A DNA stretch of 63,841 nucleotides, filler included, from Caldilineae bacterium (GTDB taxonomy: Bacteria; Chloroflexota; Anaerolineae; DTLA01): the NCBI GenBank assembly GCA_037446815.1. It is 4 parts of 4 records of this genome, joined end to end, with 100 filler letters (N's around TTAATTAATTAA, not from the genome) between each part and the next. Parts side by side here need not be neighbours in the genome. Positions count along the whole stretch, not along the records: positions 1 to 17,515 come from JBBIHX010000052.1; 3 more parts are not named here. The stretch is one strand, 5' to 3'. The notes under the pieces are model-generated. The model did no database searches and was not told the DNA's origin. It was given only the letters and a program-made list of their open reading frames with translations. Positions 1 to 63,841 of this stretch are shown in pieces. Position numbers and translations under genes: made by a program. The number at the start of each line of letters is the position of its first letter. Position 1 is the first letter of the stretch.

Positions 1-103
1 GGCGTCGCACGTTTCCCGTTCGCGTGGATTCGCGTTATTGGCGGTTGCACTCCTCCGAAGTTGCTTCGTATCGTTTTGGAACCGTGTCGGCGGACAGCGA
101 AAA

Positions 104-132
104 TTGACAAACGCGCCGCTTCGGTGTAAAGT
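104..132 (+). promoter_or_regulatory. sigma70-type promoter for the argG leader
   Basis: TTGACA (104-109), 17-bp spacer, TAAAGT (127-132). Confidence 0.75.
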
Positions 133-161
133 TCTGGGCGAATCCCAAAGGATTGGGTGAG

Positions 162-236
162 ATGATCTTCGGCTCTGATTGCGTAACCTGCATCCGACGA
201 CGAACGGACGAGAGGTCAGACCCCGCGTCTGGATAG
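162..236 (+). CDS. putative 24-aa Arg-sensing leader peptide MIFGSDCVTCIRRRTDERSDPASG
   Basis: ATG 162 after AAAGGA/GGGTGA; CGA-CGA-CGA at 195-203 and AGG at 213-215; TAG 234-236; lies between promoter and terminator upstream of argG; not in the supplied ORF track. Confidence 0.7.
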   Translation: MIFGSDCVTCIRRRTDERSDPASG

Positions 237-260
237 TTCCGTTCGGCTTGCGATAGGTGC

Positions 261-298
261 AAGGCCAGCCTCCAGATCGGGGGCTGGCCTTTCTATTT
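261..298 (+). terminator. attenuator terminator upstream of argG
   Basis: AAGGCCAGCCTCC-agatc-GGGGGCTGGCCTT followed by TCTATTT. Confidence 0.8.
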
Positions 299-374
299 GG
301 CGCGATGGGTGTTCCCGTCGCGCTTTTGCGTACCCGGAGGCCGTCCGCAAGAAACCATAACAGGAGGGGTAGAG

Positions 375-1640
375 ATGAAGAAAGGTGAAGTCAAGAAGGT
401 TGTGCTGGCGTATTCGGGAGGGCTGGACACGTCGTGCATCGTGCCCTGGCTCAAGGAGAACTACGGCTGCGAGGTGATTACGTTCACCGCGGACCTGGGG
501 CAGGGCGCCGACGAACTGGCCGGGTTGGAGCGAAAGGCGTTGGCCAGCGGCGCGAAGAAGGCGTACATCGTGGACCTGCGCGAGGAGTTTCTCATGGAGT
601 ACGCCTTCCGGACCATGCGCGCCGGCGCCATTTACGAGCGGCTGTACCTGCTGGGGACATCCTTCGCGCGACCCGTTACCGCCAAGCACCTGGTGAAGGT
701 GGCGGAGCAGGAAGGGGCCGATGCCGTCGCTCACGGGTGCACGGGCAAGGGCAACGACCAGGTGCGGTTTGAATTGTCGGTCAAGGCGCTGAACCCGCAC
801 CTGAGGGTCATCGCGCCGTGGCGCGAGTGGGAGATACGCTCGCGCGAGGACGCGCTGGCCTACGCCCGGGCCCACAACGTGCCGGTGGCGGTTACCGAGA
901 AGTCCATCTACAGCCGCGACCGCAACCTGTGGCACATTAGCCACGAGGGCGGCGTGCTGGAGGATCCGTGGGCCGAACCGGAAGAGGCCATGTTCATGCT
1001 GACCGTCGCGCCCGAAGCCGCGCCCGACACGCCCCAGTATGTAACCCTCAAATTTGAGAAGGGCTATCCCGTGGCGCTGGACGGCGAGGCGATGGGGCCG
1101 GTGCAGATTCTGGAGCGGCTGAACGACATCGGCGGCGCGCACGGCGTGGGGCGCGTGGATTTGGTGGAGAACCGCCTGGTTGGGATGAAATCGCGCGGCG
1201 TGTACGAGACGCCGGGCGGCACGATCCTGTACACGGCCCATCAGGGGCTGGAGCAAATCTGCCTGGACCGCGAGACGCTGCACTACAAAGAACTGGTGGC
1301 GCACCGGTACGCCGAACTGGTGTATTACGGCCAGTGGTTCACGCCGTTGCGCGAGGCGCTGGATGCCTTCGTGGACAAGACCCAGGAGCGGGTTACGGGC
1401 AGCGTGCGCGTGAAACTGTACAAAGGCTCGTGCACGGTGGTGGGCCGCAAGTCGCCCTTCAGCCTGTACCGCGAGGATTTCGCTACCTTCGGCAAGGACG
1501 ACGTGTATGACCAGAGCGACGCCCAAGGGTTCATCAACCTGTTCGGCCTGCCGATGAAGGTGAAGGCGCTGCTGGATATGGAGAACGGCTGGGCGACGGG
1601 TTTGGAGCGCCCCGACTATAGCCGGTTCAAGCGGGATTAG
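375..1640 (+). CDS. argG: argininosuccinate synthase
   Basis: [44 protein letters not shown] motifs; start moved to ATG 375 after AGGAGG. Confidence 0.97.
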
Positions 1641-1646
1641 GCCGGA

Positions 1647-1675
1647 GCAGGGGCAGGCACGAGGTCTGCCCCTGC
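1647..1675. terminator. REP-like hairpin / bidirectional terminator between convergent genes
   Basis: GCAGGGGCAGGC-acgag-GTCTGCCCCTGC. Confidence 0.6.
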
Positions 1676-1679
1676 GATC

Positions 1680-4514
1680 CTACGCCTCTACGCGCACGGT
1701 GGCAGTCTGCCAGGGGCCGCAGGGGACGCGCACGGTGCGCCCGTCCACGACGGCCACGGGTTCAATCGGCTGCTCGGCGAGGTTCACCCGCTCGGCGCGG
1801 CGGATGGGCCAGGCGAATTCCATCTCGGCGTCCACGGCATGGGCCGCGTAGTTGCACACGCGCACGATGAGGCCATCGCCGTCCTCGGGGGTCTTCACCG
1901 CCGTTACCACCAGCGACTCCGGCCGCACCGACAGCAGCGACATTCGCGGAGGCAGAGGCCCTTGCAACGCCACCTGCACCGCGCGCATGGGCGTCTCAAA
2001 GGCGTGGGCGTGGCGGAAGGCTTGCTCCCAACCGCCCGCGTGGGGGATGATGGCGTAGTGGAATGTGTGCTCGCCCAGTTCCTGCGCTTCGGGCGTGGGA
2101 CGGCCCGGGCCCGCGCCCCACTTGCGCGTGGACAGGTCGTCGCGCGAGAGCCAACCCACGCACCGCAGGAGGGTAATGGCGATGGTCGCGCCCTCGTCGC
2201 CGGGGATGACCTCGCCTTCGGGCAGGCCGCGCACGGCCACCATGACGCCCTTCGCGCCGTCGTTCACGTCGCAGAAGGCCCGCTGCGGGAACGTGGGCTG
2301 GGGCTGCTCCACCCAGTCGGCAGTGTCGGCGGGCAGGGCCAAAGGGCGTCGCACCACGTCGTAATGCCCCTCGGCAAACGAGTGGTCGGCGCGAATCGGC
2401 GTCGGCACGAGGACGCGCAGGCGGTGGTCGCGGGCGGTGTTGACGATGGTCGTCTGGATGTCGCAGCGGGGGACACCTGCCGCAAGGGAGATGCGCGTGG
2501 TGATGGGAATGACCGCGTGGTGTGGCGAGCGCGACGCGCGGTCTGGGGCGAGCGACTCGGGCACGCGGTACAGCAGGTCTATCTCCAGCGTGGCGCGCGC
2601 GGGGCCGGCCTCCACGAGGCGGATGACCGGCTTCTCGCACGGGGCGTCCACGAGCGTATCGCGCTCCGGCGGGCAGTAGTTGTACTCGTCGCCGCGGTCG
2701 CCGCCGTCCACGAAACGGTTGACGCCCGAAAGGCGCATGCCTGTGGGCTTGTGCAGGATGGATAGCGTCCCGTCGCGGGGTTCCACCCGCACGCTGATAA
2801 ACTCATTTTCCACATGCAGCGCCGAAGCGGTTACGGCGGTCTGGGCGTGGGCGGTTGTGGCCTTCTGCACCGCAAAGGTGCGATAGCCGAACGATGGCAC
2901 GTCGGCGGCGAGGGCAATGCGGCAGCGCAGGGGGCTTCGCACCCGCACCTGCACTTCGCGGATGGACTCGTCGCCCAGCAGCGTCTGCGACAGGGCGGCC
3001 CAATCGCGCAGGGCTAAGGGGTCGGGCGCGCCGCTTTCGCCCAGCGTAATGTCCAGCCGTGCGCGCTCGCCCTCCGTGCGGAGGCACACCTCGCGGAGGG
3101 GCTTGTCCTGCACTTTGCCGTCCTGCGCGACGCCTGCCAGCAAGAGCAACTCCTCGCGGGCAAAGACGCCGGCAAAGTACTCCTGCTGTTCGCGCTCCAG
3201 AATCTGGTAGGGGATTGGGTCGCCTGCCTCATCGGCTATGGCGAATTGCTCCAGGCTCTGGGGCAATTCCAGCGTGGCTTCCAGCACGTCGGTGCGGGGG
3301 CCGGCCAGCGGGTTGAACACGACGAGCGCGGGCGTTTGGCCCGGAGTTGCCACGGCGTGGGCGATGGCCTCCAGGCTTTGCCGCAGGACGGTCTCGCCGA
3401 TTTGCTCGGCCCAGTCGTAGCGGGTGCGCATTTCGCGGTGGACCTGATCCACGCTGCACCCGCAGATGGAGTCGTGCGGCTGATTCTCCAGCAGATAGCG
3501 CCAGGCGCGCCGCACGATGTCGCGCGTGGGGGCGAGAGGCATCGGGGGCACGCCCGCATGCGCGGCCAGTTGTTCGGCGAAGGCCGCCCAGGGCTCCGCC
3601 CAACGCTCCAGCAGCGTCTGGAGGGCGGCGTTGCGCTGCTTGATCCACATACGGGCCGAAAGGACGCCTGGGAGCAGGTGCTGGGTCTTGCACGAGCGGA
3701 GTTCGCCCTGCACGACGGGCAGCGCATCCACGCCATCGGGGCCGAGGGCGTCGCGCACCGCCTGGATGTAGGCCGGCAGGGTGCTGTGGCGGATGTCCAG
3801 GGCAGGCAGTCGCGCGGACGTGTGGCGGATGGCGGCGGGCAGGGCTGCGTCCGGCTCCATGTGGTCGGTGCCATTCATCAGGGGTAGGCAACCGGAGCGG
3901 GAATGAGCGGCCATGTCCGCGATGAGGGCCTCCACGGCGGCGGCGAACGCCTCGGGGTCGCCAACGGGCAGGTGGGCTGCGTTGCCATATCCGCCGCGCA
4001 GGTAGATGAGCAGCACCTCGTCGCCTCCCGCGCCGCGCCACCGCAATTCAAACGGGTGGTCATCCAACCCGCGCCACAGGACGGCCTCGTTCATCCCGAA
4101 CCCGCGCAGGATATGCGGCAGTTGGGAGATGTGGCCGAACTGGTCGGGCGCGTAGCCCACGGTCATCTTCGCGCCGAACCTCTGGGCGATGCGGTGGCCG
4201 AGGAGCAGGTTGCGCACGATGGCCTCGGGGCTGACGAGGAACTCGTCGGGCAGGATGAACCAGGGGCCGATGAGGAGCCGGCCCGATTGCACCAGGGCGC
4301 GGATTTCGGCCTCGCGTTCGGGCCGCACCTCCAGGTAGTCTTCCAGGACGACGGTCTGGCCGTCCAGCATGAAGAAGCGATAATCGGGATCCGACGCCAT
4401 GATGTCCAGGAGTTTGTCCACCAGTTTGACGAGGCGCAGGCGGAACTCCTGGAACGGCTGATACCACTCTCTATCCCAATGGGTGTGCGGAATGATGAAC
4501 GCCTGCTGTGTCAT
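1680..4514 (-). CDS. GH38 alpha-mannosidase family (mannosylglycerate hydrolase-like)
   Basis: PHTHWDREWY, LDGQ, IGPWFILPDEFLVS, PDQFGH, NQPHDSICGCSVD; start MTQQAF at 4514 after GGGAGGA. Confidence 0.9.
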   Translation of the reverse strand: MTQQAFIIPHTHWDREWYQPFQEFRLRLVKLVDKLLDIMASDPDYRFFMLDGQTVVLEDYLEVRPEREAEIRALVQSGRLLIGPWFILPDEFLVSPEAIVRNLLLGHRIAQRFGAKMTVGYAPDQFGHISQLPHILRGFGMNEAVLWRGLDDHPFELRWRGAGGDEVLLIYLRGGYGNAAHLPVGDPEAFAAAVEALIADMAAHSRSGCLPLMNGTDHMEPDAALPAAIRHTSARLPALDIRHSTLPAYIQAVRDALGPDGVDALPVVQGELRSCKTQHLLPGVLSARMWIKQRNAALQTLLERWAEPWAAFAEQLAAHAGVPPMPLAPTRDIVRRAWRYLLENQPHDSICGCSVDQVHREMRTRYDWAEQIGETVLRQSLEAIAHAVATPGQTPALVVFNPLAGPRTDVLEATLELPQSLEQFAIADEAGDPIPYQILEREQQEYFAGVFAREELLLLAGVAQDGKVQDKPLREVCLRTEGERARLDITLGESGAPDPLALRDWAALSQTLLGDESIREVQVRVRSPLRCRIALAADVPSFGYRTFAVQKATTAHAQTAVTASALHVENEFISVRVEPRDGTLSILHKPTGMRLSGVNRFVDGGDRGDEYNYCPPERDTLVDAPCEKPVIRLVEAGPARATLEIDLLYRVPESLAPDRASRSPHHAVIPITTRISLAAGVPRCDIQTTIVNTARDHRLRVLVPTPIRADHSFAEGHYDVVRRPLALPADTADWVEQPQPTFPQRAFCDVNDGAKGVMVAVRGLPEGEVIPGDEGATIAITLLRCVGWLSRDDLSTRKWGAGPGRPTPEAQELGEHTFHYAIIPHAGGWEQAFRHAHAFETPMRAVQVALQGPLPPRMSLLSVRPESLVVTAVKTPEDGDGLIVRVCNYAAHAVDAEMEFAWPIRRAERVNLAEQPIEPVAVVDGRTVRVPCGPWQTATVRVEA

Positions 4515-4539
4515 CGCATTGTCCTCCCGTGATGAACGT

Positions 4540-5409
4540 TTAGGTTTGCCGTTTCGGCTCCTGGACGAGCACCAGGGCGATGCCGAGCAGGGTGATTGCC
4601 GCGCCCAGTGCCGCGTTCCAGGTCGGCGCTTCGCCCAGGAACAGCCAGCCCAGCAGGATGCCGCCGGTAACCTCCTGCGTGGCGACAAGGTTTACATAGG
4701 TCGCATGGGTCTTGCGCAGGGCGGCGTTGTACAAGGTGTGGCCCAGCCCCAGCGGGAACACGCCCAGCGCCAGCACCGACAGCGCCTGGCGCGTTCCCCA
4801 TCCCGCGCCTGCCAGCGGGGCCGCTACCGGCGTGAGCCAGAGGGCCGCCGCGCCATAGGTGGCGAGCGCGTAGGTGAAGAGCGGATACCGGTCGCGCTGG
4901 GAGCGGCCCGCCACGGAGTAGAACCCGAACGCAATCGCCGAGCCGAGCGCCAACGCGTCGCCGATGAGCATGTCGCGGGTGAGGTGCGGTTCAAATCCGG
5001 CCAGGATGGCGACGCCCGCCACGGCGACCGCGACGCCGACATACTTCCAGCGGGCGATGGACTCGCGCAGAAACAGCGCCGAGAACAGGGTTACGAAGAT
5101 GGGCGCGGTGTAGGTGAGGGTCAGGGAGTGGGCGATGGTCGTGTAACTCAGCGACGCGATGTAGCAGAAGAAGTGCGCGGCGGTAATCCCGCCGAACAGC
5201 AGGAAGCGCGGGATGTCGCCGCGGCCCAGGCGCACGCGCTGGCGGGATGCAAGCGCCAGGACGGCGACGGTGGCGGTGGCGATGGCAAGCCGCGCCCAGG
5301 TGATGACGTAGGGCGAGAGGGGCGCGGCCCATCGGATGAAGACGGGCGACGTGGAGAACATCAGCGTGCCAAGCGCCACGTACAGGAGTCCTTTGCGGCG
5401 TTCGGACAT
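4540..5409 (-). CDS. EamA/DMT family transporter
   Basis: about 10 hydrophobic segments in two EamA-like halves (YTAPIFVTLFSALFLRE; GWLFLGE). Confidence 0.88.
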   Translation of the reverse strand: MSERRKGLLYVALGTLMFSTSPVFIRWAAPLSPYVITWARLAIATATVAVLALASRQRVRLGRGDIPRFLLFGGITAAHFFCYIASLSYTTIAHSLTLTYTAPIFVTLFSALFLRESIARWKYVGVAVAVAGVAILAGFEPHLTRDMLIGDALALGSAIAFGFYSVAGRSQRDRYPLFTYALATYGAAALWLTPVAAPLAGAGWGTRQALSVLALGVFPLGLGHTLYNAALRKTHATYVNLVATQEVTGGILLGWLFLGEAPTWNAALGAAITLLGIALVLVQEPKRQT

Positions 5410-5412
5410 ACG

Positions 5413-6663
5413 CTACTCTCCTCCCAGGTGCGACGCCCGCGGCGGGATGACCTTGCGCAGATAGGTTACCGGCGTCGGCTGCCCGTTCAGCGGGACGGTT
5501 GCCTCGCGGTGGGGCACAAACCCCAGGCGCTCGTACAGGGCGCGCACCCGCACGGCGTCGCTGCGCACGCCGATTTCCAGCACGGGGATGTCGCGCGCCG
5601 AAGCCTCGTCGGTGAGCGCCTGGATGAGCGCCGTGCCCAACCCGCGCCCCTGAAGCGAAGGCTCCACCACCAGGTTGGCAATCTCCGCAACCTCGCCCAT
5701 GATGCTCAACTCGCCGTTGGCCACGGCTTCGCCCAGTTCCACCACCAGGTGTACCCTGCGGCCCCTCGCGGCCTCGGCCAGGCTCCACGCCAGATGGCGC
5801 GCGGTGTCGTCGGGAGCCGAGCCGGAAAAGCAGTTCCGCGCCAGGGCGTCGGCGTCGTCGGGCGCGGCGCGGCGGATGCGCCAGGCAGGCCCGGGGTTCA
5901 GGTGGAACGCCAGGTGATACTCCAGTTGCCCGGCCACGAAGGCCACATCGTGCCCGCCTGGGCGCTGTCGGTATGCGGCCAGGATGCCCTGAGCGCGGCA
6001 GGCGTCCACGAATCGCCGCCCCAGGGGGCGATCCCACGCATCGTCGCCCGTGGTTACCAGCAGGCGCATCTCTCCCAGCGCGGCGACGTGCGCCGCGGGG
6101 TTGTGGGCGCGCCACACGGCCGGGTCATCCCCCAGGAGTGCGCGCAGGCCCGCGTAATCGGGGCACAGCGGCTCAATGTCCAGCGGCCCAAGGATGGACG
6201 AGGCGCTGGCGAACAGGTCGGGGTGGCGCGCGGCCAGGTACATGGCGCCGAACCCGCCCATGCTGAAGCCGCAGATGGCTCGGTTTTCCCGTCTGCCGCC
6301 GACCCCGTGCCGCGACTCCACGGCGCTCATGACGGCGAGGAAGGCGCGCTCGCCCTGGCTTCGCCGATTCGCCGGGCTGTCCAGATACCACCCCTTGCCC
6401 CCGTTCACGAAGGCCAAGCACACGCGCGCGGCCATTGGCAGCAGGCGAGCCATGGGCAGGTCCGTGAAGAACGAGGCCGGCGAGTGGCCCGCGCCGTGGA
6501 GGAAGTAGATGACCGGCCGCGGCGTGCTGTCCTGCGCGTTCTGGGGCGGGCAGACGAGGACCGGCTCGCGGCGCGTGGGCGCGACCCGAACCCACTCCCA
6601 GCGGCAGCGCGGCGGGAGTGCTACCTGGGGCGCGGGATTTCTTCGCAGTGGGAGACGCAGCAT
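5413..6663 (-). CDS. alpha/beta-hydrolase esterase fused to C-terminal GNAT acetyltransferase
   Basis: YFLHGAG, GFSMGG nucleophile elbow, GGHD; then VEPSLQGRGLGTALI and LYERLGF GNAT motifs; start uncertain (6663 ATG or 6675 GTG); ORF-track extension to 6876 runs into repeats. Confidence 0.75.
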   Translation of the reverse strand: MLRLPLRRNPAPQVALPPRCRWEWVRVAPTRREPVLVCPPQNAQDSTPRPVIYFLHGAGHSPASFFTDLPMARLLPMAARVCLAFVNGGKGWYLDSPANRRSQGERAFLAVMSAVESRHGVGGRRENRAICGFSMGGFGAMYLAARHPDLFASASSILGPLDIEPLCPDYAGLRALLGDDPAVWRAHNPAAHVAALGEMRLLVTTGDDAWDRPLGRRFVDACRAQGILAAYRQRPGGHDVAFVAGQLEYHLAFHLNPGPAWRIRRAAPDDADALARNCFSGSAPDDTARHLAWSLAEAARGRRVHLVVELGEAVANGELSIMGEVAEIANLVVEPSLQGRGLGTALIQALTDEASARDIPVLEIGVRSDAVRVRALYERLGFVPHREATVPLNGQPTPVTYLRKVIPPRASHLGGE

Positions 6664-6724
6664 GTTCGGACTCACCGGTCGGCGTAAGGTGGAGGGAAGT
6701 ATAGCAGGATGGGCGCGGGAGGGC

Positions 6725-7190
6725 AAAGTGGGGCTGAAGCCGCCGCGGTGGAGGTGTGGAGCAAATTGGCAATTTGCTCCACGGGGCAGGTGTGGGCGTG
6801 GCGGCGCGGGGCTGAAGCCGCCGCGGTGAGTGGGTGGGCTTCCCCCTGGCCGCGTGCGAGGGAGCGTGGCCCTCACCCCAGCCCTCTCCCGGTGGGCGAG
6901 GGAGCGTGGCCCTCACCCCAGCCCTCTCCCGGTGGGCGAGGGAGCGGGGCCGCGCGGGGCTGAAGCCGCCGCGCTGAGGGTGGTTGCAGGGCGGGTCCTT
7001 GGGGAAAGGCGGCTCGGTCTTGTCACCCTGAGCATGTAGGGGCGACCGATCGGTCGCCCCTACTACTATCCGCGGATAACGCGGATTGCACGAATAGGGG
7101 TTGCGAGATTCTTCGCGGCTGCGCCGCTCAGAATGATGGGCGGTCGGCGCCCTGGCGGTGGCGGCTACCGGCGGACTTTGAACCGAATCC
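6725..7190. repeat. mosaic cluster of REP-like palindromes
   Basis: 3x GGGCTGAAGCCGCCGCG; 2 tandem CCTCACCCCAGCCCTCTCCCGGTGGGCGAGGGAG; perfect 28-bp palindrome GTAGGGGCGACCGATCGGTCGCCCCTAC (7036-7063); GAGATTCTTCG...CTCAGAATGA unit. Confidence 0.85.
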
Positions 7191-7267
7191 GAGGGCGGGG
7201 CGAGGTTGGTGATTGGCGGCAACCGTGGTATAATAGCCCAAGCCAACTCCCACAGAGAGTCCATACG

Positions 7268-8017
7268 ATGGCAATCGCAGCGGCGCTACTCGGATACTGC
7301 GTCGGCGTGTTCTTGAACCTCTGCGCCGACTTCCTGCCCGCCGAGCCACGGCGGTCTCCGTTCCAGTTTCCCCGATGCGCGGCATGTGGCGCGCCCCGAC
7401 GACCCTTGAGCCTGGCAGGGGTGATTGCGGATTGGGCTGGCTGGAGCCGCTGCCCGCAGTGCGGGGCAGGGCGAGGGCTGCGCGCGCCCGTCGTGGAACT
7501 GGCAACTGCCGCCATCTTCGGGTTCTTGGCTTGGCGCTACGGGTTTGGGGTGCAGTTCGTTTTCCTGGCGCTCTACTTCGCGGTGCTCATCCTGGTTACC
7601 GTTACAGACCTGGAGCATCGCCTCATCCTGGATGTCGTTACCTACCCGGCCATGGCGCTGGCGCTGGTAGGGAGTTTCTTCATGCCCAACATGACGCCGG
7701 CAAAGGCGCTCATCGGCGGCGCCATCGGCTTCGGGCTGTTCTTCGTGCTGGCCGTGATCGCCCGCGGCGGGCTGGGCGGCGGCGACGTTACGCTCATGGG
7801 GTTCGTGGGCCTAGCGACGGGGTTCCCGGTGGTTATCGTGGCAATCCTGGCGGGTATCCTGCTGGGCGGGCTGGGCGCCGGGGCGATGCTGGCGCTCCGT
7901 CGCGTTGGCCGCAAGAGCACCATCGCCTACGGCCCGTATCTGGTGCTGGGGGCTGCGTTCGCGCTTCTGTACGGGCGCGAGTTCATCCTGTGGTATCTAG
8001 CGCCGTATGCGCGCTAG
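7268..8017 (+). CDS. prepilin peptidase (A24 family)
   Basis: two CxxC (CAAC, CPQC), TDLEHRLI and GGGDV aspartate motifs, IAYGPYL; TGGTATAAT extended -10 upstream. Confidence 0.88.
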   Translation: MAIAAALLGYCVGVFLNLCADFLPAEPRRSPFQFPRCAACGAPRRPLSLAGVIADWAGWSRCPQCGAGRGLRAPVVELATAAIFGFLAWRYGFGVQFVFLALYFAVLILVTVTDLEHRLILDVVTYPAMALALVGSFFMPNMTPAKALIGGAIGFGLFFVLAVIARGGLGGGDVTLMGFVGLATGFPVVIVAILAGILLGGLGAGAMLALRRVGRKSTIAYGPYLVLGAAFALLYGREFILWYLAPYAR

Positions 8018-8032
8018 GCGCGAGGGGGAGAC

Positions 8033-10015
8033 ATGTTTGATACACTGTTGGCGACACTGCGCAAGGAGATCTCGGGGGCCGCGGCCAGGAACTACGTGGG
8101 CGAGATCATTCGCTATCACCGCATCCAGGCCAGCCCGGGGTTTCGCGCGGCGGCGGAGTACGTGGCCGAGACGCTCCGCAGCGCGGGGCTAGAGACGCGC
8201 ATCCTGTCGTATCCCGCCGACGGGCAGACGACGTTCTGGTCCATGCGCACGTTCCACGAGTGGGATTGCCAGGCGGCCACGCTGTACCTGCTGGGCGAAG
8301 ACGGCCAGCCGACCGAGAAACTGGCCGACTATCGGGACGAGAAGGTGTCGGTCATCCAGCGCAGCGCGCCGGCGGACGGGGAGTTTGAGGTGGTTGCGCT
8401 GGAAGGCGGCGACGAGCGGGCGGACTACGAGGGGCTAGACCTGGAGGGCAAGGTGGTGCTCACCCAGGCCCCCATTGAGCGCGTCGTGGATTTGGCGATT
8501 CGGGAGCGCGGCGCGGCGGGGGTGCTGTTTGACGGGATGATGAAAGCGCCCCCTGTGCGCGAACGGATAGACCTGCCCGATGCCCGCCAATACACGTCGT
8601 TCTGGTCGCGTGGGGGCGAGCCGCTGACGGCCTTCGGCTTCGTCCTCACGCCGCGCCAGGGCGATGCGTTGCGGGAGCGGTGCAGGAAAGCCCGCGCTGA
8701 GGGCAAGCCCCCCGTGCGCGTGCGCGCAAAGGTGGAGTCGGCTCTGTACGTGGGGCAGATGGAGGTCGTGGAGGCGGTTATCCGCGGCGAAACGGCGGAA
8801 GAGGTCGTCCTGGTTGCCCACCTGTGCCACCCGCAGCCGTCGGCGAACGATAACGCGTCGGGCGCGGGCGCGCTGATGGAAGTGGCGCGGGCCCTGGCCG
8901 CGTGCGTGGCGAGCGGTCGGCTTCCCAAGCCCAGGCGCACGCTGCGATTCCTGTGGGTGCCGGAGATGTCGGGCACGTATGCGTACCTGGCGTCGCGCGA
9001 GCAGGATATTCCCCTCATGATCGCGGGGCTGAACCTGGACATGGTGGGCGAGGATCAGGACAAGTGCGGGAGTTCGCTCCTGGTGGAGTCGCCGCCCGCG
9101 TCCATGAGCAGTTTTGCCCCCGTGCTGGCGCGACACGTGCGCGATCTACTGCTGGGCGGCGCGAAAAGCCACGCGGGACAGGGCGAATTCCCGCTGTATC
9201 GCTACGCCGATACGCCTTTCTCCGGCGGGAGCGATCACTACATCCTGTCCGATCCGACGGTGGGCGTGCCCACGCCGATGATTATCCAGTGGCCCGACCG
9301 CTACTACCATACCAGCGAGGACACCCTGGACAAGGTCAGCCCGCAGATGATGGGGACGGTGGCGGCGCTCGCGGCGACCTATGGGTACTGGGTGGCCAAC
9401 GCCGGGCCGAAGGAGGCCGAATGGCTTGCCCACGAGATGACGGCTCGGTTCAAGGCGGAATTCCTGCGGCGCGCCCAGGCGGCGATGGCAGTAGGGAGCG
9501 GTAAGGGCAGCGCGGCGAAACTGCGGCGGGAAGTGGCATTTGCCACGGCGCGCCAGGCTGAGGCGCTGGCGACGGTGCGACGCCTGGCTGCGATTGACAT
9601 AACCGCATTCCAGGCCGAGTGCGCGGCCTTTGCCGATGGCGAAGTGGCGCGCGCGTTGGCGTTCCTGGGCGAGGAGGCGGGAGAGCTGCCCGCTCCGCCG
9701 TCGGGCGAGTGGGAGGAGAAGGCCGCCCGCATGGTTCCGGTGCGGCGGTTCCGAGGGCCATTGTCCGTCGGCAATCTGCTAACCAAGCCCGCCGACCGAG
9801 AGGCGTTTTACCGATTCCGAAAGGAGCACCCTCAATTCGGGTGGACCACGCCCGATCTGGCGGTGTACTGGGCCGACGGCGAGCGAACCGTGTCCGACAT
9901 CGCCGATTTGTTGGAAGCCGAGACCGGGCAACGACCAACGCAGGCGCTGGTTGAGTACTTTGAACTCCTCGCGCGGGTCGGCGGCGTGGAACTGCACCAG
10001 CGAGGAGCGGCATAG
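8033..10015 (+). CDS. DUF4910-like M28 family metallo-aminopeptidase
   Basis: AHLCHP, ANDNASG, WVPE, NLDMVG, GSDH, YHTSEDT; C-terminal winged-helix-like segment. Confidence 0.8.
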   Translation: MFDTLLATLRKEISGAAARNYVGEIIRYHRIQASPGFRAAAEYVAETLRSAGLETRILSYPADGQTTFWSMRTFHEWDCQAATLYLLGEDGQPTEKLADYRDEKVSVIQRSAPADGEFEVVALEGGDERADYEGLDLEGKVVLTQAPIERVVDLAIRERGAAGVLFDGMMKAPPVRERIDLPDARQYTSFWSRGGEPLTAFGFVLTPRQGDALRERCRKARAEGKPPVRVRAKVESALYVGQMEVVEAVIRGETAEEVVLVAHLCHPQPSANDNASGAGALMEVARALAACVASGRLPKPRRTLRFLWVPEMSGTYAYLASREQDIPLMIAGLNLDMVGEDQDKCGSSLLVESPPASMSSFAPVLARHVRDLLLGGAKSHAGQGEFPLYRYADTPFSGGSDHYILSDPTVGVPTPMIIQWPDRYYHTSEDTLDKVSPQMMGTVAALAATYGYWVANAGPKEAEWLAHEMTARFKAEFLRRAQAAMAVGSGKGSAAKLRREVAFATARQAEALATVRRLAAIDITAFQAECAAFADGEVARALAFLGEEAGELPAPPSGEWEEKAARMVPVRRFRGPLSVGNLLTKPADREAFYRFRKEHPQFGWTTPDLAVYWADGERTVSDIADLLEAETGQRPTQALVEYFELLARVGGVELHQRGAA

Positions 10016-10044
10016 AGGCACCGATTACCACGGGGAGGTGTTGC

Positions 10045-11826
10045 ATGAAGAAACTGTTGTCGGGCAATGAGGCCATCGCGCGCGGCGCGTGGGAGTATGG
10101 GGTGGCGGTGGCATCGGCCTATCCGGGAACGCCGAGCACCGAGATTCTGGAGGAGTTTGCGCGCTACCCCAACGTGTACGCGGAGTGGGCCACCAACGAG
10201 AAGGTGGCGCTGGATGTAGCCATCGGCGCGGCGTATGCGGGGCGGCGGGCCATGTCCACCATGAAGCACGTGGGGCTGAACGTGGCGGCGGATGCCTTTT
10301 TCTACGCATCCATGACGGGCATAGAGGGCGGGCTGGTCATCGTGTCCGCCGACGACCCGGCCATGCACAGTTCGCAGAACGAGCAGGATAACCGCAACTT
10401 CGGGAAGTTCGCCCGCGTGCCGGTGGTGGAGCCGGTGGACAGCCAGGAGGCGAAGGACCTGGTGGGGGCGGCGCTGGACATCAGCGAGCAGTTTGACACG
10501 CCGGTCCTGTTGCGCATTACCACGCGAATCGCCCATTCCAGCACGCCGGTGGAACTGGGCGAGCGCCGGGAAGGGCCACCCCCGCTGCCGACCTACCCGC
10601 GCAAGTTTGAGAAGTACGTCATGCTGCCGGTGAACGCCCGCAAGCGGCATCCCGTCATTGAGGAGCGCATTCGCAAACTCACGGAGTTCGCGGAGACGTT
10701 CCCGTTCAACCGCATTGAGTGGGGCGACCGGGACCTGGGCATCGTTACGTGCGGCGTGGCGTACCAGTACGCCAAGGAAATCTTCCCAACGGCGTCGGTG
10801 CTCAAGTTGGGGATGACCTATCCGATTCCGCCCAGGATGGTCCGGGAGTTCGTGGGAGGCGTGAAGCGGGCCATCGTGCTGGAGGAACTGGACCCGTTCG
10901 TGGAGAACGAGATCAAGTTGCTGGGCCTGTGGGTGGAAGGTAAGTCCATCTTCTCCGGCATCGGCGAAATGGATCCGCGCCTCGTGCGCGAGCAGGCCAT
11001 CGCTGCGGGCCTTCTGCCCGAGTCGGCGCGCAAGACCTACGTCGTGCCGGACGTGGGGAGCCTGCCCGGCCGGCCGCCGGTGCTGTGCCCGGGGTGCCCG
11101 CACCGCGGATTCTACGTCATCACGCGCAAACTGAAACTGCCCATCAACGGCGACATCGGCTGCTACACGCTGGGCGCGCTGCCCCCGCTGAACTCCACCG
11201 ACACGTGCGGGTGCATGGGAGCGAGCATCGGCGTGGCGCACGGGGCGGATAAGGCCGGCTCGCCGGAGCGCAACATCGCCGTGCTGGGCGATTCCACGTT
11301 CTTCCACACGGGCATGCCGGCGCTGCTGAACGTCGCCTACAACAAGGGCAAGACGATTACCGTGGTGCTGGACAACCGGGTAACAGCCATGACGGGCCAT
11401 CAGGACAACCCAGGCACGGGCCGCACGCTGCAGGGCCAGGAGACGAAGGAGATTGAGTTTGAGCCGCTGCTGCGGGCGCTGGGGATGGATCACGTGCATA
11501 CGGTGAACGCCTTCGACCTGCGCGAGGTGGAGCGGGCGCTGCGGGAGGCGGTGAAGCGAGACGAGGCGTCGGCGCTGGTGGTTCGGGGCGAGTGTGCGCT
11601 GCTGCCCGAGGCGCGCAAGAAGTACGTGCCGCTCCGTGTGGACGAGGAGCGGTGCAACGGATGCGGGCTGTGCTTCCGGGTCGGGTGCCCCGCCATCGTC
11701 AAGCGGCCGGACGGAAAGGCGTCCATTGACCCGCTGCTGTGCACGGGGTGCGAGGTGTGCGCCCAGGTGTGCGGACGAAAGGCGATTCTGTTCCGGGCGC
11801 AGGTTCTGGAGCAGTCGGAGGGTTGA
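10045..11826 (+). CDS. iorA: indolepyruvate:ferredoxin oxidoreductase alpha subunit
   Basis: GNEAIARGA, YPGTPSTE, LCPGCPHR, GDIGCY, GDSTFFH and two C-terminal 4Fe-4S motifs. Confidence 0.95.
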   Translation: MKKLLSGNEAIARGAWEYGVAVASAYPGTPSTEILEEFARYPNVYAEWATNEKVALDVAIGAAYAGRRAMSTMKHVGLNVAADAFFYASMTGIEGGLVIVSADDPAMHSSQNEQDNRNFGKFARVPVVEPVDSQEAKDLVGAALDISEQFDTPVLLRITTRIAHSSTPVELGERREGPPPLPTYPRKFEKYVMLPVNARKRHPVIEERIRKLTEFAETFPFNRIEWGDRDLGIVTCGVAYQYAKEIFPTASVLKLGMTYPIPPRMVREFVGGVKRAIVLEELDPFVENEIKLLGLWVEGKSIFSGIGEMDPRLVREQAIAAGLLPESARKTYVVPDVGSLPGRPPVLCPGCPHRGFYVITRKLKLPINGDIGCYTLGALPPLNSTDTCGCMGASIGVAHGADKAGSPERNIAVLGDSTFFHTGMPALLNVAYNKGKTITVVLDNRVTAMTGHQDNPGTGRTLQGQETKEIEFEPLLRALGMDHVHTVNAFDLREVERALREAVKRDEASALVVRGECALLPEARKKYVPLRVDEERCNGCGLCFRVGCPAIVKRPDGKASIDPLLCTGCEVCAQVCGRKAILFRAQVLEQSEG

Positions 11827-11989
11827 CCTCACTCTCTGAACCCCAACCTCACCCCCCTCAATCCCCGAAGCCGAGGCCGGGGTGAGGTGCGACGCCAGCG
11901 GAGATGGGGAGGCCGAAGGCGGGGTGTGGCGCGCGCAGGGGCGGGAAATCGCAGACAGTTGCAGGTGATCCGGTCAGGGAGGATGGATT

Positions 11990-12574
11990 ATGAAGAGCAT
12001 GGATTTCATCGTCGTCGGCGTGGGCGGGCAGGGAACGCTGCTCGCCAGCGACGTGATCGCGCAGGTTGGCCTCGGGGCAGGCCTGGAAGCCAAGAAGTCG
12101 GAGGTGCATGGCATGGCCCAGCGCGGCGGCAGCGTCATCAGCCACGTGCGTTGGGGCGAGAAGGTGTATTCTCCCCTCATCGGCAAGGGCGAGGCCGATT
12201 TCCTTCTGGCGTTTGAGAAACTAGAGGCGTTGCGCCACGTGGACTGGCTGAAGCCCGGCGGCGTGGCCCTGGTGAACGACCAGGCCATCCCGCCCGTGGC
12301 GGTGAGTTCGGGCGGGGCCGAGTATCCGTCCGACGAGCGGTTTCTGGCCGCGTTCAGGGCGGTTACGGACAGGCTGTACCTTATCCCCAGCCTTGCGGTC
12401 GCGCAAGAAGTGGGGAGCGCGCGCGTGAACAACGTGGTGATGCTCGGCGCGCTGTCGGCGCTGCTGGACGTGGACGAGGCGGTGTGGCGTGCGGCGATAG
12501 AAGAGCGCGTCCCGCCGAAGTACGTGGAGTTGAACCTGCGCGCGTTTGAGCGGGGGCGCGGGCTGGTGAAATAG
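11990..12574 (+). CDS. iorB: indolepyruvate oxidoreductase beta subunit
   Basis: GVGGQG, SEVHGMAQRGGSV; follows iorA. Confidence 0.95.
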   Translation: MKSMDFIVVGVGGQGTLLASDVIAQVGLGAGLEAKKSEVHGMAQRGGSVISHVRWGEKVYSPLIGKGEADFLLAFEKLEALRHVDWLKPGGVALVNDQAIPPVAVSSGGAEYPSDERFLAAFRAVTDRLYLIPSLAVAQEVGSARVNNVVMLGALSALLDVDEAVWRAAIEERVPPKYVELNLRAFERGRGLVK

Positions 12575-12654
12575 CCCCCTGCGGAGAGGATCGCGCCCGA
12601 AGGACACGCGACGTCCCATGCCGCGATGGGCCTTCGGGCGCTGTGCTTTGCCGT

Positions 12655-13008
12655 TCAGTCCTCGCGGACGGTGTACTCGCCCTCAACAACCTCGCCTTGG
12701 GGGGCGGGGCTTGTGTACTGGCCTCGGATGCGCGCCAGGTGCTCGGCGGCGATATCTCTCGGACACAGGGAGATGAAGGCCTGGATGCCCAGGGCCAGCA
12801 GCGTCAGGTCGTCCACCTGCCCTAGGACGGGTGTCAGGTCGGGCAGGAGATCCAGCGGCACGAAGAGATAGGCGAGCACCGCGGCGGGGATGACGATCTT
12901 GGGCCAGAGGGGTACGCGCGGGTCGCGGAACAGCCGCCACGCCAGCCGAAGCCGATTCCATAGGCTTGCCCAGAAGCCGATGGGATTCTTGGGTGCTTTG
13001 TCGGTCAT
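12655..13008 (-). CDS. YkvA/DUF1232 family membrane protein
   Basis: DPRVPLWPK...YLFVPLDLLPDLTPVLGQVDD; start MTDKAP after GAGGTG. Confidence 0.85.
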   Translation of the reverse strand: MTDKAPKNPIGFWASLWNRLRLAWRLFRDPRVPLWPKIVIPAAVLAYLFVPLDLLPDLTPVLGQVDDLTLLALGIQAFISLCPRDIAAEHLARIRGQYTSPAPQGEVVEGEYTVRED

Positions 13009-13149
13009 AGGGAACACCTCGCTGCGCACAGTATAGCCGCTTTCGGCGCGGGGCGCAATATCGGCGGCGTGGCGGGATGGGGAGAGAGCCTGCCACGCCT
13101 CACGCCGCATGGGCAGCACCATCCTCAGCACAGCGATTGGTCTCGGTGC

Positions 13150-13600
13150 ACGAGATTCTTCGGCGCTTTGCACTTCAGAATGGGCCCCCACGCACTTTGG
13201 CGCCGAATCCCAACGCCCCGCCCTGCAACCCCGCCCTCATCGCGGCGGCTTCAGCCCCGCGCGGCCCCACCCCCAGAACTGTCATTCCCTGAGCGGCGCG
13301 GCCGCGAAGAATCTTGCCCCTCACCCCAGCCCTCTCCCGGCGGGCGAGGGAGCGTGGCCCTCACCCCAGCCCNNNNNNNNNNNNNNNNNNNNNNNNNNNN
13401 NNNNNNNNNNNNNNNNNNNNNNNNNNNNNNNNNNNNNNNNNNNNNNNNNNNNNNNNNNNNNNNNNNNNNNNNGGCGGGCGAGGGCGCGTGGCCCTCACCC
13501 CAGCCCTCTCCCGGCGGGCGAGGGCGCATCGCCTTCGGCTTGGCATGACAGAGCAAGCGGCAGATCACCTGCCGACCAACACAAGTTGGAACCGCGTCCA
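13150..13600. repeat. REP-like mosaic spanning a 100-N gap (13373-13472)
   Basis: same repeat families as 6725-7190; tandem CCTCACCCCAGCCCTCTCCC units on both sides of the gap. Confidence 0.85.
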
Positions 13601-13683
13601 ACCGGCACGTGGCTTGGCCTGGGCGGCAGGGGCGGGTATAATAGGCCTACCCATTACGCCGAGAGGTAGGCGACAGAGCACGG

Positions 13684-15372
13684 ATGCGAAAACTGGCGGA
13701 ATGTTTACTGGACTACTCCGTGGTTCGCTTGCGGGCGCTGGCGGCGGCCCGCGGCATAGACCTGCCCACCAACAACCGCGTGCAGGCAGCCCACTTCCTG
13801 GCCGAACAGATGCTGCGCCCCGAGTCGGTGGCCGAGGCGCTGGAAATCCTTAGCCCGCAGGAGCGCGAGGCGCTGGAGACCGTCCAGGCGGCAGGGGGCA
13901 AGGTGCGCGCCGATCCCTTCATGCGCCGATTCGGCGAGATACGCCTCATGGGCGACGGCAAACTGATGCTGGAACAGCCATGGCTCTCGCCTGCGAGCAT
14001 CACCGAACGCCTGCGGTTCCTGGGGTTCCTGTTCAAGGCGTTCGCCGACTATGCGGATGAGCGGGTGGCGTTCCTGTTCATTCCGACGGACGTGTTGCCG
14101 CTGCTGCCCCCGCCGCGCGCGCAGGCGGGCCTGCCGTTCACGCCGCGCCCGGCGCCCGCCCAAGTCTGGCAGGCGCGGGATACGGCGTCATTGGACTTGT
14201 GCACGTTTCTCGCCTACTTGCAGAACCAGCAGCCGAGGTACGCGCGCGGGCGTGGGGTGTCGCCCCAGGACGAATCGGCGTGGCGGCGGCGCTGGGCGTG
14301 GAAGCCGATGTCGCCCCCGCCGTTCGCGGGGCATGTCTCCTTGCGCTCGCAGTGGCTGCTGCGCGTCGCGGGGCGGCTCAAACTGGTGCGCAAGGTGGGG
14401 GAGCGCGTGAAACCGGCATCGGACGCGGCGCGCGCGTGGCTGAGCGCCCCCACGGCGACGCGGCAGGGCCAGATGTACCGCGCGTGGGTTGGCGACGACG
14501 GCTGGGACGAACTGCGGCGGATTCCCGAAATCCGCTGCGAGGGGAGCGGGTGGAGCCACGATCCCGTGCGCACCCGCCAGCGGCTTCTGGACTTGCTGAA
14601 AGCGTGCGAGGCGGGCGCGTGGTACTCGCTCCCGCAAGTGGCGCGCACCATTCGCGACTACGCGCCCGATTTCCAGCGCACCGGCGGCGACTACGAGACG
14701 TGGTATATCCGCGACGTGAAGACAGGCCAGTATCTCACGGGGTTTGAGCATTGGGATGATGTGGAGGGCCGACTGATTGCGCAGGTTGTGGCGGGGCCGC
14801 TGCACTACCTGGGGGCCGCCGATTTGGGCTGGGATGTGGAGGGCGCCGAGTTGTGCTTTGCCCTGACCGAATGGGGCTGGGCATGGCTGCACGGCAGCGA
14901 GACCGAGCCCAGCGCGACCGGCTCGCCCCTTCGCGTGGGGGATGACGGGCGAGTGCATTGGCCCGCCGACGGCAATCTGCTGCACCGCTTCCAGTTGGAG
15001 CGATTCGCCACGTGGGAGAGTGACAACGGCGGCACGGTCTATCGCATCACGCCCGCGTCGGTGGCGCGCATCCTGAGCCAGGGCGTGGACGCGGAGGCCG
15101 TGGCGCGCTTTCTCTCGCAGGCGAGTGAGGGGCAGGCTCCCGACAGCGTGTTGGCGCGCATTCGCGAGTGGGCGGCCCGCCGCGGACGGGCACGCTTGAC
15201 CCGCGCCGTCCTGCTGGAGGCCGACTCGCCCGAAGTGTTGGCGGCGATTCGCGCCGACGTGGAGATCGGGCCGCTCCTGGGCGAGGCGGTCGGCCCCACA
15301 TGCGTGCGCGTGCCCGAGGCTCACTGGCGACGGGTTGAGGCGCTTCTGCGGGGCAAGGGGTTCATCGCCTAG
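13684..15372 (+). CDS. helicase-associated domain protein (XPB/Ssl2-associated Helicase_C_3-like)
   Basis: C-terminal LERFA...YRITPASVARILSQG...FLSQAS...PDSVLARIREW pattern; no Walker motifs seen. Confidence 0.7.
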   Translation: MRKLAECLLDYSVVRLRALAAARGIDLPTNNRVQAAHFLAEQMLRPESVAEALEILSPQEREALETVQAAGGKVRADPFMRRFGEIRLMGDGKLMLEQPWLSPASITERLRFLGFLFKAFADYADERVAFLFIPTDVLPLLPPPRAQAGLPFTPRPAPAQVWQARDTASLDLCTFLAYLQNQQPRYARGRGVSPQDESAWRRRWAWKPMSPPPFAGHVSLRSQWLLRVAGRLKLVRKVGERVKPASDAARAWLSAPTATRQGQMYRAWVGDDGWDELRRIPEIRCEGSGWSHDPVRTRQRLLDLLKACEAGAWYSLPQVARTIRDYAPDFQRTGGDYETWYIRDVKTGQYLTGFEHWDDVEGRLIAQVVAGPLHYLGAADLGWDVEGAELCFALTEWGWAWLHGSETEPSATGSPLRVGDDGRVHWPADGNLLHRFQLERFATWESDNGGTVYRITPASVARILSQGVDAEAVARFLSQASEGQAPDSVLARIREWAARRGRARLTRAVLLEADSPEVLAAIRADVEIGPLLGEAVGPTCVRVPEAHWRRVEALLRGKGFIA

Positions 15373-15393
15373 CCCTGCCCCGCCCGACGCCTG

Positions 15394-17214
15394 CTATCCC
15401 CCCATGGCGTTGGGCATATAAAGGGCAAGCGAAAGGAGGGCGTCCGTGGCCGCGAAGATGGCGAAGGCGAACATGACCACTTTGCGCTCCGATCGGCGGA
15501 TGTAAGCCCGCATGGCGAGCAGGCCCAGGCCAAGCAGCAGCGCCGGAAAGCCCAGGAGCACCACCCATTCGTACCGAGGCGGCACGATGTCCAGAAACGG
15601 TGCGTACCACAGGAACGCCGGCAGCATGAACAATTTGGAGAACAGATAGAGCGCGATGGCCACAGCGAGGCCCACGCAGCCGGTGCGGGTGGTCAGGTCG
15701 GCGTCGGGGCGCGCCAGGTAGAAGACCACCAGCCAGGCGAAGGGCAAGAATAGCCAGATTACGAGCATCGGGAAGAAGGACAGGGCCGAGGCGGTGGTCC
15801 AGGTGCGGCCCAGGAGGAGGCCGAGCAAATCCTGTGTCGTGAGCCGATTCAGCGCCGAGCGGATTTCTGGCGCGGTGCTGGCGTAGAGCACCTCGTAGGT
15901 TCCAAAGCCCCCCACGCCAAGGCAGGCCAAGTGGAACGCCCCTGTGTCATCCACGGCAGCAGATGGTCGCATAGACCCCGACAGTGTCCGCACGGCGACT
16001 TCGTACCCCTTGACGCGGCCATCGTCCAGCGCAACGAAGGCGATTTGGATCTTCCCTGCCCGCCTAGGCATCGCCATATTGGTGGCGAGGAACAGTCCTG
16101 CTTCATCGCGTTGGCCCGGCACGGCGAACTGCATGTACACGTAGTCGGACGGGTTGCGCAGCACGACCGCATCACCGTCGCGCGATGCGAGGGGGTACAG
16201 GTGCGCGTAGTTGAAGGCGCCCGTCGCGGACTGATACTCCGGCTTGGCCAGGGCAGGCACGTAGATAGGCCCGCCGCTGCGGCGTTCGGGCTGGCCGATG
16301 GGGAAGGCTTGATATTGCGTCTCGGCGGTGCCTGGAGTCAGGCCGCCCCCGCGCTGCTCCAGCGACCAGATGACATACACCCAGCCGGATTCCAGCGCGA
16401 TCTCCGGCGGATGGAGCGCCTGGCCCGTGCCTACCGGGAACGACGCCATGACGGTGGGTTCGCTCACGCGAAGGGTGGCGGGGTCAAGGGTGGCGTAGAG
16501 AATCTTCTCCGCGCCCATGACCTGGCTGGCGTGCCACGTCAGGTGTACCACGCCCTCGCCATCCACGGCGGCGTAGGGATCGGCGCCCGCGATTCCCAGC
16601 GCGTGCGGGGCCACGATGACCTCGCCGGAGTCGGCCAGGCGGGCATGGAACAACTGCGCACTGCCTCCCGAGACGTCCGCCCAAAGCACGTCCAGCGCGC
16701 CATCCACGGCGCTAAAGGTGCAGTAGCCGGCTACGTCGCTGCCGTCGCCGGAAATGCGAACTGGGTTGGCCACGGGAGTGCCGTCGGTGGCGGCGCGAGT
16801 GTGGTATAGGCCAGGCCGCTGATCGCTCGGCGTCTCCAGCCACAGCAGGTGGAGCATACCCTGCTCGGTCAGGACCATCTGCGGACGGGTGGGGGCCCGC
16901 ATGGCGAAGGGCAGGGTAGTGGTGGTGATGTTAAGCTGCGAAGTGACGCGCGCGATCTGGAGACGCCAGCCGTGCTCGGTATTCGCAAGCCAGGCGATGA
17001 GGGCGGTGCCATCGGCGGCGTTCCAGACGATGCTGGGGCGATTGTTGATGTGCGACTTGCCGACGAGGATGCCGCGGCTCCAGTCGGGGCCGGCGAATTC
17101 GCTCTTCTCGGTGGGAGCCGCGCAGCCGCTCAAGAGCACGGCCACGGCGAGCAGCGCCAGCGCTACGGTCCAGGCACGCATGCCGCTGAATGGGAATCGG
17201 GTTACGGATCTCAT
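15394..17214 (-). CDS. hypothetical membrane protein (lipoprotein-like signal, beta-rich extracellular region, C-terminal TM helices)
   Basis: LLSGC lipobox-like motif; several hydrophobic C-terminal segments; GAGGT RBS. Confidence 0.7.
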   Translation of the reverse strand: MRSVTRFPFSGMRAWTVALALLAVAVLLSGCAAPTEKSEFAGPDWSRGILVGKSHINNRPSIVWNAADGTALIAWLANTEHGWRLQIARVTSQLNITTTTLPFAMRAPTRPQMVLTEQGMLHLLWLETPSDQRPGLYHTRAATDGTPVANPVRISGDGSDVAGYCTFSAVDGALDVLWADVSGGSAQLFHARLADSGEVIVAPHALGIAGADPYAAVDGEGVVHLTWHASQVMGAEKILYATLDPATLRVSEPTVMASFPVGTGQALHPPEIALESGWVYVIWSLEQRGGGLTPGTAETQYQAFPIGQPERRSGGPIYVPALAKPEYQSATGAFNYAHLYPLASRDGDAVVLRNPSDYVYMQFAVPGQRDEAGLFLATNMAMPRRAGKIQIAFVALDDGRVKGYEVAVRTLSGSMRPSAAVDDTGAFHLACLGVGGFGTYEVLYASTAPEIRSALNRLTTQDLLGLLLGRTWTTASALSFFPMLVIWLFLPFAWLVVFYLARPDADLTTRTGCVGLAVAIALYLFSKLFMLPAFLWYAPFLDIVPPRYEWVVLLGFPALLLGLGLLAMRAYIRRSERKVVMFAFAIFAATDALLSLALYMPNAMGG

Positions 17215-17315
17215 GTCTTACCTCTGAACAGAATGACGGCGTCCCACACGATGGCGGGCGCACGCGAGAATATACCACCGCGGGCGCTGGCAGGCAACTC
17301 GGCGCGTGCCACGAG

Positions 17316-17459
17316 TCGGTTCCAAACTGTGTTGGTGAAACGCAGACACACTCTCCTCGCGTGTCATTGCGAGCGAAGCGAAGCAATCGCACGCCCCGGG
17401 GATTGCTTCGGGCGCTCCGCGCCCTCGCAATGACAGCCACCAACAGACTCTGGAACCGA
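17316..17459. mobile_element. 144-bp MITE-like element, copy 1
   Basis: imperfect ~20-bp TIRs TCGGTTCCAAACTGTGTTGGT / ACCAACAGACTCTGGAACCGA enclosing a GTCATTGCGAG...CTCGCAATGAC hairpin. Confidence 0.7.
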
Positions 17460-17515
17460 ATCCGTGCGACAGGTCGGTCTCGCGTTGGCCCACGCGCTGC
17501 TCATGTGTCGCCGCG

Positions 17516-17615
17516 NNNNNNNNNNNNNNNNNNNNNNNNNNNNNNNNNNNNNNNNNNNNTTAATTAATTAANNNNNNNNNNNNNNNNNNNNNNNNNNNNN
17601 NNNNNNNNNNNNNNN
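17516..17615. other. artificial contig junction
   Basis: N44-TTAATTAATTAA-N44. Confidence 0.97.
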
Positions 17616-17616
17616 C

Positions 17617-17811
17617 ACTACGAATCTGGTCGTTCGCGTCGTTGCGCTCTACCAACAGCGCCCCGAAACTCCCCTGGCACAACTGGCGCGCGACCTGGGA
17701 GTTTCTCCATCCACCGCCTCCCGCGCCAGAATCCAGGCAATGCAACAGGGAATGCTCGTGAAAGTTTCCCGTAGCCGCTACACCCCAAACGGCCACCACA
17801 ATTCCGAGTGA
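17617..17811 (+). CDS. 5'-truncated CDS ending in an HTH/winged-helix domain (cargo of integrated element)
   Basis: open frame from contig edge: ...PLAQLARDLGVSPSTASRARIQAMQQGMLVKVSRSRY...; absent from ORF track. Confidence 0.7.
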   Translation, partial: TTNLVVRVVALYQQRPETPLAQLARDLGVSPSTASRARIQAMQQGMLVKVSRSRYTPNGHHNSE

Positions 17812-17826
17812 GAAAGGAGAACAACC

Positions 17827-18051
17827 ATGGAGTTCGGCCTCATACCCCCAATGTTCGGAATGGGAATTGCGAACAGCTTGGCGGAAACACTCAAGAGCCA
17901 GCACGAGGCAACCGGCCAGGCCCTGGATCTGCTGCACCAGCCACTTCTCCAGGAGGCGATGCTGCCACCCCAGCCGGCCGAGGAGCCACAGAAGCCCTGC
18001 GCCAGCAAGGTCCCCGGTCCGCCTGGCACCATCAAAGACCACGGGGCCTAG
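17827..18051 (+). CDS. hypothetical 74-aa protein in integrated element
   Basis: strong RBS AAAGGAG; directly follows the HTH CDS. Confidence 0.6.
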   Translation: MEFGLIPPMFGMGIANSLAETLKSQHEATGQALDLLHQPLLQEAMLPPQPAEEPQKPCASKVPGPPGTIKDHGA

Positions 18052-18102
18052 CCGCTGGACACACATGCGGCTCAGGACGATTCGGGCTCCGGGCACAGGT
18101 TC

Positions 18103-18150
18103 TTGACTTTTGACACGACTTTGTGCTACAATGCACTTGAACAAACGTTC
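18103..18150 (+). promoter_or_regulatory. promoter with Gram-positive/Chloroflexi-type LexA (SOS) box
   Basis: TTGACT...TG-C-TACAAT (18124-18132) followed by GAAC-AAAC-GTTC (18139-18150). Confidence 0.65.
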
Positions 18151-18379
18151 CATGACTGCGGTCGTTTGCGTGCCCGACATTTCACGGGCAGCGACCGTCC
18201 TTTCGGCGAACTGATGGGAGTTGTGCCTTCGGCCCCCTAGGTCGCTTTCGTGCGACGACTCGCTCGCTCCGTACAACCGTGAGGCCAATCTGCTCGCAAG
18301 CATTCGGGAGACGCCCAGCATAGACATCACTCGCCCAGCGAGCGCGAAGTGAAACCCGACTGCCAAGGGAGACCTCACG

Positions 18380-18580
18380 ATGCCCAACGAGTCTGCTTGT
18401 ACGAGCGCCGATCATTCGCTTGAGGACCCAGGTGTTGACGAATTCTGCCACATCGTTGCCAACATCGTCCGGCGCCTGATCGCTTGTCATGTGCCCGACC
18501 AGATGGCAACTTCAAGCGAAAACCCAACATTCACGCCACCGACTAGCCCTGGGACACCGAGCCCAGGTCAAACGAGATAG
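18380..18580 (+). CDS. hypothetical 66-aa protein upstream of recombinase
   Basis: AAGGGAG RBS; amphipathic core DEFCHIVANIVRRL. Confidence 0.45.
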   Translation: MPNESACTSADHSLEDPGVDEFCHIVANIVRRLIACHVPDQMATSSENPTFTPPTSPGTPSPGQTR

Positions 18581-18631
18581 GTCTGTCCAGTTGCCGTCCC
18601 GCCGGCACCACATTGCAGAGGTGAACGCATC

Positions 18632-20128
18632 ATGACCACGGCCGCTCTCTACGCCAGGGTCTCTACAGAGGAGCAAACCGATGGCTACAGCCTGGAAGCA
18701 CAGCTTGTCGCCATGCGAGAACACGCAGCACGCCAGGGGTGGCAGGTCGTCGCCGAATTCGTTGATGCCGGCTACTCAGCCCGCACTGACAACCGTCCCC
18801 AGTTCAAAGCCATGATCGCCGAAGCCAAGGCCAGACGCTTTGACATCATCCTGGTTCACAAGTTTGACCGCTTCGCCCGCTCCCGCGAGCAATCTGTTAC
18901 CTACAAAGCCCTCCTGCGCAAACTGAACATCAGCGTTCAGTCTGTCTTGGAGCCCACCGACCCAGAGTCCCCTTCCTCCATCATCTTTGAAGGCATGCTG
19001 GAAGTTATGGCCGAATGGTACAGCGCCAACCTGTCCCAGGAAACCCAGAAAGGCAAGCGACAACGCGCTCACAATGGCTTGTACAACGGCACCCTCTGCT
19101 ACGGCTACCAGAAGGGAGAGGATGGTATCCCCATCCCCCATCCTTTTGAAGCCGAGGGCGTCCGCAGGGCTTTTGAAGCCTATGCCACAGGCACCTACAG
19201 CGACAAGGACATCGCTGATCTCCTCAATTCCCTCGGCCACAGAACCCGTTCCACCTGGGGTGTCCGTCCTTGGTCCAAGGATACCATCACCGCACTTCTC
19301 AAGAACCCCTTCTACCTGGGCTATACAAAGTACCACGATACCCTCCTGCCCGGCAAGCACCCGCCGATCATCTCACAGGAACTGTTCGCCAAGTGCCAGG
19401 AAGTCCGCAAACGCCGCACCCGCGCGCCCCGTTCCAACTGCAAGCATTTCCGAGTCTACATCCTCACCGGTCTGTTGCGATGCGTCTCCTGCGGTGGCCG
19501 CCTCACCGCTCAGTCCATTCGCGAGCATCGCTACTACCGAGACCGCGCCAGCCTCCGCGGCCAGACCTGCCACCAGCCCCAAACCGGGGTGCGCGCCGAT
19601 GAGGTGGAGGCCCAGCTGGATGCCGTCATCGCTCGCTTCAGTCTCCTTCCCTCCTGGCGCGAGCGCGTGCTGGACCTGATCTCCTCTCGCCATGAACGAG
19701 AGAAGCTCCAGCGCGAGCGTCAGCGCCTGGAGGAAAAACTGAGGCGACTGATCAAACAGTACCGAGAAGTGGAAATTGACGAGGAAGAGTATCGTCGCGA
19801 ACGGGACGCGACCCGCAAGAAGCTGGATGCCCTTGTCGTGCCTGCGGAGACCGAAGTTCTGGCTGCCGGCGCCTACCTGGAAGACCTGGCCCAGATCTGG
19901 GCTACCGCCACTGCGGAGGAAAAACGCAGCATGGCGCTCCTCATCTTTGATACCATTTACTACGACCTGGCCGCCAAACAAATCGCCGCCCTGAAACCCA
20001 AGGCGGCGTTCATTCCCGTATTTCGCCAATCTCCATCCTTCGTGGAGACCGACGACGGCCTGTTTAGCATTGGCGGAAGCGACGGGATTCGAACCCGCGA
20101 TCTCCTGCTTGACAGGCAGGTATGCTAG
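18632..20128 (+). CDS. large serine recombinase (integrase)
   Basis: YARVSTEEQ catalytic Ser, RPQF, HKFDRFAR, recombinase domain (LKNPFYLG, HPPIISQELF), LLRCVSCG Zn ribbon, coiled coil. Confidence 0.93.
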   Translation: MTTAALYARVSTEEQTDGYSLEAQLVAMREHAARQGWQVVAEFVDAGYSARTDNRPQFKAMIAEAKARRFDIILVHKFDRFARSREQSVTYKALLRKLNISVQSVLEPTDPESPSSIIFEGMLEVMAEWYSANLSQETQKGKRQRAHNGLYNGTLCYGYQKGEDGIPIPHPFEAEGVRRAFEAYATGTYSDKDIADLLNSLGHRTRSTWGVRPWSKDTITALLKNPFYLGYTKYHDTLLPGKHPPIISQELFAKCQEVRKRRTRAPRSNCKHFRVYILTGLLRCVSCGGRLTAQSIREHRYYRDRASLRGQTCHQPQTGVRADEVEAQLDAVIARFSLLPSWRERVLDLISSRHEREKLQRERQRLEEKLRRLIKQYREVEIDEEEYRRERDATRKKLDALVVPAETEVLAAGAYLEDLAQIWATATAEEKRSMALLIFDTIYYDLAAKQIAALKPKAAFIPVFRQSPSFVETDDGLFSIGGSDGIRTRDLLLDRQVC

Positions 20129-20147
20129 GCCGCTGCACCACGCCTCC
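20071..20147 (-). tRNA. tRNA-Asp(GTC), CCA encoded
   Basis: GGAGGCG/CGCTTCC acceptor stem, CCTGC-CTGTCAA-GCAGG anticodon arm, GGTTCGAATCC T-arm, 3' GCCA. Confidence 0.97.
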
Positions 20148-20165
20148 GCTTGATGTTGCGCCGAC

Positions 20166-20194
20166 ATCCTACCATAAAACCGCCCCCTTGTCAA
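20166..20194 (-). promoter_or_regulatory. tRNA-Asp promoter
   Basis: TTGACA-17-TAGGAT with TG extension on minus strand. Confidence 0.75.
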
Positions 20195-20211
20195 AATCAG
20201 CCATCGCGCTC

Positions 20212-20493
20212 CTAAAACACCCCAAACCACATCGCAATACCCATCACCACAAACAGCGCCGCCGCCACCTTGTTCAACACCTCCGCCGGCACAAACTGCG
20301 AGATCAACTGCCCCGCAAACGCCCCGATCAACGTAACCACCACCAACGCCAGCGCCGCCCCCAAAAACACCATCCACGGCTTCCCCGTCTTGCACGTCAT
20401 GGAAATCACCGCCAACTGCGTCTTGTCCCCAAGTTCCGCCAACAGCAGCAGCCCAAAAGTCCCCGCAAACACCTTCCAGTCCATCGTTGTCAT
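20212..20493 (-). CDS. TMEM165/GDT1 (UPF0016) family single-repeat protein, likely Mn2+ export
   Basis: AELGDKTQLA signature; three hydrophobic segments; downstream of Mn riboswitch. Confidence 0.9.
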   Translation of the reverse strand: MTTMDWKVFAGTFGLLLLAELGDKTQLAVISMTCKTGKPWMVFLGAALALVVVTLIGAFAGQLISQFVPAEVLNKVAAALFVVMGIAMWFGVF

Positions 20494-20513
20494 CTCCTGT
20501 TATGTAAACTCAA

Positions 20514-20628
20514 CAAAAAGACCCTTGCCACACGGCAAAGGTCTCGCTCGTTGGCCCACGCCAACCGGCGGAACCAGGCCCAGGGCCGGCATGTTGATCC
20601 CGCCGCATGGGAGGCTACTCCCCTTTTT
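20514..20628 (-). promoter_or_regulatory. yybP-ykoY manganese riboswitch with overlapping terminator
   Basis: AAAGGGGAGTAGC ... ATCAACAT ... GCGAGACCTTT; terminator AGACCTTTGCC-GTGT-GGCAAGGGTCTTTTT; promoter TTGACG-17-CATAAT at 20638-20666. Confidence 0.88.
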
Positions 20629-20633
20629 GACGC

Positions 20634-21107
20634 TCACATTATGCCATCCCCCGCCTGCCCCGTCAAATCCGTCGCCGCTCCTCGCGCCTCCGCCAGCGCC
20701 CGCCGGGCTATTTCCAGCACCCCCCGCGTCAGCGGCAACCCCTCCAACTCCTCCGCGCTGAACCAACCCACCTCCCGCGCATCCGACGATGCACGCAACT
20801 CCCCCTCAACCCACTCCGCCAGCATGTCCACAATCACGTAGTGGTACTCCACCCGTCCCGCCGCGTCGCGCACAATGCGATCCACCACCGCGAACGGTCG
20901 CAGCACGCGCACCCGAATCCCGCACTCCTCCCGTATCTCGCGCTCCGTCGCCTCCGCCAGCGTCTCCCCCAAATCCACGACCCCGCCCGGAAACGCCCAC
21001 ATCCCTTCCCCTGGCGGATGCCCTCGCTGCGCCAGCAGCACCCGCCCATCCCGCACCACAATTGCCCCTACCGAAACCACCGGCGCATCGGGATACCGCC
21101 GCTTCAT
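20634..21107 (-). CDS. NUDIX hydrolase
   Basis: WAFPGGVVDLGETLAEATEREIREECG Nudix box. Confidence 0.92.
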   Translation of the reverse strand: MKRRYPDAPVVSVGAIVVRDGRVLLAQRGHPPGEGMWAFPGGVVDLGETLAEATEREIREECGIRVRVLRPFAVVDRIVRDAAGRVEYHYVIVDMLAEWVEGELRASSDAREVGWFSAEELEGLPLTRGVLEIARRALAEARGAATDLTGQAGDGIM

Positions 21108-22306
21108 GCCCGTTCCTCCACGCTTGCCGAATCCAGCGCCGACGCGAAGTCCAGCACCACCCTTGCCGCCTCGTCCAACAGCATCGGCTCAATGAAATCC
21201 ATCGTATCCTGCTCCGTGTGATACACCCCCTCGCGCCCCTTGCCGCTCGCTTCCAGCGAGGTCGCCGCGACCTTCTTCGCCAAGAACGACGCGAAATCGC
21301 TGCTCCCCATCCAGTACCACCGCCCTCGCATCCCCGGCCGCACCTTGCGCAGCAGCGCATTCAGGCTGCGCGTCGTCCGCCGAGGCGGAACCAGCCCCGC
21401 GCCGCTCACATAGGTCAGACGCTCGCCAGAGCCCACCATGTCCAGGTTCAGCACCGCCGCGCCGTTCAACTCGCCCCGATGCTCTTTTACATGGCGCTCC
21501 GACCCGATGAGCCCGCTCTCCTCCGCCGAAAAGAAGATGACCTCCACCTGCGTCCGCGCCAGAGGCTCCTGGGCAAGCGCCTCCGCAGCCGCCATGAGCA
21601 CCGCGACCCCCGAACCGTTATCATTTGCCCCCGGCGAGTACTTCTTCCCCTGCGCCAGCCCCTGATAGGCGAGCACGAACACGCCCCACGCCCCCAGCAC
21701 CGCCAACAATCCCACCCTTATCGCGTGCCAAACATTCGGCGCCACCAGCATCCCCGCCCGCACATCCACCACCCTCACCACGCCCAACGCGCACAGCCCC
21801 AGCGCAATCAACGGCCACAGCCGCATCATCGCCCGCGCAAAATCCCCCACGCGCGGATTCAGGATGCGGCTGGCGCGCGCGGTGTCGTGGTGCGCGCACA
21901 GAATCAGCCGCCGCGTCGCCTCTCCGGCGCTGGGCAGCGTCGCCACCAGGTTGTGCCCCGTGCGCCCGCCCTTCGCCAGCCCTTGCCGAAGACGACGGAT
22001 GAGTCGGGGCAGTAAGGAGAACACCAGCATGTAGGCAAACGGCGCCCACGGAGCCTCAGGCAGGTACCACGCTACCGCCCACAGGCTCACGACGCCAAAC
22101 GCCAGAAGCGGCAACATCTGCGCCGGCGAGGGCACATTGGGCACAGGCTCGCGCCGCGTGGCAAGCCCCCGGTCGCGGAAGAACCCCTCGGCGAAATCCA
22201 GGAACTTCGCCTCTCCCTCGCCCCCGGCGGGCCGTGGCCCGATCTCGTCTACGATGAACTGCAGCAGGTGGTAGGCGCGCCGACCCAGGTCCTTCGTCTC
22301 GTCCAT
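21104..22306 (-). CDS. membrane-integral M28 family peptidase
   Basis: AHHDT, PGANDNGSG, AEESGLIGS, NLDMVG, SDF, YHTEQD plus internal TM helices; start MDETKD. Confidence 0.85.
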   Translation of the reverse strand: MDETKDLGRRAYHLLQFIVDEIGPRPAGGEGEAKFLDFAEGFFRDRGLATRREPVPNVPSPAQMLPLLAFGVVSLWAVAWYLPEAPWAPFAYMLVFSLLPRLIRRLRQGLAKGGRTGHNLVATLPSAGEATRRLILCAHHDTARASRILNPRVGDFARAMMRLWPLIALGLCALGVVRVVDVRAGMLVAPNVWHAIRVGLLAVLGAWGVFVLAYQGLAQGKKYSPGANDNGSGVAVLMAAAEALAQEPLARTQVEVIFFSAEESGLIGSERHVKEHRGELNGAAVLNLDMVGSGERLTYVSGAGLVPPRRTTRSLNALLRKVRPGMRGRWYWMGSSDFASFLAKKVAATSLEASGKGREGVYHTEQDTMDFIEPMLLDEAARVVLDFASALDSASVEERA

Positions 22307-22384
22307 GCTCTCTCCTCGTTCCGAAGTGAGCGGGCTGAATCGCCCATCTGCGCCGCTCGTCTCGTTCGCGGATAGGCTCCCTAT

Positions 22385-22495
22385 CCGTCCCATCCGCGTT
22401 ATCCGTGGACAGGTCTCCTCCGTTCATCCCATCCGTGCTATCCGTAGATAGGCCTCCTCCATTCGCCCCATCCGGGTCATCCGTGGATGGGCCCC
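22385..22495. repeat. three degenerate tandem ~37-39-bp units (CCCATCCG...ATCCGTGGA)
   Basis: same core recurs near 7068, 24450, 32157 and 51960. Confidence 0.7.
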
Positions 22496-22535
22496 CCACG
22501 CGCCGCGCATTCTCTCACAGATTCGGCCTGCGGTC

Positions 22536-22570
22536 AAAAGAGAAGGCCGCCGTTGTGTTCGGCGGCCTTC
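22536..22570 (-). terminator. intrinsic terminator of the four-repeat secreted protein gene
   Basis: GAAGGCCGCCG/CGGCGGCCTTC stem plus TCTTTT on minus strand. Confidence 0.8.
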
Positions 22571-22592
22571 GCAAGATCGGAGAGAGAACGGG

Positions 22593-24002
22593 TTACGGGT
22601 TGCGGCCCATGCCCTCGTAAGCGAAGGACAGGTCCACGCTGCCGCTCTTCACGTGCGTGCAGATGGCGGCCAGTTTGTTGCCCGCCTGCCCCTCAATCAC
22701 CACGGTGAACCGCTTGTTGCTGGGCAGGTTCGTATCGGAGTAGGTCCACGGGCGCTCGGGCACCGACTGACCTGCGGCCAGCGTGAAGTTCTTGGCGCCC
22801 GCGTTTGGATACTCCACGCCCGTGTCCAAATCGTAGTAGCGGACACTGAACGTCGCGGAGGTTGTGCCCACGTTCTGGATCACCATGGGCGTCAGGTAGC
22901 CGCCGTACCCCTTCATCACCCACGGGACATAGACGTTCTGGTAGCCAGTGGTGAAGGCGTTGTAGGCCGTGCCGTCAATGTAGGTGGGGCCGCTGCGGTT
23001 CTGGTTGACGATAGCCACCAGTTTGTCGCCCGGGTTGCCGCGGATGATCATGGAGTACTGCTTGTTGTTGGGCAGGACCGCGTCGGGCCACGTCCACGGG
23101 CGCTCGGGCAGGGACAGGCCGGGGCCCAGAGCCACGTTCTTGGCGCCCGCGCCGGAGTAGAAGACGCCATCGGTCATGCCGTAGTACTCCACGGTAACGT
23201 AGGCGGTCGTCGTGCCCACGTTCTGGATCACCGCCGGGGTGATGTAGCCCGCGTACCCCTTCACGATGTTGGGCGCGTAGACCACGTCGGCGCCGCCGCC
23301 GAAGCCCGCGTAGGCCAGGTACGTGTTGCTGCTAATCTGGTTGACCGCCGCCACGATAGAGCCGCCTGGGGCCGCGGTCGCCACCACCGAGTACTGCTTG
23401 TTGGTGGGCAGTTCCGAATCGGGCACCAGCGCCGGATCGTACTCGTAACTCACGTTCGGCGGGAGCGAGATGATGCGGGTCGCGCTGGTAACCTTCTGGC
23501 CGTTGGTGAAGTAGAAGAACTCAATGGTTACCGACGTGGTGCTGGAGCCGCTGTTCTGGATGTAGAACGGCGTGTTGAAGGTGTAGTAGTTCTTGGTGAT
23601 GTTGGGCAGGTACACCTTCTCGCCCCCCGCCGGCAGGCCCGTGTAGCCCATCTGGCGATTCGTGGCTTCCTCGCTCACCACGGCGGCCACCGGCTCATCG
23701 GAACTGATGACTACCGAGTACAACCCCGCCGTCAGGTTCGGGTCGGGGTTGAGTTTCGGATCCACCAGCCGACCGCGCCCGGGCTGGAGCGAGAAAGACT
23801 CGGTGGCCGTGCTGATGAACGCGCCATCCGAGATGCGGTAGTACTCCACGTAGACCATCGCCGTTGTGGAGCCCATGTTCTGCACGACAAAGGGCGAGTT
23901 CCACGTGGTCCCAGGCGGATACGACCCCTGGGCGAAGGCGGGCACGCCGCTGACCAGCAGGACAAGCACCGCCACCAGGCTGAACAATACGGTTCGCTTC
24001 AT
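22593..24002 (-). CDS. secreted protein with four ~110-aa beta-rich repeats (possible cell-surface structural protein)
   Basis: signal peptide MKRTVLF...AFA; repeats [ST]PxxIQNxG...YS(V/M)...A(A/I)V[SN]; promoter TTGAAA-17-TATACT at 24090-24118. Confidence 0.8.
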   Translation of the reverse strand: MKRTVLFSLVAVLVLLVSGVPAFAQGSYPPGTTWNSPFVVQNMGSTTAMVYVEYYRISDGAFISTATESFSLQPGRGRLVDPKLNPDPNLTAGLYSVVISSDEPVAAVVSEEATNRQMGYTGLPAGGEKVYLPNITKNYYTFNTPFYIQNSGSSTTSVTIEFFYFTNGQKVTSATRIISLPPNVSYEYDPALVPDSELPTNKQYSVVATAAPGGSIVAAVNQISSNTYLAYAGFGGGADVVYAPNIVKGYAGYITPAVIQNVGTTTAYVTVEYYGMTDGVFYSGAGAKNVALGPGLSLPERPWTWPDAVLPNNKQYSMIIRGNPGDKLVAIVNQNRSGPTYIDGTAYNAFTTGYQNVYVPWVMKGYGGYLTPMVIQNVGTTSATFSVRYYDLDTGVEYPNAGAKNFTLAAGQSVPERPWTYSDTNLPSNKRFTVVIEGQAGNKLAAICTHVKSGSVDLSFAYEGMGRNP

Positions 24003-24216
24003 GTTCCTGTCTCCTCTCTTGGGTTTCAGAACCATTGTCTCATCCACGATAACGTAGCATGAAGGCATTCGTTACCGCCTTCAGTGTACAGTATACGTCA
24101 ACCCTCCGGAGATTTCAATAACCCCTTTGGGTAATCTTGTGGGATTATTGCCCGTTGGCCGAGCGCCACGCAACCGCATCGCTGCAAGTTTCGGGCCAAG
24201 GTGGGTTCATCATCGC

Positions 24217-24820
24217 AGCCGCCCGACGCTGAAGCATCGGGCTGAGAGCACAAAGCCCCGCAGGCTACCAGCCCCNNNNNNNNNNNNNNNNNNNNNNNNN
24301 NNNNNNNNNNNNNNNNNNNNNNNNNNNNNNNNNNNNNNNNNNNNNNNNNNNNNNNNNNNNNNNNNNNNNNNNNNNGCCCGGCGGTATGGGTATCGCCACC
24401 GCGAATAAACGTGCGACGCACTTCGGAAGTGCGTCGCACGTCGTCCCTCCACGGATAACGCGGATGGCACGGATTGGGCAAGGGGTGGGAGCCGCCCGAC
24501 GCTGAAGCATCGGGCTGAGAGCACAAAGCCCCGCAGGCTACCAGCCCCGCAGGGGCTTCCTGCCCGTGGCGCGGCGCTTCAGCCCGGCGCTACGGGCATC
24601 GCAACCACGAATAGCACGGAACTGCACGAATAAGGCGAGGGCCTCACCGTCTCGGTCGTGGCCGCGGGCGGAGAGGAGGAGGCCGAAGGCCGGGGATGAG
24701 ATGGGACGGCGGGGCGCGAGATTCTTCAGCGCTGCGCGCCTCAGAATGACAGATTGTGGCGATTGCTCCGGGCGCTCCGCGCGCTCGCGATCACGATCCC
24801 CAACAGACTTTGCAGCCGAG
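24217..24820. repeat. REP-like mosaic spanning a 100-N gap (24276-24375)
   Basis: ~58-bp unit GCCGCCCGACGCTGAAGCATCGGGCTGAG... duplicated at 24218 and 24491; palindrome ACGTGCGACGCACTTC-G-GAAGTGCGTCGCACGT at 24409-24441. Confidence 0.85.
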
Positions 24821-24892
24821 CCCCCAGGCCACGGTTGACATCCCTGCGTCTCGCGGCTACACTCCTCCCGAATCCACATGCAGGACGGCGCC

Positions 24893-25234
24893 ATGGCGGA
24901 ACGACCCAAAACCCTGTGGATCAAGGAGGCCTACCTGGCCCAGATTCTTTCGGGCCAGAAGACCGTGGAGGTGCGCGTGGGCTATCCCAACATCCTGCGC
25001 CTGCGGCCCGGCTCGCCACTGCGCCTCAACGACGCCCACCCCGCCCGCGTGCGGCGCGTGGCCGTGTACCCGGACTTCGCCGCCCTGGTGCGGGCCGAGG
25101 ATACCGCGCGCATCGCCCCCGGCATGACCGCGGACGAACTCCTGGCCGCCCTGCGCGCCCTGTACCCGCCGGACAAAGAGGCGCTCGGGGCCGTGGCCCT
25201 GGAGATAGAACTGGAGAGTAAGGAGGCATCATGA
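24893..25234 (+). CDS. ASCH/PUA-like domain protein
   Basis: ILSGQKTVEVR motif; promoter TTGACA-17-TACACT at 24835-24863. Confidence 0.85.
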   Translation: MAERPKTLWIKEAYLAQILSGQKTVEVRVGYPNILRLRPGSPLRLNDAHPARVRRVAVYPDFAALVRAEDTARIAPGMTADELLAALRALYPPDKEALGAVALEIELESKEAS

Positions 25235-26658
25235 CCGAGCCGACTGTACTCCACCTTCGCGGGCACATCTCGCCCGCCGACCGGGAAGCGAACCCCCACC
25301 TCATGCTGCCCTTTGAGGTGCCCGAGGGCATCGCCGCTCTGGAGGTGGCTTATACCTACTCGGGCCGCGGTTCTCGGGAGCCGCATTCCCCGCCCGACAA
25401 TCAGATAGACATCGGCATCCTGGAGCCGGGCGGGACGCCCTTCCCCTGCGAGCGCGGCTTTCGCGGATGGAGCGGCACCGCCCGCGACGCGTTCCGCATC
25501 GGCGCACGCGACGCCACGCCGGGCTACATCCCCGGCCCCATCACCCCGGGGCGCTGGCACATCCTGTTGGGCGCGTACAAACTCATCGCCGCGGGCACCG
25601 ACTACGATGTAACCATCCGGTTGACCCCAGGCGCGGCGGTGCGGGAGGACGCGCCTCGCCCCGCCGTGCGTGTAGCCGAGGTCATCCGCCCCGGCCCCGC
25701 CTGGTTCCGCGGCGACCTGCACTGCCACACCCACCACTCCGACGGCACCGGCTCGCTGGAGCACCTGCTGGAACGCGCCGCCGAGGCCGGCCTGGACTTC
25801 CTGGCCGTTACCGAGCACAACACTATCAGCCACTACCCCGAACTGGCCGCATACCGCGGGCCCATCCTGCTCATCCCAGGGCAGGAGGTTACGACGTACA
25901 AGGGCCACTTGAACGCCTGGGGCTGCGACCGTTGGCTGGATTTCCGCGTCCGCACGCCGCAGGACATGGCCTGGGTTGTGGAGCAGGCCCGCCGCGGCGG
26001 CGCGCTCGTCTCCATCAATCACCCCAAGTACGACGGCCCCGACTGGGAACTGGGCCAGGACCTGGACGTGGATTGCGTGGAAGTGTGGCAAGCCCCGTGG
26101 TTCGTGTCCAACTACGAGTCGTTGGCCTTCTGGGAGCGCATGTTGAACGCCGGGCAGCGCGTCGTCGGCGTGGGCGGCAGCGACTGCCACGTGGCGCCAA
26201 GCCCCGCCCAGCAATCCCTTCCCTACCTGGCCCAACCTACCACCTGGGTCTGGGCCGAGGCGCTATCGGTGCGCGGCATCCTGGACGGTATCCGCGCCGG
26301 CCACGTGCACATCTCGTCCGCGCCCGCCGGCCCGCGCCTCCGCTTCACCGCCGAGGCGCGCGGCCAGACGGCTATGGCCGGGGACGCGCTTCGCCCGGCC
26401 GCCGGCGACACGCTCCGATTCCGCGTGGGCGCGCAGGGCGGCGACGGGCTTTGGCTGCGCATCATCGCCAACGGGCGCGAGGTTGCCCGTTGGATCGTGA
26501 AGGGCGACGACTTTAGCGCGGAATGGGAGACCCCCGCCATGGGCGATGCTTGGTACCGCCTGGACCTGCTGAACCCGCTGGAGCCGGAGGAAGAGGGCGA
26601 CCCCAGCGCGGTGCTCATGGAGGCGATGACGAATCCCATCTATGTGCGCGTAACATAG
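25231..26658 (+). CDS. PHP-domain metallohydrolase (CehA/McbA-like)
   Basis: GDLHCHTHHSDG, AVTEHN, GQEVT, GHLN, INHP, GGSDCH, TNPIY. Confidence 0.85.
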   Translation: MTEPTVLHLRGHISPADREANPHLMLPFEVPEGIAALEVAYTYSGRGSREPHSPPDNQIDIGILEPGGTPFPCERGFRGWSGTARDAFRIGARDATPGYIPGPITPGRWHILLGAYKLIAAGTDYDVTIRLTPGAAVREDAPRPAVRVAEVIRPGPAWFRGDLHCHTHHSDGTGSLEHLLERAAEAGLDFLAVTEHNTISHYPELAAYRGPILLIPGQEVTTYKGHLNAWGCDRWLDFRVRTPQDMAWVVEQARRGGALVSINHPKYDGPDWELGQDLDVDCVEVWQAPWFVSNYESLAFWERMLNAGQRVVGVGGSDCHVAPSPAQQSLPYLAQPTTWVWAEALSVRGILDGIRAGHVHISSAPAGPRLRFTAEARGQTAMAGDALRPAAGDTLRFRVGAQGGDGLWLRIIANGREVARWIVKGDDFSAEWETPAMGDAWYRLDLLNPLEPEEEGDPSAVLMEAMTNPIYVRVT

Positions 26659-26721
26659 GTGAGGCCGCGAGCCCCAGGCGCGTTGCCCATCACCGGGGCG
26701 GGCACGGGATATCAAGAGAGG

Positions 26722-27750
26722 ATGAACACGATGGACATTTTGAGTTCTTTCGCAGACAGCGTGCGTTTTGTCCTGGAGGCGGACGCGGCGAACCCAGGCC
26801 CGCGCCTGTTGGCCCTGCGCGAACTGCTCCACCGCCCTGCCGATGATCCTGAAATCGCGGCAGCGCAGCGCGCCGCGATGGAGTCCGGCCCGGTGCCCGC
26901 CATCCTGGCCGCGCAGAACCCTGAGGGCTGGTGGGTCAAGCCCGGCTCGGGCTACGGGCCCAAGTACACCGGCACAGTTTGGTCGGTCATGTTCCTGGCC
27001 CAATTGGGCGCCGACGGCCGCGACCCTAGGGTGCGCGCCGGATGCGACTACATCCTGGATCACAGCCGCGCTCCCAACGGCGGCTTCAGCGCCGACGGCA
27101 AACACACCGGCTTGGTGCACTGCCTCCAGGGGAACCTGTGCGCTGCGCTGCTGGACCTGGGCTTTGGGGGCGACCCGCGACTAGACGCCGCCCTGGACTG
27201 GATGGCGCGCAGCGTTACGGGCGAGGGAATCGCGCCTGCGACGGAGACCAACGCGCCCGTGCGCTACTATCGCTCCGGCAACTCTGGCCCCGGCTTCGCG
27301 TGCTCGGCCAACAATCATGAGCCGTGCGCGTGGGGCGCGGTCAAAGTCCTGTGGGCGCTGGGCAAGGTACCGGAGACCTCCCGCATGCCTGCGATGCTCG
27401 CTGCCATCCGCACCGGTGTGGAGTTCCTGCTGAGCCGCGACCCTGCCGTGGCCGACTATCCCCATCCGTACGCGCCCAAGCCCAGCGGGAGTTGGTTCCA
27501 GTTCGGCTATCCGCTCGGCTACGTTACCGACCTGCTCCAGAACCTGGAAGCGTTGACGGCATTGGGGCACGGCAGCGATGCGCGAGTCAGGAACGCCGTT
27601 GACTTGGTGTTGGCCAAGCGGGACGCCCAGGGCCGCTGGTCCATGACCTACTCTTACAACGGGAAAATGTGGGCCGATGTGGAGCAGAAAGGCAAGGCAA
27701 GCCGCTGGGTAACCTTGCGCGCCTTGCGGGTGCTGGCGCGTGTCTCATAG
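26722..27750 (+). CDS. prenyltransferase/squalene-cyclase-like helical-repeat protein, function unknown
   Basis: ILAAQNPEGWW, YGPKYTGTVW, KRDAQGRW, SRWVTLRALRVL. Confidence 0.7.
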   Translation: MNTMDILSSFADSVRFVLEADAANPGPRLLALRELLHRPADDPEIAAAQRAAMESGPVPAILAAQNPEGWWVKPGSGYGPKYTGTVWSVMFLAQLGADGRDPRVRAGCDYILDHSRAPNGGFSADGKHTGLVHCLQGNLCAALLDLGFGGDPRLDAALDWMARSVTGEGIAPATETNAPVRYYRSGNSGPGFACSANNHEPCAWGAVKVLWALGKVPETSRMPAMLAAIRTGVEFLLSRDPAVADYPHPYAPKPSGSWFQFGYPLGYVTDLLQNLEALTALGHGSDARVRNAVDLVLAKRDAQGRWSMTYSYNGKMWADVEQKGKASRWVTLRALRVLARVS

Positions 27751-27798
27751 CACGGGCAACCCTGGGTGTTTGCTCAGAATGCGATTCCACCGCTGGGT

Positions 27799-27942
27799 TC
27801 GGTTCCAAAGTCTGTTGGTATTTGTCATTGCGAGGGCGCGGAGCGCCCGAAGCAATCTCCGGGGCGTGAGATTGCTTCACTTCGCTCGCAATGACACATG
27901 AGGAGAGTGCGCGCACGGTTCACCAACACAAGATGGAACCGA
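27799..27942. mobile_element. 144-bp MITE-like element, copy 2 (inverted), with flanking direct repeat
   Basis: same TIRs as copy 1; TCCACCGCTGGG at 27786-27797 and 27944-27955. Confidence 0.75.
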
Positions 27943-28171
27943 CTCCACCGCTGGGGGAGAGCGCATAAAGGCATAGCAGAAACGGGAATGACTTGATTCA
28001 CGCGAACGGCTCGGGACTTCAGCGCAAACACCCCGCAAGACCCTTCGCCCAGGGCAACGCTTGCTACGTAGGCACCCCCGCCCGCTTTGACAATTCGCCC
28101 GAATTCGGCTATCCTGGGCACAGTGATTACCTGCCGCCCTTCAGAATCCAGCCTTCAAAGGAGAGGACGAG

Positions 28172-28555
28172 ATGCATCTGAGAGCAGACAGCAGCAAGTG
28201 TTGTGGCTGTCGGGCGTGCCAAGTGGCCTGCTCCCTGGCCAACTTCGGAGAAAACAACCCCAAGAAGGCGCGCCTGGCGATTCACCCCCACTTCCCCGAC
28301 CCCGGCGTGTTTGAAGTCCGCACTTGTACCCAATGCGGCACCTGCGCCGAAGTGTGCCCGGTGGACGCCATCCCCGTGGACAAGAAAGGCGTGTACGACA
28401 TAGACCCCGAGAAGTGCATCGCCTGCATGGCCTGTGTGGAAGCCTGTCCCGAGGGCGTCATCTTCGTCCACCCCGACCGCGAAGCGCCCTTCAAGTGCAT
28501 CCGCTGTGGCCAGTGCGTCGCCCACTGCGGCATGTCCGTCCTGTGGATTGAATAG
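28172..28555 (+). CDS. 4Fe-4S ferredoxin-like subunit associated with AOR
   Basis: multiple CxxCxxCxxxC motifs; promoter TTGACA-17-TATCCT at 28087-28115. Confidence 0.92.
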   Translation: MHLRADSSKCCGCRACQVACSLANFGENNPKKARLAIHPHFPDPGVFEVRTCTQCGTCAEVCPVDAIPVDKKGVYDIDPEKCIACMACVEACPEGVIFVHPDREAPFKCIRCGQCVAHCGMSVLWIE

Positions 28556-28566
28556 GGAGGTGAGCC

Positions 28567-30399
28567 ATGCTATACGGATACGGCGGAAACATCCTGCGCA
28601 TTGACCTGACGAGCGGCGCCATCGCCACGGAACCCACCGACCCCAAAGTGGCCGAGAAGTTCCTCGGCGGGCGCGGCTTCGGCATCTACTTCCTGTTCAC
28701 CGAACTGCCCCGCGGCGCCGACCCGCTGGGGCCCGACAACTTGCTCATCATCTCGCCCGGCCCGCTGTCGGGCACGCTGGTGCCGGGCGCAGGCAAGTTG
28801 GACATCGCCTGCAAGTCGCCCCTGACCGGCGGGTATGCCGGCGCCAACGTGGGCGGCCTGCTCACCGCCGAAATTAAGTACGCGGGCTACGATTCCATCA
28901 TCCTGAAGGGCAAGGCCCCCAATCCCGTGTACATCTTCATTGACAACGACAAGGTGGAAATCCGCGACGCCTCCGACCTCTGGGGCAAAGGCTCGCTGGA
29001 GACCGAGAAGATCCTCAAAGACCGCCTGGGCGAGGAGTTCCAGATTGCCACCATCGGGCCAGGCGGCGAGAACGGCGTGAAGTACGCCTGCATCACCCAC
29101 GATTACGGGCGGCAGGCCGGGCGCGGCGGCGTCGGCACGGTCATGGGCTCCAAGAACGTGAAGGCCATCGCCGTGCGCGGCAACAAGAGCATCCCCGTGG
29201 CCGACGTGCAAGCCTTCCGCAGGGCCGCCCGCGCCCTGTACAAAGCCTGCAAGGAAAGCAGCGGCCTGCAGGTCTGGCAGCGCTACGGCACGGCAGGCGT
29301 TACCACATGGTCCAACGAAATCGGCGCATTCCCCACCCGCAACTTCTCCAGCGGCCAACTGGAGGGTCACGAAAACCTCAGCGGAGAGGTCATGCGCGAG
29401 AAAATCGTCATCACCGACAAGGGCTGCTTCGGCTGCCCAAGCCCCTGCGGCAAGTGGTCCCACGTCAAGAAGCACGGCGTGCGCGTGGAAGGGCCCGAGT
29501 ACGAATCCACCGCGCTCCTCGGCGGCGATTGCGCCCTGACCGACATTGAGGACGTCGCCTACGCCAACTACCTGGCCGACGACCTGGGCCTGGACTCCAT
29601 CTCGGCCGGCAACGTCATCGCCTTCGCCATGGAGTGCTACGAGCGCGGCATCCTCACCGACAAGGACACCGACGGCATCCGCCTCACCTTCGGCAACGCG
29701 GAAGCCGTCTTCGCCATGCTCAAGAAGATCGCCTACAAGGAAGGCATCGGCGCGGTCTTGGCCGAGGGCGTGAAGCGCGCATCCCAGGTCCTCGGCAAGG
29801 GGAGCGAAGCCTTCGCCATCCAAGCCAAGGGCATGGAGTTCAGCGGCTACGAATCCCACAACGCCCCGTCCATGCTCCTGTCGTACATGACGTGCGACGT
29901 GGGCGCCCATCACAACCGCTCGTGGGCCATCACCTACGACATCCAGACGGGGCGCGACACCGTTACGCCCGACAAGGCCGAGCGGGTCATCTACCTCCAG
30001 CACGTGCGCCCGCTGTTTGACGCCCTGGGCGCGTGCCGCTTGCAGTGGGTAGAGTTGGGCCTGGACCTCAACCTGTACGTGCCCGCTATCGCTGCCCTCA
30101 CGGGCCTGGAGCGCTCATGGGACGACCTGCTGAAGGTCTCCGAGCGCATCTGGAACCTCACGCGCCTGTTCTGGTTCCGCGAGGTGCCCGGCTTTGGCCG
30201 CGCGTGGGACATGCCCCCCGCCCGCTTCTACAAGGAGCCGGTGGTGAGCGGCCCCACCAAGGGCAAGGTGATGGCGCTGGGGGATGTGGAGCGCCTGCTG
30301 GATATGTACTACGAGCGGCGGGGATGGGACGCCGACGGCAGGCCCTCGCCGCAGAAACTGCAAGAACTGGGCCTGACCGAATTCGCCGCCGCGGTTTAG
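28567..30399 (+). CDS. tungsten aldehyde:ferredoxin oxidoreductase family protein
   Basis: LGGRG, KSPLTG, AGRGGVGTVMGSKNVKAI, CFGCPSPC, GPEYE, DDLGLDSIS, YYERRGWD. Confidence 0.93.
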   Translation: MLYGYGGNILRIDLTSGAIATEPTDPKVAEKFLGGRGFGIYFLFTELPRGADPLGPDNLLIISPGPLSGTLVPGAGKLDIACKSPLTGGYAGANVGGLLTAEIKYAGYDSIILKGKAPNPVYIFIDNDKVEIRDASDLWGKGSLETEKILKDRLGEEFQIATIGPGGENGVKYACITHDYGRQAGRGGVGTVMGSKNVKAIAVRGNKSIPVADVQAFRRAARALYKACKESSGLQVWQRYGTAGVTTWSNEIGAFPTRNFSSGQLEGHENLSGEVMREKIVITDKGCFGCPSPCGKWSHVKKHGVRVEGPEYESTALLGGDCALTDIEDVAYANYLADDLGLDSISAGNVIAFAMECYERGILTDKDTDGIRLTFGNAEAVFAMLKKIAYKEGIGAVLAEGVKRASQVLGKGSEAFAIQAKGMEFSGYESHNAPSMLLSYMTCDVGAHHNRSWAITYDIQTGRDTVTPDKAERVIYLQHVRPLFDALGACRLQWVELGLDLNLYVPAIAALTGLERSWDDLLKVSERIWNLTRLFWFREVPGFGRAWDMPPARFYKEPVVSGPTKGKVMALGDVERLLDMYYERRGWDADGRPSPQKLQELGLTEFAAAV

Positions 30400-30402
30400 G
30401 CC

Positions 30403-30627
30403 ATGGCCACCGTTGAACTGCTGGGCATCCTGCGCGAGCAGGCAAAGGCAGCGCCGGAGGATATCGGCCCTGCCGAGGGCAAGCGCGTGGCGGAGATAAT
30501 CCAGGCGCTGGGCGTGCCCACAGACCTGGTGGCATTCGTCATGGTCAACGGCCGGCAACAGCCGAAGACCTACGTAATCCAATCGGACGATCACGTCATC
30601 CTGATTCCGCTCATCGGCGGAGGCTGA
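30403..30627 (+). CDS. MoaD/ThiS family sulfur carrier
   Basis: 74 aa, MVNG, C-terminal GGG. Confidence 0.9.
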   Translation: MATVELLGILREQAKAAPEDIGPAEGKRVAEIIQALGVPTDLVAFVMVNGRQQPKTYVIQSDDHVILIPLIGGG

Positions 30628-30638
30628 CGTGCAGAGAC

Positions 30639-30683
30639 AGCGGGCCGACCGAGGGCGCTCGGCCCGCTTTTCTCTCTCTTTTC
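30639..30683 (+). terminator. intrinsic terminator after the Fd-AOR-MoaD operon
   Basis: AGCGGGCCGA...TCGGCCCGCT plus T-rich tail. Confidence 0.75.
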
Positions 30684-30718
30684 TGCGCCCGAATTCCAGT
30701 TCTCCAAAGGAGGTCTAT

Positions 30719-32074
30719 ATGGCTACAACTGCCAAAACCAAGGTGCTCAAACTTCCAGTTCCCGGCCCCAAGGCGCGCGCCCTGCTGGAGCGGGACGCCC
30801 GCAACGTCTCGCCGTCCTACACGCGTTCCTATCCGTTCGTCATGGAGCGCGGCCAGGGCACCGAGGTCTGGGATGTGGACGGCTACCGCTACCTGGACTT
30901 CAACGCGGGCATCGCCGTCAACGCCACCGGCCACAGCCACCCCGACGTGGTTCGGGCCATCCAGGAGCAGGCCGCCAAGTTCATCCACATGTCGGGCACG
31001 GACTTCTACTACCCCGTGCAGATTGAACTGGCCGAGAAACTCAACGCCCTGGCCCCCGGCAGCGAACCCAAACAACTCTTCTTCACCAACTCCGGCACCG
31101 AGTCCATTGAGGCGGCGCTGAAACTGGCGCGCTACTACACCCGCCGCCCGCGCATGATCGCCTTCATCGGCGCGTTTCACGGCCGGAGCATGGGGTCGCT
31201 GTCGCTGAACGGCTCCAAGGCGCTGCACAAGGCGGGGTTCGCGCCGTTGGTCTCCGAGGTAACGCACACGCCCTACGCCTATTGCTACCGCTGCCCCATG
31301 AACAAGACCTACGGCAAATGCCGCATTGACTGCGTGCGCTACCTGGAGGAGGTCATCTTCCAGCGCCTGGTTCCGCCCGAGGAGGTCGCCGCCATCTTCG
31401 TGGAGCCGATTCAGGGCGAGGGAGGGTACATCGTGCCCCCGCCCGAGTTCCTGCCCATGCTCCGCGAAATCGCCGACAAGTACGGGATTCTGCTGGTGGC
31501 CGACGAGATTCAGAGCGGCTTCGGGCGCACCGGCAAGATGTTCGCCGTGGAGCACTGGGGCGTCGTCCCGGACATCCTGGCCGTGGCCAAGGGCATCGCG
31601 TCGGGCATGCCCCTGGGCGCCATGATCGCCCGCCGGTCGCTCATGACCTGGAAGCCCGGCTCCCACGGCAACACCTTCGGCGGCAACCCCGTATCTTGCG
31701 CCGCCGCGCTGGAAACCATCCGCCTGATAGAGAACGGGTACATGCAGAACGCCGCGGTCATGGGCCAGCGCATGCTGGAAATCCTGGAGGAGCGCCGCCA
31801 CAAGCACCCGTCCATCGGCGACATTCGCGGCAAGGGCCTCATGGTCGGCGTGGAACTGGTGAAGAACCGCGAGACGAAGGAGATGGCGCCCAAACTGCGC
31901 GACGACGTGGTGATGAAAGCCTTTGAGCATGGGCTGCTCATCCTGGGGTGCGGCCCCAGCACCGTGCGGTTCATGCCGCCGCTCAACATCACGAAGGAGC
32001 ACCTGGAAGAGGGGCTGGACATCTTTGACGAGGTGCTGACCCTCGCCGAGCGCGAGGCGGGGTTGCTGTCGTAA
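30719..32074 (+). CDS. class III PLP aminotransferase (GABA/acetylornithine aminotransferase-like)
   Basis: NSGTESIEAA, AFHGRS, EPIQGEGG, DEIQSGFGRTG, AKGIASG; start MATTAK after AAGGAGG. Confidence 0.92.
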   Translation: MATTAKTKVLKLPVPGPKARALLERDARNVSPSYTRSYPFVMERGQGTEVWDVDGYRYLDFNAGIAVNATGHSHPDVVRAIQEQAAKFIHMSGTDFYYPVQIELAEKLNALAPGSEPKQLFFTNSGTESIEAALKLARYYTRRPRMIAFIGAFHGRSMGSLSLNGSKALHKAGFAPLVSEVTHTPYAYCYRCPMNKTYGKCRIDCVRYLEEVIFQRLVPPEEVAAIFVEPIQGEGGYIVPPPEFLPMLREIADKYGILLVADEIQSGFGRTGKMFAVEHWGVVPDILAVAKGIASGMPLGAMIARRSLMTWKPGSHGNTFGGNPVSCAAALETIRLIENGYMQNAAVMGQRMLEILEERRHKHPSIGDIRGKGLMVGVELVKNRETKEMAPKLRDDVVMKAFEHGLLILGCGPSTVRFMPPLNITKEHLEEGLDIFDEVLTLAEREAGLLS

Positions 32075-32195
32075 TCGTACTCACAGGGGCGAACACAAGG
32101 TTCGCCCCTTGTCTTTGCTCTCGCGGGAACCGCGAAGGACGCGATGACCACAAACCCATCCGTGCCGATTCGTGTGATTCGTGGATGGGTCTTTC

Positions 32196-32798
32196 TCACC
32201 CGCCCCGCCGCCCGTACCGCTCCATGAGCCGCTGCCGCGAAATCCAGAACTCGCAGTGGGTCAGCCCCGACATGCGCTTGCCCTTCAGCGAGGCGGGGTT
32301 GAACGTCCAGATGAGCCAGGTGGAATACAGGTTCTGCCACCAGCGGGCAAACCGCTCGCCGGGCGTTACGGCGTGGCGGGGCGCGGTGTCAAACCCCAGC
32401 CGCGCAAACAGCCGCTGCACCTGGTCGGCCTCCTGCCCCCGCATGGCCGCGCCCTCGCCATGCACCGCGACGGCATCGGCATACTCCGGGCTGGTTCGGA
32501 GAAACTCGGCGAGCAACTCCAGCGAGCGCACCATCCCGCGGTACATCGCCAGGCCCCATTGCAAGTCAGGGCCGTCGGCGCCCATGCGCGGAAGCCGCTC
32601 GTTCCACAGGTGGATTTCGCAGAGAAGATCGCCCGGACGAATCGGCGTCCCATCCGACAGGGTACGGGCTTGGGTTGCCCGCGCGGGGCCGATGCGGAGG
32701 ATGCAGCCCGGGTCATCGGTGAACTCCACGACGCCCAGCGAGCGCCGCAGCAGATAGTCAATCAGTTGGATTCCGCGCCGCGCCCAACGCGCCAACAT
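32196..32798 (-). CDS. YkoP-like protein
   Basis: TLSDGTPIRPGDLLCEIHLWNE, ARLGF, EFWISRQRL; start uncertain. Confidence 0.65.
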   Translation of the reverse strand: MLARWARRGIQLIDYLLRRSLGVVEFTDDPGCILRIGPARATQARTLSDGTPIRPGDLLCEIHLWNERLPRMGADGPDLQWGLAMYRGMVRSLELLAEFLRTSPEYADAVAVHGEGAAMRGQEADQVQRLFARLGFDTAPRHAVTPGERFARWWQNLYSTWLIWTFNPASLKGKRMSGLTHCEFWISRQRLMERYGRRGG

Positions 32799-32815
32799 GG
32801 GGCGTCCCCGCCTGC

Positions 32816-33418
32816 CTAGCGGTCGGTTACATCCGGCTTGGGCTTGCCGGGCACCTCGTGGCAGGCACGGCAGCGCGCCTCGTACACTTCCGCCGCGCCC
32901 ACCATGATGACGGGGTCGTCGTAGTTGGCGGGGCGGCCGTTGATGAGCCGCTGGGTGCGGCTGGCCGACCCTCCGCAGCGCACGCAGATGGCCTGCAACT
33001 TGTCCACCACCTCGGCCTGGGCCATCAGCAGCGGCATGGGGCCAAACGGCTCGCCGCGAAAGTCCATGTCCAGCCCGGCCACAATGACGCGCTTGCCCCG
33101 CTCCGCCAGTTCGGCGCACACGTCCGCGATGGCCCAGTCAAAGAACTGCACCTCGTCCACCGCCACCACGTCGGTGTCGTCCTCCACCAGCGCCAGGATA
33201 TCCGACGCGCGGCTCACCACGCGGGCGTCAAAGTGCATCCCGTTGTGCGACGAGACCTTCTCCGCATTGTAGCGAGTGTCCAGCGCAGGCTTGAACACCT
33301 GCACCTTCTGGCGCGCGATGGTGGCCCGCTTGACCCGGCGGATGAGTTCCTCGGTCTTGCCGCTGAACATGCTGCCGCAGATGACCTCAATCCAGCCGCC
33401 TGTGTGGGGGTGGAACAT
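32816..33418 (-). CDS. tdk: thymidine kinase
   Basis: [30 protein letters not shown], Zn-binding Cys, YEARCRAC. Confidence 0.96.
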
Positions 33419-33520
33419 GTTCGCCTCCTCGTGGAAACGAATAAGGCAGACCCGCCAAGGTCTGCCTTACGGATACAAGGTCGCGTTCACGTGCGGAGTC
33501 CCATGCCGGCGAGGGGTGCG

Positions 33521-33871
33521 CTATTCCTCGCCGGGCTGCGCTTCGCCGCTCTCCGCTGCGGGGGTCTCCGCCTCGGCCTCCGCGAAGATCATGCGGCGTC
33601 GGCGCTTGCGCTCTTCCTTCTCGCGGACGGCCGCCTCGGCGCGCTCCTGCGCTGCCGCGTCAAATTCCGCCTTCGCCTCAAGGCGCTTCACGAACCGGTC
33701 CACCTGCCCTGCGGTGTCCACGATGCGCTGCTCGCCCGTGAAGAACGGGTGGCACACGTTGCACAGGTCGGTGTGAATCTCCGGCTTGGTGGAGCCGGTC
33801 GTCCACGTATTGCCACAGGAGCAGATGACCTTGGCGTTGGGATAGTATTTTGGATGAATGCCCTTCTTCAT
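33521..33871 (-). CDS. rpmE: 50S ribosomal protein L31 (Zn-binding type) with charged C-terminal extension
   Basis: MKKGIHPKY, CSCG, CNVCHPFFTG. Confidence 0.96.
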   Translation of the reverse strand: MKKGIHPKYYPNAKVICSCGNTWTTGSTKPEIHTDLCNVCHPFFTGEQRIVDTAGQVDRFVKRLEAKAEFDAAAQERAEAAVREKEERKRRRRMIFAEAEAETPAAESGEAQPGEE

Positions 33872-33875
33872 AACG

Positions 33876-34136
33876 CTACTGCCTCTCCGGGTACACGCTT
33901 ACGCGCTTCCTGTCGCCCTTGAAGTCCTCAAACTTCACGTAGCCGTCAATGGTGGCGAAAAGCGTGTAATCGCTGCCCATGCCCACGTTCTGCCCAGGGT
34001 GAATCTTCGTGCCGCGTTGGCGCACGAGGATTGTCCCGGACGACACCAACTGTCCATCAAATCGCTTGACGCCGAGGCGCTTGGCCTCGCTATCGCGACC
34101 GTTGCGGCTGGAGCCGCCGCCCTTCTTGTGAGCCAT
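33876..34136 (-). CDS. rpmA: 50S ribosomal protein L27
   Basis: [16 protein letters not shown]. Confidence 0.97.
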
Positions 34137-34155
34137 ATCCTAATCCTCCTGGCGG

Positions 34156-34467
34156 TTACGCCTCAATGCGGTCAATGCGCAGCCGGGTGAACTGTTGCCG
34201 ATGGCCCGACCGCCGCCGATACCGCTTCTTGGCCCGATACTTGAACACGAGAATCTTGCGGTAGGCGTCCTGCAAGGTAACCGTCGCCTCAACCTTGGCG
34301 CCTTCCACGCTCGGATTCCCGACCTTCACGCCCTTGTCCGTCGCCACAAGGAGAACCTTATCCAGGCTCACCTTTTCGCCGACGGCGAAGGGCAGTTTGT
34401 CCACTTCAATCGTCTGACCGACGTGAACCTTGTACTGTTTCCCGCCGGTCTCCACAACCGCGTACAC
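34156..34467 (-). CDS. rplU: 50S ribosomal protein L21
   Basis: YAVVETGGKQYKV, GHRQ; GTG start. Confidence 0.97.
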   Translation of the reverse strand: MYAVVETGGKQYKVHVGQTIEVDKLPFAVGEKVSLDKVLLVATDKGVKVGNPSVEGAKVEATVTLQDAYRKILVFKYRAKKRYRRRSGHRQQFTRLRIDRIEA

Positions 34468-34540
34468 GACTCATACCTCCGCGAGACATCTGGATTGCGC
34501 TCCACACCGGGGCAATCGGAATTGCAATCCGCGAAAGGAC

Positions 34541-34569
34541 ATTATAGGGACAATCCCCAAAGATGTCAA
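34541..34569 (-). promoter_or_regulatory. consensus promoter of rplU-rpmA-rpmE
   Basis: TTGACA-17-TATAAT. Confidence 0.9.
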
Positions 34570-34780
34570 AAACGCACCGCAGGGACACGTGCGGTTCCGA
34601 AGTGTGTTGGTGCCGCCGTCATTCTCACTCAGCCGCGAGGAATCTCGCAACCCGAGACCCTTCGCTTCGCTCAGGGTGACAAGCCGGCCATTGGCCGACG
34701 GCCGCTAGCCTTTAGCCACCAGCCCCGCGCGGCCCTGCGCCCACAACTGTCATTCCGAGCGGCAAAGCCGCGAGGAATCT

Positions 34781-34880
34781 NNNNNNNNNNNNNNNNNNNN
34801 NNNNNNNNNNNNNNNNNNNNNNNNTTAATTAATTAANNNNNNNNNNNNNNNNNNNNNNNNNNNNNNNNNNNNNNNNNNNN
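34781..34880. other. artificial contig junction
   Basis: N44-TTAATTAATTAA-N44. Confidence 0.97.
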
Positions 34881-36390
34881 CGATGTCCAGGATGGCGAAG
34901 GCGATGAAGAGGCAGTGGCCGGTGGAGTCAATGAAGGCGGTGGTTGCCTGGAAGGCTCGGCTGAGCGCGGCCTTGCCCTCGGGGCTGAGCGGGTCCACCT
35001 TGCCGCTGACGCCGAGGATTTCCGGCGCGATGGTGTAGCCGGAGGTGTGATCGGCGCCCATGGGCGTCGTGGCGTAGGTGATGCCGATGCCCTTGACGGC
35101 GCGCGGCTCATAGGCGGGCATGGACTGGCCCTTGACGGTGGGCACGCGGGTTAGGCCGAAGGCTTTGCCGGCGAAGGCCGTGCCGCCGCCCAGGATGCGG
35201 CCCATCGGCGTGCCCTTGCCCATCTCGTGCACGAGGTTGATGGCGCCCTTCCCATCGCCGAACTTGATGACGCCGGCTTCCATGGCGACGGCCAGCGTGG
35301 TGCCGGTCTCAATGGTGTCCAGGCCGTAGGCGTTGCACAGGCGCACGAGTTCGGCGATGTCGTCCAGGTTGTCAATGCCGCAGTTGGCGCCCAGCGACCA
35401 GTCGGACTCGTACTCCACGCAGGAGACATGCTCTGTGCCGTCGGGCTTATGCCAGGTGTTGGAGCACTGGATAATGCAGCCCGGGCTGCAGGCGTGGTTG
35501 TAGAGTTCCTTGCCGAGGCGCTTCTTGTTGCCCTCAAAGATGGCCTCGCCCGCGATCTTGGCCGCGCCCTCAAAGCGGCCGCTGGAGAAGTTGCGGGTGG
35601 GCAGGCCGCCTGCCTCGTTGAGGATGTTGATGAGCACCGCGGTGCCATAGGTGTTCAGGCCGCCCTTGGGCTTGGTGATGTCGTGGGCGCGGAGGGCATC
35701 AATGAGTTTCTTGCGCCCCTCGTCAAAGAGGGCCTTGTCCTTGAGGGCGACGCCAGGCGCGCCCTTGGGGTCCACGACGATGAACTTGAGGCCCCTGCTC
35801 GCCATAACCGCGCCCATGCCGCCGCGCCCGGAGTAGCGGCTCGGCCGTCCGGCCATGTCGTTGAACACCACGCCGGAGTTGCCGTAGCCGAATTCGCCCG
35901 CATTGCCAGTGCCGGCGATGGAGACTTTGTCGCCGAACTTGGCGTGGAGTTTCGGGAAGACCTCGTAGAGGTCTTTGCCGGCGTATTCATTCGCGGCCAT
36001 GAACTTTACCTTGGGCTTGCCGGCGGCGGCGTCCCAGGTCAATAGCGCCATGTGGTAGCCCTTGGCCCGGCCCTCAACTACGATGGCCTTGATCTGCATG
36101 TTGGCGACATGCTGCGCCCAGGATGTGCCGGCGTTGGACTCCTTGATGCCGCCGGTGAGGGGCGACTTGGCGCCAACCGATACGCGGGCCGAGGTTGGCG
36201 CGGCGGTGCCGGTTACGATGCCCGGGGCGAATACGATTTTGTTGTTGGGGCCGAGCGGATGGCACAGCGGGGGTACTTCATCGTGGACGATGGTGGAGGT
36301 CAATCCGCGGCCACCCAGATGCTGGTACTTTGCGGGCACCTCCTCAAGCCGATAGGACAGGTCTGCCATGTTCAACCGAAGGATCCACAT
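34881..36390 (-). CDS. second aldehyde:ferredoxin oxidoreductase family protein (3' end lost at contig edge)
   Basis: LGGRGLTS, KSPLTGGIKESN, GRGGMGAVM, CSPGCIIQC, EYES, YGLDTIE; start MWILRL after AAGGAGGTG. Confidence 0.92.
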
Positions 36391-36454
36391 TTTGAACACC
36401 TCCTTGTGATTTGTGGGGGCAGGAACGCTGCCCAAATGCCGATCCGATTGTCAA

Positions 36455-36580
36455 AACAAAAGGCAACGTCGGCCCCTCTTGGGGACCTCGGTTGCCTCCT
36501 TTGCGAACACGGCAGGCGCAGGGATTGCTCCCTACACCCTATCGCCCATTCCTCCCGACGGGAGGAGATGGGTCGGAGGT
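36455..36580 (-). promoter_or_regulatory. Moco/tungsten-cofactor riboswitch-like motif with downstream terminator
   Basis: CCTCCGA ... TAGGGTG-TAGGGA-GCAA-TCCCTG-CGCCTGCCGTGTTC-GCAAAGGAGG, then AGGCAAC...GTTGCCT-TTTGTTTT; lies 5' of an AOR gene. Confidence 0.8.
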
Positions 36581-36630
36581 TTGTCCCGGGTGCTTGGTTG
36601 TGGTCATGAAGAATTCTATCTTGCGAATAC

Positions 36631-36659
36631 ATTATACGCGAATTCCCGTCGGATGTCAA
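36631..36659 (-). promoter_or_regulatory. consensus promoter of the riboswitch-AOR transcript
   Basis: TTGACA-17-TATAAT. Confidence 0.9.
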
Positions 36660-36869
36660 TCGCTCTTGGCAGCCGTTTTGCGAATTGGTCTCCCAGTTGC
36701 GAATCCGCGAGGTTGGCTGCACCGGCGAAACCCGACCCGAAAAACAGGACATACAAGGTCTATATGAACAAACTGTAACACACAGACGAGGTATTTTGTG
36801 CTATAATCATAGTGGCGCGTTGCCGAGCGTGCCGGTACATCTTTGTTCCTTCGCCCTAGGGAGGTGCTT

Positions 36870-39800
36870 ATGCGCAGACGCGTGGACAGGTACGCGCTGG
36901 CGGTCGCGGTGCTCTTCTTCGTTGCCGCGGCGTTCTTCTTCGGGATGGCCCTCATGGCCCACGCGCGGCCTGAGCCGAACGTTACCGCGCGGAGCGGCAA
37001 CGAGGGGCCGATTGCCCAGGACTCGGCCCTCTTCGTTACGGTTGCAGGCCCGTCCGCGCCCGTGGAAATCTGCGGGACGGCGACGTTTACCGTAACGGTT
37101 CGCAACCAAGGTCCCGATGACGCCAACGGCGTCGTGATCCAGAGCGCCATGCCTGCGGGATTCACGCCCTCGCCGCAGATTGCCAACGTTGGGCTCATCG
37201 CCGTTGGGCAAGAGATCTCGCGGACGTTCGTGTTTGACGCAGGGTGCGAGGCCGTGTCCGGCGACAACACCACGACTGTCTCCTACACTGGCGGCACCGA
37301 TATCATCGTGTACACGTCGTTTGTGGTGAATCCGGGCGCGCTCACCTTGACCAAGGAGGCGATTGCGGTCAACGGCGCTCCGATCGCGCCCACGACATCG
37401 CCCCCCGCGTACCTGGGTGACGAGATCACGTGGCGGATCGTCGCGAGTAGCAGCGGGCTGGGCCCCATCAGCAACGTGGTGGTTACCGACACCCTCGGCA
37501 GCGGGTTGAGTTACGTCTCGTCCACGCCGCCGGGAGTGTTCAACGGCACGGACACCATCGTCTGGACTGCGAGCGAGGTTCCCGCCCTCGCGCGCATAGA
37601 GGCCGGACAGTCGGTAACGCTCACGGAGATTGCGCGTGTGAATTCCTGCGCCGACTTGACCAACGTCGCGCGGGGGACCTGGGGCTGCACCGGCGAGACG
37701 TGCCAGACGCCCGAAGAGGTGCAGGCCAGCGTGGCCTTGCAACTCCGGGAGCCGTTGCTGGACTTCACGCCGGCGAATATTGCGCTGCCGTACTGCTCGC
37801 CGTCGGCATCGGTGAGTTTCGCGGTGCACAATACCGGCCTGGGCACGGCACATGATGTCTTCCTCGCCGTGGATTTGAGCGGCTACAACGTTACGGTTAC
37901 GTCTCCGGGCGCTAGTTACGTGTGGTCGCCCACGCCCGGGTTCATCTTGCCCGACATCCCGGGCAGCGGCTCGTACACGCTGTCGTATTCGGTGTTGTTC
38001 TCCGGGGACTGGTGCAGCGGCACGCCGCCGACCGGCTCGCGCACGTGGTTCCCCACCTACGAGGACGATTGCGGCGTCGTGTTCCACACGCCCGTGCGCA
38101 CCAGTTCGCTCAGCGTGAGCGGAGGCCCGCCGTCGTTGTCGCTCAGCAAGTCAGGCCCCAGCGTTGCGGCCCTGGGCGATGATGTGCAGTACACGATTAG
38201 CGTCAGTTACTCCGGCGGCCTGTCGTGCGGCGCGGGCGGCCAGGCCGGAGACATCACGGTTACCGATACGATTCCCGCGGGCTGGACTGTGGTGGACGCG
38301 GACGGCGGTACTGTAACGAATGGCCACATCATCTGGACCGGCATAGACCCGGCAACGGGCGCGACCCTGCGGCCTACGTTCCACATCTCGGGCACGAACG
38401 AAAGCGGCTGCGACCTGTGCGGGAATATCTACACCAATCAGGTATCGGCATCGGTGCGGGATTGCTGCGGGTGCCTGCGCACGGCCTCGGCGTCCGCTAC
38501 GACGGCCATAGAGTGCCCGCAGACGGACATCGGCTTGGAGTCCAGCCGCACTTTCGCTTCGGCCTATGACTTTGAGTATTGCACGCCCATCACCTATACG
38601 ACCACATACACTTTTGACAACAATGCCCGCTGGGATAACGTCCCGTGGACAGACCTCTTGTTTACCGAGGACATGCCAGCCGGGCAGACGTATGTGCCGG
38701 GCTCTGCGCGCGTCCTCATCAACAGCGTGGACTACACGAGCCAGGTCGCGGTGTCGGTTGTGGGCGGCCACCTGGTATTTGACTTCAGCGGCGGGACGTT
38801 CCCGCCCAACGTTCGCAACAGCACGGTGGTGATTCAGTACGCGCTGGATACCCATCCCGGCGGGTGCGGCGACTCCACGACCTGGTATGATTTCGCGACG
38901 CTGGAGATAGATATCACGGGCGATCCGGGCTTTGACGGGCCGTGCACAACGGAGGGCGACCGCCTCGTCACCCGTGACGTTGTGGAGCCCACCGTGTACG
39001 GCTCCACCATGAGCGTGGAGGTTACAGGCATCCCGGACATCGTGTCTTCTTGCGGCACGTACGTCATCACGGTAACGCTGACGCGCACGTCGTCGGTGGA
39101 TGCGTATGACGTGCTTCTGTTCCTGGACAGCAGCAACTACGAGATCATCACGGTAACGGGGTGGTCCGGGCTTGAGCCGCTGTCGCCGCTGGAGGGTACG
39201 CCAGTGGCGGGCGGGTACGAGTGGAACTACGGCGACCTGTTCGCGGGGGGCAACACGACCGCGGAACTTTACATAACCGTTCAGGCGCGCTGCCTGTCCA
39301 CATCGTCGCTGCCGGTTACCCTGTACTATAACAACCGCTGCAATAACCTGGCGTCTCCATCCTTCCCCATGGATAGGAGCAGCCCGGACCGCCTGTGCTC
39401 AACGTCGGGCAGCGATTCCGGCCTCGTCCTGGACCCGGTTTTGACCATCTACAAGTTCCCCGAGATGAAATGGGTGTCGGGGACGCAGGTCTCGTGGCAC
39501 GCGCACATCTTGAACTCCGGCGCGGGCACGGCCTACAGCGTGCAACTCGTGGATAACATGGGGCCGAGCCAGGCGTACAATTCGGCGGTGTGGAGCGATG
39601 CCACGGGCGTAACGACCTACACGAATCAACTGCCCGATGGCACGCCTATCAACGGCGTGTCGTGGGTGCTGTCGCTGGCGCCGGGGGAATTCCGCGAGGT
39701 GGACATCGTCGCCGATGTCGTGGGCTGCCAAGACGATGTCAACGTGCTGACCATGCAAACGAAGTGCCTGGGCGCGGTGTGTTCCGGGCCGGTGAGCGAC

Positions 39801-42800
39801 GCCTCAACCCTGCTGTTCCCGCCCGCCAACCTGGTGGCCACGTCCATGGCCTACACGCCCATCAACCCGTGTGGCCAGGCCGACGTGGTGCTGACGGTGC
39901 GAAACGCGGGTTTGGCGCCGCTGTTTGACTTGGAGTTGAACTTGGCACTTCCGGCGGGGTTGACGTATGCGCCGGCGCCCAACGCCCAGTACCGCGTCAA
40001 CGGCGGGCCGTGGCTGGGATTGGGCAGCACCGAGCCGCAAAGCCCCGTGTCGCCGTTGATTTGGAGTTATGCGCAGGGCGATTCGGGTCTGTTCGCCTAC
40101 CTGGATCAATTGAACCCCAACACGACGGTGGAAGTCCGCTTCCGGGTGAATGTAGCCTGCGAGTTCATCCAGAGCCAACTGGCGTTTTATGCGTCTTACA
40201 CGGACTGCAAGACGGGCGGTCGCACCCAGACCGCGACCAACTACTTCAGCGTCCGGCCGAACAATCCAATCCTGACCGTGTCCAAAGTCCAGACGCCCGC
40301 CGGCAACCTCACCTGCGGGTCTCCGGTAACTTGGACGATAACCGTGAACAACGCGCTCTTGGGGACCGATGGCGCACCGGTTACGGCGACGGTTGTAACG
40401 CTTTCCGATACGCTCGGAAACGCCTTCAATTTCGTGGATTTGCGCGAAGGGGGCGTGTCGGTTCCGAACCGACAGGTGGTGGGCCAGACGGTAACATGGG
40501 AGTTGGCGAATCTGCGCGCGGGAGAGACTCGCACCTTCACGCTCCACGCAACGCTGGACAGCGCGCCGTGCAGCCCGTCGCTTGGCAACACGGTTTCGGC
40601 GGCGTGGGGTTGCGGCGATACGGATGAGGATCCCTCCACGCCCGCGACCTGCCAGGGCGCGCCGGTATCGTCCACGGCCACGGTAACCCGCGCCGCGCCC
40701 AATATCGTCGCGTCGTTCGGCCCGTCGGCGATGCCGGCGTGCACGTTGGGCAATTCGGTTACCATTACGCTGACGAACACTGACCCTGTGGCGGCGGCGT
40801 ATAGCCCGGCGGTAACGATTACGCTGCCCTCGGGCGCGTCGTACGTGGCGGGCACGGCAAACCCTGTGCCCAGTTCGTCCACCGCCACCCGTCTGGTGTA
40901 CAACGCGGGCATCTTGCCCGATCTGCCGCCGGGCGCTTCTACGACCATCACGTTCCAGGTGGACCTGCTGTGCATCCGCACCGGCACGTTCAATGTGAGC
41001 GGGTCCTATCTGGACTGCTGCAACAGTTCGTACGCGCTGAATCAGAATGTGGGGCCGACGTGGCAATATCCGACGCTCACCGTGAGCAAGCGGCCGACAA
41101 CCCAGGCCGTTCTCCCCGGCGAGTTGATCACCTGGACCATCTACGTAACGAACACCAGCACCACAGCCACGGCGGGCTATGTTCTGATTGAGGACACGCT
41201 GGGCAACGGCTTCAGTTTCATAACGGCGACGAACCCGTCCACGGGCCTGGGTGGATTCGTCAACGTGGGTCAGAACGTAACGTGGGAGTTGGATGACCTA
41301 GGGCCTGGGCAGGGCAAGTCGGTTACGCTCACGGCGCAATACAACGGCACGGGCGGCTCCTGCGATTCCACGCTGCGCCGCAACCGCGCCCGCGCCACGT
41401 GGGGCTGCGACAATGACAACAATATTGATGGAGATCCGACTACCACTGCCGACCGGGATTGCGCCAGCGGCGTGTACACGTCGTACTCCAACGCCTACGT
41501 AACCAGCCCTGACCTGTACTTCTCGGCCGGGCCTACATACACGTGCAACACCGATGGCTCCATCACGGTGTCGGGAACGGTTCGCAACCACAACGACCAG
41601 AGCAACACGGCAGTGGGCGTGCAAGTGCGGATTGTGGTGGACGGCGGCGCGCCCATAACGCTGACCACGACGCCGGCGAACATCGCGCCTGGCGGCACAG
41701 GCACGTTTTCGTACAACACGGGGCCGTTGGAGACGGGCGTTCCCCACACGTTCCAGGTTGTCATTGACCCCGCCAACACCATTGTGGAGTGCAACGAGGC
41801 CAACAACTCGGCCAGCGGGGCGGCGACCTGCAACGTGCCCATTCCGGACCTGACGAAGGACATCGCGCAAATCACGCGGGGCGGCCAGGTGTTGACGTCG
41901 TTCTCCAACATCCAGCAGGGCGACCTGATTCGCTACCGCATCCGCATCAGCAACCCGGGCGCGACGACGGCGTACAACGTGGTGATTACCGATGTGCTGC
42001 CGTCGCCGCTCGCGCAGTTCACGTATCAGGCCGGTTCCACCCAGGCGACGTGGCCGAACTACGTGGGCACGTACACAACCGACCCGACGGGCACCGGCTC
42101 GGCAGCCGACCCGCTGACATGGACCTTCGCCGATGTGCCGCCGCGCGGCGCGACCATTGACCCGGGCGAGACGCTCACGCTGACCTTTGACGTGCGCGTG
42201 GGCAACGGCATCACCGACGGCATGAATTACACCAACACGGCGTACACCACTGCCCAAGACGGGTATGGGCAGGATTTGCCCGATGACTGGGATGACGAGA
42301 CGCTGCCCGGCGCGCTCCCCGGCCTTGTGGTGGATAAGACCATCGCCGACATCAACGGCGGGCCGAACGACGGGTACGCCGAGCCGGGCGACATCGTTAC
42401 CTATCGCGTTGTGGTTACCAATGTCGGCGCGGGCAATGCCTATTCGCTAGCGCTGACCGACACGCTGCCGCCCGCATTTGAATACGTCCCCGGGACTACG
42501 CTGGCCACGTGGCCCAGCGGCTCGTACACCAGCGACCCGACGGTCAACGGCTCCACGCTGTTCTGGGACATCGGGGCGACGCTCCAGGGCGGCACGCCCA
42601 CGGGTCAGGCGCTGACGCTCACCTTTGACGCGCGGGTAACGGCGGCGGTAACCCAGGGTGTAACGTATACCAACGTCGTTACGGCGGCGGGCCGAACCGG
42701 CGCCGATGCGCCCATCACGACGGACTCGGGCTTGCCCGATGACACCGACCCGGACGACTCCGACGACATCTCGCTGACCGGCGCGCGGCCTGGCCTGGTG

Positions 42801-45800
42801 CTGGACAAGAGCATCCCGCTGCTCACCCGGCAGGGTAGTCCCATCCTGAACCCGACGACCGTAGAGGCGGGCGATATCGTCTCGTACTCGGTGGTGGTAA
42901 CCAACGTCGGCCTGGGCACGGCGCACAACCTGGTGTTATCGGACACGATCCCGACGGGCTTTGAGTACGTGGCGGGGAGCACCATCGCCACGTGGCCCAG
43001 CGGGACGTACACGACCGATCCCGTGCAGGGTGGCGGGTACCTGCGCTGGGACACGGGCGCGGATTTGGCGGGCGGCGACCCCGTGGGTCAGGCGCTCACG
43101 CTGCGGTTCGCCCTGCGCGTAACGTCGGCCATCGCGCGCGAACAGTTCTACCCGAACACGGCTCTTGTGAACGGCAAAGACGGGCTGGGCGAGTGGATTC
43201 CCGCCGACTCCGGAGATGCTGACGACAACGACCTGGACGACCGAGACGATGCCACGCTCCAGGCGCTGAAGCCGGCGCTCGTTACGAGCAAGTTGGTGGT
43301 GGACATCAACAATCAGCCCAACGACGGCACGGTGGAGCCCGGCGACATCGTAACGTTCCTGGTAACCGTGCGCAATGTAGATCGCGGCACGGCGTACAAC
43401 GTGGTGGTAACGGACACGCTGCCCTCTCCGGGTTGGGTCTACGTGCCGGGCACGACCTACGCCGAGTGGAACGGTGGGGCGAACACGTACACGTCTGACC
43501 CCACGATCACGGGCGGCGGCTCGATGCTGCACTGGCCCATCGGCGCGACGCTCGCGGGCGGCAGCCCCGTCGGCGATATCCTGACGCTCCGCTTTGACGC
43601 GCGGGTTACGCCGGCGATCACGTCGGGGCAGACCTACACGAATACGGTTTGGTTCACGGGCGATGACGGCGCAGGCACCGACATCCCCGCCGACACCGAT
43701 GATCCCGATGACGGCGACAAAGACGACCAAGACCGCGTCCAGTTGCTGGGCCTGGAGCCCGCGCTGGTCCTGGACAAGGCCGTCGTGGATGTGAACGGCG
43801 TGCCGTCGGTCAGCACCGTGGTTGCGGGCGATGTAGTAACCTTCACGATTGTGGTTACCAATGTTGGCCCGGGCACGGCGTACAACGTGGACGTTACCGA
43901 CCTCATGCCCGCCGGCTGGGAGTATGTTGCGGGTAGCACGTCGGCGACTTGGCCCTCCGGCTCGTCCACGGCTGATCCGACAGTTGCGGGGCAGTTGCTC
44001 ACGTGGGACCTCAGCGCCACGCTGAACGGCGGGGAGCCCGCGGGTGAGACGCTTACCCTGCGGTTCAAGTCGCGGGTAACGTCTGCGGCCACGGCAGGGG
44101 CGAACACCGATACGGCCGCGACCACGGGCGACGATGGCTCGGGCACGCGGATCCCCGCCGATACGGGCCAGCCAGATGACTGGGATCTGGACGACCAGGA
44201 TCAGGAAACGCTGACCATGCTGAAGCCCGCGCTGGCGGTGAACAAGGATATCGCACACGTCTTTGACCGCAACGGCGTGGAGATCGCGCCGACACCCACG
44301 GGCGTGGAAGCGGGCTATCAGGTGGAGTATCGCTTCGTGGTTACGAATGTGGGCACGTCCGCCGCGTACAGCCTGAACGTTACCGACACACTGCCGGCGG
44401 GACTCACATACCACGCGGGCACGTCCACGCTCAACGGTTCGCCCATCGCCGACCCGTCGGTGGTGGGGCAGAACGTTGTCTACAGCCTCAACCACACGCT
44501 GGCAGCGGGCGAGCGGATGACAATAACGCTCCGCGCAGACGTTACCAGCGCCATCGTGGCCAATGCGACGCTTACGAATGTAGCGTACGTGCGTGGGCGC
44601 GATGCGTCGGGCACGGTTATCCCCGGCGCGAACCCGGACGTGGGCGACGTGAGCGATCCCGACCCCGATGATACCGATGCCGATGACACCGGCAGCGAGT
44701 CGGTTACCGCGCTGGTTCCGGCGCTGGACGTGGACAAGGACATCGTCCGCGTGTACGACCGGTTTGGCGTGGCGATTTCGCCGATGCCTTCGGCGGTGGA
44801 GCCGGGGATGCGGATTGAGTATCGGTTCGTCGTAACGAACGTGGGGACGGGCGTGGCGTACAATGTGGACGTGGAAGACCGCATGCCCATGGGGTTGGAA
44901 TACCGCGCGGGCACGTCCACGCTGAACGGGGCGGGGATCGCCGATCCGACCGTGGCGGGCACGCCGGGCACCGGCCAAACGCTGACGTATGACCTGAACG
45001 CCACGATACCGGCGGGCGAGGCTATCACGCTGACGCTACAGGCGACGGTAACCAGCCTGGTAACCCAGGGCGCGGACCTGGTGAACTACGCCGAGGCCAC
45101 AGGGTATGACGGCGCGGGGACGGAGATACCCGACAGCAATGCCACCCTCGGCGACGTGGCCGACTCGGACCCCGATGATGCGGATGCGGATGACACGGGC
45201 CGCGAGGATATCGGCGTGGTGGTGCCTGCTCTCAATGTGGACAAGGAGATTGTCCACATCTGGGACCGCACGGACATGGAAATCTTGCCTACGCCGTCCA
45301 GCGTAGAGGCGGGATACACGATTGAGTACCGGTTCGTTGTCAACAACGTGGGCGGGGGCGCGGCCTACGGCGTGGATGTGGTGGATCACCTGCCGGCGGG
45401 GCTGGAGTACGGCTCGGGCACGTCTGCGTTGAACGGGGCGGGTATCGCCGACCCGACCGTGGCGGGCACGCCTGGCACCGGCCAGACGCTGACGTATGAC
45501 CTGAATGCCACGATACCGGCGGGGGAGGCCATCACGCTGACGTTCCGCGCTGGCGTAACCAGCCTTGTCCGCGCGGGGTTCCCGCTGACCAACACGGCGG
45601 AAGCCACCGGCCACGACGGTTACGGCACCGAGATACCGGACGCCAACCCTGGCATCGGCGACACGTTTGACCCCGACCCGGACGATGGGGACGCCGATGA
45701 CACCGGCAGCGAGACGGTCAATCCGCTCGTCCCGGCGCTGGATGTGGACAAAGTCGTTCTGCGCCTGTGGGACAACTTCGGAACGCCGATTCCGATTGCA

Positions 45801-48800
45801 TCTCCGGTGGAGCCGGGCTATCGGGTGGAGTACCAGTTCGTCGTAACGAACGTGGGGACGGGCACGGCGTACAACGTGGACGTGGAAGACCGCATGCCCA
45901 TCGGGTTGGAGTACCGCATAGGCACGTCCACACTGAACGGGGCGGCTATCGGCGATCCTTCAGTCTCGGGCAGTGCGGCGACGGGCGAGACGCTGACGTA
46001 TGACCTGAATCACACGTTGGCCGCGGGCGAGCGCATGACCCTCACCTTCCAGGCCGACCTGACGAGCCTCATCACGCAGGGCGTTGCGCTGCTGAACTAC
46101 GCCGAGGCGACGGGGTACGACGGCGCGGGGACGGAGATCCCCGACAGCAACGCGGACGTGGGCGACGTGGCGGATTCGGATCCGGACGACGCGGACGCCG
46201 ATGACACGGGCATGGCGTATCTGGAGGTGAACGAGCCGTTCCTGATCACGGACAAGAGCATCGTGAGCGTGGCGGGCGATCCCACCCGCGACTACATCCT
46301 GCCGAACGAGGTCATCCGCTACCGGTTCGTGGTTACCAACGTGGGCGTGGGTACGGCGTACTCGCTGGTGCTGAGCGATGTGCTGCCGTCGCCTGGGTTC
46401 TCGTATGTGGCCGGCAGCACGGTGCTGGAGTTGCCTTCGGGCACGTCCACGGCGGACCCGACGGTTGCGGGCACGCTCTTGACGTGGGACACGGGCGCGA
46501 CGCTGTTGGGCGGAGTGCCGACGGGTCAGGTTGTAACGCTCACCTTCTCCGCACGCACGGATAACACCTTGCCCGACGGGCAATTCATGGTCAACACGGC
46601 CTACACCAGCGCAGTGGATGGGAGCGGCGCGCCGGTGCAGAAGGCGGGCGTGGACCCGCAGGATACGGACCCGGATGATCAGGATGACGTCCAGATATGG
46701 GCGCAGAACTCCGGCCTGGTTACGGACAAGGTGATCTTGTCGGTGAACGGCCTGCCCTATGATGGGTCGGTGGAGCCTGGGGATACGATTCGCTACCGCT
46801 TCACCGTTACCAACGTGGCGGCGGGCGCGGCGTATGGCCTGAACATCACGGATACGCTGCCCGCGCCCGGCTTCGTGTACGTGCCCGGTTCCACGGTGGC
46901 GGTGTGGCCGTCCGGCTCGTCCACGGCGGACCCCGCGATTGCGGGTGTGGTGTTGAACTGGAACCTGAACGCGACGCTGGCCGGTGGCGTGCCTGTCGGC
47001 GAGGCGCTCACGCTGACCTACGATGTGCACGTTACGAGCGCCATCGTCGCGGCGCGCACGTACACCAATACCGCCACGGTAACGGGCTTCAACCAGGCGG
47101 GCGAGCAGATTCGGCCCGACAGCCCAGATCCAGAGGACGATGATCCGGACGACACGGATTCCACCACGGTAACGGGCGTTACACCCGCGCTGGTGATTGA
47201 CAAACGCATCGCAGACATCAGCCGCGGCATGGGGACGACCGTGATCTATCCGGGGGATGTCATCACGTATCAGATCATCCTCACCAACGTGGGCGGCGGC
47301 ATCGCGTACCACGTGAGCCTCACCGATACCCTGCCATCCGCTGCGTTCACCTACGTGGCGGGCAGCACCCAGGCGGTGTGGCCGCTGGGCTCGTCCACGG
47401 CGGATCCGACGGTCAACGGCCTGGTGCTCCACTGGCCGCTGGATGCGACGCTGCGCGGCGGCGAGGCGCTGACCTTGACCTTCGCGGCGCGGTTGGGCAA
47501 CAACTTCCAGGGCACGGTGTCGTTCATCAACCACGTGTACACCACAGGCCGCGACGGCGATGGCACGCCCATCCCGCCACCCTCCACAGACCCGGGTGAC
47601 TGGGATGAGGACGACGCCGACGATGTGCCGGTGGAAGGGCAGAAGCCGACAGGTACTCTGGACGTGGAGCCGCTGTGTCCCATCGCGTGCGCCGGCTGGA
47701 AGCACACCTTCGTCATCACCTACACCAACAACACGGCGATTCCGCTGACCCAGGCGCAGTTGGTGATTACGCCGCCGAATCATACGCTGGTGGTGTTCGC
47801 CGACTCGTCGGCGGGGCTGGTGTCGGGGCCGAACCCGGGGCAGGTCTCATGGAACCTGGGCACGGTGGGCATTGGTGAAGTGGTGGTGCGGAATCTGGTG
47901 CTGCATCTGTACTCCAGCATCCCACACGGCACGGTCATGATGTTGCCGGTTGGGGCCTATGCGTATGAGAGCGACCCGCTGCAAGTGGTGGAGACGTTCA
48001 CCGTGCGCCGCGATGGCGTGTGCCTCGGCCCGACGCCGACGCCGCTGCCGACGAGCACGCCGACCGCGACGCCGACACGGACACCAACTGCCACGCAGAC
48101 GTGGACGCCCACGCCGACGCCAACGAGTTCGCCCACGGCTACGGCCACGCCCACGGCGACGCCCACGCCCACGCACAGCGCGACGCCGACGGCGACACGC
48201 ACAAGCACGCCCGCGCCCAGCGCGACGCCGACAGCGACGCCGCCGGGGCCGTCGGCAACGCCCACGCAGACGCCGTATGCGGGCTGCAACTGGATTTCCG
48301 GCGGGTGGGTGGACTACGCGCCCAACGGCCTGCCCGACTTTGACATGCGTCAGGAAGGCTGGCAGAACGCGGCGGGCAAGTGGTCCTATGACGGGCCTGT
48401 GGCGGCCGCCAATGTGCTGTGGTGGTATGACTCGCGGTTTGAGACGGGCGGGTTCCCGCCGCCGGTCATCAGCGACAGTTACCCGCTGGTGCAGTCCTAC
48501 GACACGCTGGGGCCGTTGCGCCGCGATGACCATGATCCGTGGAACTTGAACCTGGCGGGGAACCCGGGAATGCGCCGCGGCGAGTTGGCCGAGAACCTGG
48601 CCTACGTTGCGCAGACGGATTTGCGCGGCGCGGCCTCGGAGGGAACAGACCTGGAACACCTCGTCCTGGGCCTTGGGCAGTACATCCATGAGAAGGGCCT
48701 GTGGCCCGAGTACAAGGTTGAGGTGCGCAAGTCGCCTCCGCTCCTTTGGCTCACCGACCAGATTCAGCAGGACAATCCCGTTATCCTGCTCCTGGGCTTC

Positions 48801-49286
48801 TGGGAGTACCAGTGGGTAACGGATGGCACGGGGCGCGGCTCGTGGCAGTGGCGGCGCATCGGCGGGCACTATGTGGCGGTGGCCGGGACGTGCCTGGTGA
48901 GCAATCAGGTGGCGTTGAGCGACCCATGGCGCGATGGCGCCGAGGCGGGCCTGAGCGCCGGACGCATCTTGCCGCCGCACGGCCCGCACGCCGACGACCC
49001 AATGCTCCACAACGACGCCAAGATGGTGAGCCACGATCTGTACGCCGTGCAGTCGTCGGCCAGCCCGGGCGGGCTGTGGGAGTTGGTCGGATACGCGCCC
49101 GTGTACGACGAAGTGGCCAACTTCGCGGGCATGAACTGGGCACAAGACCTGCGGGCCTATCGCGGGGAGTACAAGGGCGGCGCCCTCCACGTGGAGGCGG
49201 AGTACGCCATTCTCGTAACGCCCGCAAGCCATGGGGTCGCGCGGCGGTACCTGCCTGTGGTGCCCATACTCTGGAGCATTGAGTAG
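36870..49286 (+). CDS. giant (~4,138 aa) secreted surface protein: DUF11-like Ig repeats, CARDB-like domain, Pro/Thr linker, C-terminal peptidase-like domain
   Basis: signal peptide after GGGAGGTG; repeats with PGDxVTYxxxVTNVGxGxAYxxxxxDx[21 protein letters not shown] linker; TG-C-TATAAT at 36799-36807. Confidence 0.9.
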
Positions 49287-49306
49287 CGCAAGGGATCGCC
49301 ACAACA

Positions 49307-49346
49307 ACAGAGCGCCGCCCGGCTTTGGACGGCGCTCTGTCTGTTT
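49307..49346. terminator. bidirectional hairpin between convergent genes
   Basis: ACAGAGCGCCG...CGGCGCTCTGT. Confidence 0.7.
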
Positions 49347-50805
49347 ACGCCACGAGGGTGAGGACGCGCCCGTCGCGGGGAGGGAGGTCCACGCCGGTGA
49401 GGGCGTTCTGGGCTGCGCGGAACTCCTCGCCGCTCCAAACGTCGCGGAAGACGGGGGCGGCTCCCCACTGCGCGTCCAGCGGCAGGGTCGCCTGTCTGCG
49501 GGATCGCCCGGCGTTGAGCGCGATGATCATTACGTCGCGGCCCAAAGTTCGGGCGAAGGCGTAGATGTCGTCCTGGGCCAGGAGCGGGCGGAAGTCGCCC
49601 CGACGTAGGACGGGGTGCGACCTGCGCAGGGCTACGCACCGCTTGACATAATCGCGAAGGGCGTGATTCCACCGGCGCTCGTCCCATGGGAAAGCGCGGC
49701 GGCAGTCGGGGTCGTGGCCGCCCTCCATGCCGATTTCATCGCCGTAATAGATGCAGGGCGCGCCCGGATACGTCATCTGGAACAGGGTGGCCAAGCGCAG
49801 GGCGGATTCATCGCCCTGGGCGAGGGTCAGGAAGCGCGGCGTGTCGTGGCTGTCCAGCAAGTTCAGTTGCGCGTGGGTAACCTCCGGATGGTACAGCCCG
49901 AGGATGCGCTGGATCTCCGCCGCGAATTCGGCCAGCGGGCGAGGGCCCAGGTCGCGGTAACTCCAGACCTGCCGCGCCATGTCCACGTTCAGCGTTTGGC
50001 CCGCGAAGTAGGACAGGCAAGCCTTGGTGAAGAGGTAGTTCATCACGGCGTCAAACTGGTCGCCCTGGAGCCATCGCTGGGATTCGTGCCAGATTTCGCC
50101 CACGAGATAGGCGTCGGGGTTGATGCGCTTGACCCGGCGGCGGAACTCCTGCCAGAAGGCGTCATCGTCTATCTCGGTCGGCACGTCCAGCCGCCAGCCA
50201 TCAATCCCCTGCCGTATCCAGTGCTCGGCGACGCCGAAGATGAATTCGCGCACCGCGGGCGTGCTCGTGTTGAACTTGGGCAGGGCGGGCAACCCGGCCC
50301 AGGCCACGTAGTTGGGCTTGCGCTTGGGGTCGTAGGCGTAGAGGGGGTAGCCCTTGATGTGGAACCAGTCCACGTAGGGCGAGGCCGGGCCGTTCTCCAG
50401 GATGTGATTGAACTGGAAGAACCCGCGGCTCGCGTGATTGAACACGCCATCCAAGACGACGCGGATTCCGCGGCGATGCGCTTGCTCCAGCAGGGTGTGC
50501 AACGCGGCGTTGCCGCCCAGGATGGGGTCCACGTTGTAGTAGTCATGGGTGTGGTAGCGGTGGTTGGCCGTGGACTGGAAGATGGGCGTGAAGTAGATGG
50601 CGTTGACGCCCAAATCCGCCAGGTAGTCCAGGCGTTCGGCCACGCCGATGAGGTCGCCGCCCTTGAAGCCAAACACCGTCGGCGGCGAGTCCCAGGGTTC
50701 CAGGTTGGACGGCTTGGGAACCGATGGACTCGTGGCGAATCGGTCGGGGAAGATTTGATAGAAGACGGCATCCTTTACCCAGTCGGGTGTCTGAATGTCG
50801 CTCAT
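49345..50805 (-). CDS. GH13 neopullulanase/cyclomaltodextrinase-like glycosidase
   Basis: [42 protein letters not shown]. Confidence 0.93.
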
Positions 50806-50808
50806 GGC

Positions 50809-51783
50809 CTATGCTCCTACAAACTCGGCCTGGCGGAGAAGTCGCCTGGTGTTAGCAAGCGCCTCCTCCAAGTACGGAAGGTAGCGCGGGCGCAGTTCCA
50901 GGACGAGAAGCCCGTCGTAGTCTGCATCGCGCAGGGCGGAGAGGACTCCATCCAGGGGTATGCGGCCCCATCCGGGCGGCAGGTGGTTGTCGGCCTCGCC
51001 GAAGACCAGCCGCTCGCCCAGGGACTCGTCCACGTCGTCTATGCGCCCGAAGTTGTCGTGGAAGTGCAGGTGGTTCACCCAGCGGGCACAGGTGCGTATC
51101 CCCGCGAGGTAGTCGGTGTCTGGCCAATAGGGAGCGGCAAGGAATGCGTGGCCGACATCCAGGCAAATGCCCACGTTGGGGAGATTGATCGCCTCCATCT
51201 GGCGGGCGAGGAAGTCCAGCCGCATGCCCTGGTGGTAGCGCACCAGGTCGGACGGGGGCTTGCCATGCATACCCAGGGCCGAGATTTCCCACAGGTGGGG
51301 GTCTCGGTTCTCCACGGAGATGATAAGCCCCATGTCGGCGGCGCGGCGGCCTACGGCGATGAGCGCCTCCGTCTCCCGCTCCCACATGGCGCGGAGCTCG
51401 GCGTCCGACGGGAGCGGGGCAAGGTGGCGGTAGGGGTCTTTCAGCGCGATCTGGGCGCTGTGGTAGACGATGCGACTGGCGCCCAGGGTCTCGGCCAGGC
51501 GCAGCATGGATTCCATGACTTGGCTGTGCCTGTCGTCGCGAATCAAGTTGAGGGCGTTGGGGCTGTGAAGGGTTACGGCGAGCCCGTGCTCGCGCAGCAG
51601 TTGGCGGACGCGAATTGCCTCGTCTTCCACGAACACGCCGCCGCGTATGGCGTTCAGGCCCGGCACGGAGATTTCCACGCTGTCAAAACCGGCGGTTTTG
51701 TACCTCTCAAGCAGGGCTTTCAGGGTTGACGGGTTCCCGTCCACATATTCGTGATCGGCGTTGATCCCGATTGCGTGAATCAC
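50809..51783 (-). CDS. sugar-phosphate isomerase/epimerase-like TIM barrel
   Basis: SVEN, CLDVGHA, HLHFHDN, HLPPGWG, LVLE; GTG start after AAGGAG; promoter TTGACA-16-TAGAAT at 51824-51851. Confidence 0.82.
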   Translation of the reverse strand: MIHAIGINADHEYVDGNPSTLKALLERYKTAGFDSVEISVPGLNAIRGGVFVEDEAIRVRQLLREHGLAVTLHSPNALNLIRDDRHSQVMESMLRLAETLGASRIVYHSAQIALKDPYRHLAPLPSDAELRAMWERETEALIAVGRRAADMGLIISVENRDPHLWEISALGMHGKPPSDLVRYHQGMRLDFLARQMEAINLPNVGICLDVGHAFLAAPYWPDTDYLAGIRTCARWVNHLHFHDNFGRIDDVDESLGERLVFGEADNHLPPGWGRIPLDGVLSALRDADYDGLLVLELRPRYLPYLEEALANTRRLLRQAEFVGA

Positions 51784-51990
51784 GTTGTGTCTCCTTCTGG
51801 GATGAGAGTGAGATGCCTTGCGCATTCTAGGCGCGCGGGCGCGCGTGTCAAATTGCGAGATATGTCCTTGCGTAGGCGCGAGATTCTTCGCGGCTTCGCC
51901 GCTCAGAATGACGGCTGCAAACCGCGAATAACGCGAATGCACGCGAATAGGGGAACGGTATCCACGGATAGCGCGGATTGCGCGGGTAGG

Positions 51991-52090
51991 NNNNNNNNNN
52001 NNNNNNNNNNNNNNNNNNNNNNNNNNNNNNNNNNTTAATTAATTAANNNNNNNNNNNNNNNNNNNNNNNNNNNNNNNNNNNNNNNNNNNN
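51991..52090. other. artificial contig junction
   Basis: N44-TTAATTAATTAA-N44. Confidence 0.97.
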
Positions 52091-52260
52091 AAGGGTCTCG
52101 GGTTGCGAGATTCTTCGCCGCTTCGCGGCTCAGAATGACAGATTGCGGCGGGCGCGGGAGCGGGGCCTGGCCCTGTCGCCCTGAGCGAAGCGAAGGGTCT
52201 CGGGTTGCGAGATTCTTCGCCGCTTCGCGGCTCAGAATGACAGTTTGCGGCGGGCGCGGG
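52091..52260. repeat. two near-identical 68-bp REP-like units
   Basis: AAGGGTCTCGGGTTGCGAGATTCTTCGCCGCTTCGCGGCTCAGAATGACAG... at 52091 and 52193; related copy on the opposite strand near 34620-34680. Confidence 0.85.
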
Positions 52261-52301
52261 GCCGTGTGGGATAATGTGGGAAATCTGTGGGATAACGAGG
52301 G

Positions 52302-53702
52302 TTATTTCAGGATGTAGTACGTGGCGCGCTTCTCGCCGATTTTCAGCAGCAGCCCCTTGTCCACCAAATCGGCCAAATCGCGGCGGATGGTCTCGGGGCT
52401 GACGTCGGGGGACAGTTCCTGGAATTCGCGATTGGTGATGCGGCCGTTCTCGGCGATGTACTCCAGGGCCTGCTGCTGGCGCGGGTTCAGGTTGAGCAGT
52501 TGCCACCTGCGGGCGTCGGGGCGCGTGGCCACGAATCGCCCTGCCGGGCCGCGCAGGGTTACCTTGAACCCGTTGGCCGTCTCCTGGAACTCCGGCGCGG
52601 GCAGCCCCCGCTCGGTCATCAGGCGGATCATGCGGTCTATGCCGTAGCCCAGCCGCTCTATGAACCCCAGGTCCGAGAGCACCTGCACGATGACTTCGTT
52701 GCGGGAGAATCGCTCGTCCACGATGTTCTGAACCGTAACATGGCCGGGGAGGCGGCCGGGGCTGTAGAACTCAATGCGGTCGCTGAACATGGCGATGCGG
52801 ATGCTGTCGCCGCGGATGCTGTAGTCGCGATGGGCCACGGCGTTGACGATGGCCTCGCGCACGGCCTTGATCGGGTATTCGGTCTCCTCGTCGCGCGTCA
52901 GACCGTTTATGCGCACGCCGCGCCGCATGTGGCTGACGAGGAAGGCTTCGGCGCGACGAATCTGCTCGGGCAGCGTGTCGCGGATGTCCTCGCGCACGAA
53001 TTCGTCATCCATGGCATCGCCCAGGTAGCGCACGACGACGATCTCGCTGCTGCGGCAGAAGCGCTCCGGGTGCTTGCCGAACAGCAGGATGCCCGCATAG
53101 GTCGGGGCGAGGACGCCGTCACGCTCGGCCAGGCAACCGCGCAGGAGCAGGACCTGTTCCGCAGTATCGGCGACAAGGCCCTGGAGCGCGGCCAGGTATC
53201 GCGCAACCTTGGCCGGGTCCAGGTCTTCCATGCGAGCGTTGGGCGGGGTCTGGGACTCAAATCCCACCTCGCCGCGTTCCAGCATGAGATGGCGCACTTC
53301 GCGCGGGCCAAGGACTTGGTTCTTGGCGCCGACGCGGGCGTAGAACTTCCCCTGCACCGCGTAGGCGCGGGACAGGCCGCCGGGGACGTGGACGACGAGG
53401 GCCGGGCCGACGGTCGTGTCCATCACGCGGGGCACCGGCAGGACAAGCGGCGGGTCGCATAGGAGCAGGGCCTCGCGCACGGCCTGGCGGGCGGCCTCCG
53501 CCTGCGTCTCGGCGTCGGGCGCGTCGGGGAGTTGCAAGGCGACTACGCCGCCCTTGGCGTTGGCGAAGGCGACCAGGCACTCCGCCAGTTTTCGGGGCGG
53601 GGCGTTCGCGGGCAGGATTTGCACAGACGCCCCGCGCCCCTCGGCCAGCAGGCCCTCCAGATCGTCGTCAAGGCCCGAGCCAAGGCCGTCGTCAGGGTTC
53701 AA
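52302..53702 (-). CDS. Schlafen/AlbA_2-like + HATPase_c_4 + HTH protein
   Basis: VAFANAKGG, EYPIKAVREAIVNAVAHRDY, SPGRL, SRNEVI, IERLGYGI, C-terminal ETIRRDLADL. Confidence 0.85.
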   Translation of the reverse strand: MNPDDGLGSGLDDDLEGLLAEGRGASVQILPANAPPRKLAECLVAFANAKGGVVALQLPDAPDAETQAEAARQAVREALLLCDPPLVLPVPRVMDTTVGPALVVHVPGGLSRAYAVQGKFYARVGAKNQVLGPREVRHLMLERGEVGFESQTPPNARMEDLDPAKVARYLAALQGLVADTAEQVLLLRGCLAERDGVLAPTYAGILLFGKHPERFCRSSEIVVVRYLGDAMDDEFVREDIRDTLPEQIRRAEAFLVSHMRRGVRINGLTRDEETEYPIKAVREAIVNAVAHRDYSIRGDSIRIAMFSDRIEFYSPGRLPGHVTVQNIVDERFSRNEVIVQVLSDLGFIERLGYGIDRMIRLMTERGLPAPEFQETANGFKVTLRGPAGRFVATRPDARRWQLLNLNPRQQQALEYIAENGRITNREFQELSPDVSPETIRRDLADLVDKGLLLKIGEKRATYYILK

Positions 53703-54891
53703 CGTGGTCCAGCCTCCAGTTCCCTTTCTCGCGAATCACAAACCAGTTGACCGAGTGCATGCGCTTCTCTTGCTTGGGGTCGTTCTTGAGCGTGTACAGG
53801 AACTCCACGTGGACGATGGCGCCGAAATAGGTGTTGCCGCTAACGTCCACGTAGGGGATATTCTCGGCCTGGGGCGTGTAGGCCAGGGCCTGAACCAGGA
53901 TGCGCTCTATGCGGCCGGGCATGACGGGCAGACCGTAGGCGTGGATGTTCTGCGTCTGGGCGGCGAGTTTCACCCGCTCCCGCGCCGATGTACTCATGAG
54001 CGGGAGGAAGTCGCCGTTGGGCATGCGCTTGTAGTAGGCGAGGACGACCTTCTCGGGGTATTCGGATTCTGCGACGTTCTCCGGCTCCCTGAAGGCGAAA
54101 TCTATCCAGGCCTCGCGGTAGGGAAGCAGGGCCTTCTCTTGAGCGTCCAGGTAGGTGTCGCGGGCAGCGTCGTAATCGTACGCTTCCTTGCGCGCCAACT
54201 GCGAGCGGTCGTACAAGCGGTGGGTTACGACGACGCGGTTGTTCTCGTCGGGCATGAAGACGGCGTCGCCTCTGAACGTCCCGATGCAGCGGTACACGGG
54301 CGGGTAGTCGCGTGGGTCGGCCCACTCCGGCGCCTTGCGCGATGGCTCGTAGCGGAAAAGGGACAGTTCCTCGGGCGGGCCTGCGCCGTGCACCAGGATT
54401 TCGGGCCGGCCGGTCGTGTCGCCCTTGACGTAGTCGCCCATGTCCACGGTGGCCTGTACCCAATCCAATTCCGCGGCGTAGTCTCGGTCGGGCAAGCGCA
54501 GGAGATACGGGTACAGGACAGGCGGGGTGCCTCGGTCATTGTCGTAGATGGCCACGCCGATAGGGCTGCGCTGCCGCGTGAGGTCGTACTGGTACTTGAC
54601 CACCCACTCCTTGAATCCGTCTCCGTCCGTATCCAAGCGCTGCACGCCACGATTGCGCTGGTGCGCTTGCATGACTCCTTGGGGCATGATGTCGGGCAGG
54701 GCCACCCAGCGGTCCAGCACAATCCACTTGGCCACGGGCTCCCGCCACTTCCAGGTATCCAATTGGGTGTAGCGCTGGTAGCCAAGGTAGATAAGCAGCA
54801 GGAGCAGGTTGATAAGAATCCAGCCGAAACACCCTGCTCTGAGAGTCTTTACAGTTGTAGATACCTGTACGGACGCCTTAGCAGTAGTCAT
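53692..54891 (-). CDS. hypothetical single-TM-anchored extracellular protein
   Basis: N-terminal TM; DTDGDGFKE and DTTGRPEIL FG-GAP-like loops; overlaps next gene, co-oriented with lon. Confidence 0.75.
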   Translation of the reverse strand: MTTAKASVQVSTTVKTLRAGCFGWILINLLLLLIYLGYQRYTQLDTWKWREPVAKWIVLDRWVALPDIMPQGVMQAHQRNRGVQRLDTDGDGFKEWVVKYQYDLTRQRSPIGVAIYDNDRGTPPVLYPYLLRLPDRDYAAELDWVQATVDMGDYVKGDTTGRPEILVHGAGPPEELSLFRYEPSRKAPEWADPRDYPPVYRCIGTFRGDAVFMPDENNRVVVTHRLYDRSQLARKEAYDYDAARDTYLDAQEKALLPYREAWIDFAFREPENVAESEYPEKVVLAYYKRMPNGDFLPLMSTSARERVKLAAQTQNIHAYGLPVMPGRIERILVQALAYTPQAENIPYVDVSGNTYFGAIVHVEFLYTLKNDPKQEKRMHSVNWFVIREKGNWRLDHVEP

Positions 54892-54914
54892 GTCTTGTCC
54901 CCTTAATGCTGCCC

Positions 54915-57362
54915 TTAGCCGAGCGCCGAGGCGCTTGTTACTGCCTTCTTGCGCGCGCGCCGCTTGGGCGTAGCCTCAGGCGCGGCAGACTGCGCCAGGG
55001 CGGTGCTCAGCACCTGCTCCATGCGGTCCACGAATACGAAGGTCATGTCGCGGCGCACCTTGGCGGGCAGTTCCACCAGGTCCTTCTGGTTCTTCTTGGG
55101 CAGGATGAAGGTGTAGATGCGGGCGCGATGGGCCGCGAGGATTTTCTCCCGCAGGCCGCCGACGGGCAGGACGCGCCCGCGCAGGGTGATCTCGCCGGTC
55201 ATGGCCACGTCGCGCCGCACGGGCCGCTCGGACAGGGCCGAGATGAGCGCCGTGGCGATGGTAACGCCCGCCGACGGGCCGTCCTTGGGCACGGCCCCTT
55301 CCGGCACGTGCACGTGGATGTCTATCTTGTCAAAGTCGCGGGTCTTGAGGCCCAGGTCGGCGGCGTGGGAGCGGGCGTAACTGAGCGCCGCCTGGGCCGA
55401 TTCCTGCATGATCTCGCCCAACTGGCCGGTGAGGTTCAGCGAACCCTTCCCTTCCATGAGCGTTACTTCCACGGTCATGATGTCGCCGCCGGTCTCGGTG
55501 TAGGCGACGCCGGTGGCCACGCCGATTTCGTCTTTCTCCTCGGCCTCGCCGTAGGAGAACTCGGGCGGGCCCAGGTACTTGTGCAGCATTCCGGCGGTGA
55601 TGCGGGCGGGCACGCGCTTGCCCTCGGCCTTGGCCCGCGCCAGTTTGCGGCAGATGTTGGCGATGGCCCGCTCCAGGTTGCGGACGCCCGCCTCGTAGGT
55701 GTACTCGCGGATGATGTGGCGAATGGCCTCCGCGCTGAAGGTGGGCGGCGAATCCGACAGGCCGTGCTCCTCTATCTGCTCGGGAATCAGGAACCGACGG
55801 GCGATCTCCAGTTTCTCCTCTTCAATGTACCCTGGGAACTCTATGACCTCCATGCGGTCGCGCAGGGCGGGCGCGATGGGGTCCAGGAAGTTCGCCGTGG
55901 TGATGAACAGCACCTTGGACAGGTCATAGGGCACTTCCAGGTAGTGATCCGAGAAGGCGTGGTTCTGCTCGGGGTCCAGCACCTCCAGCAGGGCCGACGT
56001 GGGATCGCCGCGGAAGTCCATGCCGACCTTGTCTATCTCGTCCAGCATGAAGAGCGGGTTGACGGTTCCGGCGCGGCGCATGGTCTGGATGATGCGGCCG
56101 GGGAGGGCGCCAACGTAGGTGCGGCGGTGGCCACGGATTTCGGCCTCGTCGCGGATGCCGCCCAGGCTGACGCGCACGAACTTGCGCCCCAGCGCCTCGG
56201 CGATGGACTGCCCGAGGGAGGTCTTGCCCGTTCCCGGCGGGCCGGCGAAGCACAGGATGGGGCTACGCATCTTGCTGCCGGCCAACTTGCGCACGGCGAT
56301 GTACTCCAGGATGCGCTCCTTTGCCTTCTTCAGCCCGTAGTGGCGCGACTCCAGAATGCGCGCCGCGTTCTCCACGTCCAGGTTATCCTCGGTCTGCGTG
56401 GACCATGGCAGTTCCACGAGCCAGTCCAGGTAGGTGCGGATGACCGTGGTCTCGGGCGACATGGGTGGCATCTCGGCCAGGCGCTGGAGTTCCTTCTCGG
56501 CCCGCGCTCGGACTTCCTCGGGCATGCCCGCCGCGGCGATCTTCTCGCGCAGTTCGGCAATCTCCATCGTCTGGGTGTCGGCCTCGCCCAGTTCCTGCTG
56601 GATGGCCTTGATCTGTTCCCGCAGGAAGTACTCGCGCTGGGAGCGATCCACTTCCTTCTGCACTTGGGAATGGATGCGGTTCTCCAGTTCCAGAACGTCC
56701 AGTTCCTTGGCGAGGATGATGCTGAGTTTCTGGAGGCGCGTGTTCGGGTCTGACGTTTCCAGCAGTTCCTGGCGCTGGGCCACGGAGATGTTGAGGATAG
56801 ACGCCACCAGGTCGGCCAGCCAGCCCGGCTCGCTCACATTCATGGCCGCGACGTAGGCGTCCTCGGGCAGCGAATGGTTCAGTTGCACGATCTTCTCAAA
56901 CAGCGCCAACACGGCCCGCATAAGCGCCTCGGAGGAGATGGTCTTCTCGCTCGGCTCGTAGATGGGGGCCACGCGGACGCGGAGATACGGCTCGGTCTGG
57001 GTGTATTCCACGATGCGGATGCGGCGCTGGCCCTGGCACAGGATGCTGGTGGTGCCATCGGGCATGCGGAGCGTGCGGCCGATGAGCACCTCCGTCCCAA
57101 CCGTGTACAGGTCCCTGGGCAGGGGGTCAATGATCTCCATGTCCTTCTGGGCCACGACGACCAGCGCGCCGTCGGTGGCAGTTGCGGCCTCCACGGCCTT
57201 CAGGGAGCGGTCTCGCCCCACGAAGAGCGGCGTAACCATGCGCGGGTAGAGGACCGTGTCCCGCACCGGCAGCACGGGATAGTCCCGCTCCTCGTCGGCG
57301 TCGCTCTCCGCCGCCCGTAGCGGGTTCATGTCGTCAAATATATCTTGGTATTCCGTAGACAA
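54915..57362 (-). CDS. lon: ATP-dependent protease La
   Basis: LON N domain, [22 protein letters not shown] catalytic Ser, GGLREK; likely TTG start at 57362 after GGAGG. Confidence 0.96.
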
Positions 57363-57459
57363 GGGGCTTCCTCCGCTGGATGAATACGCGCCTGCCCGCG
57401 GGGCGCGCACCGATATTGTACACGAAATCGCGGCAGAAGTAAATCAAGTAAGCCCAATG

Positions 57460-57725
57460 TTTCGGTTTCAAAGTCTGTTGGCATCTACCGTCATTCTGAG
57501 CGGCGGAGAGCGAAGAATGACGGTTCTTGGAACCGCGAATAACACGAATCCACGCGAACAGGTAACGTGCGACGCACCTCCGAGGTGCGTCGCACGTTTC
57601 GGGGACTCGGTTCCAAACCGTGTTGGTGAACCGTAGGCGCACTCTCCTCGTGTGTCATTGCGAGCGAAGCGAAGCAAACCCGCGCCCTCGCAATGACAAG
57701 TACCAACGGGCTTTGGAACCGAATC
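57460..57725. repeat. mosaic with two MITE-like copies (57461-57534 variant; 57607-57722 internally deleted) and a 35-bp palindrome (57564-57598)
   Basis: GGTT(C/T)CAAA.....GTTGG and TGGAACCG ends; GTGCGACGCACCTC-C-GAGGTGCGTCGCAC. Confidence 0.75.
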
Positions 57726-57807
57726 CCCACGCTGCAGGCGTTGCGGGGCGGCGCGAAGTATGCTATACTAGGACAGGTTTCCGCTGGGTTGTCAGGAGGT
57801 GGGTCAG

Positions 57808-58503
57808 GTGAGCACGTTGCGCGTGATGATCGTGGACGACCATCCCCTGCTGCGGGGCGGTATCCGCCGCGTGCTGGAGGCGGAGAGCGACCTGGAAGTC
57901 GTGGGGGAAGCCTCGGATGGCAAAGAGGCGATCAGCATGGCGTTGGAGTTGGAGCCGGACATCGTACTGATGGACATCAACCTGCCGACGATGAACGGGC
58001 TTCAGGCGACGCGAGAACTGAAGACCCTGCGCCCGGACATTGGCGTCATTGTGTTCACGGCATACCACGACGAAACCCAGGCGCTCCATGCCATCCAGGC
58101 GGGGGCGTCGGCGTATTTTCCAAAGGATGTTACGGCGGCAGAACTGATAAGCGCGATTCGCGAGGTGAGTCAGGGCAACTACGTCATTGACGATACGGTG
58201 CTGGCGAAGCCCGAAGTGGCCAAGTGGCTCCTCAAGCAATTCCAAGGGGTATCGCCGATTCAGGCCGAGGACGCGCTGGCAGATGAACTGTTCCTGCCGC
58301 TGTCGCCGCGGGAGATGGAGATTCTCCAACTCATCGCGCGCGGGCTGAGCAACAAGGAGATCGCTAAGGAATTGCGCATCAGCCGCCAGACGGTGAAGAA
58401 TCACATGACCAGCATCCTGCGCAAGTTGGCCGTGAACGACCGCACCCAGGCCGCCATGTACGCCCTGCGGCGCGGCTGGATTCGCCTGCAGGACACCCTG
58501 TAG
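57808..58503 (+). CDS. NarL/DegU family response regulator
   Basis: VDDH, LMDINLP, FTAY, PKD; LuxR HTH LSPREMEIL...NKEIA; GTG 57808 is best spaced from AGGAGG. Confidence 0.93.
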   Translation: MSTLRVMIVDDHPLLRGGIRRVLEAESDLEVVGEASDGKEAISMALELEPDIVLMDINLPTMNGLQATRELKTLRPDIGVIVFTAYHDETQALHAIQAGASAYFPKDVTAAELISAIREVSQGNYVIDDTVLAKPEVAKWLLKQFQGVSPIQAEDALADELFLPLSPREMEILQLIARGLSNKEIAKELRISRQTVKNHMTSILRKLAVNDRTQAAMYALRRGWIRLQDTL

Positions 58504-58529
58504 GGCCAACATCGCGAGCGGGAGGGACT

Positions 58530-59576
58530 ATGGACAGAAACGCAGAGCCGATGGACATCCAAGCGTTCTTCCGCGCTTTGGAGGCAGAGCAGGAACGGCT
58601 GCAAGTGGAAATCAACGAGGTCGCCATGCTGGTACGCCAGAGCGCGGCGGAGGTGGAGCGGCTGGCCCAGCGCAATGCCCAGGTGAACACCCGCGTGCGG
58701 CAGATGGAGGCGGCCATTGACACCTACCCCAGGGACGCCATCCGCCAGTTGTATCTCGCCGCCCAGGAGTCCGAAGTCCGCCTCATCGCCATGCGCAGCC
58801 AGGTGGAGCAGTTGCAGGCGAAGCAGGAGAAGATGCAGCAGTACGCCCAACTTCTCCAACGCGTCCTTGCGCTGAAGGACTGGGCCATGCAGCAGGGGCT
58901 TCAGCCGAGGACGGCGGTCTCGGACACGGTGGCGCTATCGCGCATCATAGAAGCGCAGGAGGAGGAGCGCCAGCGCCTCGCCCGTGCCATGCACGACGGC
59001 CCGACCCAGTCGGTTACGAACTTCATCCTGCAGACGGAAATCTGCGAACGGCTGTTTGAGACGAATCCCGAGCAGGCGCGGATAGAACTGGCCAACCTGC
59101 GGAACGCGGCCAGCAGTACCTTCCAGAAGATTCGCGAGTTCATCGCCGAGTTGCGGCCGATGATGCTGGACGACCTGGGCCTGGTGTCCACGGCGCGTCG
59201 GTATCTCCAAGATGTCGGCGAGAAGTCGGGCCTGGCCATCACGTTTACGCCGACGGGCACGGGCCGCCGCCTGGCGTCGTATCTGGAGATCACGCTGTTT
59301 CGCGCCATTCAGCAGTTGGTGGCGCGGGCCAAGGATGATGCCCACGCTTCGCGGGTACAGGTGGCGCTGGACGTGGAGGGGGATGTCGCCACGCTCATCG
59401 TGGAAGACGATGGCGAGCCGTTGGACTTCCGCGATGATTCGCCCACCCAGCGCAAGCAGGCCGAGGCGCTGGAGGTGCTGCGCCGTCGCGTGGAGATGCT
59501 GGGCGGGCGGATGGATGTGTCCAGCACCAGCGGCGCCGGCACGGCGATCCACCTGCAGTTTCCCGTGGAGGCGTAG
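58530..59576 (+). CDS. cytoplasmic DegS-like HisKA_3 protein with degenerate ATPase domain
   Basis: N-terminal coiled coil, EEERQRLARAMHDGPTQ, LRPMMLDDLGL; N, G1 and G2 boxes altered. Confidence 0.88.
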   Translation: MDRNAEPMDIQAFFRALEAEQERLQVEINEVAMLVRQSAAEVERLAQRNAQVNTRVRQMEAAIDTYPRDAIRQLYLAAQESEVRLIAMRSQVEQLQAKQEKMQQYAQLLQRVLALKDWAMQQGLQPRTAVSDTVALSRIIEAQEEERQRLARAMHDGPTQSVTNFILQTEICERLFETNPEQARIELANLRNAASSTFQKIREFIAELRPMMLDDLGLVSTARRYLQDVGEKSGLAITFTPTGTGRRLASYLEITLFRAIQQLVARAKDDAHASRVQVALDVEGDVATLIVEDDGEPLDFRDDSPTQRKQAEALEVLRRRVEMLGGRMDVSSTSGAGTAIHLQFPVEA

Positions 59577-59632
59577 GGCGGCGACACGCTCGGCATCACG
59601 CATGGGCAACAAGTGCAAGCGGAGACAACAAC

Positions 59633-60349
59633 GTGAAGCAATACGAGGCGGTCCTCCTCACTTTGGAGCGGCTGGGTGGGCAGGCAACTTTGGCCCAGTT
59701 ATATCGCGAGGTCATGAAGGTGGAGGGCTGCACGTGGGGCACGAAGACTCCCTTTGCATCCATCCGCCGTATTGTGCAGACCCGCCCGGAGATCTTCAAG
59801 GTGCGCCCTGGCCTGTGGGCGCTGCGGGCGTACAAAGACAAACTGGGTCTCAGCGAGCATGGCGAGTTGAAAGAGAAGGCTGCCGACGAGCAGCACCATG
59901 CCTACTACCAGGGCATACTGATCTTGATCGGGAACATGAGGGGCCTGGCGACCTTCGTCCCGCACCAGGACAAGAACAAGCCGTTCCTCGGCAAGCGCCT
60001 CAGCGATCTGGCAACGCTCCCTGCGCTGCCGATGTTCACTTACGAGCACCTGCTTCGGTTCTGCGAGACGATTGATGTCGTGTGGCTCAATTCCAGGCGG
60101 ATGCCACACAGCCTTTTTGAGGTGGAACACTCCACAGACATGCAGAGTGCTCTCCTGAAGTTTCACGAACTGCAAGATTTCTACACCCGTATGTTCATCG
60201 TCGCGGACGAAAGGCGGCGGCGGGAGTTTGAGGATAAGAGACGCCGCAGCGCTTTTGAGGCTATTCGCGACAGAGTACAGTTCTTGGACTACGAGGCGCT
60301 CGTCCGCCTTTACGAGCGCGAGGCCACACGGACCGAGTGCGACTTCTAG
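59633..60349 (+). CDS. wHTH + PD-(D/E)XK restriction-endonuclease-like protein
   Basis: LGGQATLAQLY...KTPFASIRRIVQ; IDVVW...FEVEHSTD; GTG start after GGAG. Confidence 0.65.
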   Translation: MKQYEAVLLTLERLGGQATLAQLYREVMKVEGCTWGTKTPFASIRRIVQTRPEIFKVRPGLWALRAYKDKLGLSEHGELKEKAADEQHHAYYQGILILIGNMRGLATFVPHQDKNKPFLGKRLSDLATLPALPMFTYEHLLRFCETIDVVWLNSRRMPHSLFEVEHSTDMQSALLKFHELQDFYTRMFIVADERRRREFEDKRRRSAFEAIRDRVQFLDYEALVRLYEREATRTECDF

Positions 60350-60695
60350 CCCGCCCCTACCTCCTCGCTGCAAGCAGGTACAGTCCATGCGTCGGCGTAA
60401 CGGGCTGAAAGACATCCGCCGAGGGGGTGGGGTGGGTGGGCGCACGATGGCCCGCGCGGGGCCGACCCCCCGCGCTACGTGCCCGCAGCCCCCACGCCGC
60501 CCCTATTCGCCTGGATTCGCGTTGTTCGCGGTTACAAGCACCGTCATTACCGAGGCGCGAAGCGCCGAAGAATCTCGCATCTCTAATCGTGTCATTCGTG
60601 GGTGAAGTCCCGCAAGATTGTTTCGCTTCGTTCACAAGGGCACGCGCGGGCCGCAAGCGGAGCCTGGACTTGCGGACCGCGGGTGGCATTAGCGC

Positions 60696-60758
60696 CGCCC
60701 TTTCCGCATTGTCCAGCATATCCTGCAGGTAGTCCTGATACGCCCGACGGGGTTTCAT
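60696..60758 (-). pseudogene. truncated HEPN (DUF86/HepT-like) toxin remnant
   Basis: MKPRRAYQDYLQDMLDNAERA overlaps the MNT stop (ATGA) and then runs into repeat sequence. Confidence 0.65.
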
Positions 60759-61078
60759 ACGGGTTGGGCCTCTTCCAGAATGTGCTTCGCAATAGTGGGC
60801 TTGAGACCGTCTTTCATCACCAGGTCCACTTTGACACCCAGCGCACCGCTCAACCGGTTTTCGAGGGCCACGTACCGGAACAGGCTAGGCGGATGGTCAA
60901 AGGTAACCAATAGGTCCAGGTCGCTGTTCTCGTCTTGCTCCCCACGGACAAACGATCCGAATACTTCCAGGGTGCGCACGCCATACTGTTCTCGCAGAGA
61001 CGGAAGCAGTTCCCGAATCCTCGCCACGAGAACATCAAGGTTCTTGGTAGATTGGCTCCTTTTGAGAGTCCGCTGCAC
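60755..61078 (-). CDS. minimal nucleotidyltransferase (MntA-like antitoxin)
   Basis: VFGSFVRGEQDENSDLDLLV, LGVKVDLV. Confidence 0.92.
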   Translation of the reverse strand: MQRTLKRSQSTKNLDVLVARIRELLPSLREQYGVRTLEVFGSFVRGEQDENSDLDLLVTFDHPPSLFRYVALENRLSGALGVKVDLVMKDGLKPTIAKHILEEAQPV

Positions 61079-61424
61079 GGTCTCGGCTCCTCACGGGCAA
61101 ACTGGCAATGGCTGCGCGATTCGCCAGCGCCTGTGCTTGTACTGTATCACATCCGCGGCCCCGCGTCAAGGCTGGCCAAAGGGGATTCGGTTCCCCTCTC
61201 CGCCCAGGGGGATTGAGGGGATGAGGTTGGGCAAGAATGCTTCGCTTCGCTCCCAATGACACACGAGCAGAGTGTGCCTGCGGCTTACCAACACAAGATG
61301 AAATCGACTCCCTTACGCCCCTTACGCAACTTTCACCCGTTTTTCATGCGCTGTTCACATTTTCCACGGGCCTTCGGCCCTACAATGGGAGGCGGAAATA
61401 CCAGCGCAATTATGGGTGATTCTT

Positions 61425-63677
61425 ATGCGTATGCGTCGGTTCTCGCGATTGATATGGATGGCAACGATACCCATCCTGCTCGGGCTGGCGGCGCTCATGC
61501 TGACGGCGACCGCCGCGCGAGCCGAGGGCCCCATCGCCCCGTCGCTCGCCACGCCTCAGCCCGAGACCTGGCGGGCGGGGCGAACCTCGGTATCGGACCT
61601 CAGCCCGCAGGAACAGGCGGCCCTGCTGGGCGTTCCGGCCCAGGTCATGGAGCAGGAGCGTGCGCTGAGCGTCATCAACGCAAGGCGCGGGCCTGCTGAC
61701 TACAGCTACCCGCCTGCTCTGGACTGGCGCAACTACGGCGGAAAGGACTACACCACGCCCATCCGCAATCAGAGTTCGTGCGGCGCGTGCGTGGCCTTCG
61801 GCGTGGTCGGCGCCATAGAGGCGCGGCTTGAGATTGCCGCGGGCAATCCCAACCTGAACCCCAACCTGTCCGAGGGGCAATTATTCTACTGCGGTTGCGG
61901 GGCGTGCTGCGAGACCGGGTGGTCGCCCGCGGCCGCGCTCAACGTGGCCCGCGACGTGGGCATTGTGGACGAGACCTGCTCGCCCTACAGTCCCGTGAAC
62001 CAGGCGTGCACCCTGTGCCCCGACTGGCCGTCGCGGGTTAGGCGCATCGCAGGCTGGGCAGGGGTGAGCGGCGCGGACAACATCAAGGAGATCCTGGCCG
62101 ACAGCGGTCCGGTCGTCGCCACGATGAACGTGTACCAGGACTTCTACTCCTACGTGGGCGGCGTATACCGCCATACGTGGGGCGGCCTGGTGGGCGGGCA
62201 TGCCGTCGTGCTGGTCGGGTACGACGACGCGGGCGGATACTGGATCGCCAAGAACTCCTGGGGCACGTACTGGGGCGAAAGCGGCTGGTTCCGCATCGCC
62301 TACGGCGAGTGCGAGATAGACGATTACGCCTACGTGCCGGTAGTGCTCCCCTCTGCGACGCCGACGCCGACGTTCACGCCCGGCCCGAGCGCGACGAGCA
62401 CACCCACGCGCACGCCGGCCCCTTCCCAGACGCCCACGCCGACGCGCACACCGACGATGACCCGGACGCCCGCGCCCACTTGGACGCCCACGGCGACGCG
62501 CACCGCCACGCCGACCTACACGCCGGCGCCAACGAACACGCCCCTCCCGCCGCAGCACACGGTGCGCTTCTCGGCGCAGTACGTCTCGGGCCAGTACCTG
62601 ACCTACAGCGTCTACTACGTCCTGGATGACGGCACGCCGCGCTTCCTGGGCACGGTCAGTTTCGCCCGCGAATGGGAATTCACCGCCAACTTCCACAGCA
62701 TCTGGGTGTTCATGACCACCTCCGCGGGGACGCGCTATGCGCAGAACCTGTACGTGGACGGGGAGCGGGTTGCCTGTGGCGTGTTGAGCAGCGAGGGGTT
62801 GATTTGGCCGGGCGGCCGCTGCGACGAAGTGCCCACGCCAACGCCGACGCCAACGCGCACGCCCACTCCCACCCGCACACCGACGCGCACCGCCACCGCT
62901 ACGCGGACGCCGACGGCAACCCGCACGCCCAGCGCCATGCCGACCATGACCAGCACGCCCGGGCCGGTCCCGGCCCAGCACACCGTGCGGTTTACGGCGC
63001 GGTATCAGTCCGGCTACGCGCTGACCTATGCCGTGTACTACGCGCTGGACGGCGGGCCGACGCAGTTCCTGGGCACGGTGAGCGCCGTGGGCGAGTGGAC
63101 GTTTGCCGCCGCGTTCCAGACGATACGCGTGTACATCAGCGTGCCTAGTGGCACCTTCTACGAACAGCGCCTGTACGTGGATGGCGCAGCCGTGGCCTGC
63201 GGCGTCATCGGCAGAGAAGGGCTGACATGGCCCGGCGGGCGGTGCGATGAGCAGAATCTGCCCACGGCCACGCCGACCCGCACGCCGACGCCTACGCGCA
63301 CGCCCACCCCAACCCGCACACCAACGGCAACGCGCACCGGCACGCCAACCCGCACCGCCACGTGGACGCCGACCGCAACCTACACGCCGGCGCCCGCGCC
63401 ACCGCTCCACACGGTGCGGTTCACCGCACGGTACGTCTCGGGCTACTACGTCGCGCACAGCATCTTCTACGAGTTGGACGGCGGGCCGCCGCAGTTCATG
63501 GGAACCGTTACCCTCTCCGGCGACTTCTCGTTCGCGGCGAACTTCAACGAGATTCGGGTGTCCGTCTCCAGCCCGTGGGATTCGCTGTACGGGGAGTTGT
63601 ACGTGGACGGGGCGCGGGTCGCGTGTGGTATGCTGGGGGCGGATGGGTTGCGCTGGCCGGGTGGCACGTGCCCGTAG
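61425..63677 (+). CDS. secreted papain-like (C1) cysteine peptidase with Pro/Thr linkers and three unrecognised ~90-aa repeats
   Basis: signal peptide; LDWRN, RNQSSCGACVAF, GGHAVVLVGY, KNSWGTYWGESGWF. Confidence 0.9.
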   Translation: MRMRRFSRLIWMATIPILLGLAALMLTATAARAEGPIAPSLATPQPETWRAGRTSVSDLSPQEQAALLGVPAQVMEQERALSVINARRGPADYSYPPALDWRNYGGKDYTTPIRNQSSCGACVAFGVVGAIEARLEIAAGNPNLNPNLSEGQLFYCGCGACCETGWSPAAALNVARDVGIVDETCSPYSPVNQACTLCPDWPSRVRRIAGWAGVSGADNIKEILADSGPVVATMNVYQDFYSYVGGVYRHTWGGLVGGHAVVLVGYDDAGGYWIAKNSWGTYWGESGWFRIAYGECEIDDYAYVPVVLPSATPTPTFTPGPSATSTPTRTPAPSQTPTPTRTPTMTRTPAPTWTPTATRTATPTYTPAPTNTPLPPQHTVRFSAQYVSGQYLTYSVYYVLDDGTPRFLGTVSFAREWEFTANFHSIWVFMTTSAGTRYAQNLYVDGERVACGVLSSEGLIWPGGRCDEVPTPTPTPTRTPTPTRTPTRTATATRTPTATRTPSAMPTMTSTPGPVPAQHTVRFTARYQSGYALTYAVYYALDGGPTQFLGTVSAVGEWTFAAAFQTIRVYISVPSGTFYEQRLYVDGAAVACGVIGREGLTWPGGRCDEQNLPTATPTRTPTPTRTPTPTRTPTATRTGTPTRTATWTPTATYTPAPAPPLHTVRFTARYVSGYYVAHSIFYELDGGPPQFMGTVTLSGDFSFAANFNEIRVSVSSPWDSLYGELYVDGARVACGMLGADGLRWPGGTCP

Positions 63678-63736
63678 GCGGGGTGCGGCCCGATGGGCGG
63701 CGCGCCGCCAGTGCGGGTGGCTCCGCGTGCCCCGAC

Positions 63737-63841
63737 TCGGTTCCAAAGTCTGTTGGTATTTGTCATTGCGAGGGCGCGGAGCGCCTGAAGCAATCTCTGG
63801 GGCGTGAGGTTGCTTCGCTTCGCTCGCAACGACACACAAGG
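63737..63841. mobile_element. MITE-like element, copy cut by window end
   Basis: near-identical to 27799-27900. Confidence 0.7.

Follow-up and report, generated by a model that had tools for sequence, protein, structure and literature searches.

Upstream of argG, the gene for argininosuccinate synthase, an Anaerolineae (Chloroflexota) genome carries a short leader whose layout raises the question of how the gene is controlled. ArgR acting at ARG boxes and T-box leaders are the usual controls of arginine genes, and the textbook control of arginine biosynthesis is a repressor. The leader lies near the start of the analysed window (the whole stretch of 63,841 nt, filler included), and a preliminary description had read it as a stalling attenuator of the trp/his type keyed to arginine. 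That reading is supported by a conserved upstream open reading frame (uORF), Arg run, protector and terminator, and by leaders of the same scaffold in which Lys or Pro codons replace the Arg codons according to pathway. The argG leader is thus very probably a ribosome-mediated (leader-peptide) transcription attenuator tied to the supply of charged tRNA-Arg, as judged from sequence comparison and predicted folds.

The two usual controls were sought as well. The source genome (93.6% complete) was checked for argR, and no Arg_repressor_C domain was found in it; this C-terminal domain of ArgR was present in one of the 151 class genomes, and the control search recovered it from eight of 14 reference genomes. 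An ArgR-repressed promoter was set aside on this one search. A T-box leader was also rejected, as window positions 1–1,000 held no Rfam T-box match even at E <= 10; the scan of this interval returned only three chance-level matches, all to unrelated families.

The promoter-like site, the 24-codon uORF with its CGA run and additional AGG, the protector, the terminator and argG all occur at the positions originally assigned to them, with offsets of 0 to 1–2 nt (Table 1). The promoter-like site is the only one of its kind in positions 1–2,000, where shuffled sequences give 0.4 expected, and relatives carry TTGACA and a -10-like box at the same place. The GGTGA ahead of the uORF is complementary to the 16S 3′ tail. 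In a relative, the homologue of the argG product contains Pfam Arginosuc_synth domains; the ORF next after argG lies on the opposite strand. The upstream regions of argH and of four OTCace_N genes in the same genome contained no Arg leader, and no ArgJ, ArgC-type or CarA gene was found in the source genome with the queries used, so that argG may perhaps be limited to the citrulline-to-arginine route.

Table 1. Features of the argG leader and gene, in window coordinates.
Feature	Position	Strand	Details
Sigma-70-type promoter-like site	104..132	+	TTGACA 104-109, 17-nt spacer, TAAAGT 127-132; 10/12 matches
Shine-Dalgarno-like GGTGA	156..160	+	just 5′ of uORF start; read from sequence
Predicted leader-peptide uORF	162..236	+	24 codons, MIFGSDCVTCIRRRTDERSDPASG; ATG 162, stop TAG 234-236
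Putative regulatory Arg run, CGA CGA CGA	195..203	+	three codons; extra Arg codon AGG at 213-215
Segment 1a, 5′ arm of outer protector (anti-antiterminator) helix	201..208	+	CGAACGGA; partner 238-245; MFE folds
Segment 1b, 5′ strand of inner protector hairpin	216..221	+	TCAGAC; partner 227-232; MFE folds
Segment 2b, GTCTGGA	227..233	+	last two sense codons of uORF; pairs with 216-221 (protector) or 271-277 (antiterminator)
Segment 2a, 3′ arm of outer protector helix	238..245	+	TCCGTTCG; MFE folds
Local hairpin GGCTTGC / GCAAG-g-CC	245..266	+	part of MFE of 216-277; would occupy the base of the terminator 5′ arm in the antiterminated fold; peculiar to the source sequence
Predicted intrinsic terminator	261..298	+	13-pair stem-loop 261-291, apex TCCAGA 271-276, then tail TCTATTT; -26.7 kcal/mol
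Second hairpin	300..327	+	GCGCGATGGG / CCCGTCGCGC, then TTTT
Shine-Dalgarno AGGAGG of argG	362..367	+	read from sequence
argG (argininosuccinate synthase)	375..1640	+	ATG at 375; 421 aa

The preliminary description had staked its reading on relatives sharing the uORF and its Arg run, and both are kept before argG in many genera. A first sample gave 28 loci whose upstream sequence could be used, and at 12 of these a short ORF with an Arg run preceded a terminator. Several families of the class retain, before argG, the uORF with its Arg run set at a constant distance from the stop, together with the protector hairpin and the terminator. Four relatives within the genus keep the uORF, with a variable N-terminal part and a constant RRR(T/A)DERSDP(A/R)SG part. 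At least two consecutive Arg codons occur in 33 of the 35 distinct leaders that precede argG on this scaffold, the remaining two having only one Arg (KRC and KKRS), and the run is separated from the stop by 10 codons in 23 leaders and by 11 codons in five. CGA accounts for 72 of the 80 run codons in these leaders and for 10.4% of the Arg codons in the long frames of the source genome; the leu leader of E. coli likewise uses a rare codon (CUA). The near-invariant CGACGA is itself paired in several family members, so its constancy could partly reflect RNA pairing and not codon choice. Two further argG loci, L025 and L029, have RRR or RRRR leaders and terminators on an unrelated scaffold.

Folding of the leader yielded the helices of an attenuator, with some amendment to those first proposed. 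The outer protector helix, originally given as the whole protector, is present in the minimum-energy fold, but that account was incomplete, leaving unnamed the inner hairpin (216-221/227-232), in which the TCTGG that goes on to pair with the terminator apex is sequestered; this inner helix is also a helix of the RNAalifold consensus of 23 leaders. The outer helix shows a compensatory change within the genus, to CGAGCGGA/TCCGCTCG in L004 and L005. Family-wide, matched protector arms reach -13.0 kcal/mol versus -10.0 kcal/mol for mismatched arms, and a leader’s own partner ranks in the best 10% for 29 of 73. The Arg run, at its fixed distance from the stop, abuts the protector, placing the 5′ arm at or beside the regulatory codons as in an attenuator. 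In the consensus terminator, eight of 12 pairs have at least one sequence changed on both sides, compensatory change was found at nine of the 17 consensus pairs, and the whole leader folds better than its shuffles (z = -2.6; 0 of 200 shuffles fold as well).

The antiterminator had been proposed as two helices, 228-233/271-276 and 245-251/259-266, which together form the minimum-energy fold of positions 216-277, a span in which the terminator 3′ arm is not yet present. The first of these, joining the uORF end to the terminator apex, recurs family-wide, but the second is not kept even within the genus, being unconserved in L002–L005. In the source genus, the family-wide antiterminator comprises only 6–7 pairs, and its helping inner helix is not conserved. 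In most of 76 distinct family members, the terminator apex contains the complete 6-nt complement of the 6-mer at the uORF end; the score against the leader’s own apex was 5.55, compared with 5.36 ± 0.04 for permuted apexes, and 0 of 1,000 permutations were as high. Column-wise, 84.8% of cells in the 23-sequence alignment pair, a level reached by 90 of 500 shuffles and thus not significant, whereas the register control was clear, versions slid out of register pairing at <=58.7%. Between the antiterminator (-14.1 kcal/mol) and the inner protector plus local hairpin (-14.4 kcal/mol) there is almost no difference in energy; the terminator is far more stable than the antiterminator, so the switch would have to be kinetic.

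The sequences show the parts and how they are conserved, the alternative folds and the codon–pathway match; where the ribosome would sit, and how the leader would respond to arginine, we infer from them as follows. Transcription would start a few bases past the -10 box (127-132), with the uORF translated as RNA polymerase advances. With ample Arg-tRNA, the ribosome would reach the TAG at 234-236 and cover GTCTGGA (227-233) together with the protector 3′ arm (238-245); the terminator 5′ arm would then have no competitor, and the 261-291 hairpin and its T tract would stop transcription before argG. A leader without a ribosome would terminate too, as the two-part protector (201-208/238-245 and 216-221/227-232) would hold GTCTGG. 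When Arg-tRNA is scarce, the ribosome would stall on CGA-CGA-CGA (195-203), and possibly on the AGG at 213-215, and would cover the protector on its 5′ side. GTCTGGA, now free, could then pair with TCCAGAT at the apex (271-277), assisted in the source sequence by the local hairpin (245-251/259-266), and these structures would form before the terminator 3′ arm exists, allowing read-through into argG. Low arginine would thus most likely turn argG on through the leader switch.

The distribution of the scaffold was assessed with R1, a covariance model of the leader, at a threshold of E <= 1e-3. Matches were obtained in 79 of the 151 class genomes and in 52 of 100 genera. In the source genome, the argG leader scored 104.8 bits and all other sites <=27 bits; the matches on C175 and C71 (27 and 18 bits) were rejected, one being an ordinary terminator behind a gene and the other a stretch of coding sequence, and R1 found no second leader of this type in the whole genome. 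Across the class, the leader codons vary with the downstream gene: Arg codons precede argG, carA and ArgC-type genes, Lys codons precede genes for homocitrate synthase and LysX-like proteins, and Pro codons precede prolyl-tRNA synthetase (ProRS). Counted in a 13-codon window, cognate residues amounted to 3.0 Arg in argG leaders, 3.7 Lys in homocitrate synthase leaders, 2.9 Lys in LysX-like leaders and 4.4 Pro in ProRS leaders. Among R, K and P, the cognate residue outnumbered both others in 52 of 65 leaders; seven leaders were tied and six were discordant. The total cognate count was 200, compared with 114.5 ± 10.4 when labels were shuffled, and 0 of 10,000 shuffles reached 200. Permutation figures overstate the support, here and for the terminator apex, because relatives are not independent. 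Leaders of different codon classes coexist in single genomes, for example G141 and G048. We lean slightly toward the view that these leaders represent a modular cassette of the Anaerolineae (protector, GTCTGG and CCAGAC-apex terminator) that was copied within genomes and re-aimed by changes in the leader codons, that serves as the main amino-acid feedback device of the class in place of ArgR, and that includes the first arginine- and proline-specific ribosome-mediated attenuators.

Conservation of the scaffold in its sequence, and not in its structure alone, might also be expected of an attenuator that depends on a protein or ligand. The uORF would then be incidental, and a factor would bind either the second hairpin or the conserved CCAGAC/GTCTGG hairpin; the weak column-wise covariation of the antiterminator and the restriction of a second hairpin behind the terminator to the Arg class fit this reading too. 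However, with three pathways on one scaffold, it would call for three factors that recognise the same RNA, or else for a non-specific factor. The tracking of pathway by the leader codons and the set position of the Arg run, against the protector arm and at a constant remove from the stop, also argue against it, as does the retention of a start codon and open frame in nearly all members (65 leaders read). We therefore regard a factor-dependent device as quite unlikely.

The uORF could alternatively encode an arrest peptide of the TnaC, SpeFL or fungal arginine attenuator peptide type, the nascent chain and free arginine in the exit tunnel stalling the ribosome at the stop and so setting the RNA fold in place of tRNA charging. 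A C-terminal ...P-D-x-x-S-G-stop is indeed widely common, and stalling at the stop would hide GTCTGGA and so promote termination, the correct direction for feedback. The RNA helices nevertheless explain this common C-terminus: TCT GGA and CCA GAC are constant even at synonymous positions, and pairing is kept while residues change (FG, IG, PG, SE), with non-synonymous variants remaining compatible with it (TTTGGG with CCAAA, ATTGGG with CCCAAT, and TCCGGT with GCCGGA). The frame or place of the stop also varies in some members: L165 and L171 end in VW* through a shifted frame, and the stop comes earlier in L138 and L162. Read from these variants, conservation of the leader is at the level of the RNA, not of the peptide. 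Additionally, the Arg, Lys and Pro classes have the same C-terminus and differ in their variable part mainly in the cognate codons; the C-terminus therefore cannot carry ligand specificity, and an arrest peptide is very unlikely. A chance arrangement, in which an ordinary terminator or upstream transcript end is accompanied by a spurious short ORF, is scarcely credible: GC-rich DNA does yield many Arg-rich short frames, a genome-wide scan for the pattern of an RR-uORF plus terminator gave 17 other matches (mostly unconvincing), and the gene upstream of the leader is out of view because the window begins only 103 nt before the promoter-like site, yet the whole unit, promoter included, is kept before argG in many genera, and the R1 score of the leader stands far above any other in the genome.

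Read as an attenuator governed by ribosome stalling, the argG leader resembles the classical attenuators (trp, his, leu, thr, pheA and ilv, in Proteobacteria, some Actinobacteria and Firmicutes) in its promoter-proximal short ORF with tandem cognate codons, in the position of these codons within or beside the protector 5′ arm, in its predicted, mutually exclusive protector, antiterminator and terminator helices, and in an intrinsic terminator ahead of a gene whose product helps to make that amino acid. It differs from them in its amino acid and phylum (arginine and Chloroflexota), in having no sequence or structure match to the Rfam leader families, and in that one conserved RNA scaffold is common to the Arg, Lys and Pro leaders; to our knowledge, the sequences of proteobacterial leaders do not resemble one another from one amino acid to the next, and we know of no cassette common to several amino acids. 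Leader-peptide attenuation reportedly also controls the lysine (alpha-aminoadipate) cluster of Thermus thermophilus, where Lys codons and a terminator precede homocitrate synthase as in the Lys-class members of the scaffold; the likeness is one of arrangement, in another phylum and for lysine rather than arginine. Control by ArgR at ARG boxes or by T-boxes serves the same goal as the argG leader, feedback on arginine synthesis. The fungal arginine attenuator peptide, SpeFL and TnaC are like it in using an upstream ORF to make the downstream gene respond to an amino acid, but in those systems a conserved peptide senses the free ligand within the exit tunnel and the effect is on translation or Rho-dependent termination, whereas the argG leader has RNA-level conservation, codon content as its putative signal and an intrinsic terminator.

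The preliminary description had regarded an arginine attenuator as not described for argG, and this fits a literature search in which, within its partial coverage, no arginine leader-peptide attenuator and no attenuators from Anaerolineae or Chloroflexi were found; a prior description beyond that coverage is possible. In the portions available of each source, the Salmonella speF leader ORF with arginine codons is described as controlling expression through mRNA conformations at low and high arginine, although it serves a polyamine gene rather than arginine biosynthesis and has another architecture than the argG leader (PMC6386406); the terms “arginine,” “argG” and “Chloroflexi” are absent by term search (Naville & Gautheret 2010; PMC2965389); the sole mention of Chloroflexi is that the group has too few genomes (Korolev et al. 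2016; PMC4833913); and a review of Rho lists the his, tna and speFL leaders and none for arginine biosynthesis (PMC12360218).

If the reading is correct, an Arg-keyed attenuator would fill a gap among the amino acids with classical attenuation and would extend this mode of control to the Chloroflexota, a phylum in which gene regulation has hardly been studied. The exchange of Arg, Lys and Pro codons on a shared scaffold would constitute a natural experiment on the diversification of attenuators, and the stalling model is directly testable. The covariance model would also aid annotation, flagging which arginine, lysine and proline genes are regulated, across hundreds of genomes from uncultured organisms, and revealing short ORFs that automated gene prediction overlooks or mislabels.

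Behind the terminator, the second hairpin (300..327) may act as another terminator; it is not repeated across the genome. Its ATG is probably a by-product of the palindrome and not the start of a conserved second uORF. This hairpin directly follows the terminator in 20 of the 85 model matches, all of Arg type (19 before argG and one before a LysX-like gene), and this GCGCGATGG...CCATCGCGC hairpin, occurring only behind Arg-type leaders, could constitute a second, arginine-specific layer of control.

At argG, the window carries a promoter-like site, the upstream open reading frame (uORF) with its CGA run, the terminator and the gene itself, all present in the sequence as the preliminary description had stated, with an ORF on the opposite strand after argG. 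The promoter-like site is the only one in the first 2 kb, where 0.4 would be expected, and window positions 1-17,515 derive from a single contig of an assembly that is 3.19 Mb in size and 93.6% complete. The leader fold was more stable than its shuffles (z = -2.6; 0 of 200 equaled it), and in the minimum-energy form the protector, the helix holding the uORF end, is followed by the terminator; this is the protector proposed previously, and it encloses an additional inner hairpin. Judged on comparative and folding data, the element is very probably a ribosome-mediated attenuator that senses arginine and controls argG transcription, sharing the logic of classical leader-peptide attenuators, with five of six defining features present in full or in part, and the comparisons across relatives indicate that it is real and conserved.

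Features of the argG leader, in window coordinates
Feature	Position	Details
Promoter-like site	104-132	TTGACA-17-TAAAGT; 10/12 matches
SD-like GGTGA	156-160	Precedes uORF
uORF	ATG 162 to TAG 234-236	24 codons, MIFGSDCVTCIRRRTDERSDPASG; read from sequence
Arg codons CGA CGA CGA	195-203	In uORF
Outer protector	201-208/238-245	Minimum-energy fold
Arg codon AGG	213-215	In uORF
Inner hairpin	216-221/227-232	Within outer protector
Terminator	261-291	13-pair hairpin, then T-rich tail
Second hairpin	300-327	Stem GCGCGATGG / CCATCGCGC, then short T run; directly follows attenuator T tract
argG start	375	

To assess distribution, a covariance model (R1) was made from an alignment (A1) of 23 argG leaders that begin at the Arg run and end with the T tract, in which RNAalifold recovered the inner protector hairpin and the terminator, with compensatory change at nine of 17 pairs. 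R1 scored 104.8 bits on the window leader, with no similar score at any other place in the window or genome, and matched 79 of 151 sampled genomes of the class, representing 52 of 100 genera (E <= 1e-3); a phylum-wide sample of 151 genomes gave two matches beyond the window's own genome. Only two more strong matches were obtained among 84 searched argG loci (excluding those in A1 and the duplicates L031-L033), and thus many Anaerolineae argG genes have no R1-type leader directly upstream.

Many R1 matches stand before genes other than argG. In each, the uORF was read to the conserved GTCTGG(A)TAG end, the first long downstream ORF was named by Pfam, and codons were counted per 13-codon window upstream of the scaffold-encoded tail. 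The scaffold is constant across classes, namely ...GCC(A/G)GAC, ∼5 nt, GTCTGGATAG, a linker, and a terminator with a CTCCAGAC apex, and the codons follow the downstream gene: Arg 3.0 and Lys 0.65 before argG (34 leaders), Lys 3.7 before homocitrate synthase (11 leaders), Arg 1.2 and Lys 2.9 before LysX-like ATP-grasp genes (nine leaders), and Pro 4.4 before prolyl-tRNA synthetase (seven leaders). RR or RRR-type leaders also precede carA (one leader) and ArgC-type dehydrogenases (five), and different codon classes coexist within single genomes (e.g., G141 and G048). When each of 65 distinct leaders was classed by the gene it precedes, 52 had the cognate residue as the sole most frequent of R, K, and P, seven showed a tie, and six were discordant; the summed cognate count was 200 versus 114.5 ± 10.4 under label shuffling (0 of 10,000 shuffles as high), although the relatives are non-independent and this support is overstated. 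Agreement of the codons with the pathway, on an RNA that does not change, is the signature of ribosome-mediated attenuation, and it supports the trp/his-type logic keyed to arginine that was first suggested. A ∼215-aa calcineurin-like metallophosphoesterase gene, which has no assigned pathway, was for that reason excluded from the test; it follows Pro-rich scaffold leaders (Pro 5.5; four leaders, L148, L160, L182, and L183), suggesting a link to proline metabolism or Pro-tRNA. At L131, L145, L149, and L156, the leaders of LysX-like genes combine Lys with Arg codons (KRS, AKRSK), which, speculatively, would fit a LysW-type pathway for both lysine and arginine.

Alternatively, the nascent peptide itself could carry the signal, as an arrest peptide. 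Members of the genus vary freely over the N-terminal half of the peptide and conserve RRR(T/A)DERSDP(A/R)SG. The tail P-D-x-x-S-G derives from CCAGAC...GTCTGGA, and its synonymous positions are fixed. Elsewhere, residues vary yet pairing is retained (TTTGGG/CCAAA in L053, ATTGGG/CCCAAT in L054, TCCGGT/GCCGGA in L164, and TCGGGA/TTCCGG in L179), L165 and L171 stop after GTCTGG in a different frame to give ...VW*, and L138 and L162 stop earlier. These fixed synonymous sites, pairing-compatible changes, and shifted stops argue against an arrest peptide, and conservation of the leader lies at the RNA rather than the peptide level. An RNA recognized by a specific ligand or protein is hard to reconcile with codons that follow the pathway while the scaffold stays constant.

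For the attenuator, the protector forms between an arm that lies immediately 3′ of the regulatory codons, and often takes them in, and the sequence right after the stop. Matched arms gave -13.0 kcal/mol versus -10.0 (sd 3.6) for arms of different members, the own partner was in the best 10% for 29 of 73, and within the genus a compensatory change from CGAACGGA/TCCGTTCG to CGAGCGGA/TCCGCTCG was observed. The antiterminator pairs the uORF end with the terminator apex, where most of 76 distinct members carry the full 6-nt complement of the uORF-end 6-mer (5.55 against the own apex versus 5.36 ± 0.04 for permuted apexes; 0 of 1000 permutations as high). In many members, as read by eye, it extends over the stop codon (GTCTGGA-UA-GGCU with AGCC-UCCAGAC), but not in the window's genus. 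The antiterminator described previously was the lowest-energy fold of positions 216-277 (-16.3 kcal/mol), which represent the RNA left clear when a ribosome stalls at the Arg run and the terminator 3′ arm is yet to be made. Support from a column-wise count was weaker: A1 cells paired at 84.8% (at most 58.7% with the partner slid), but 90 of 500 shuffles were as high, and the helix is mostly conserved, not covarying. A weak antiterminator, mostly invariant in the window's genus, is a main gap in the case. The finished terminator is far more stable than the antiterminator (-26.7 versus -14.1 kcal/mol), which is about as stable as the local hairpin together with the inner protector (-14.4 kcal/mol); any switch would therefore be kinetic, as in classical attenuators. 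The AGG codon adjoining the inner hairpin may matter.

Upstream DNA of argG was collected as 30 loci from 40 relatives, followed by 80 more loci. Comparison of these regions revealed conserved Arg-run uORFs: of the 28 first-set loci with usable upstream sequence, 12 had an Arg-run short ORF ahead of a terminator, 10 of them obviously sharing the window's scaffold. The other two, L025 and L029, carry RRR or RRRR leaders and their own terminators without the R1 scaffold, which suggests repeated origins of arginine-codon attenuation at argG. At least two consecutive Arg codons occur in 33 of 35 distinct argG-linked leaders (the exceptions read KRC and KKRS), lying 10 codons from the stop in 23, 11 in five, and 7, 9, or 20 in the other five. 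CGA accounts for 72 of 80 run codons; across the window's genome, a crude tally over long open frames, some of them non-coding, puts CGA at 10.4% of Arg codons. The genome has tRNA-Arg genes for both the UCG and the ACG anticodon. In the E. coli leu leader, the rare codon CUA sharpens the response, and CGA may act similarly, or its conservation may reflect an RNA constraint, given that several members have CGACGA base-paired. In some genomes, a small extra gene lies between the leader and argG, such as a HicB-like antitoxin-family ORF in G005 (L133, 762-1040), and gaps of ∼290-370 nt also occur in L012, L072, and L139.

The class seems to be without ArgR, as the ArgR C-terminal domain, sought as the check for argR proposed earlier, was not found in the window's genome and gave one partial match, within a 402-aa frame, among 151 class genomes, versus eight of 14 reference genomes in the control. 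An Rfam scan of the leader region matched neither a T-box nor any other family. With the queries used, the genome contained argH and four OTCace_N-family (carbamoyltransferase) genes, none preceded by an Arg leader, whereas no ArgJ, ArgC-type dehydrogenase, or CarA turned up, reflecting either an assembly gap or a role for argG in a citrulline-to-arginine route. A ∼70-nt palindromic intergenic repeat, starting like CACCGCAGAG and ending like CTCTGCGGTGA, lies before argH (contig C100) and before two OTCace_N genes (C185 and C16), and looks like a REP/MITE-type element.

The literature searched described no attenuator of any kind in Anaerolineae or Chloroflexi, and no leader-peptide attenuator responding to arginine in arginine biosynthesis. 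The Lys-class members have precedent, as the Thermus lysine cluster reportedly has a Lys-codon leader upstream; we rate the arginine specificity and the phylum (Chloroflexota) as new, and the modular scaffold common to three specificities as unusual.

The second hairpin, conserved in stem sequence and variable in loop, was present in 20 of 85 R1 matches, always behind Arg-type leaders and never in the Lys or Pro class (the window, L002-L006, L048, L049, L051, L053-L055, L057, L058, L121, L126, L127, L131, L132, and L137), and it was not a genome-wide repeat; it may act as another terminator or as an element specific to arginine. Tandem attenuator pairs precede one gene in L155 (1655-1776, 1819-1932), L175 (201-330, 376-508), L133 (489-600, 640-760), and L055 (596-718, 831-938), the gene being homocitrate synthase in two genomes and argG in two.

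Follow-up and report, generated by a model that had tools for sequence, protein, structure and literature searches.

A conserved non-coding leader ahead of a microprotein gene and a large serine recombinase gene at a tRNA-Asp junction in a Caldilineae genome

We put at about an even chance the reading that the non-coding leader described here is the 5' UTR, about 240 nt long, of an SOS-induced excision/integration operon, made up of a microprotein gene and a large serine recombinase (LSR) gene and lying at the tRNA-Asp end of an island. The window, by which we mean the whole stretch of 63,841 nt that was analyzed, consists of joined MAG contigs: positions 1-17515 belong to one contig, 17516-17615 are an N spacer, and the contig of the leader runs from 17616. 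The leader is only 0.5 kb from this contig end, so the left part of the host element is missing; a search of the window's own genome with the cargo of three related loci (L091, L092 and L093) gave no match that could supply it.

Reading from the contig start, the 3' part of a gene for an HTH protein (17617-17811, + strand) is cut at 17616, its frame open from the contig start. Its product gives Pfam HTH matches that are all weak and fall short of the cut-off (E 2e-4 to 0.09), and the gene is homologous in L092/L091 and has no homologue in L093. It is followed on the cargo side of the island by a 74-aa ORF (17827-18051, + strand), which has a good ribosome-binding site, is conserved in L092 and finds no match in Pfam or PHROG. 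After the leader come the gene for a 66-aa microprotein (18380-18580, + strand; ribosome-binding site AAGGGAG), conserved in its N-terminal half and with its indels in frame, and the gene for the LSR (18632-20128, + strand), a protein of 498 aa with the Pfam domains Resolvase, Recombinase and Zn_ribbon_recom and a match to PHROG 95 integrase. The initial annotation had placed the leader upstream of an integrase operon; the leader does precede the 66-aa ORF and the LSR gene, but the operon is these two genes only.

The LSR frame enters a tRNA-Asp(GTC) gene (20071-20147, - strand; ARAGORN) by 57 nt on the opposite strand, so that its last 19 codons are antisense in the tRNA. Past the tRNA the minus strand carries host genes, which encode a GDT1-family protein, a NUDIX protein and an M28 peptidase, and we therefore take the tRNA-Asp as the right junction, or attachment site, of an integrated island. 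The tRNA is 100% identical in L092 and L093, and the sister genomes part company directly left of its 3' end.

Loci around relatives of the LSR were taken from viral, genome and metagenome collections; 460 proteins were found at E<=0.001 among the candidates scored. At DNA level the leader is shared by L091, L092 and L093 only. L091 and L092 are 99.5% identical over 3.6 kb, and the window, L093 and L091/L092 make up three lineages, with LSR proteins that are 86-87% identical. L093 and L092 become homologous exactly at the promoter and stay so across the tRNA and on into the host flank, but their upstream cargo is unrelated, which identifies promoter, leader, small ORF and LSR gene as the conserved unit. 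Wider searches for the leader returned the same few copies: nhmmer over 167 loci recovered only L091-L093, and a covariance model (R1), run over 88 sources and the window's own genome, recovered nothing beyond the 4 copies already known. DNA searches found the leader in 0/60 relatives and in none of 4 other genomes of the order; in 400 genomes of the class they gave only two chance-level matches of 22-25 nt. Viral contigs scanned with two patterns yielded 0 copies.

The pairwise identities show where within this unit constraint is concentrated. Third codon positions of the LSR gene, taken as near-neutral, are 54-61% identical and flanking intergenic stretches 28-51%. Within the unit, identity is 65-70% in the promoter, 89-94% over the 18 nt past the -10 hexamer, 53-62% in a first hairpin region (P1; 18154-18200) and 51-60% in a second (P2; 18201-18257), both of these at the level of near-neutral drift, and 77-80% in a block at the 3' side of the leader (18258-18379). 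The small ORF is 66-72% identical over its first half and 42-43% over its second, and the LSR gene 78-81%.

The leader is headed by a sigma-70-type promoter, TTGACT-18-TACAAT with a TG extension (18103-18132, + strand), which scored 10/12 matches; the scan, over 2.5 kb, returned 2 sites where 0.5 would be expected. Its -35 and -10 hexamers are conserved in 4/4 sequences, those of L091-L093 and of the window. Transcription is predicted to start at about 18139. At this predicted +1, and starting 7 nt past the -10 hexamer, lies the palindrome GAACAAACGTTC (18139-18150), a candidate LexA (SOS) operator which is invariant in 4/4 sequences. The SOS box of B. subtilis has been given as GAACN4GTTC (PMC4234289). 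In the whole genome of the window we counted 45 GAACN4GTTC sites, where about 32 are expected from base composition. Three AT-flanked boxes on another contig (C110) stand before two adjacent lexA paralogs (two before one and one before the other), both with LexA_DNA_bind and Peptidase_S24 domains. On contig C88 an AT-flanked box precedes a RecA-like gene followed by an IMS-domain gene, a pair which we take to be the arrangement of the imuA-imuB SOS cassette. A 12-mer identical to GAACAAACGTTC occurs at two other sites of the genome, C88:24 and C137:3875. The local consensus appears AT-flanked (TAGAAC...GTTCTA), whereas the box in the window is only partly so (CTTGAAC...GTTCCAT).

Since GAACAAACGTTC matches boxes before lexA and before RecA-like/Y-polymerase-like genes, the promoter is probably SOS-controlled; the leader promoter would thus probably be repressed by LexA, with LexA binding and induction by damage as what the motif and its company predict. 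Among 10 more distant loci carrying the microprotein gene, 0 have a LexA-like box within 500 nt upstream of it, and none shows a conserved promoter there; LexA-type control accordingly appears confined to the close clade. The initial annotation had overlooked both this box, with which the leader starts, and the likely role of the 66-aa ORF.

That annotation had described the leader as highly structured and non-coding, and all five of the sequence features it listed are present in the window where it placed them. The leader is non-coding; as a whole it is not unusually stable. Folded as RNA, positions 18140-18390 gave z -0.50 on the + strand, with 63/200 dinucleotide shuffles equal or better, and z +0.63 on the - strand; DNA parameters gave z -0.16 (+ strand) and +0.02 (- strand). 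For the whole homologous leaders, z was -0.52 in L093 and a marginal -1.66 in L092. Only P1, taken alone, exceeds its shuffles. The initial annotation had named two findings that together would speak against its reading, stability no better than that of shuffled sequence and a lack of covariation or conservation, and for the whole leader the first of these is what we found.

The consensus structure has 95.0% of cells paired, as against 31.8-44.6% when partners are slid, a comparison that is generous because the scored structure was derived from the same four sequences (three lineages). Seven of its 70 pairs are changed on both sides, all of them in P1/P2, compared with 0-3 when slid; with only three independent lineages, this covariation is without statistical power. 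The consensus structure contributes -29.3 of the window's MFE of -89.7 kcal/mol, a third. The statement that the leader matches no RNA family was confirmed by the Rfam scan: Rfam 15 returned 0 matches in 18100-18640 at E<=10, the leader was also blank in an 8-kb scan, and the L093 and L092 leaders gave only unrelated matches of 14-16 bits, to different families. The leader holds no terminator-like site and no terminator/antiterminator pair.

The hairpin P1 (18158-18198, + strand), with an outer stem GCGGTCGT/GCGACCGT and an inner stem TGCCCG/CGGGCA, stands out both in stability and in a mutation test. Against shuffles its z reaches -2.96 (window), -2.57 (L093) and -1.62 (L092). The outer stem is kept in the alignment through one G-C to A-U double change and two G-U/G-C switches, with one pair broken in L092/L091, and its G-U pairs make sense on the + strand only. 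When P1 was mutated randomly to the observed divergence, the stability of the homologue was reached in 0.000-0.064 of trials over 6 comparisons. P1 is a real, conserved RNA hairpin, maintained despite near-neutral drift of its sequence. P2 (18201-18255 in the consensus, + strand) has 5 pairs changed on both sides and is present in the MFE folds of L093 and L092; in the window it is weak, its consensus pairs being worth only -2.3 kcal/mol, and the random-mutation test was mixed (0.02-0.41). It is probably a second conserved hairpin. The GTCGC/GCGAC stem that the initial annotation had noted within this region (18241-18256) is intact in the window only, the other sequences breaking 2-3 of its 5 pairs.

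The conserved block (18258-18379, + strand) holds two long-range helices, the AAGGGAG motif (18365-18371) and an invariant 13-bp palindrome, CTCGC-N3-GCGAG, at 18331-18343. None of its 40 consensus pairs shows a double change, and 8 have broken cells. Both long-range helices proposed earlier are retained in part. In the CGCTCGCT/AGCGAGCG helix 7/8 pairs are kept, L092/L091 have a G-G mismatch at its center, and it shows no double changes; that of CGTGAGG with CCTCACG is kept by way of wobbles in 3/4 sequences but has a G-G mismatch in L093, again with no double changes. As the initial annotation stated, CCTCACG (18373-18379) falls between the ribosome-binding site and the ATG (18380), and RNAalifold carries its helix across the start codon, pairing 18257-18272 with 18380-18393, an extension that is strong in L093 and L092 and weak in the window. 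The ribosome-binding site and AUG of the window have an unpaired probability of 0.305, against 0.452 +/- 0.106 when the upstream leader is shuffled; shuffled leaders give accessibility as low in 11% of cases for the window, 73% for L093 and 57% for L092. Masking of the ribosome-binding site accordingly found no support as a selected feature, native accessibility being no lower than shuffling gives in 3/3 lineages.

Coding explanations for the block were discarded. Translation in six frames shows no frame open across all lineages: a 43-aa ORF on the + strand meets a stop in L093, and a 102-aa ORF on the - strand meets one in L092/L091. The 36 variable positions of the block split 14/11/11 by phase, with no 3-base periodicity. 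Because the block is conserved above the neutral level and is non-coding, selection acts, on the evidence of the alignment, on its sequence, over about 120 nt. Of the roles such a block might have, we favor a post-transcriptional one, in mRNA stability or in tuning translation of a recombination directionality factor (RDF) relative to integrase.

The gene that follows is the reason for placing an RDF here. The microprotein has a conserved core, DPGVDEFCHIVANIVRRLI, of about 16 residues. A profile built from 5 sequences found small ORFs in 9 further loci, each directly upstream of an LSR gene on the same strand, with lengths of 29-65 aa that depend on start codons as placed; the LSRs of these loci are only about 35-45% identical to that of the window. 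Of the 152 related LSR loci that leave >150 nt ahead of the LSR gene, 13 match a regular expression for the core. The match lies 86-207 nt before the LSR start in every case, and the expression gave only one match elsewhere in 782 kb read in six frames; since the expression was built from its own hits, positional specificity alone counts here. Against 1.84 billion representative proteins the profile found 45 clusters at E<=0.001, and 44/45 matches are 31-115 aa long, while Pfam offered nothing better than E 0.2. Both this microprotein family and its fixed place before the integrase gene look new; we regard them as a more useful lead than the leader.

A model of the complex between microprotein and LSR scored 0.82, against 0.00 for the best control. 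The calibration mark is reached by 116/157 solved complexes and by 2/215 mismatched pairs, figures that hold roughly in this case because the model was run on our own alignments. Contact agreement across runs was at least 93%, and the pLDDT of the partner at least 64. In the modeled interface, residues 18-35 of the microprotein lie against residues 338-359, 402-438 and 457-462 of the LSR, a region where the coiled coil has its base and which comes just after the Zn ribbon, placed by Pfam at 277-329. The model supports binding of the microprotein to the base of the LSR coiled coil, as directionality factors bind, and makes the 66-aa ORF a good candidate RDF.

Taken together, the favored reading of the locus would run as follows. 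Transcription would start near 18139 from a strong promoter. The GAAC-N4-GTTC LexA-type box over +1 would keep the operon silent for as long as LexA had not been inactivated by DNA damage. The transcribed leader would carry the 5' hairpin P1, probably P2, and the constrained 3' block, which leads into the ribosome-binding site and start codon. The translated microprotein would dock at the coiled-coil base of the recombinase, the site used by directionality factors. Because the microprotein is predicted at the RDF site, the likeliest job of the leader would be post-transcriptional tuning of the amount of RDF relative to integrase, which would work through mRNA stability and/or translation initiation. 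With both genes read from one promoter, some means is needed by which integrase can be had without active RDF.

A bolder form of this proposal makes the leader a new, narrowly distributed riboregulator of recombination direction. One SOS-controlled transcript would encode both the integrase and a minimal RDF, with its helical core of about 16 residues, and P1, P2 and the block would set or switch the ratio of RDF to integrase. If so, this RNA would decide whether the island integrates or excises, perhaps on a signal; we think this decidedly doubtful. A cis-regulatory RNA in general is the one of the initial annotation's three suggestions that we keep, in part: the position between promoter and ORF, the hairpin P1 and perhaps P2, with G-U pairs of the + strand, and the constrained block speak for it, whereas the stability of the whole, the lack of helix covariation in the block and the lack of masking do not.

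A serious rival is that the region acts as DNA, the block and its inverted repeats being operators beyond LexA for element-encoded or host-encoded protein regulators, or serving autoregulation by the LSR/microprotein pair, with the RNA fold irrelevant. Conservation of the block in sequence without covariation, the invariant palindrome at 18331-18343, the HTH gene just upstream in the window and in L092, and the unremarkable folding of the whole region would all suit this account. Yet about 120 bp of unbroken constraint is long for operators, and conservation of the block is no lower in L093, where the upstream HTH and 74-aa genes are absent; binding by the LSR would require similarity between the leader and the att/tRNA region, and there is none. 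The pairing of P1/P2, kept under near-neutral drift and with G-U pairs of the + strand, also fits RNA better. We judge a DNA-level role unlikely on balance. Of the same low probability, in our estimate, is that the leader is an ordinary long 5' UTR, in which function is confined to the LexA box, P1 and the translation initiation region, other folding is typical of 60% G+C, and conservation of the block is put down to minor constraints. The z of the whole leader near 0, ribosome-binding-site masking that does not exceed what shuffled leaders give, the mixed mutation test for P2 and the block, the lack of an Rfam family and the restriction of the element to 3 lineages are what one would then expect; the identity of 77-80% in the block, set against 28-51% in the flanks and 54-61% at neutral codon positions, would be left as unexplained selection on some 120 nt.

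The initial annotation had further suggested an ncRNA partner of the recombinase or a single-strand origin; we considered the first as a guide or partner RNA and the second as an origin from which the excised element would replicate. Little beyond the position beside the recombinase gene and the presence of hairpins recommends either, and we know of no large serine recombinase that needs an RNA. A guide-type RNA would be expected to carry loops complementary to its target and donor DNA; a search seeded at 8 nt found no direct or inverted repeat of at least 10 nt linking the leader to the att/tRNA region (20040-20200). For an origin, the DNA-parameter folding (z -0.16 and +0.02) is about that of shuffled sequence, and the available sequence, with 1-3 kb examined upstream, contains no rolling-circle Rep gene and no relaxase gene. 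Against both, a promoter and a ribosome-binding site bracket the region. In addition, LSRs are described as using short DNA sites and protein cofactors only (PMC12286644). We consider these two suggestions very improbable, and the 5' UTR of an SOS-induced operon remains the reading we prefer.

Neither LexA control of an LSR gene nor a small RDF is new in kind. The promoters of the ccr serine recombinase genes of SCCmec are reported to be repressed by LexA, and DNA damage raises recombinase expression and excision there (PMC5397144). The locus described here resembles ccrC1/ccrAB as presented in that report, in that an island LSR gene has a LexA/SOS box in its promoter; it differs in that we infer LexA binding from sequence and from co-occurrence of the box with SOS genes, and in that the host is of a different lineage, the relatives of the window's LSR being from Chloroflexota MAGs. 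A conserved leader of 240 nt and a microprotein gene after the promoter also set it apart from the ccr system as described (PMC5397144). The box itself is like the Cheo-type SOS box of Bacillus and Clostridium (PMC4234289): it has an identical palindrome overlapping the promoter, and such palindromes precede lexA itself in this genome. The boxes before lexA on C110 and the box of the leader belong to one motif type. The same GAACN4GTTC motif has been reported for the LexA of Dehalococcoides.

In being small, element-encoded and predicted to touch the integrase where DBD2 meets the coiled coil, the microprotein is like the RDF of phiRv1 (PMC12286644). The same source stresses a lack of synteny, whereas the microprotein gene is immediately upstream of int. 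With no Pfam similarity, a core of ~16 residues and some members of only 29-38 aa, it is also unlike the known small RDFs, and its function is a prediction. SprB of SPbeta and Orf7 of TP901-1 are small helical RDFs of large serine integrases. The timing of excision, and the silence of the RDF during integration, are understood in LSR elements for few model phages only, and the locus offers, from an uncultured lineage, a compact module of SOS box, leader, predicted integrase-binding microprotein and tRNA-Asp-targeted integrase. The microprotein family could bring very small integrase-cofactor pairs to the recombinase toolkit; the leader may matter in its own right, though only if the conserved block acts as RNA, for which support is so far weak.

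Compared with structured 5' leaders in Rfam, the region is similar as a conserved, partly structured non-coding RNA that follows a promoter and precedes the first gene in an operon of a mobile element, and unlike the cis-regulators there in showing no consistent model match, no terminator/antiterminator and no covarying core resembling a ligand pocket. One Rfam motif, int-alpA, lies near integrase genes. In the literature we found no description of a leader or riboswitch upstream of serine recombinase genes, and no account of Chloroflexi serine recombinase islands at tRNA-Asp. Serine-recombinase islands of Dehalococcoides insert at the tmRNA gene. The island described here is like them a Chloroflexota island with a serine recombinase, inserted into the 3' end of the gene for a small structured RNA; it differs from them in its target, tRNA-Asp, and in that the recombinase frame itself runs 57 nt into the tRNA on the opposite strand.

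In the region 19999-20147 of the window, the reading frame for the large serine recombinase (LSR) finishes on the antisense strand of a tRNA-Asp(GTC) gene, and this arrangement recurs among related loci. A tRNA scan found tRNA-Asp at the same place in 15 of 22 related LSR loci, tRNA-Arg in one and no tRNA in the other six; the loci named for an LSR running into tRNA-Asp are the window itself, L011-L015, L020, L021, L091-L096, L102, and L105. The C-terminal LSR peptide encoded by the tRNA, for which the consensus is G-IRT-DL--DR--C, is kept even where LSR identity falls to 45-50%.

The recombination module, made up of the promoter, the leader, the microprotein gene and the LSR gene, is missing from the sister genomes G001, G002, and G003 (junction loci L191, L190, and L192, respectively). 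At the G002 junction another LSR, with 30% identity over 282 aa, runs into the same tRNA-Asp, and the junction of G001 is similar to it; G003 has a different flank, with a terminator-like hairpin, and is possibly an empty site. In the genus of the window's organism, the tRNA-Asp gene has the appearance of a hot spot for integration.

The cargo gene adjoining the module in L093, one of the loci sharing the leader DNA, is unlike the cargo of the window and of L092: its product (L093:1-1095) carries the Zn-binding domain of MrfA (MZB/DUF1998; E 9e-12), a domain found in helicase-associated defence systems. In the related locus L019 the ORF at 2792-3004, directly before the LSR and inspected by eye, looks like an excisionase-type HTH protein and not the microprotein. 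Three further LSR loci (L028, L113, and L024) have a promoter-like TTGACA-N17-TAnnnT some 42 nt before the LSR start, within the 3′-terminal part of the microprotein ORF, so that the integrase would there have a separate promoter.

Elsewhere in the window's own genome (contig C110:3947-5410, locus L183) there are two adjoining lexA paralogs of 221 and 214 aa, each with LexA_DNA_bind and Peptidase_S24 domains; three GAACN4GTTC boxes are found before and between them.

An Rfam scan of 8 kb of the window gave a sub-threshold match to the yybP-ykoY (Mn2+) riboswitch on the minus strand at 20431-20629 (25.6 bits, E 5.6e-4; gathering score 45). Directly downstream, on the same strand, is a gene for a 93-aa GDT1-family cation transporter (20215-20493; PF01169, E 4e-23). 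The match probably represents a genuine, if divergent, manganese riboswitch.

The contig preceding that of the LSR carries at its end a ~63-nt repeat (17400-17465), present in more than 40 copies genome-wide at 93-98% identity, many of them at contig ends, which looks like a dispersed MITE/REP-like element. An artificial spacer (17516-17615; Ns around ttaattaattaa) joins these two contigs, and features on either side of it are not implied to be genomic neighbours. A G+C-rich, GCGAGGGAGCGTGGCCCTCACCCCAGCCCTCTCCCGGTGG-like repeat with a 40-nt period forms two tandem arrays (6816-6964 and 13304-13546) lying 6.4 kb apart.
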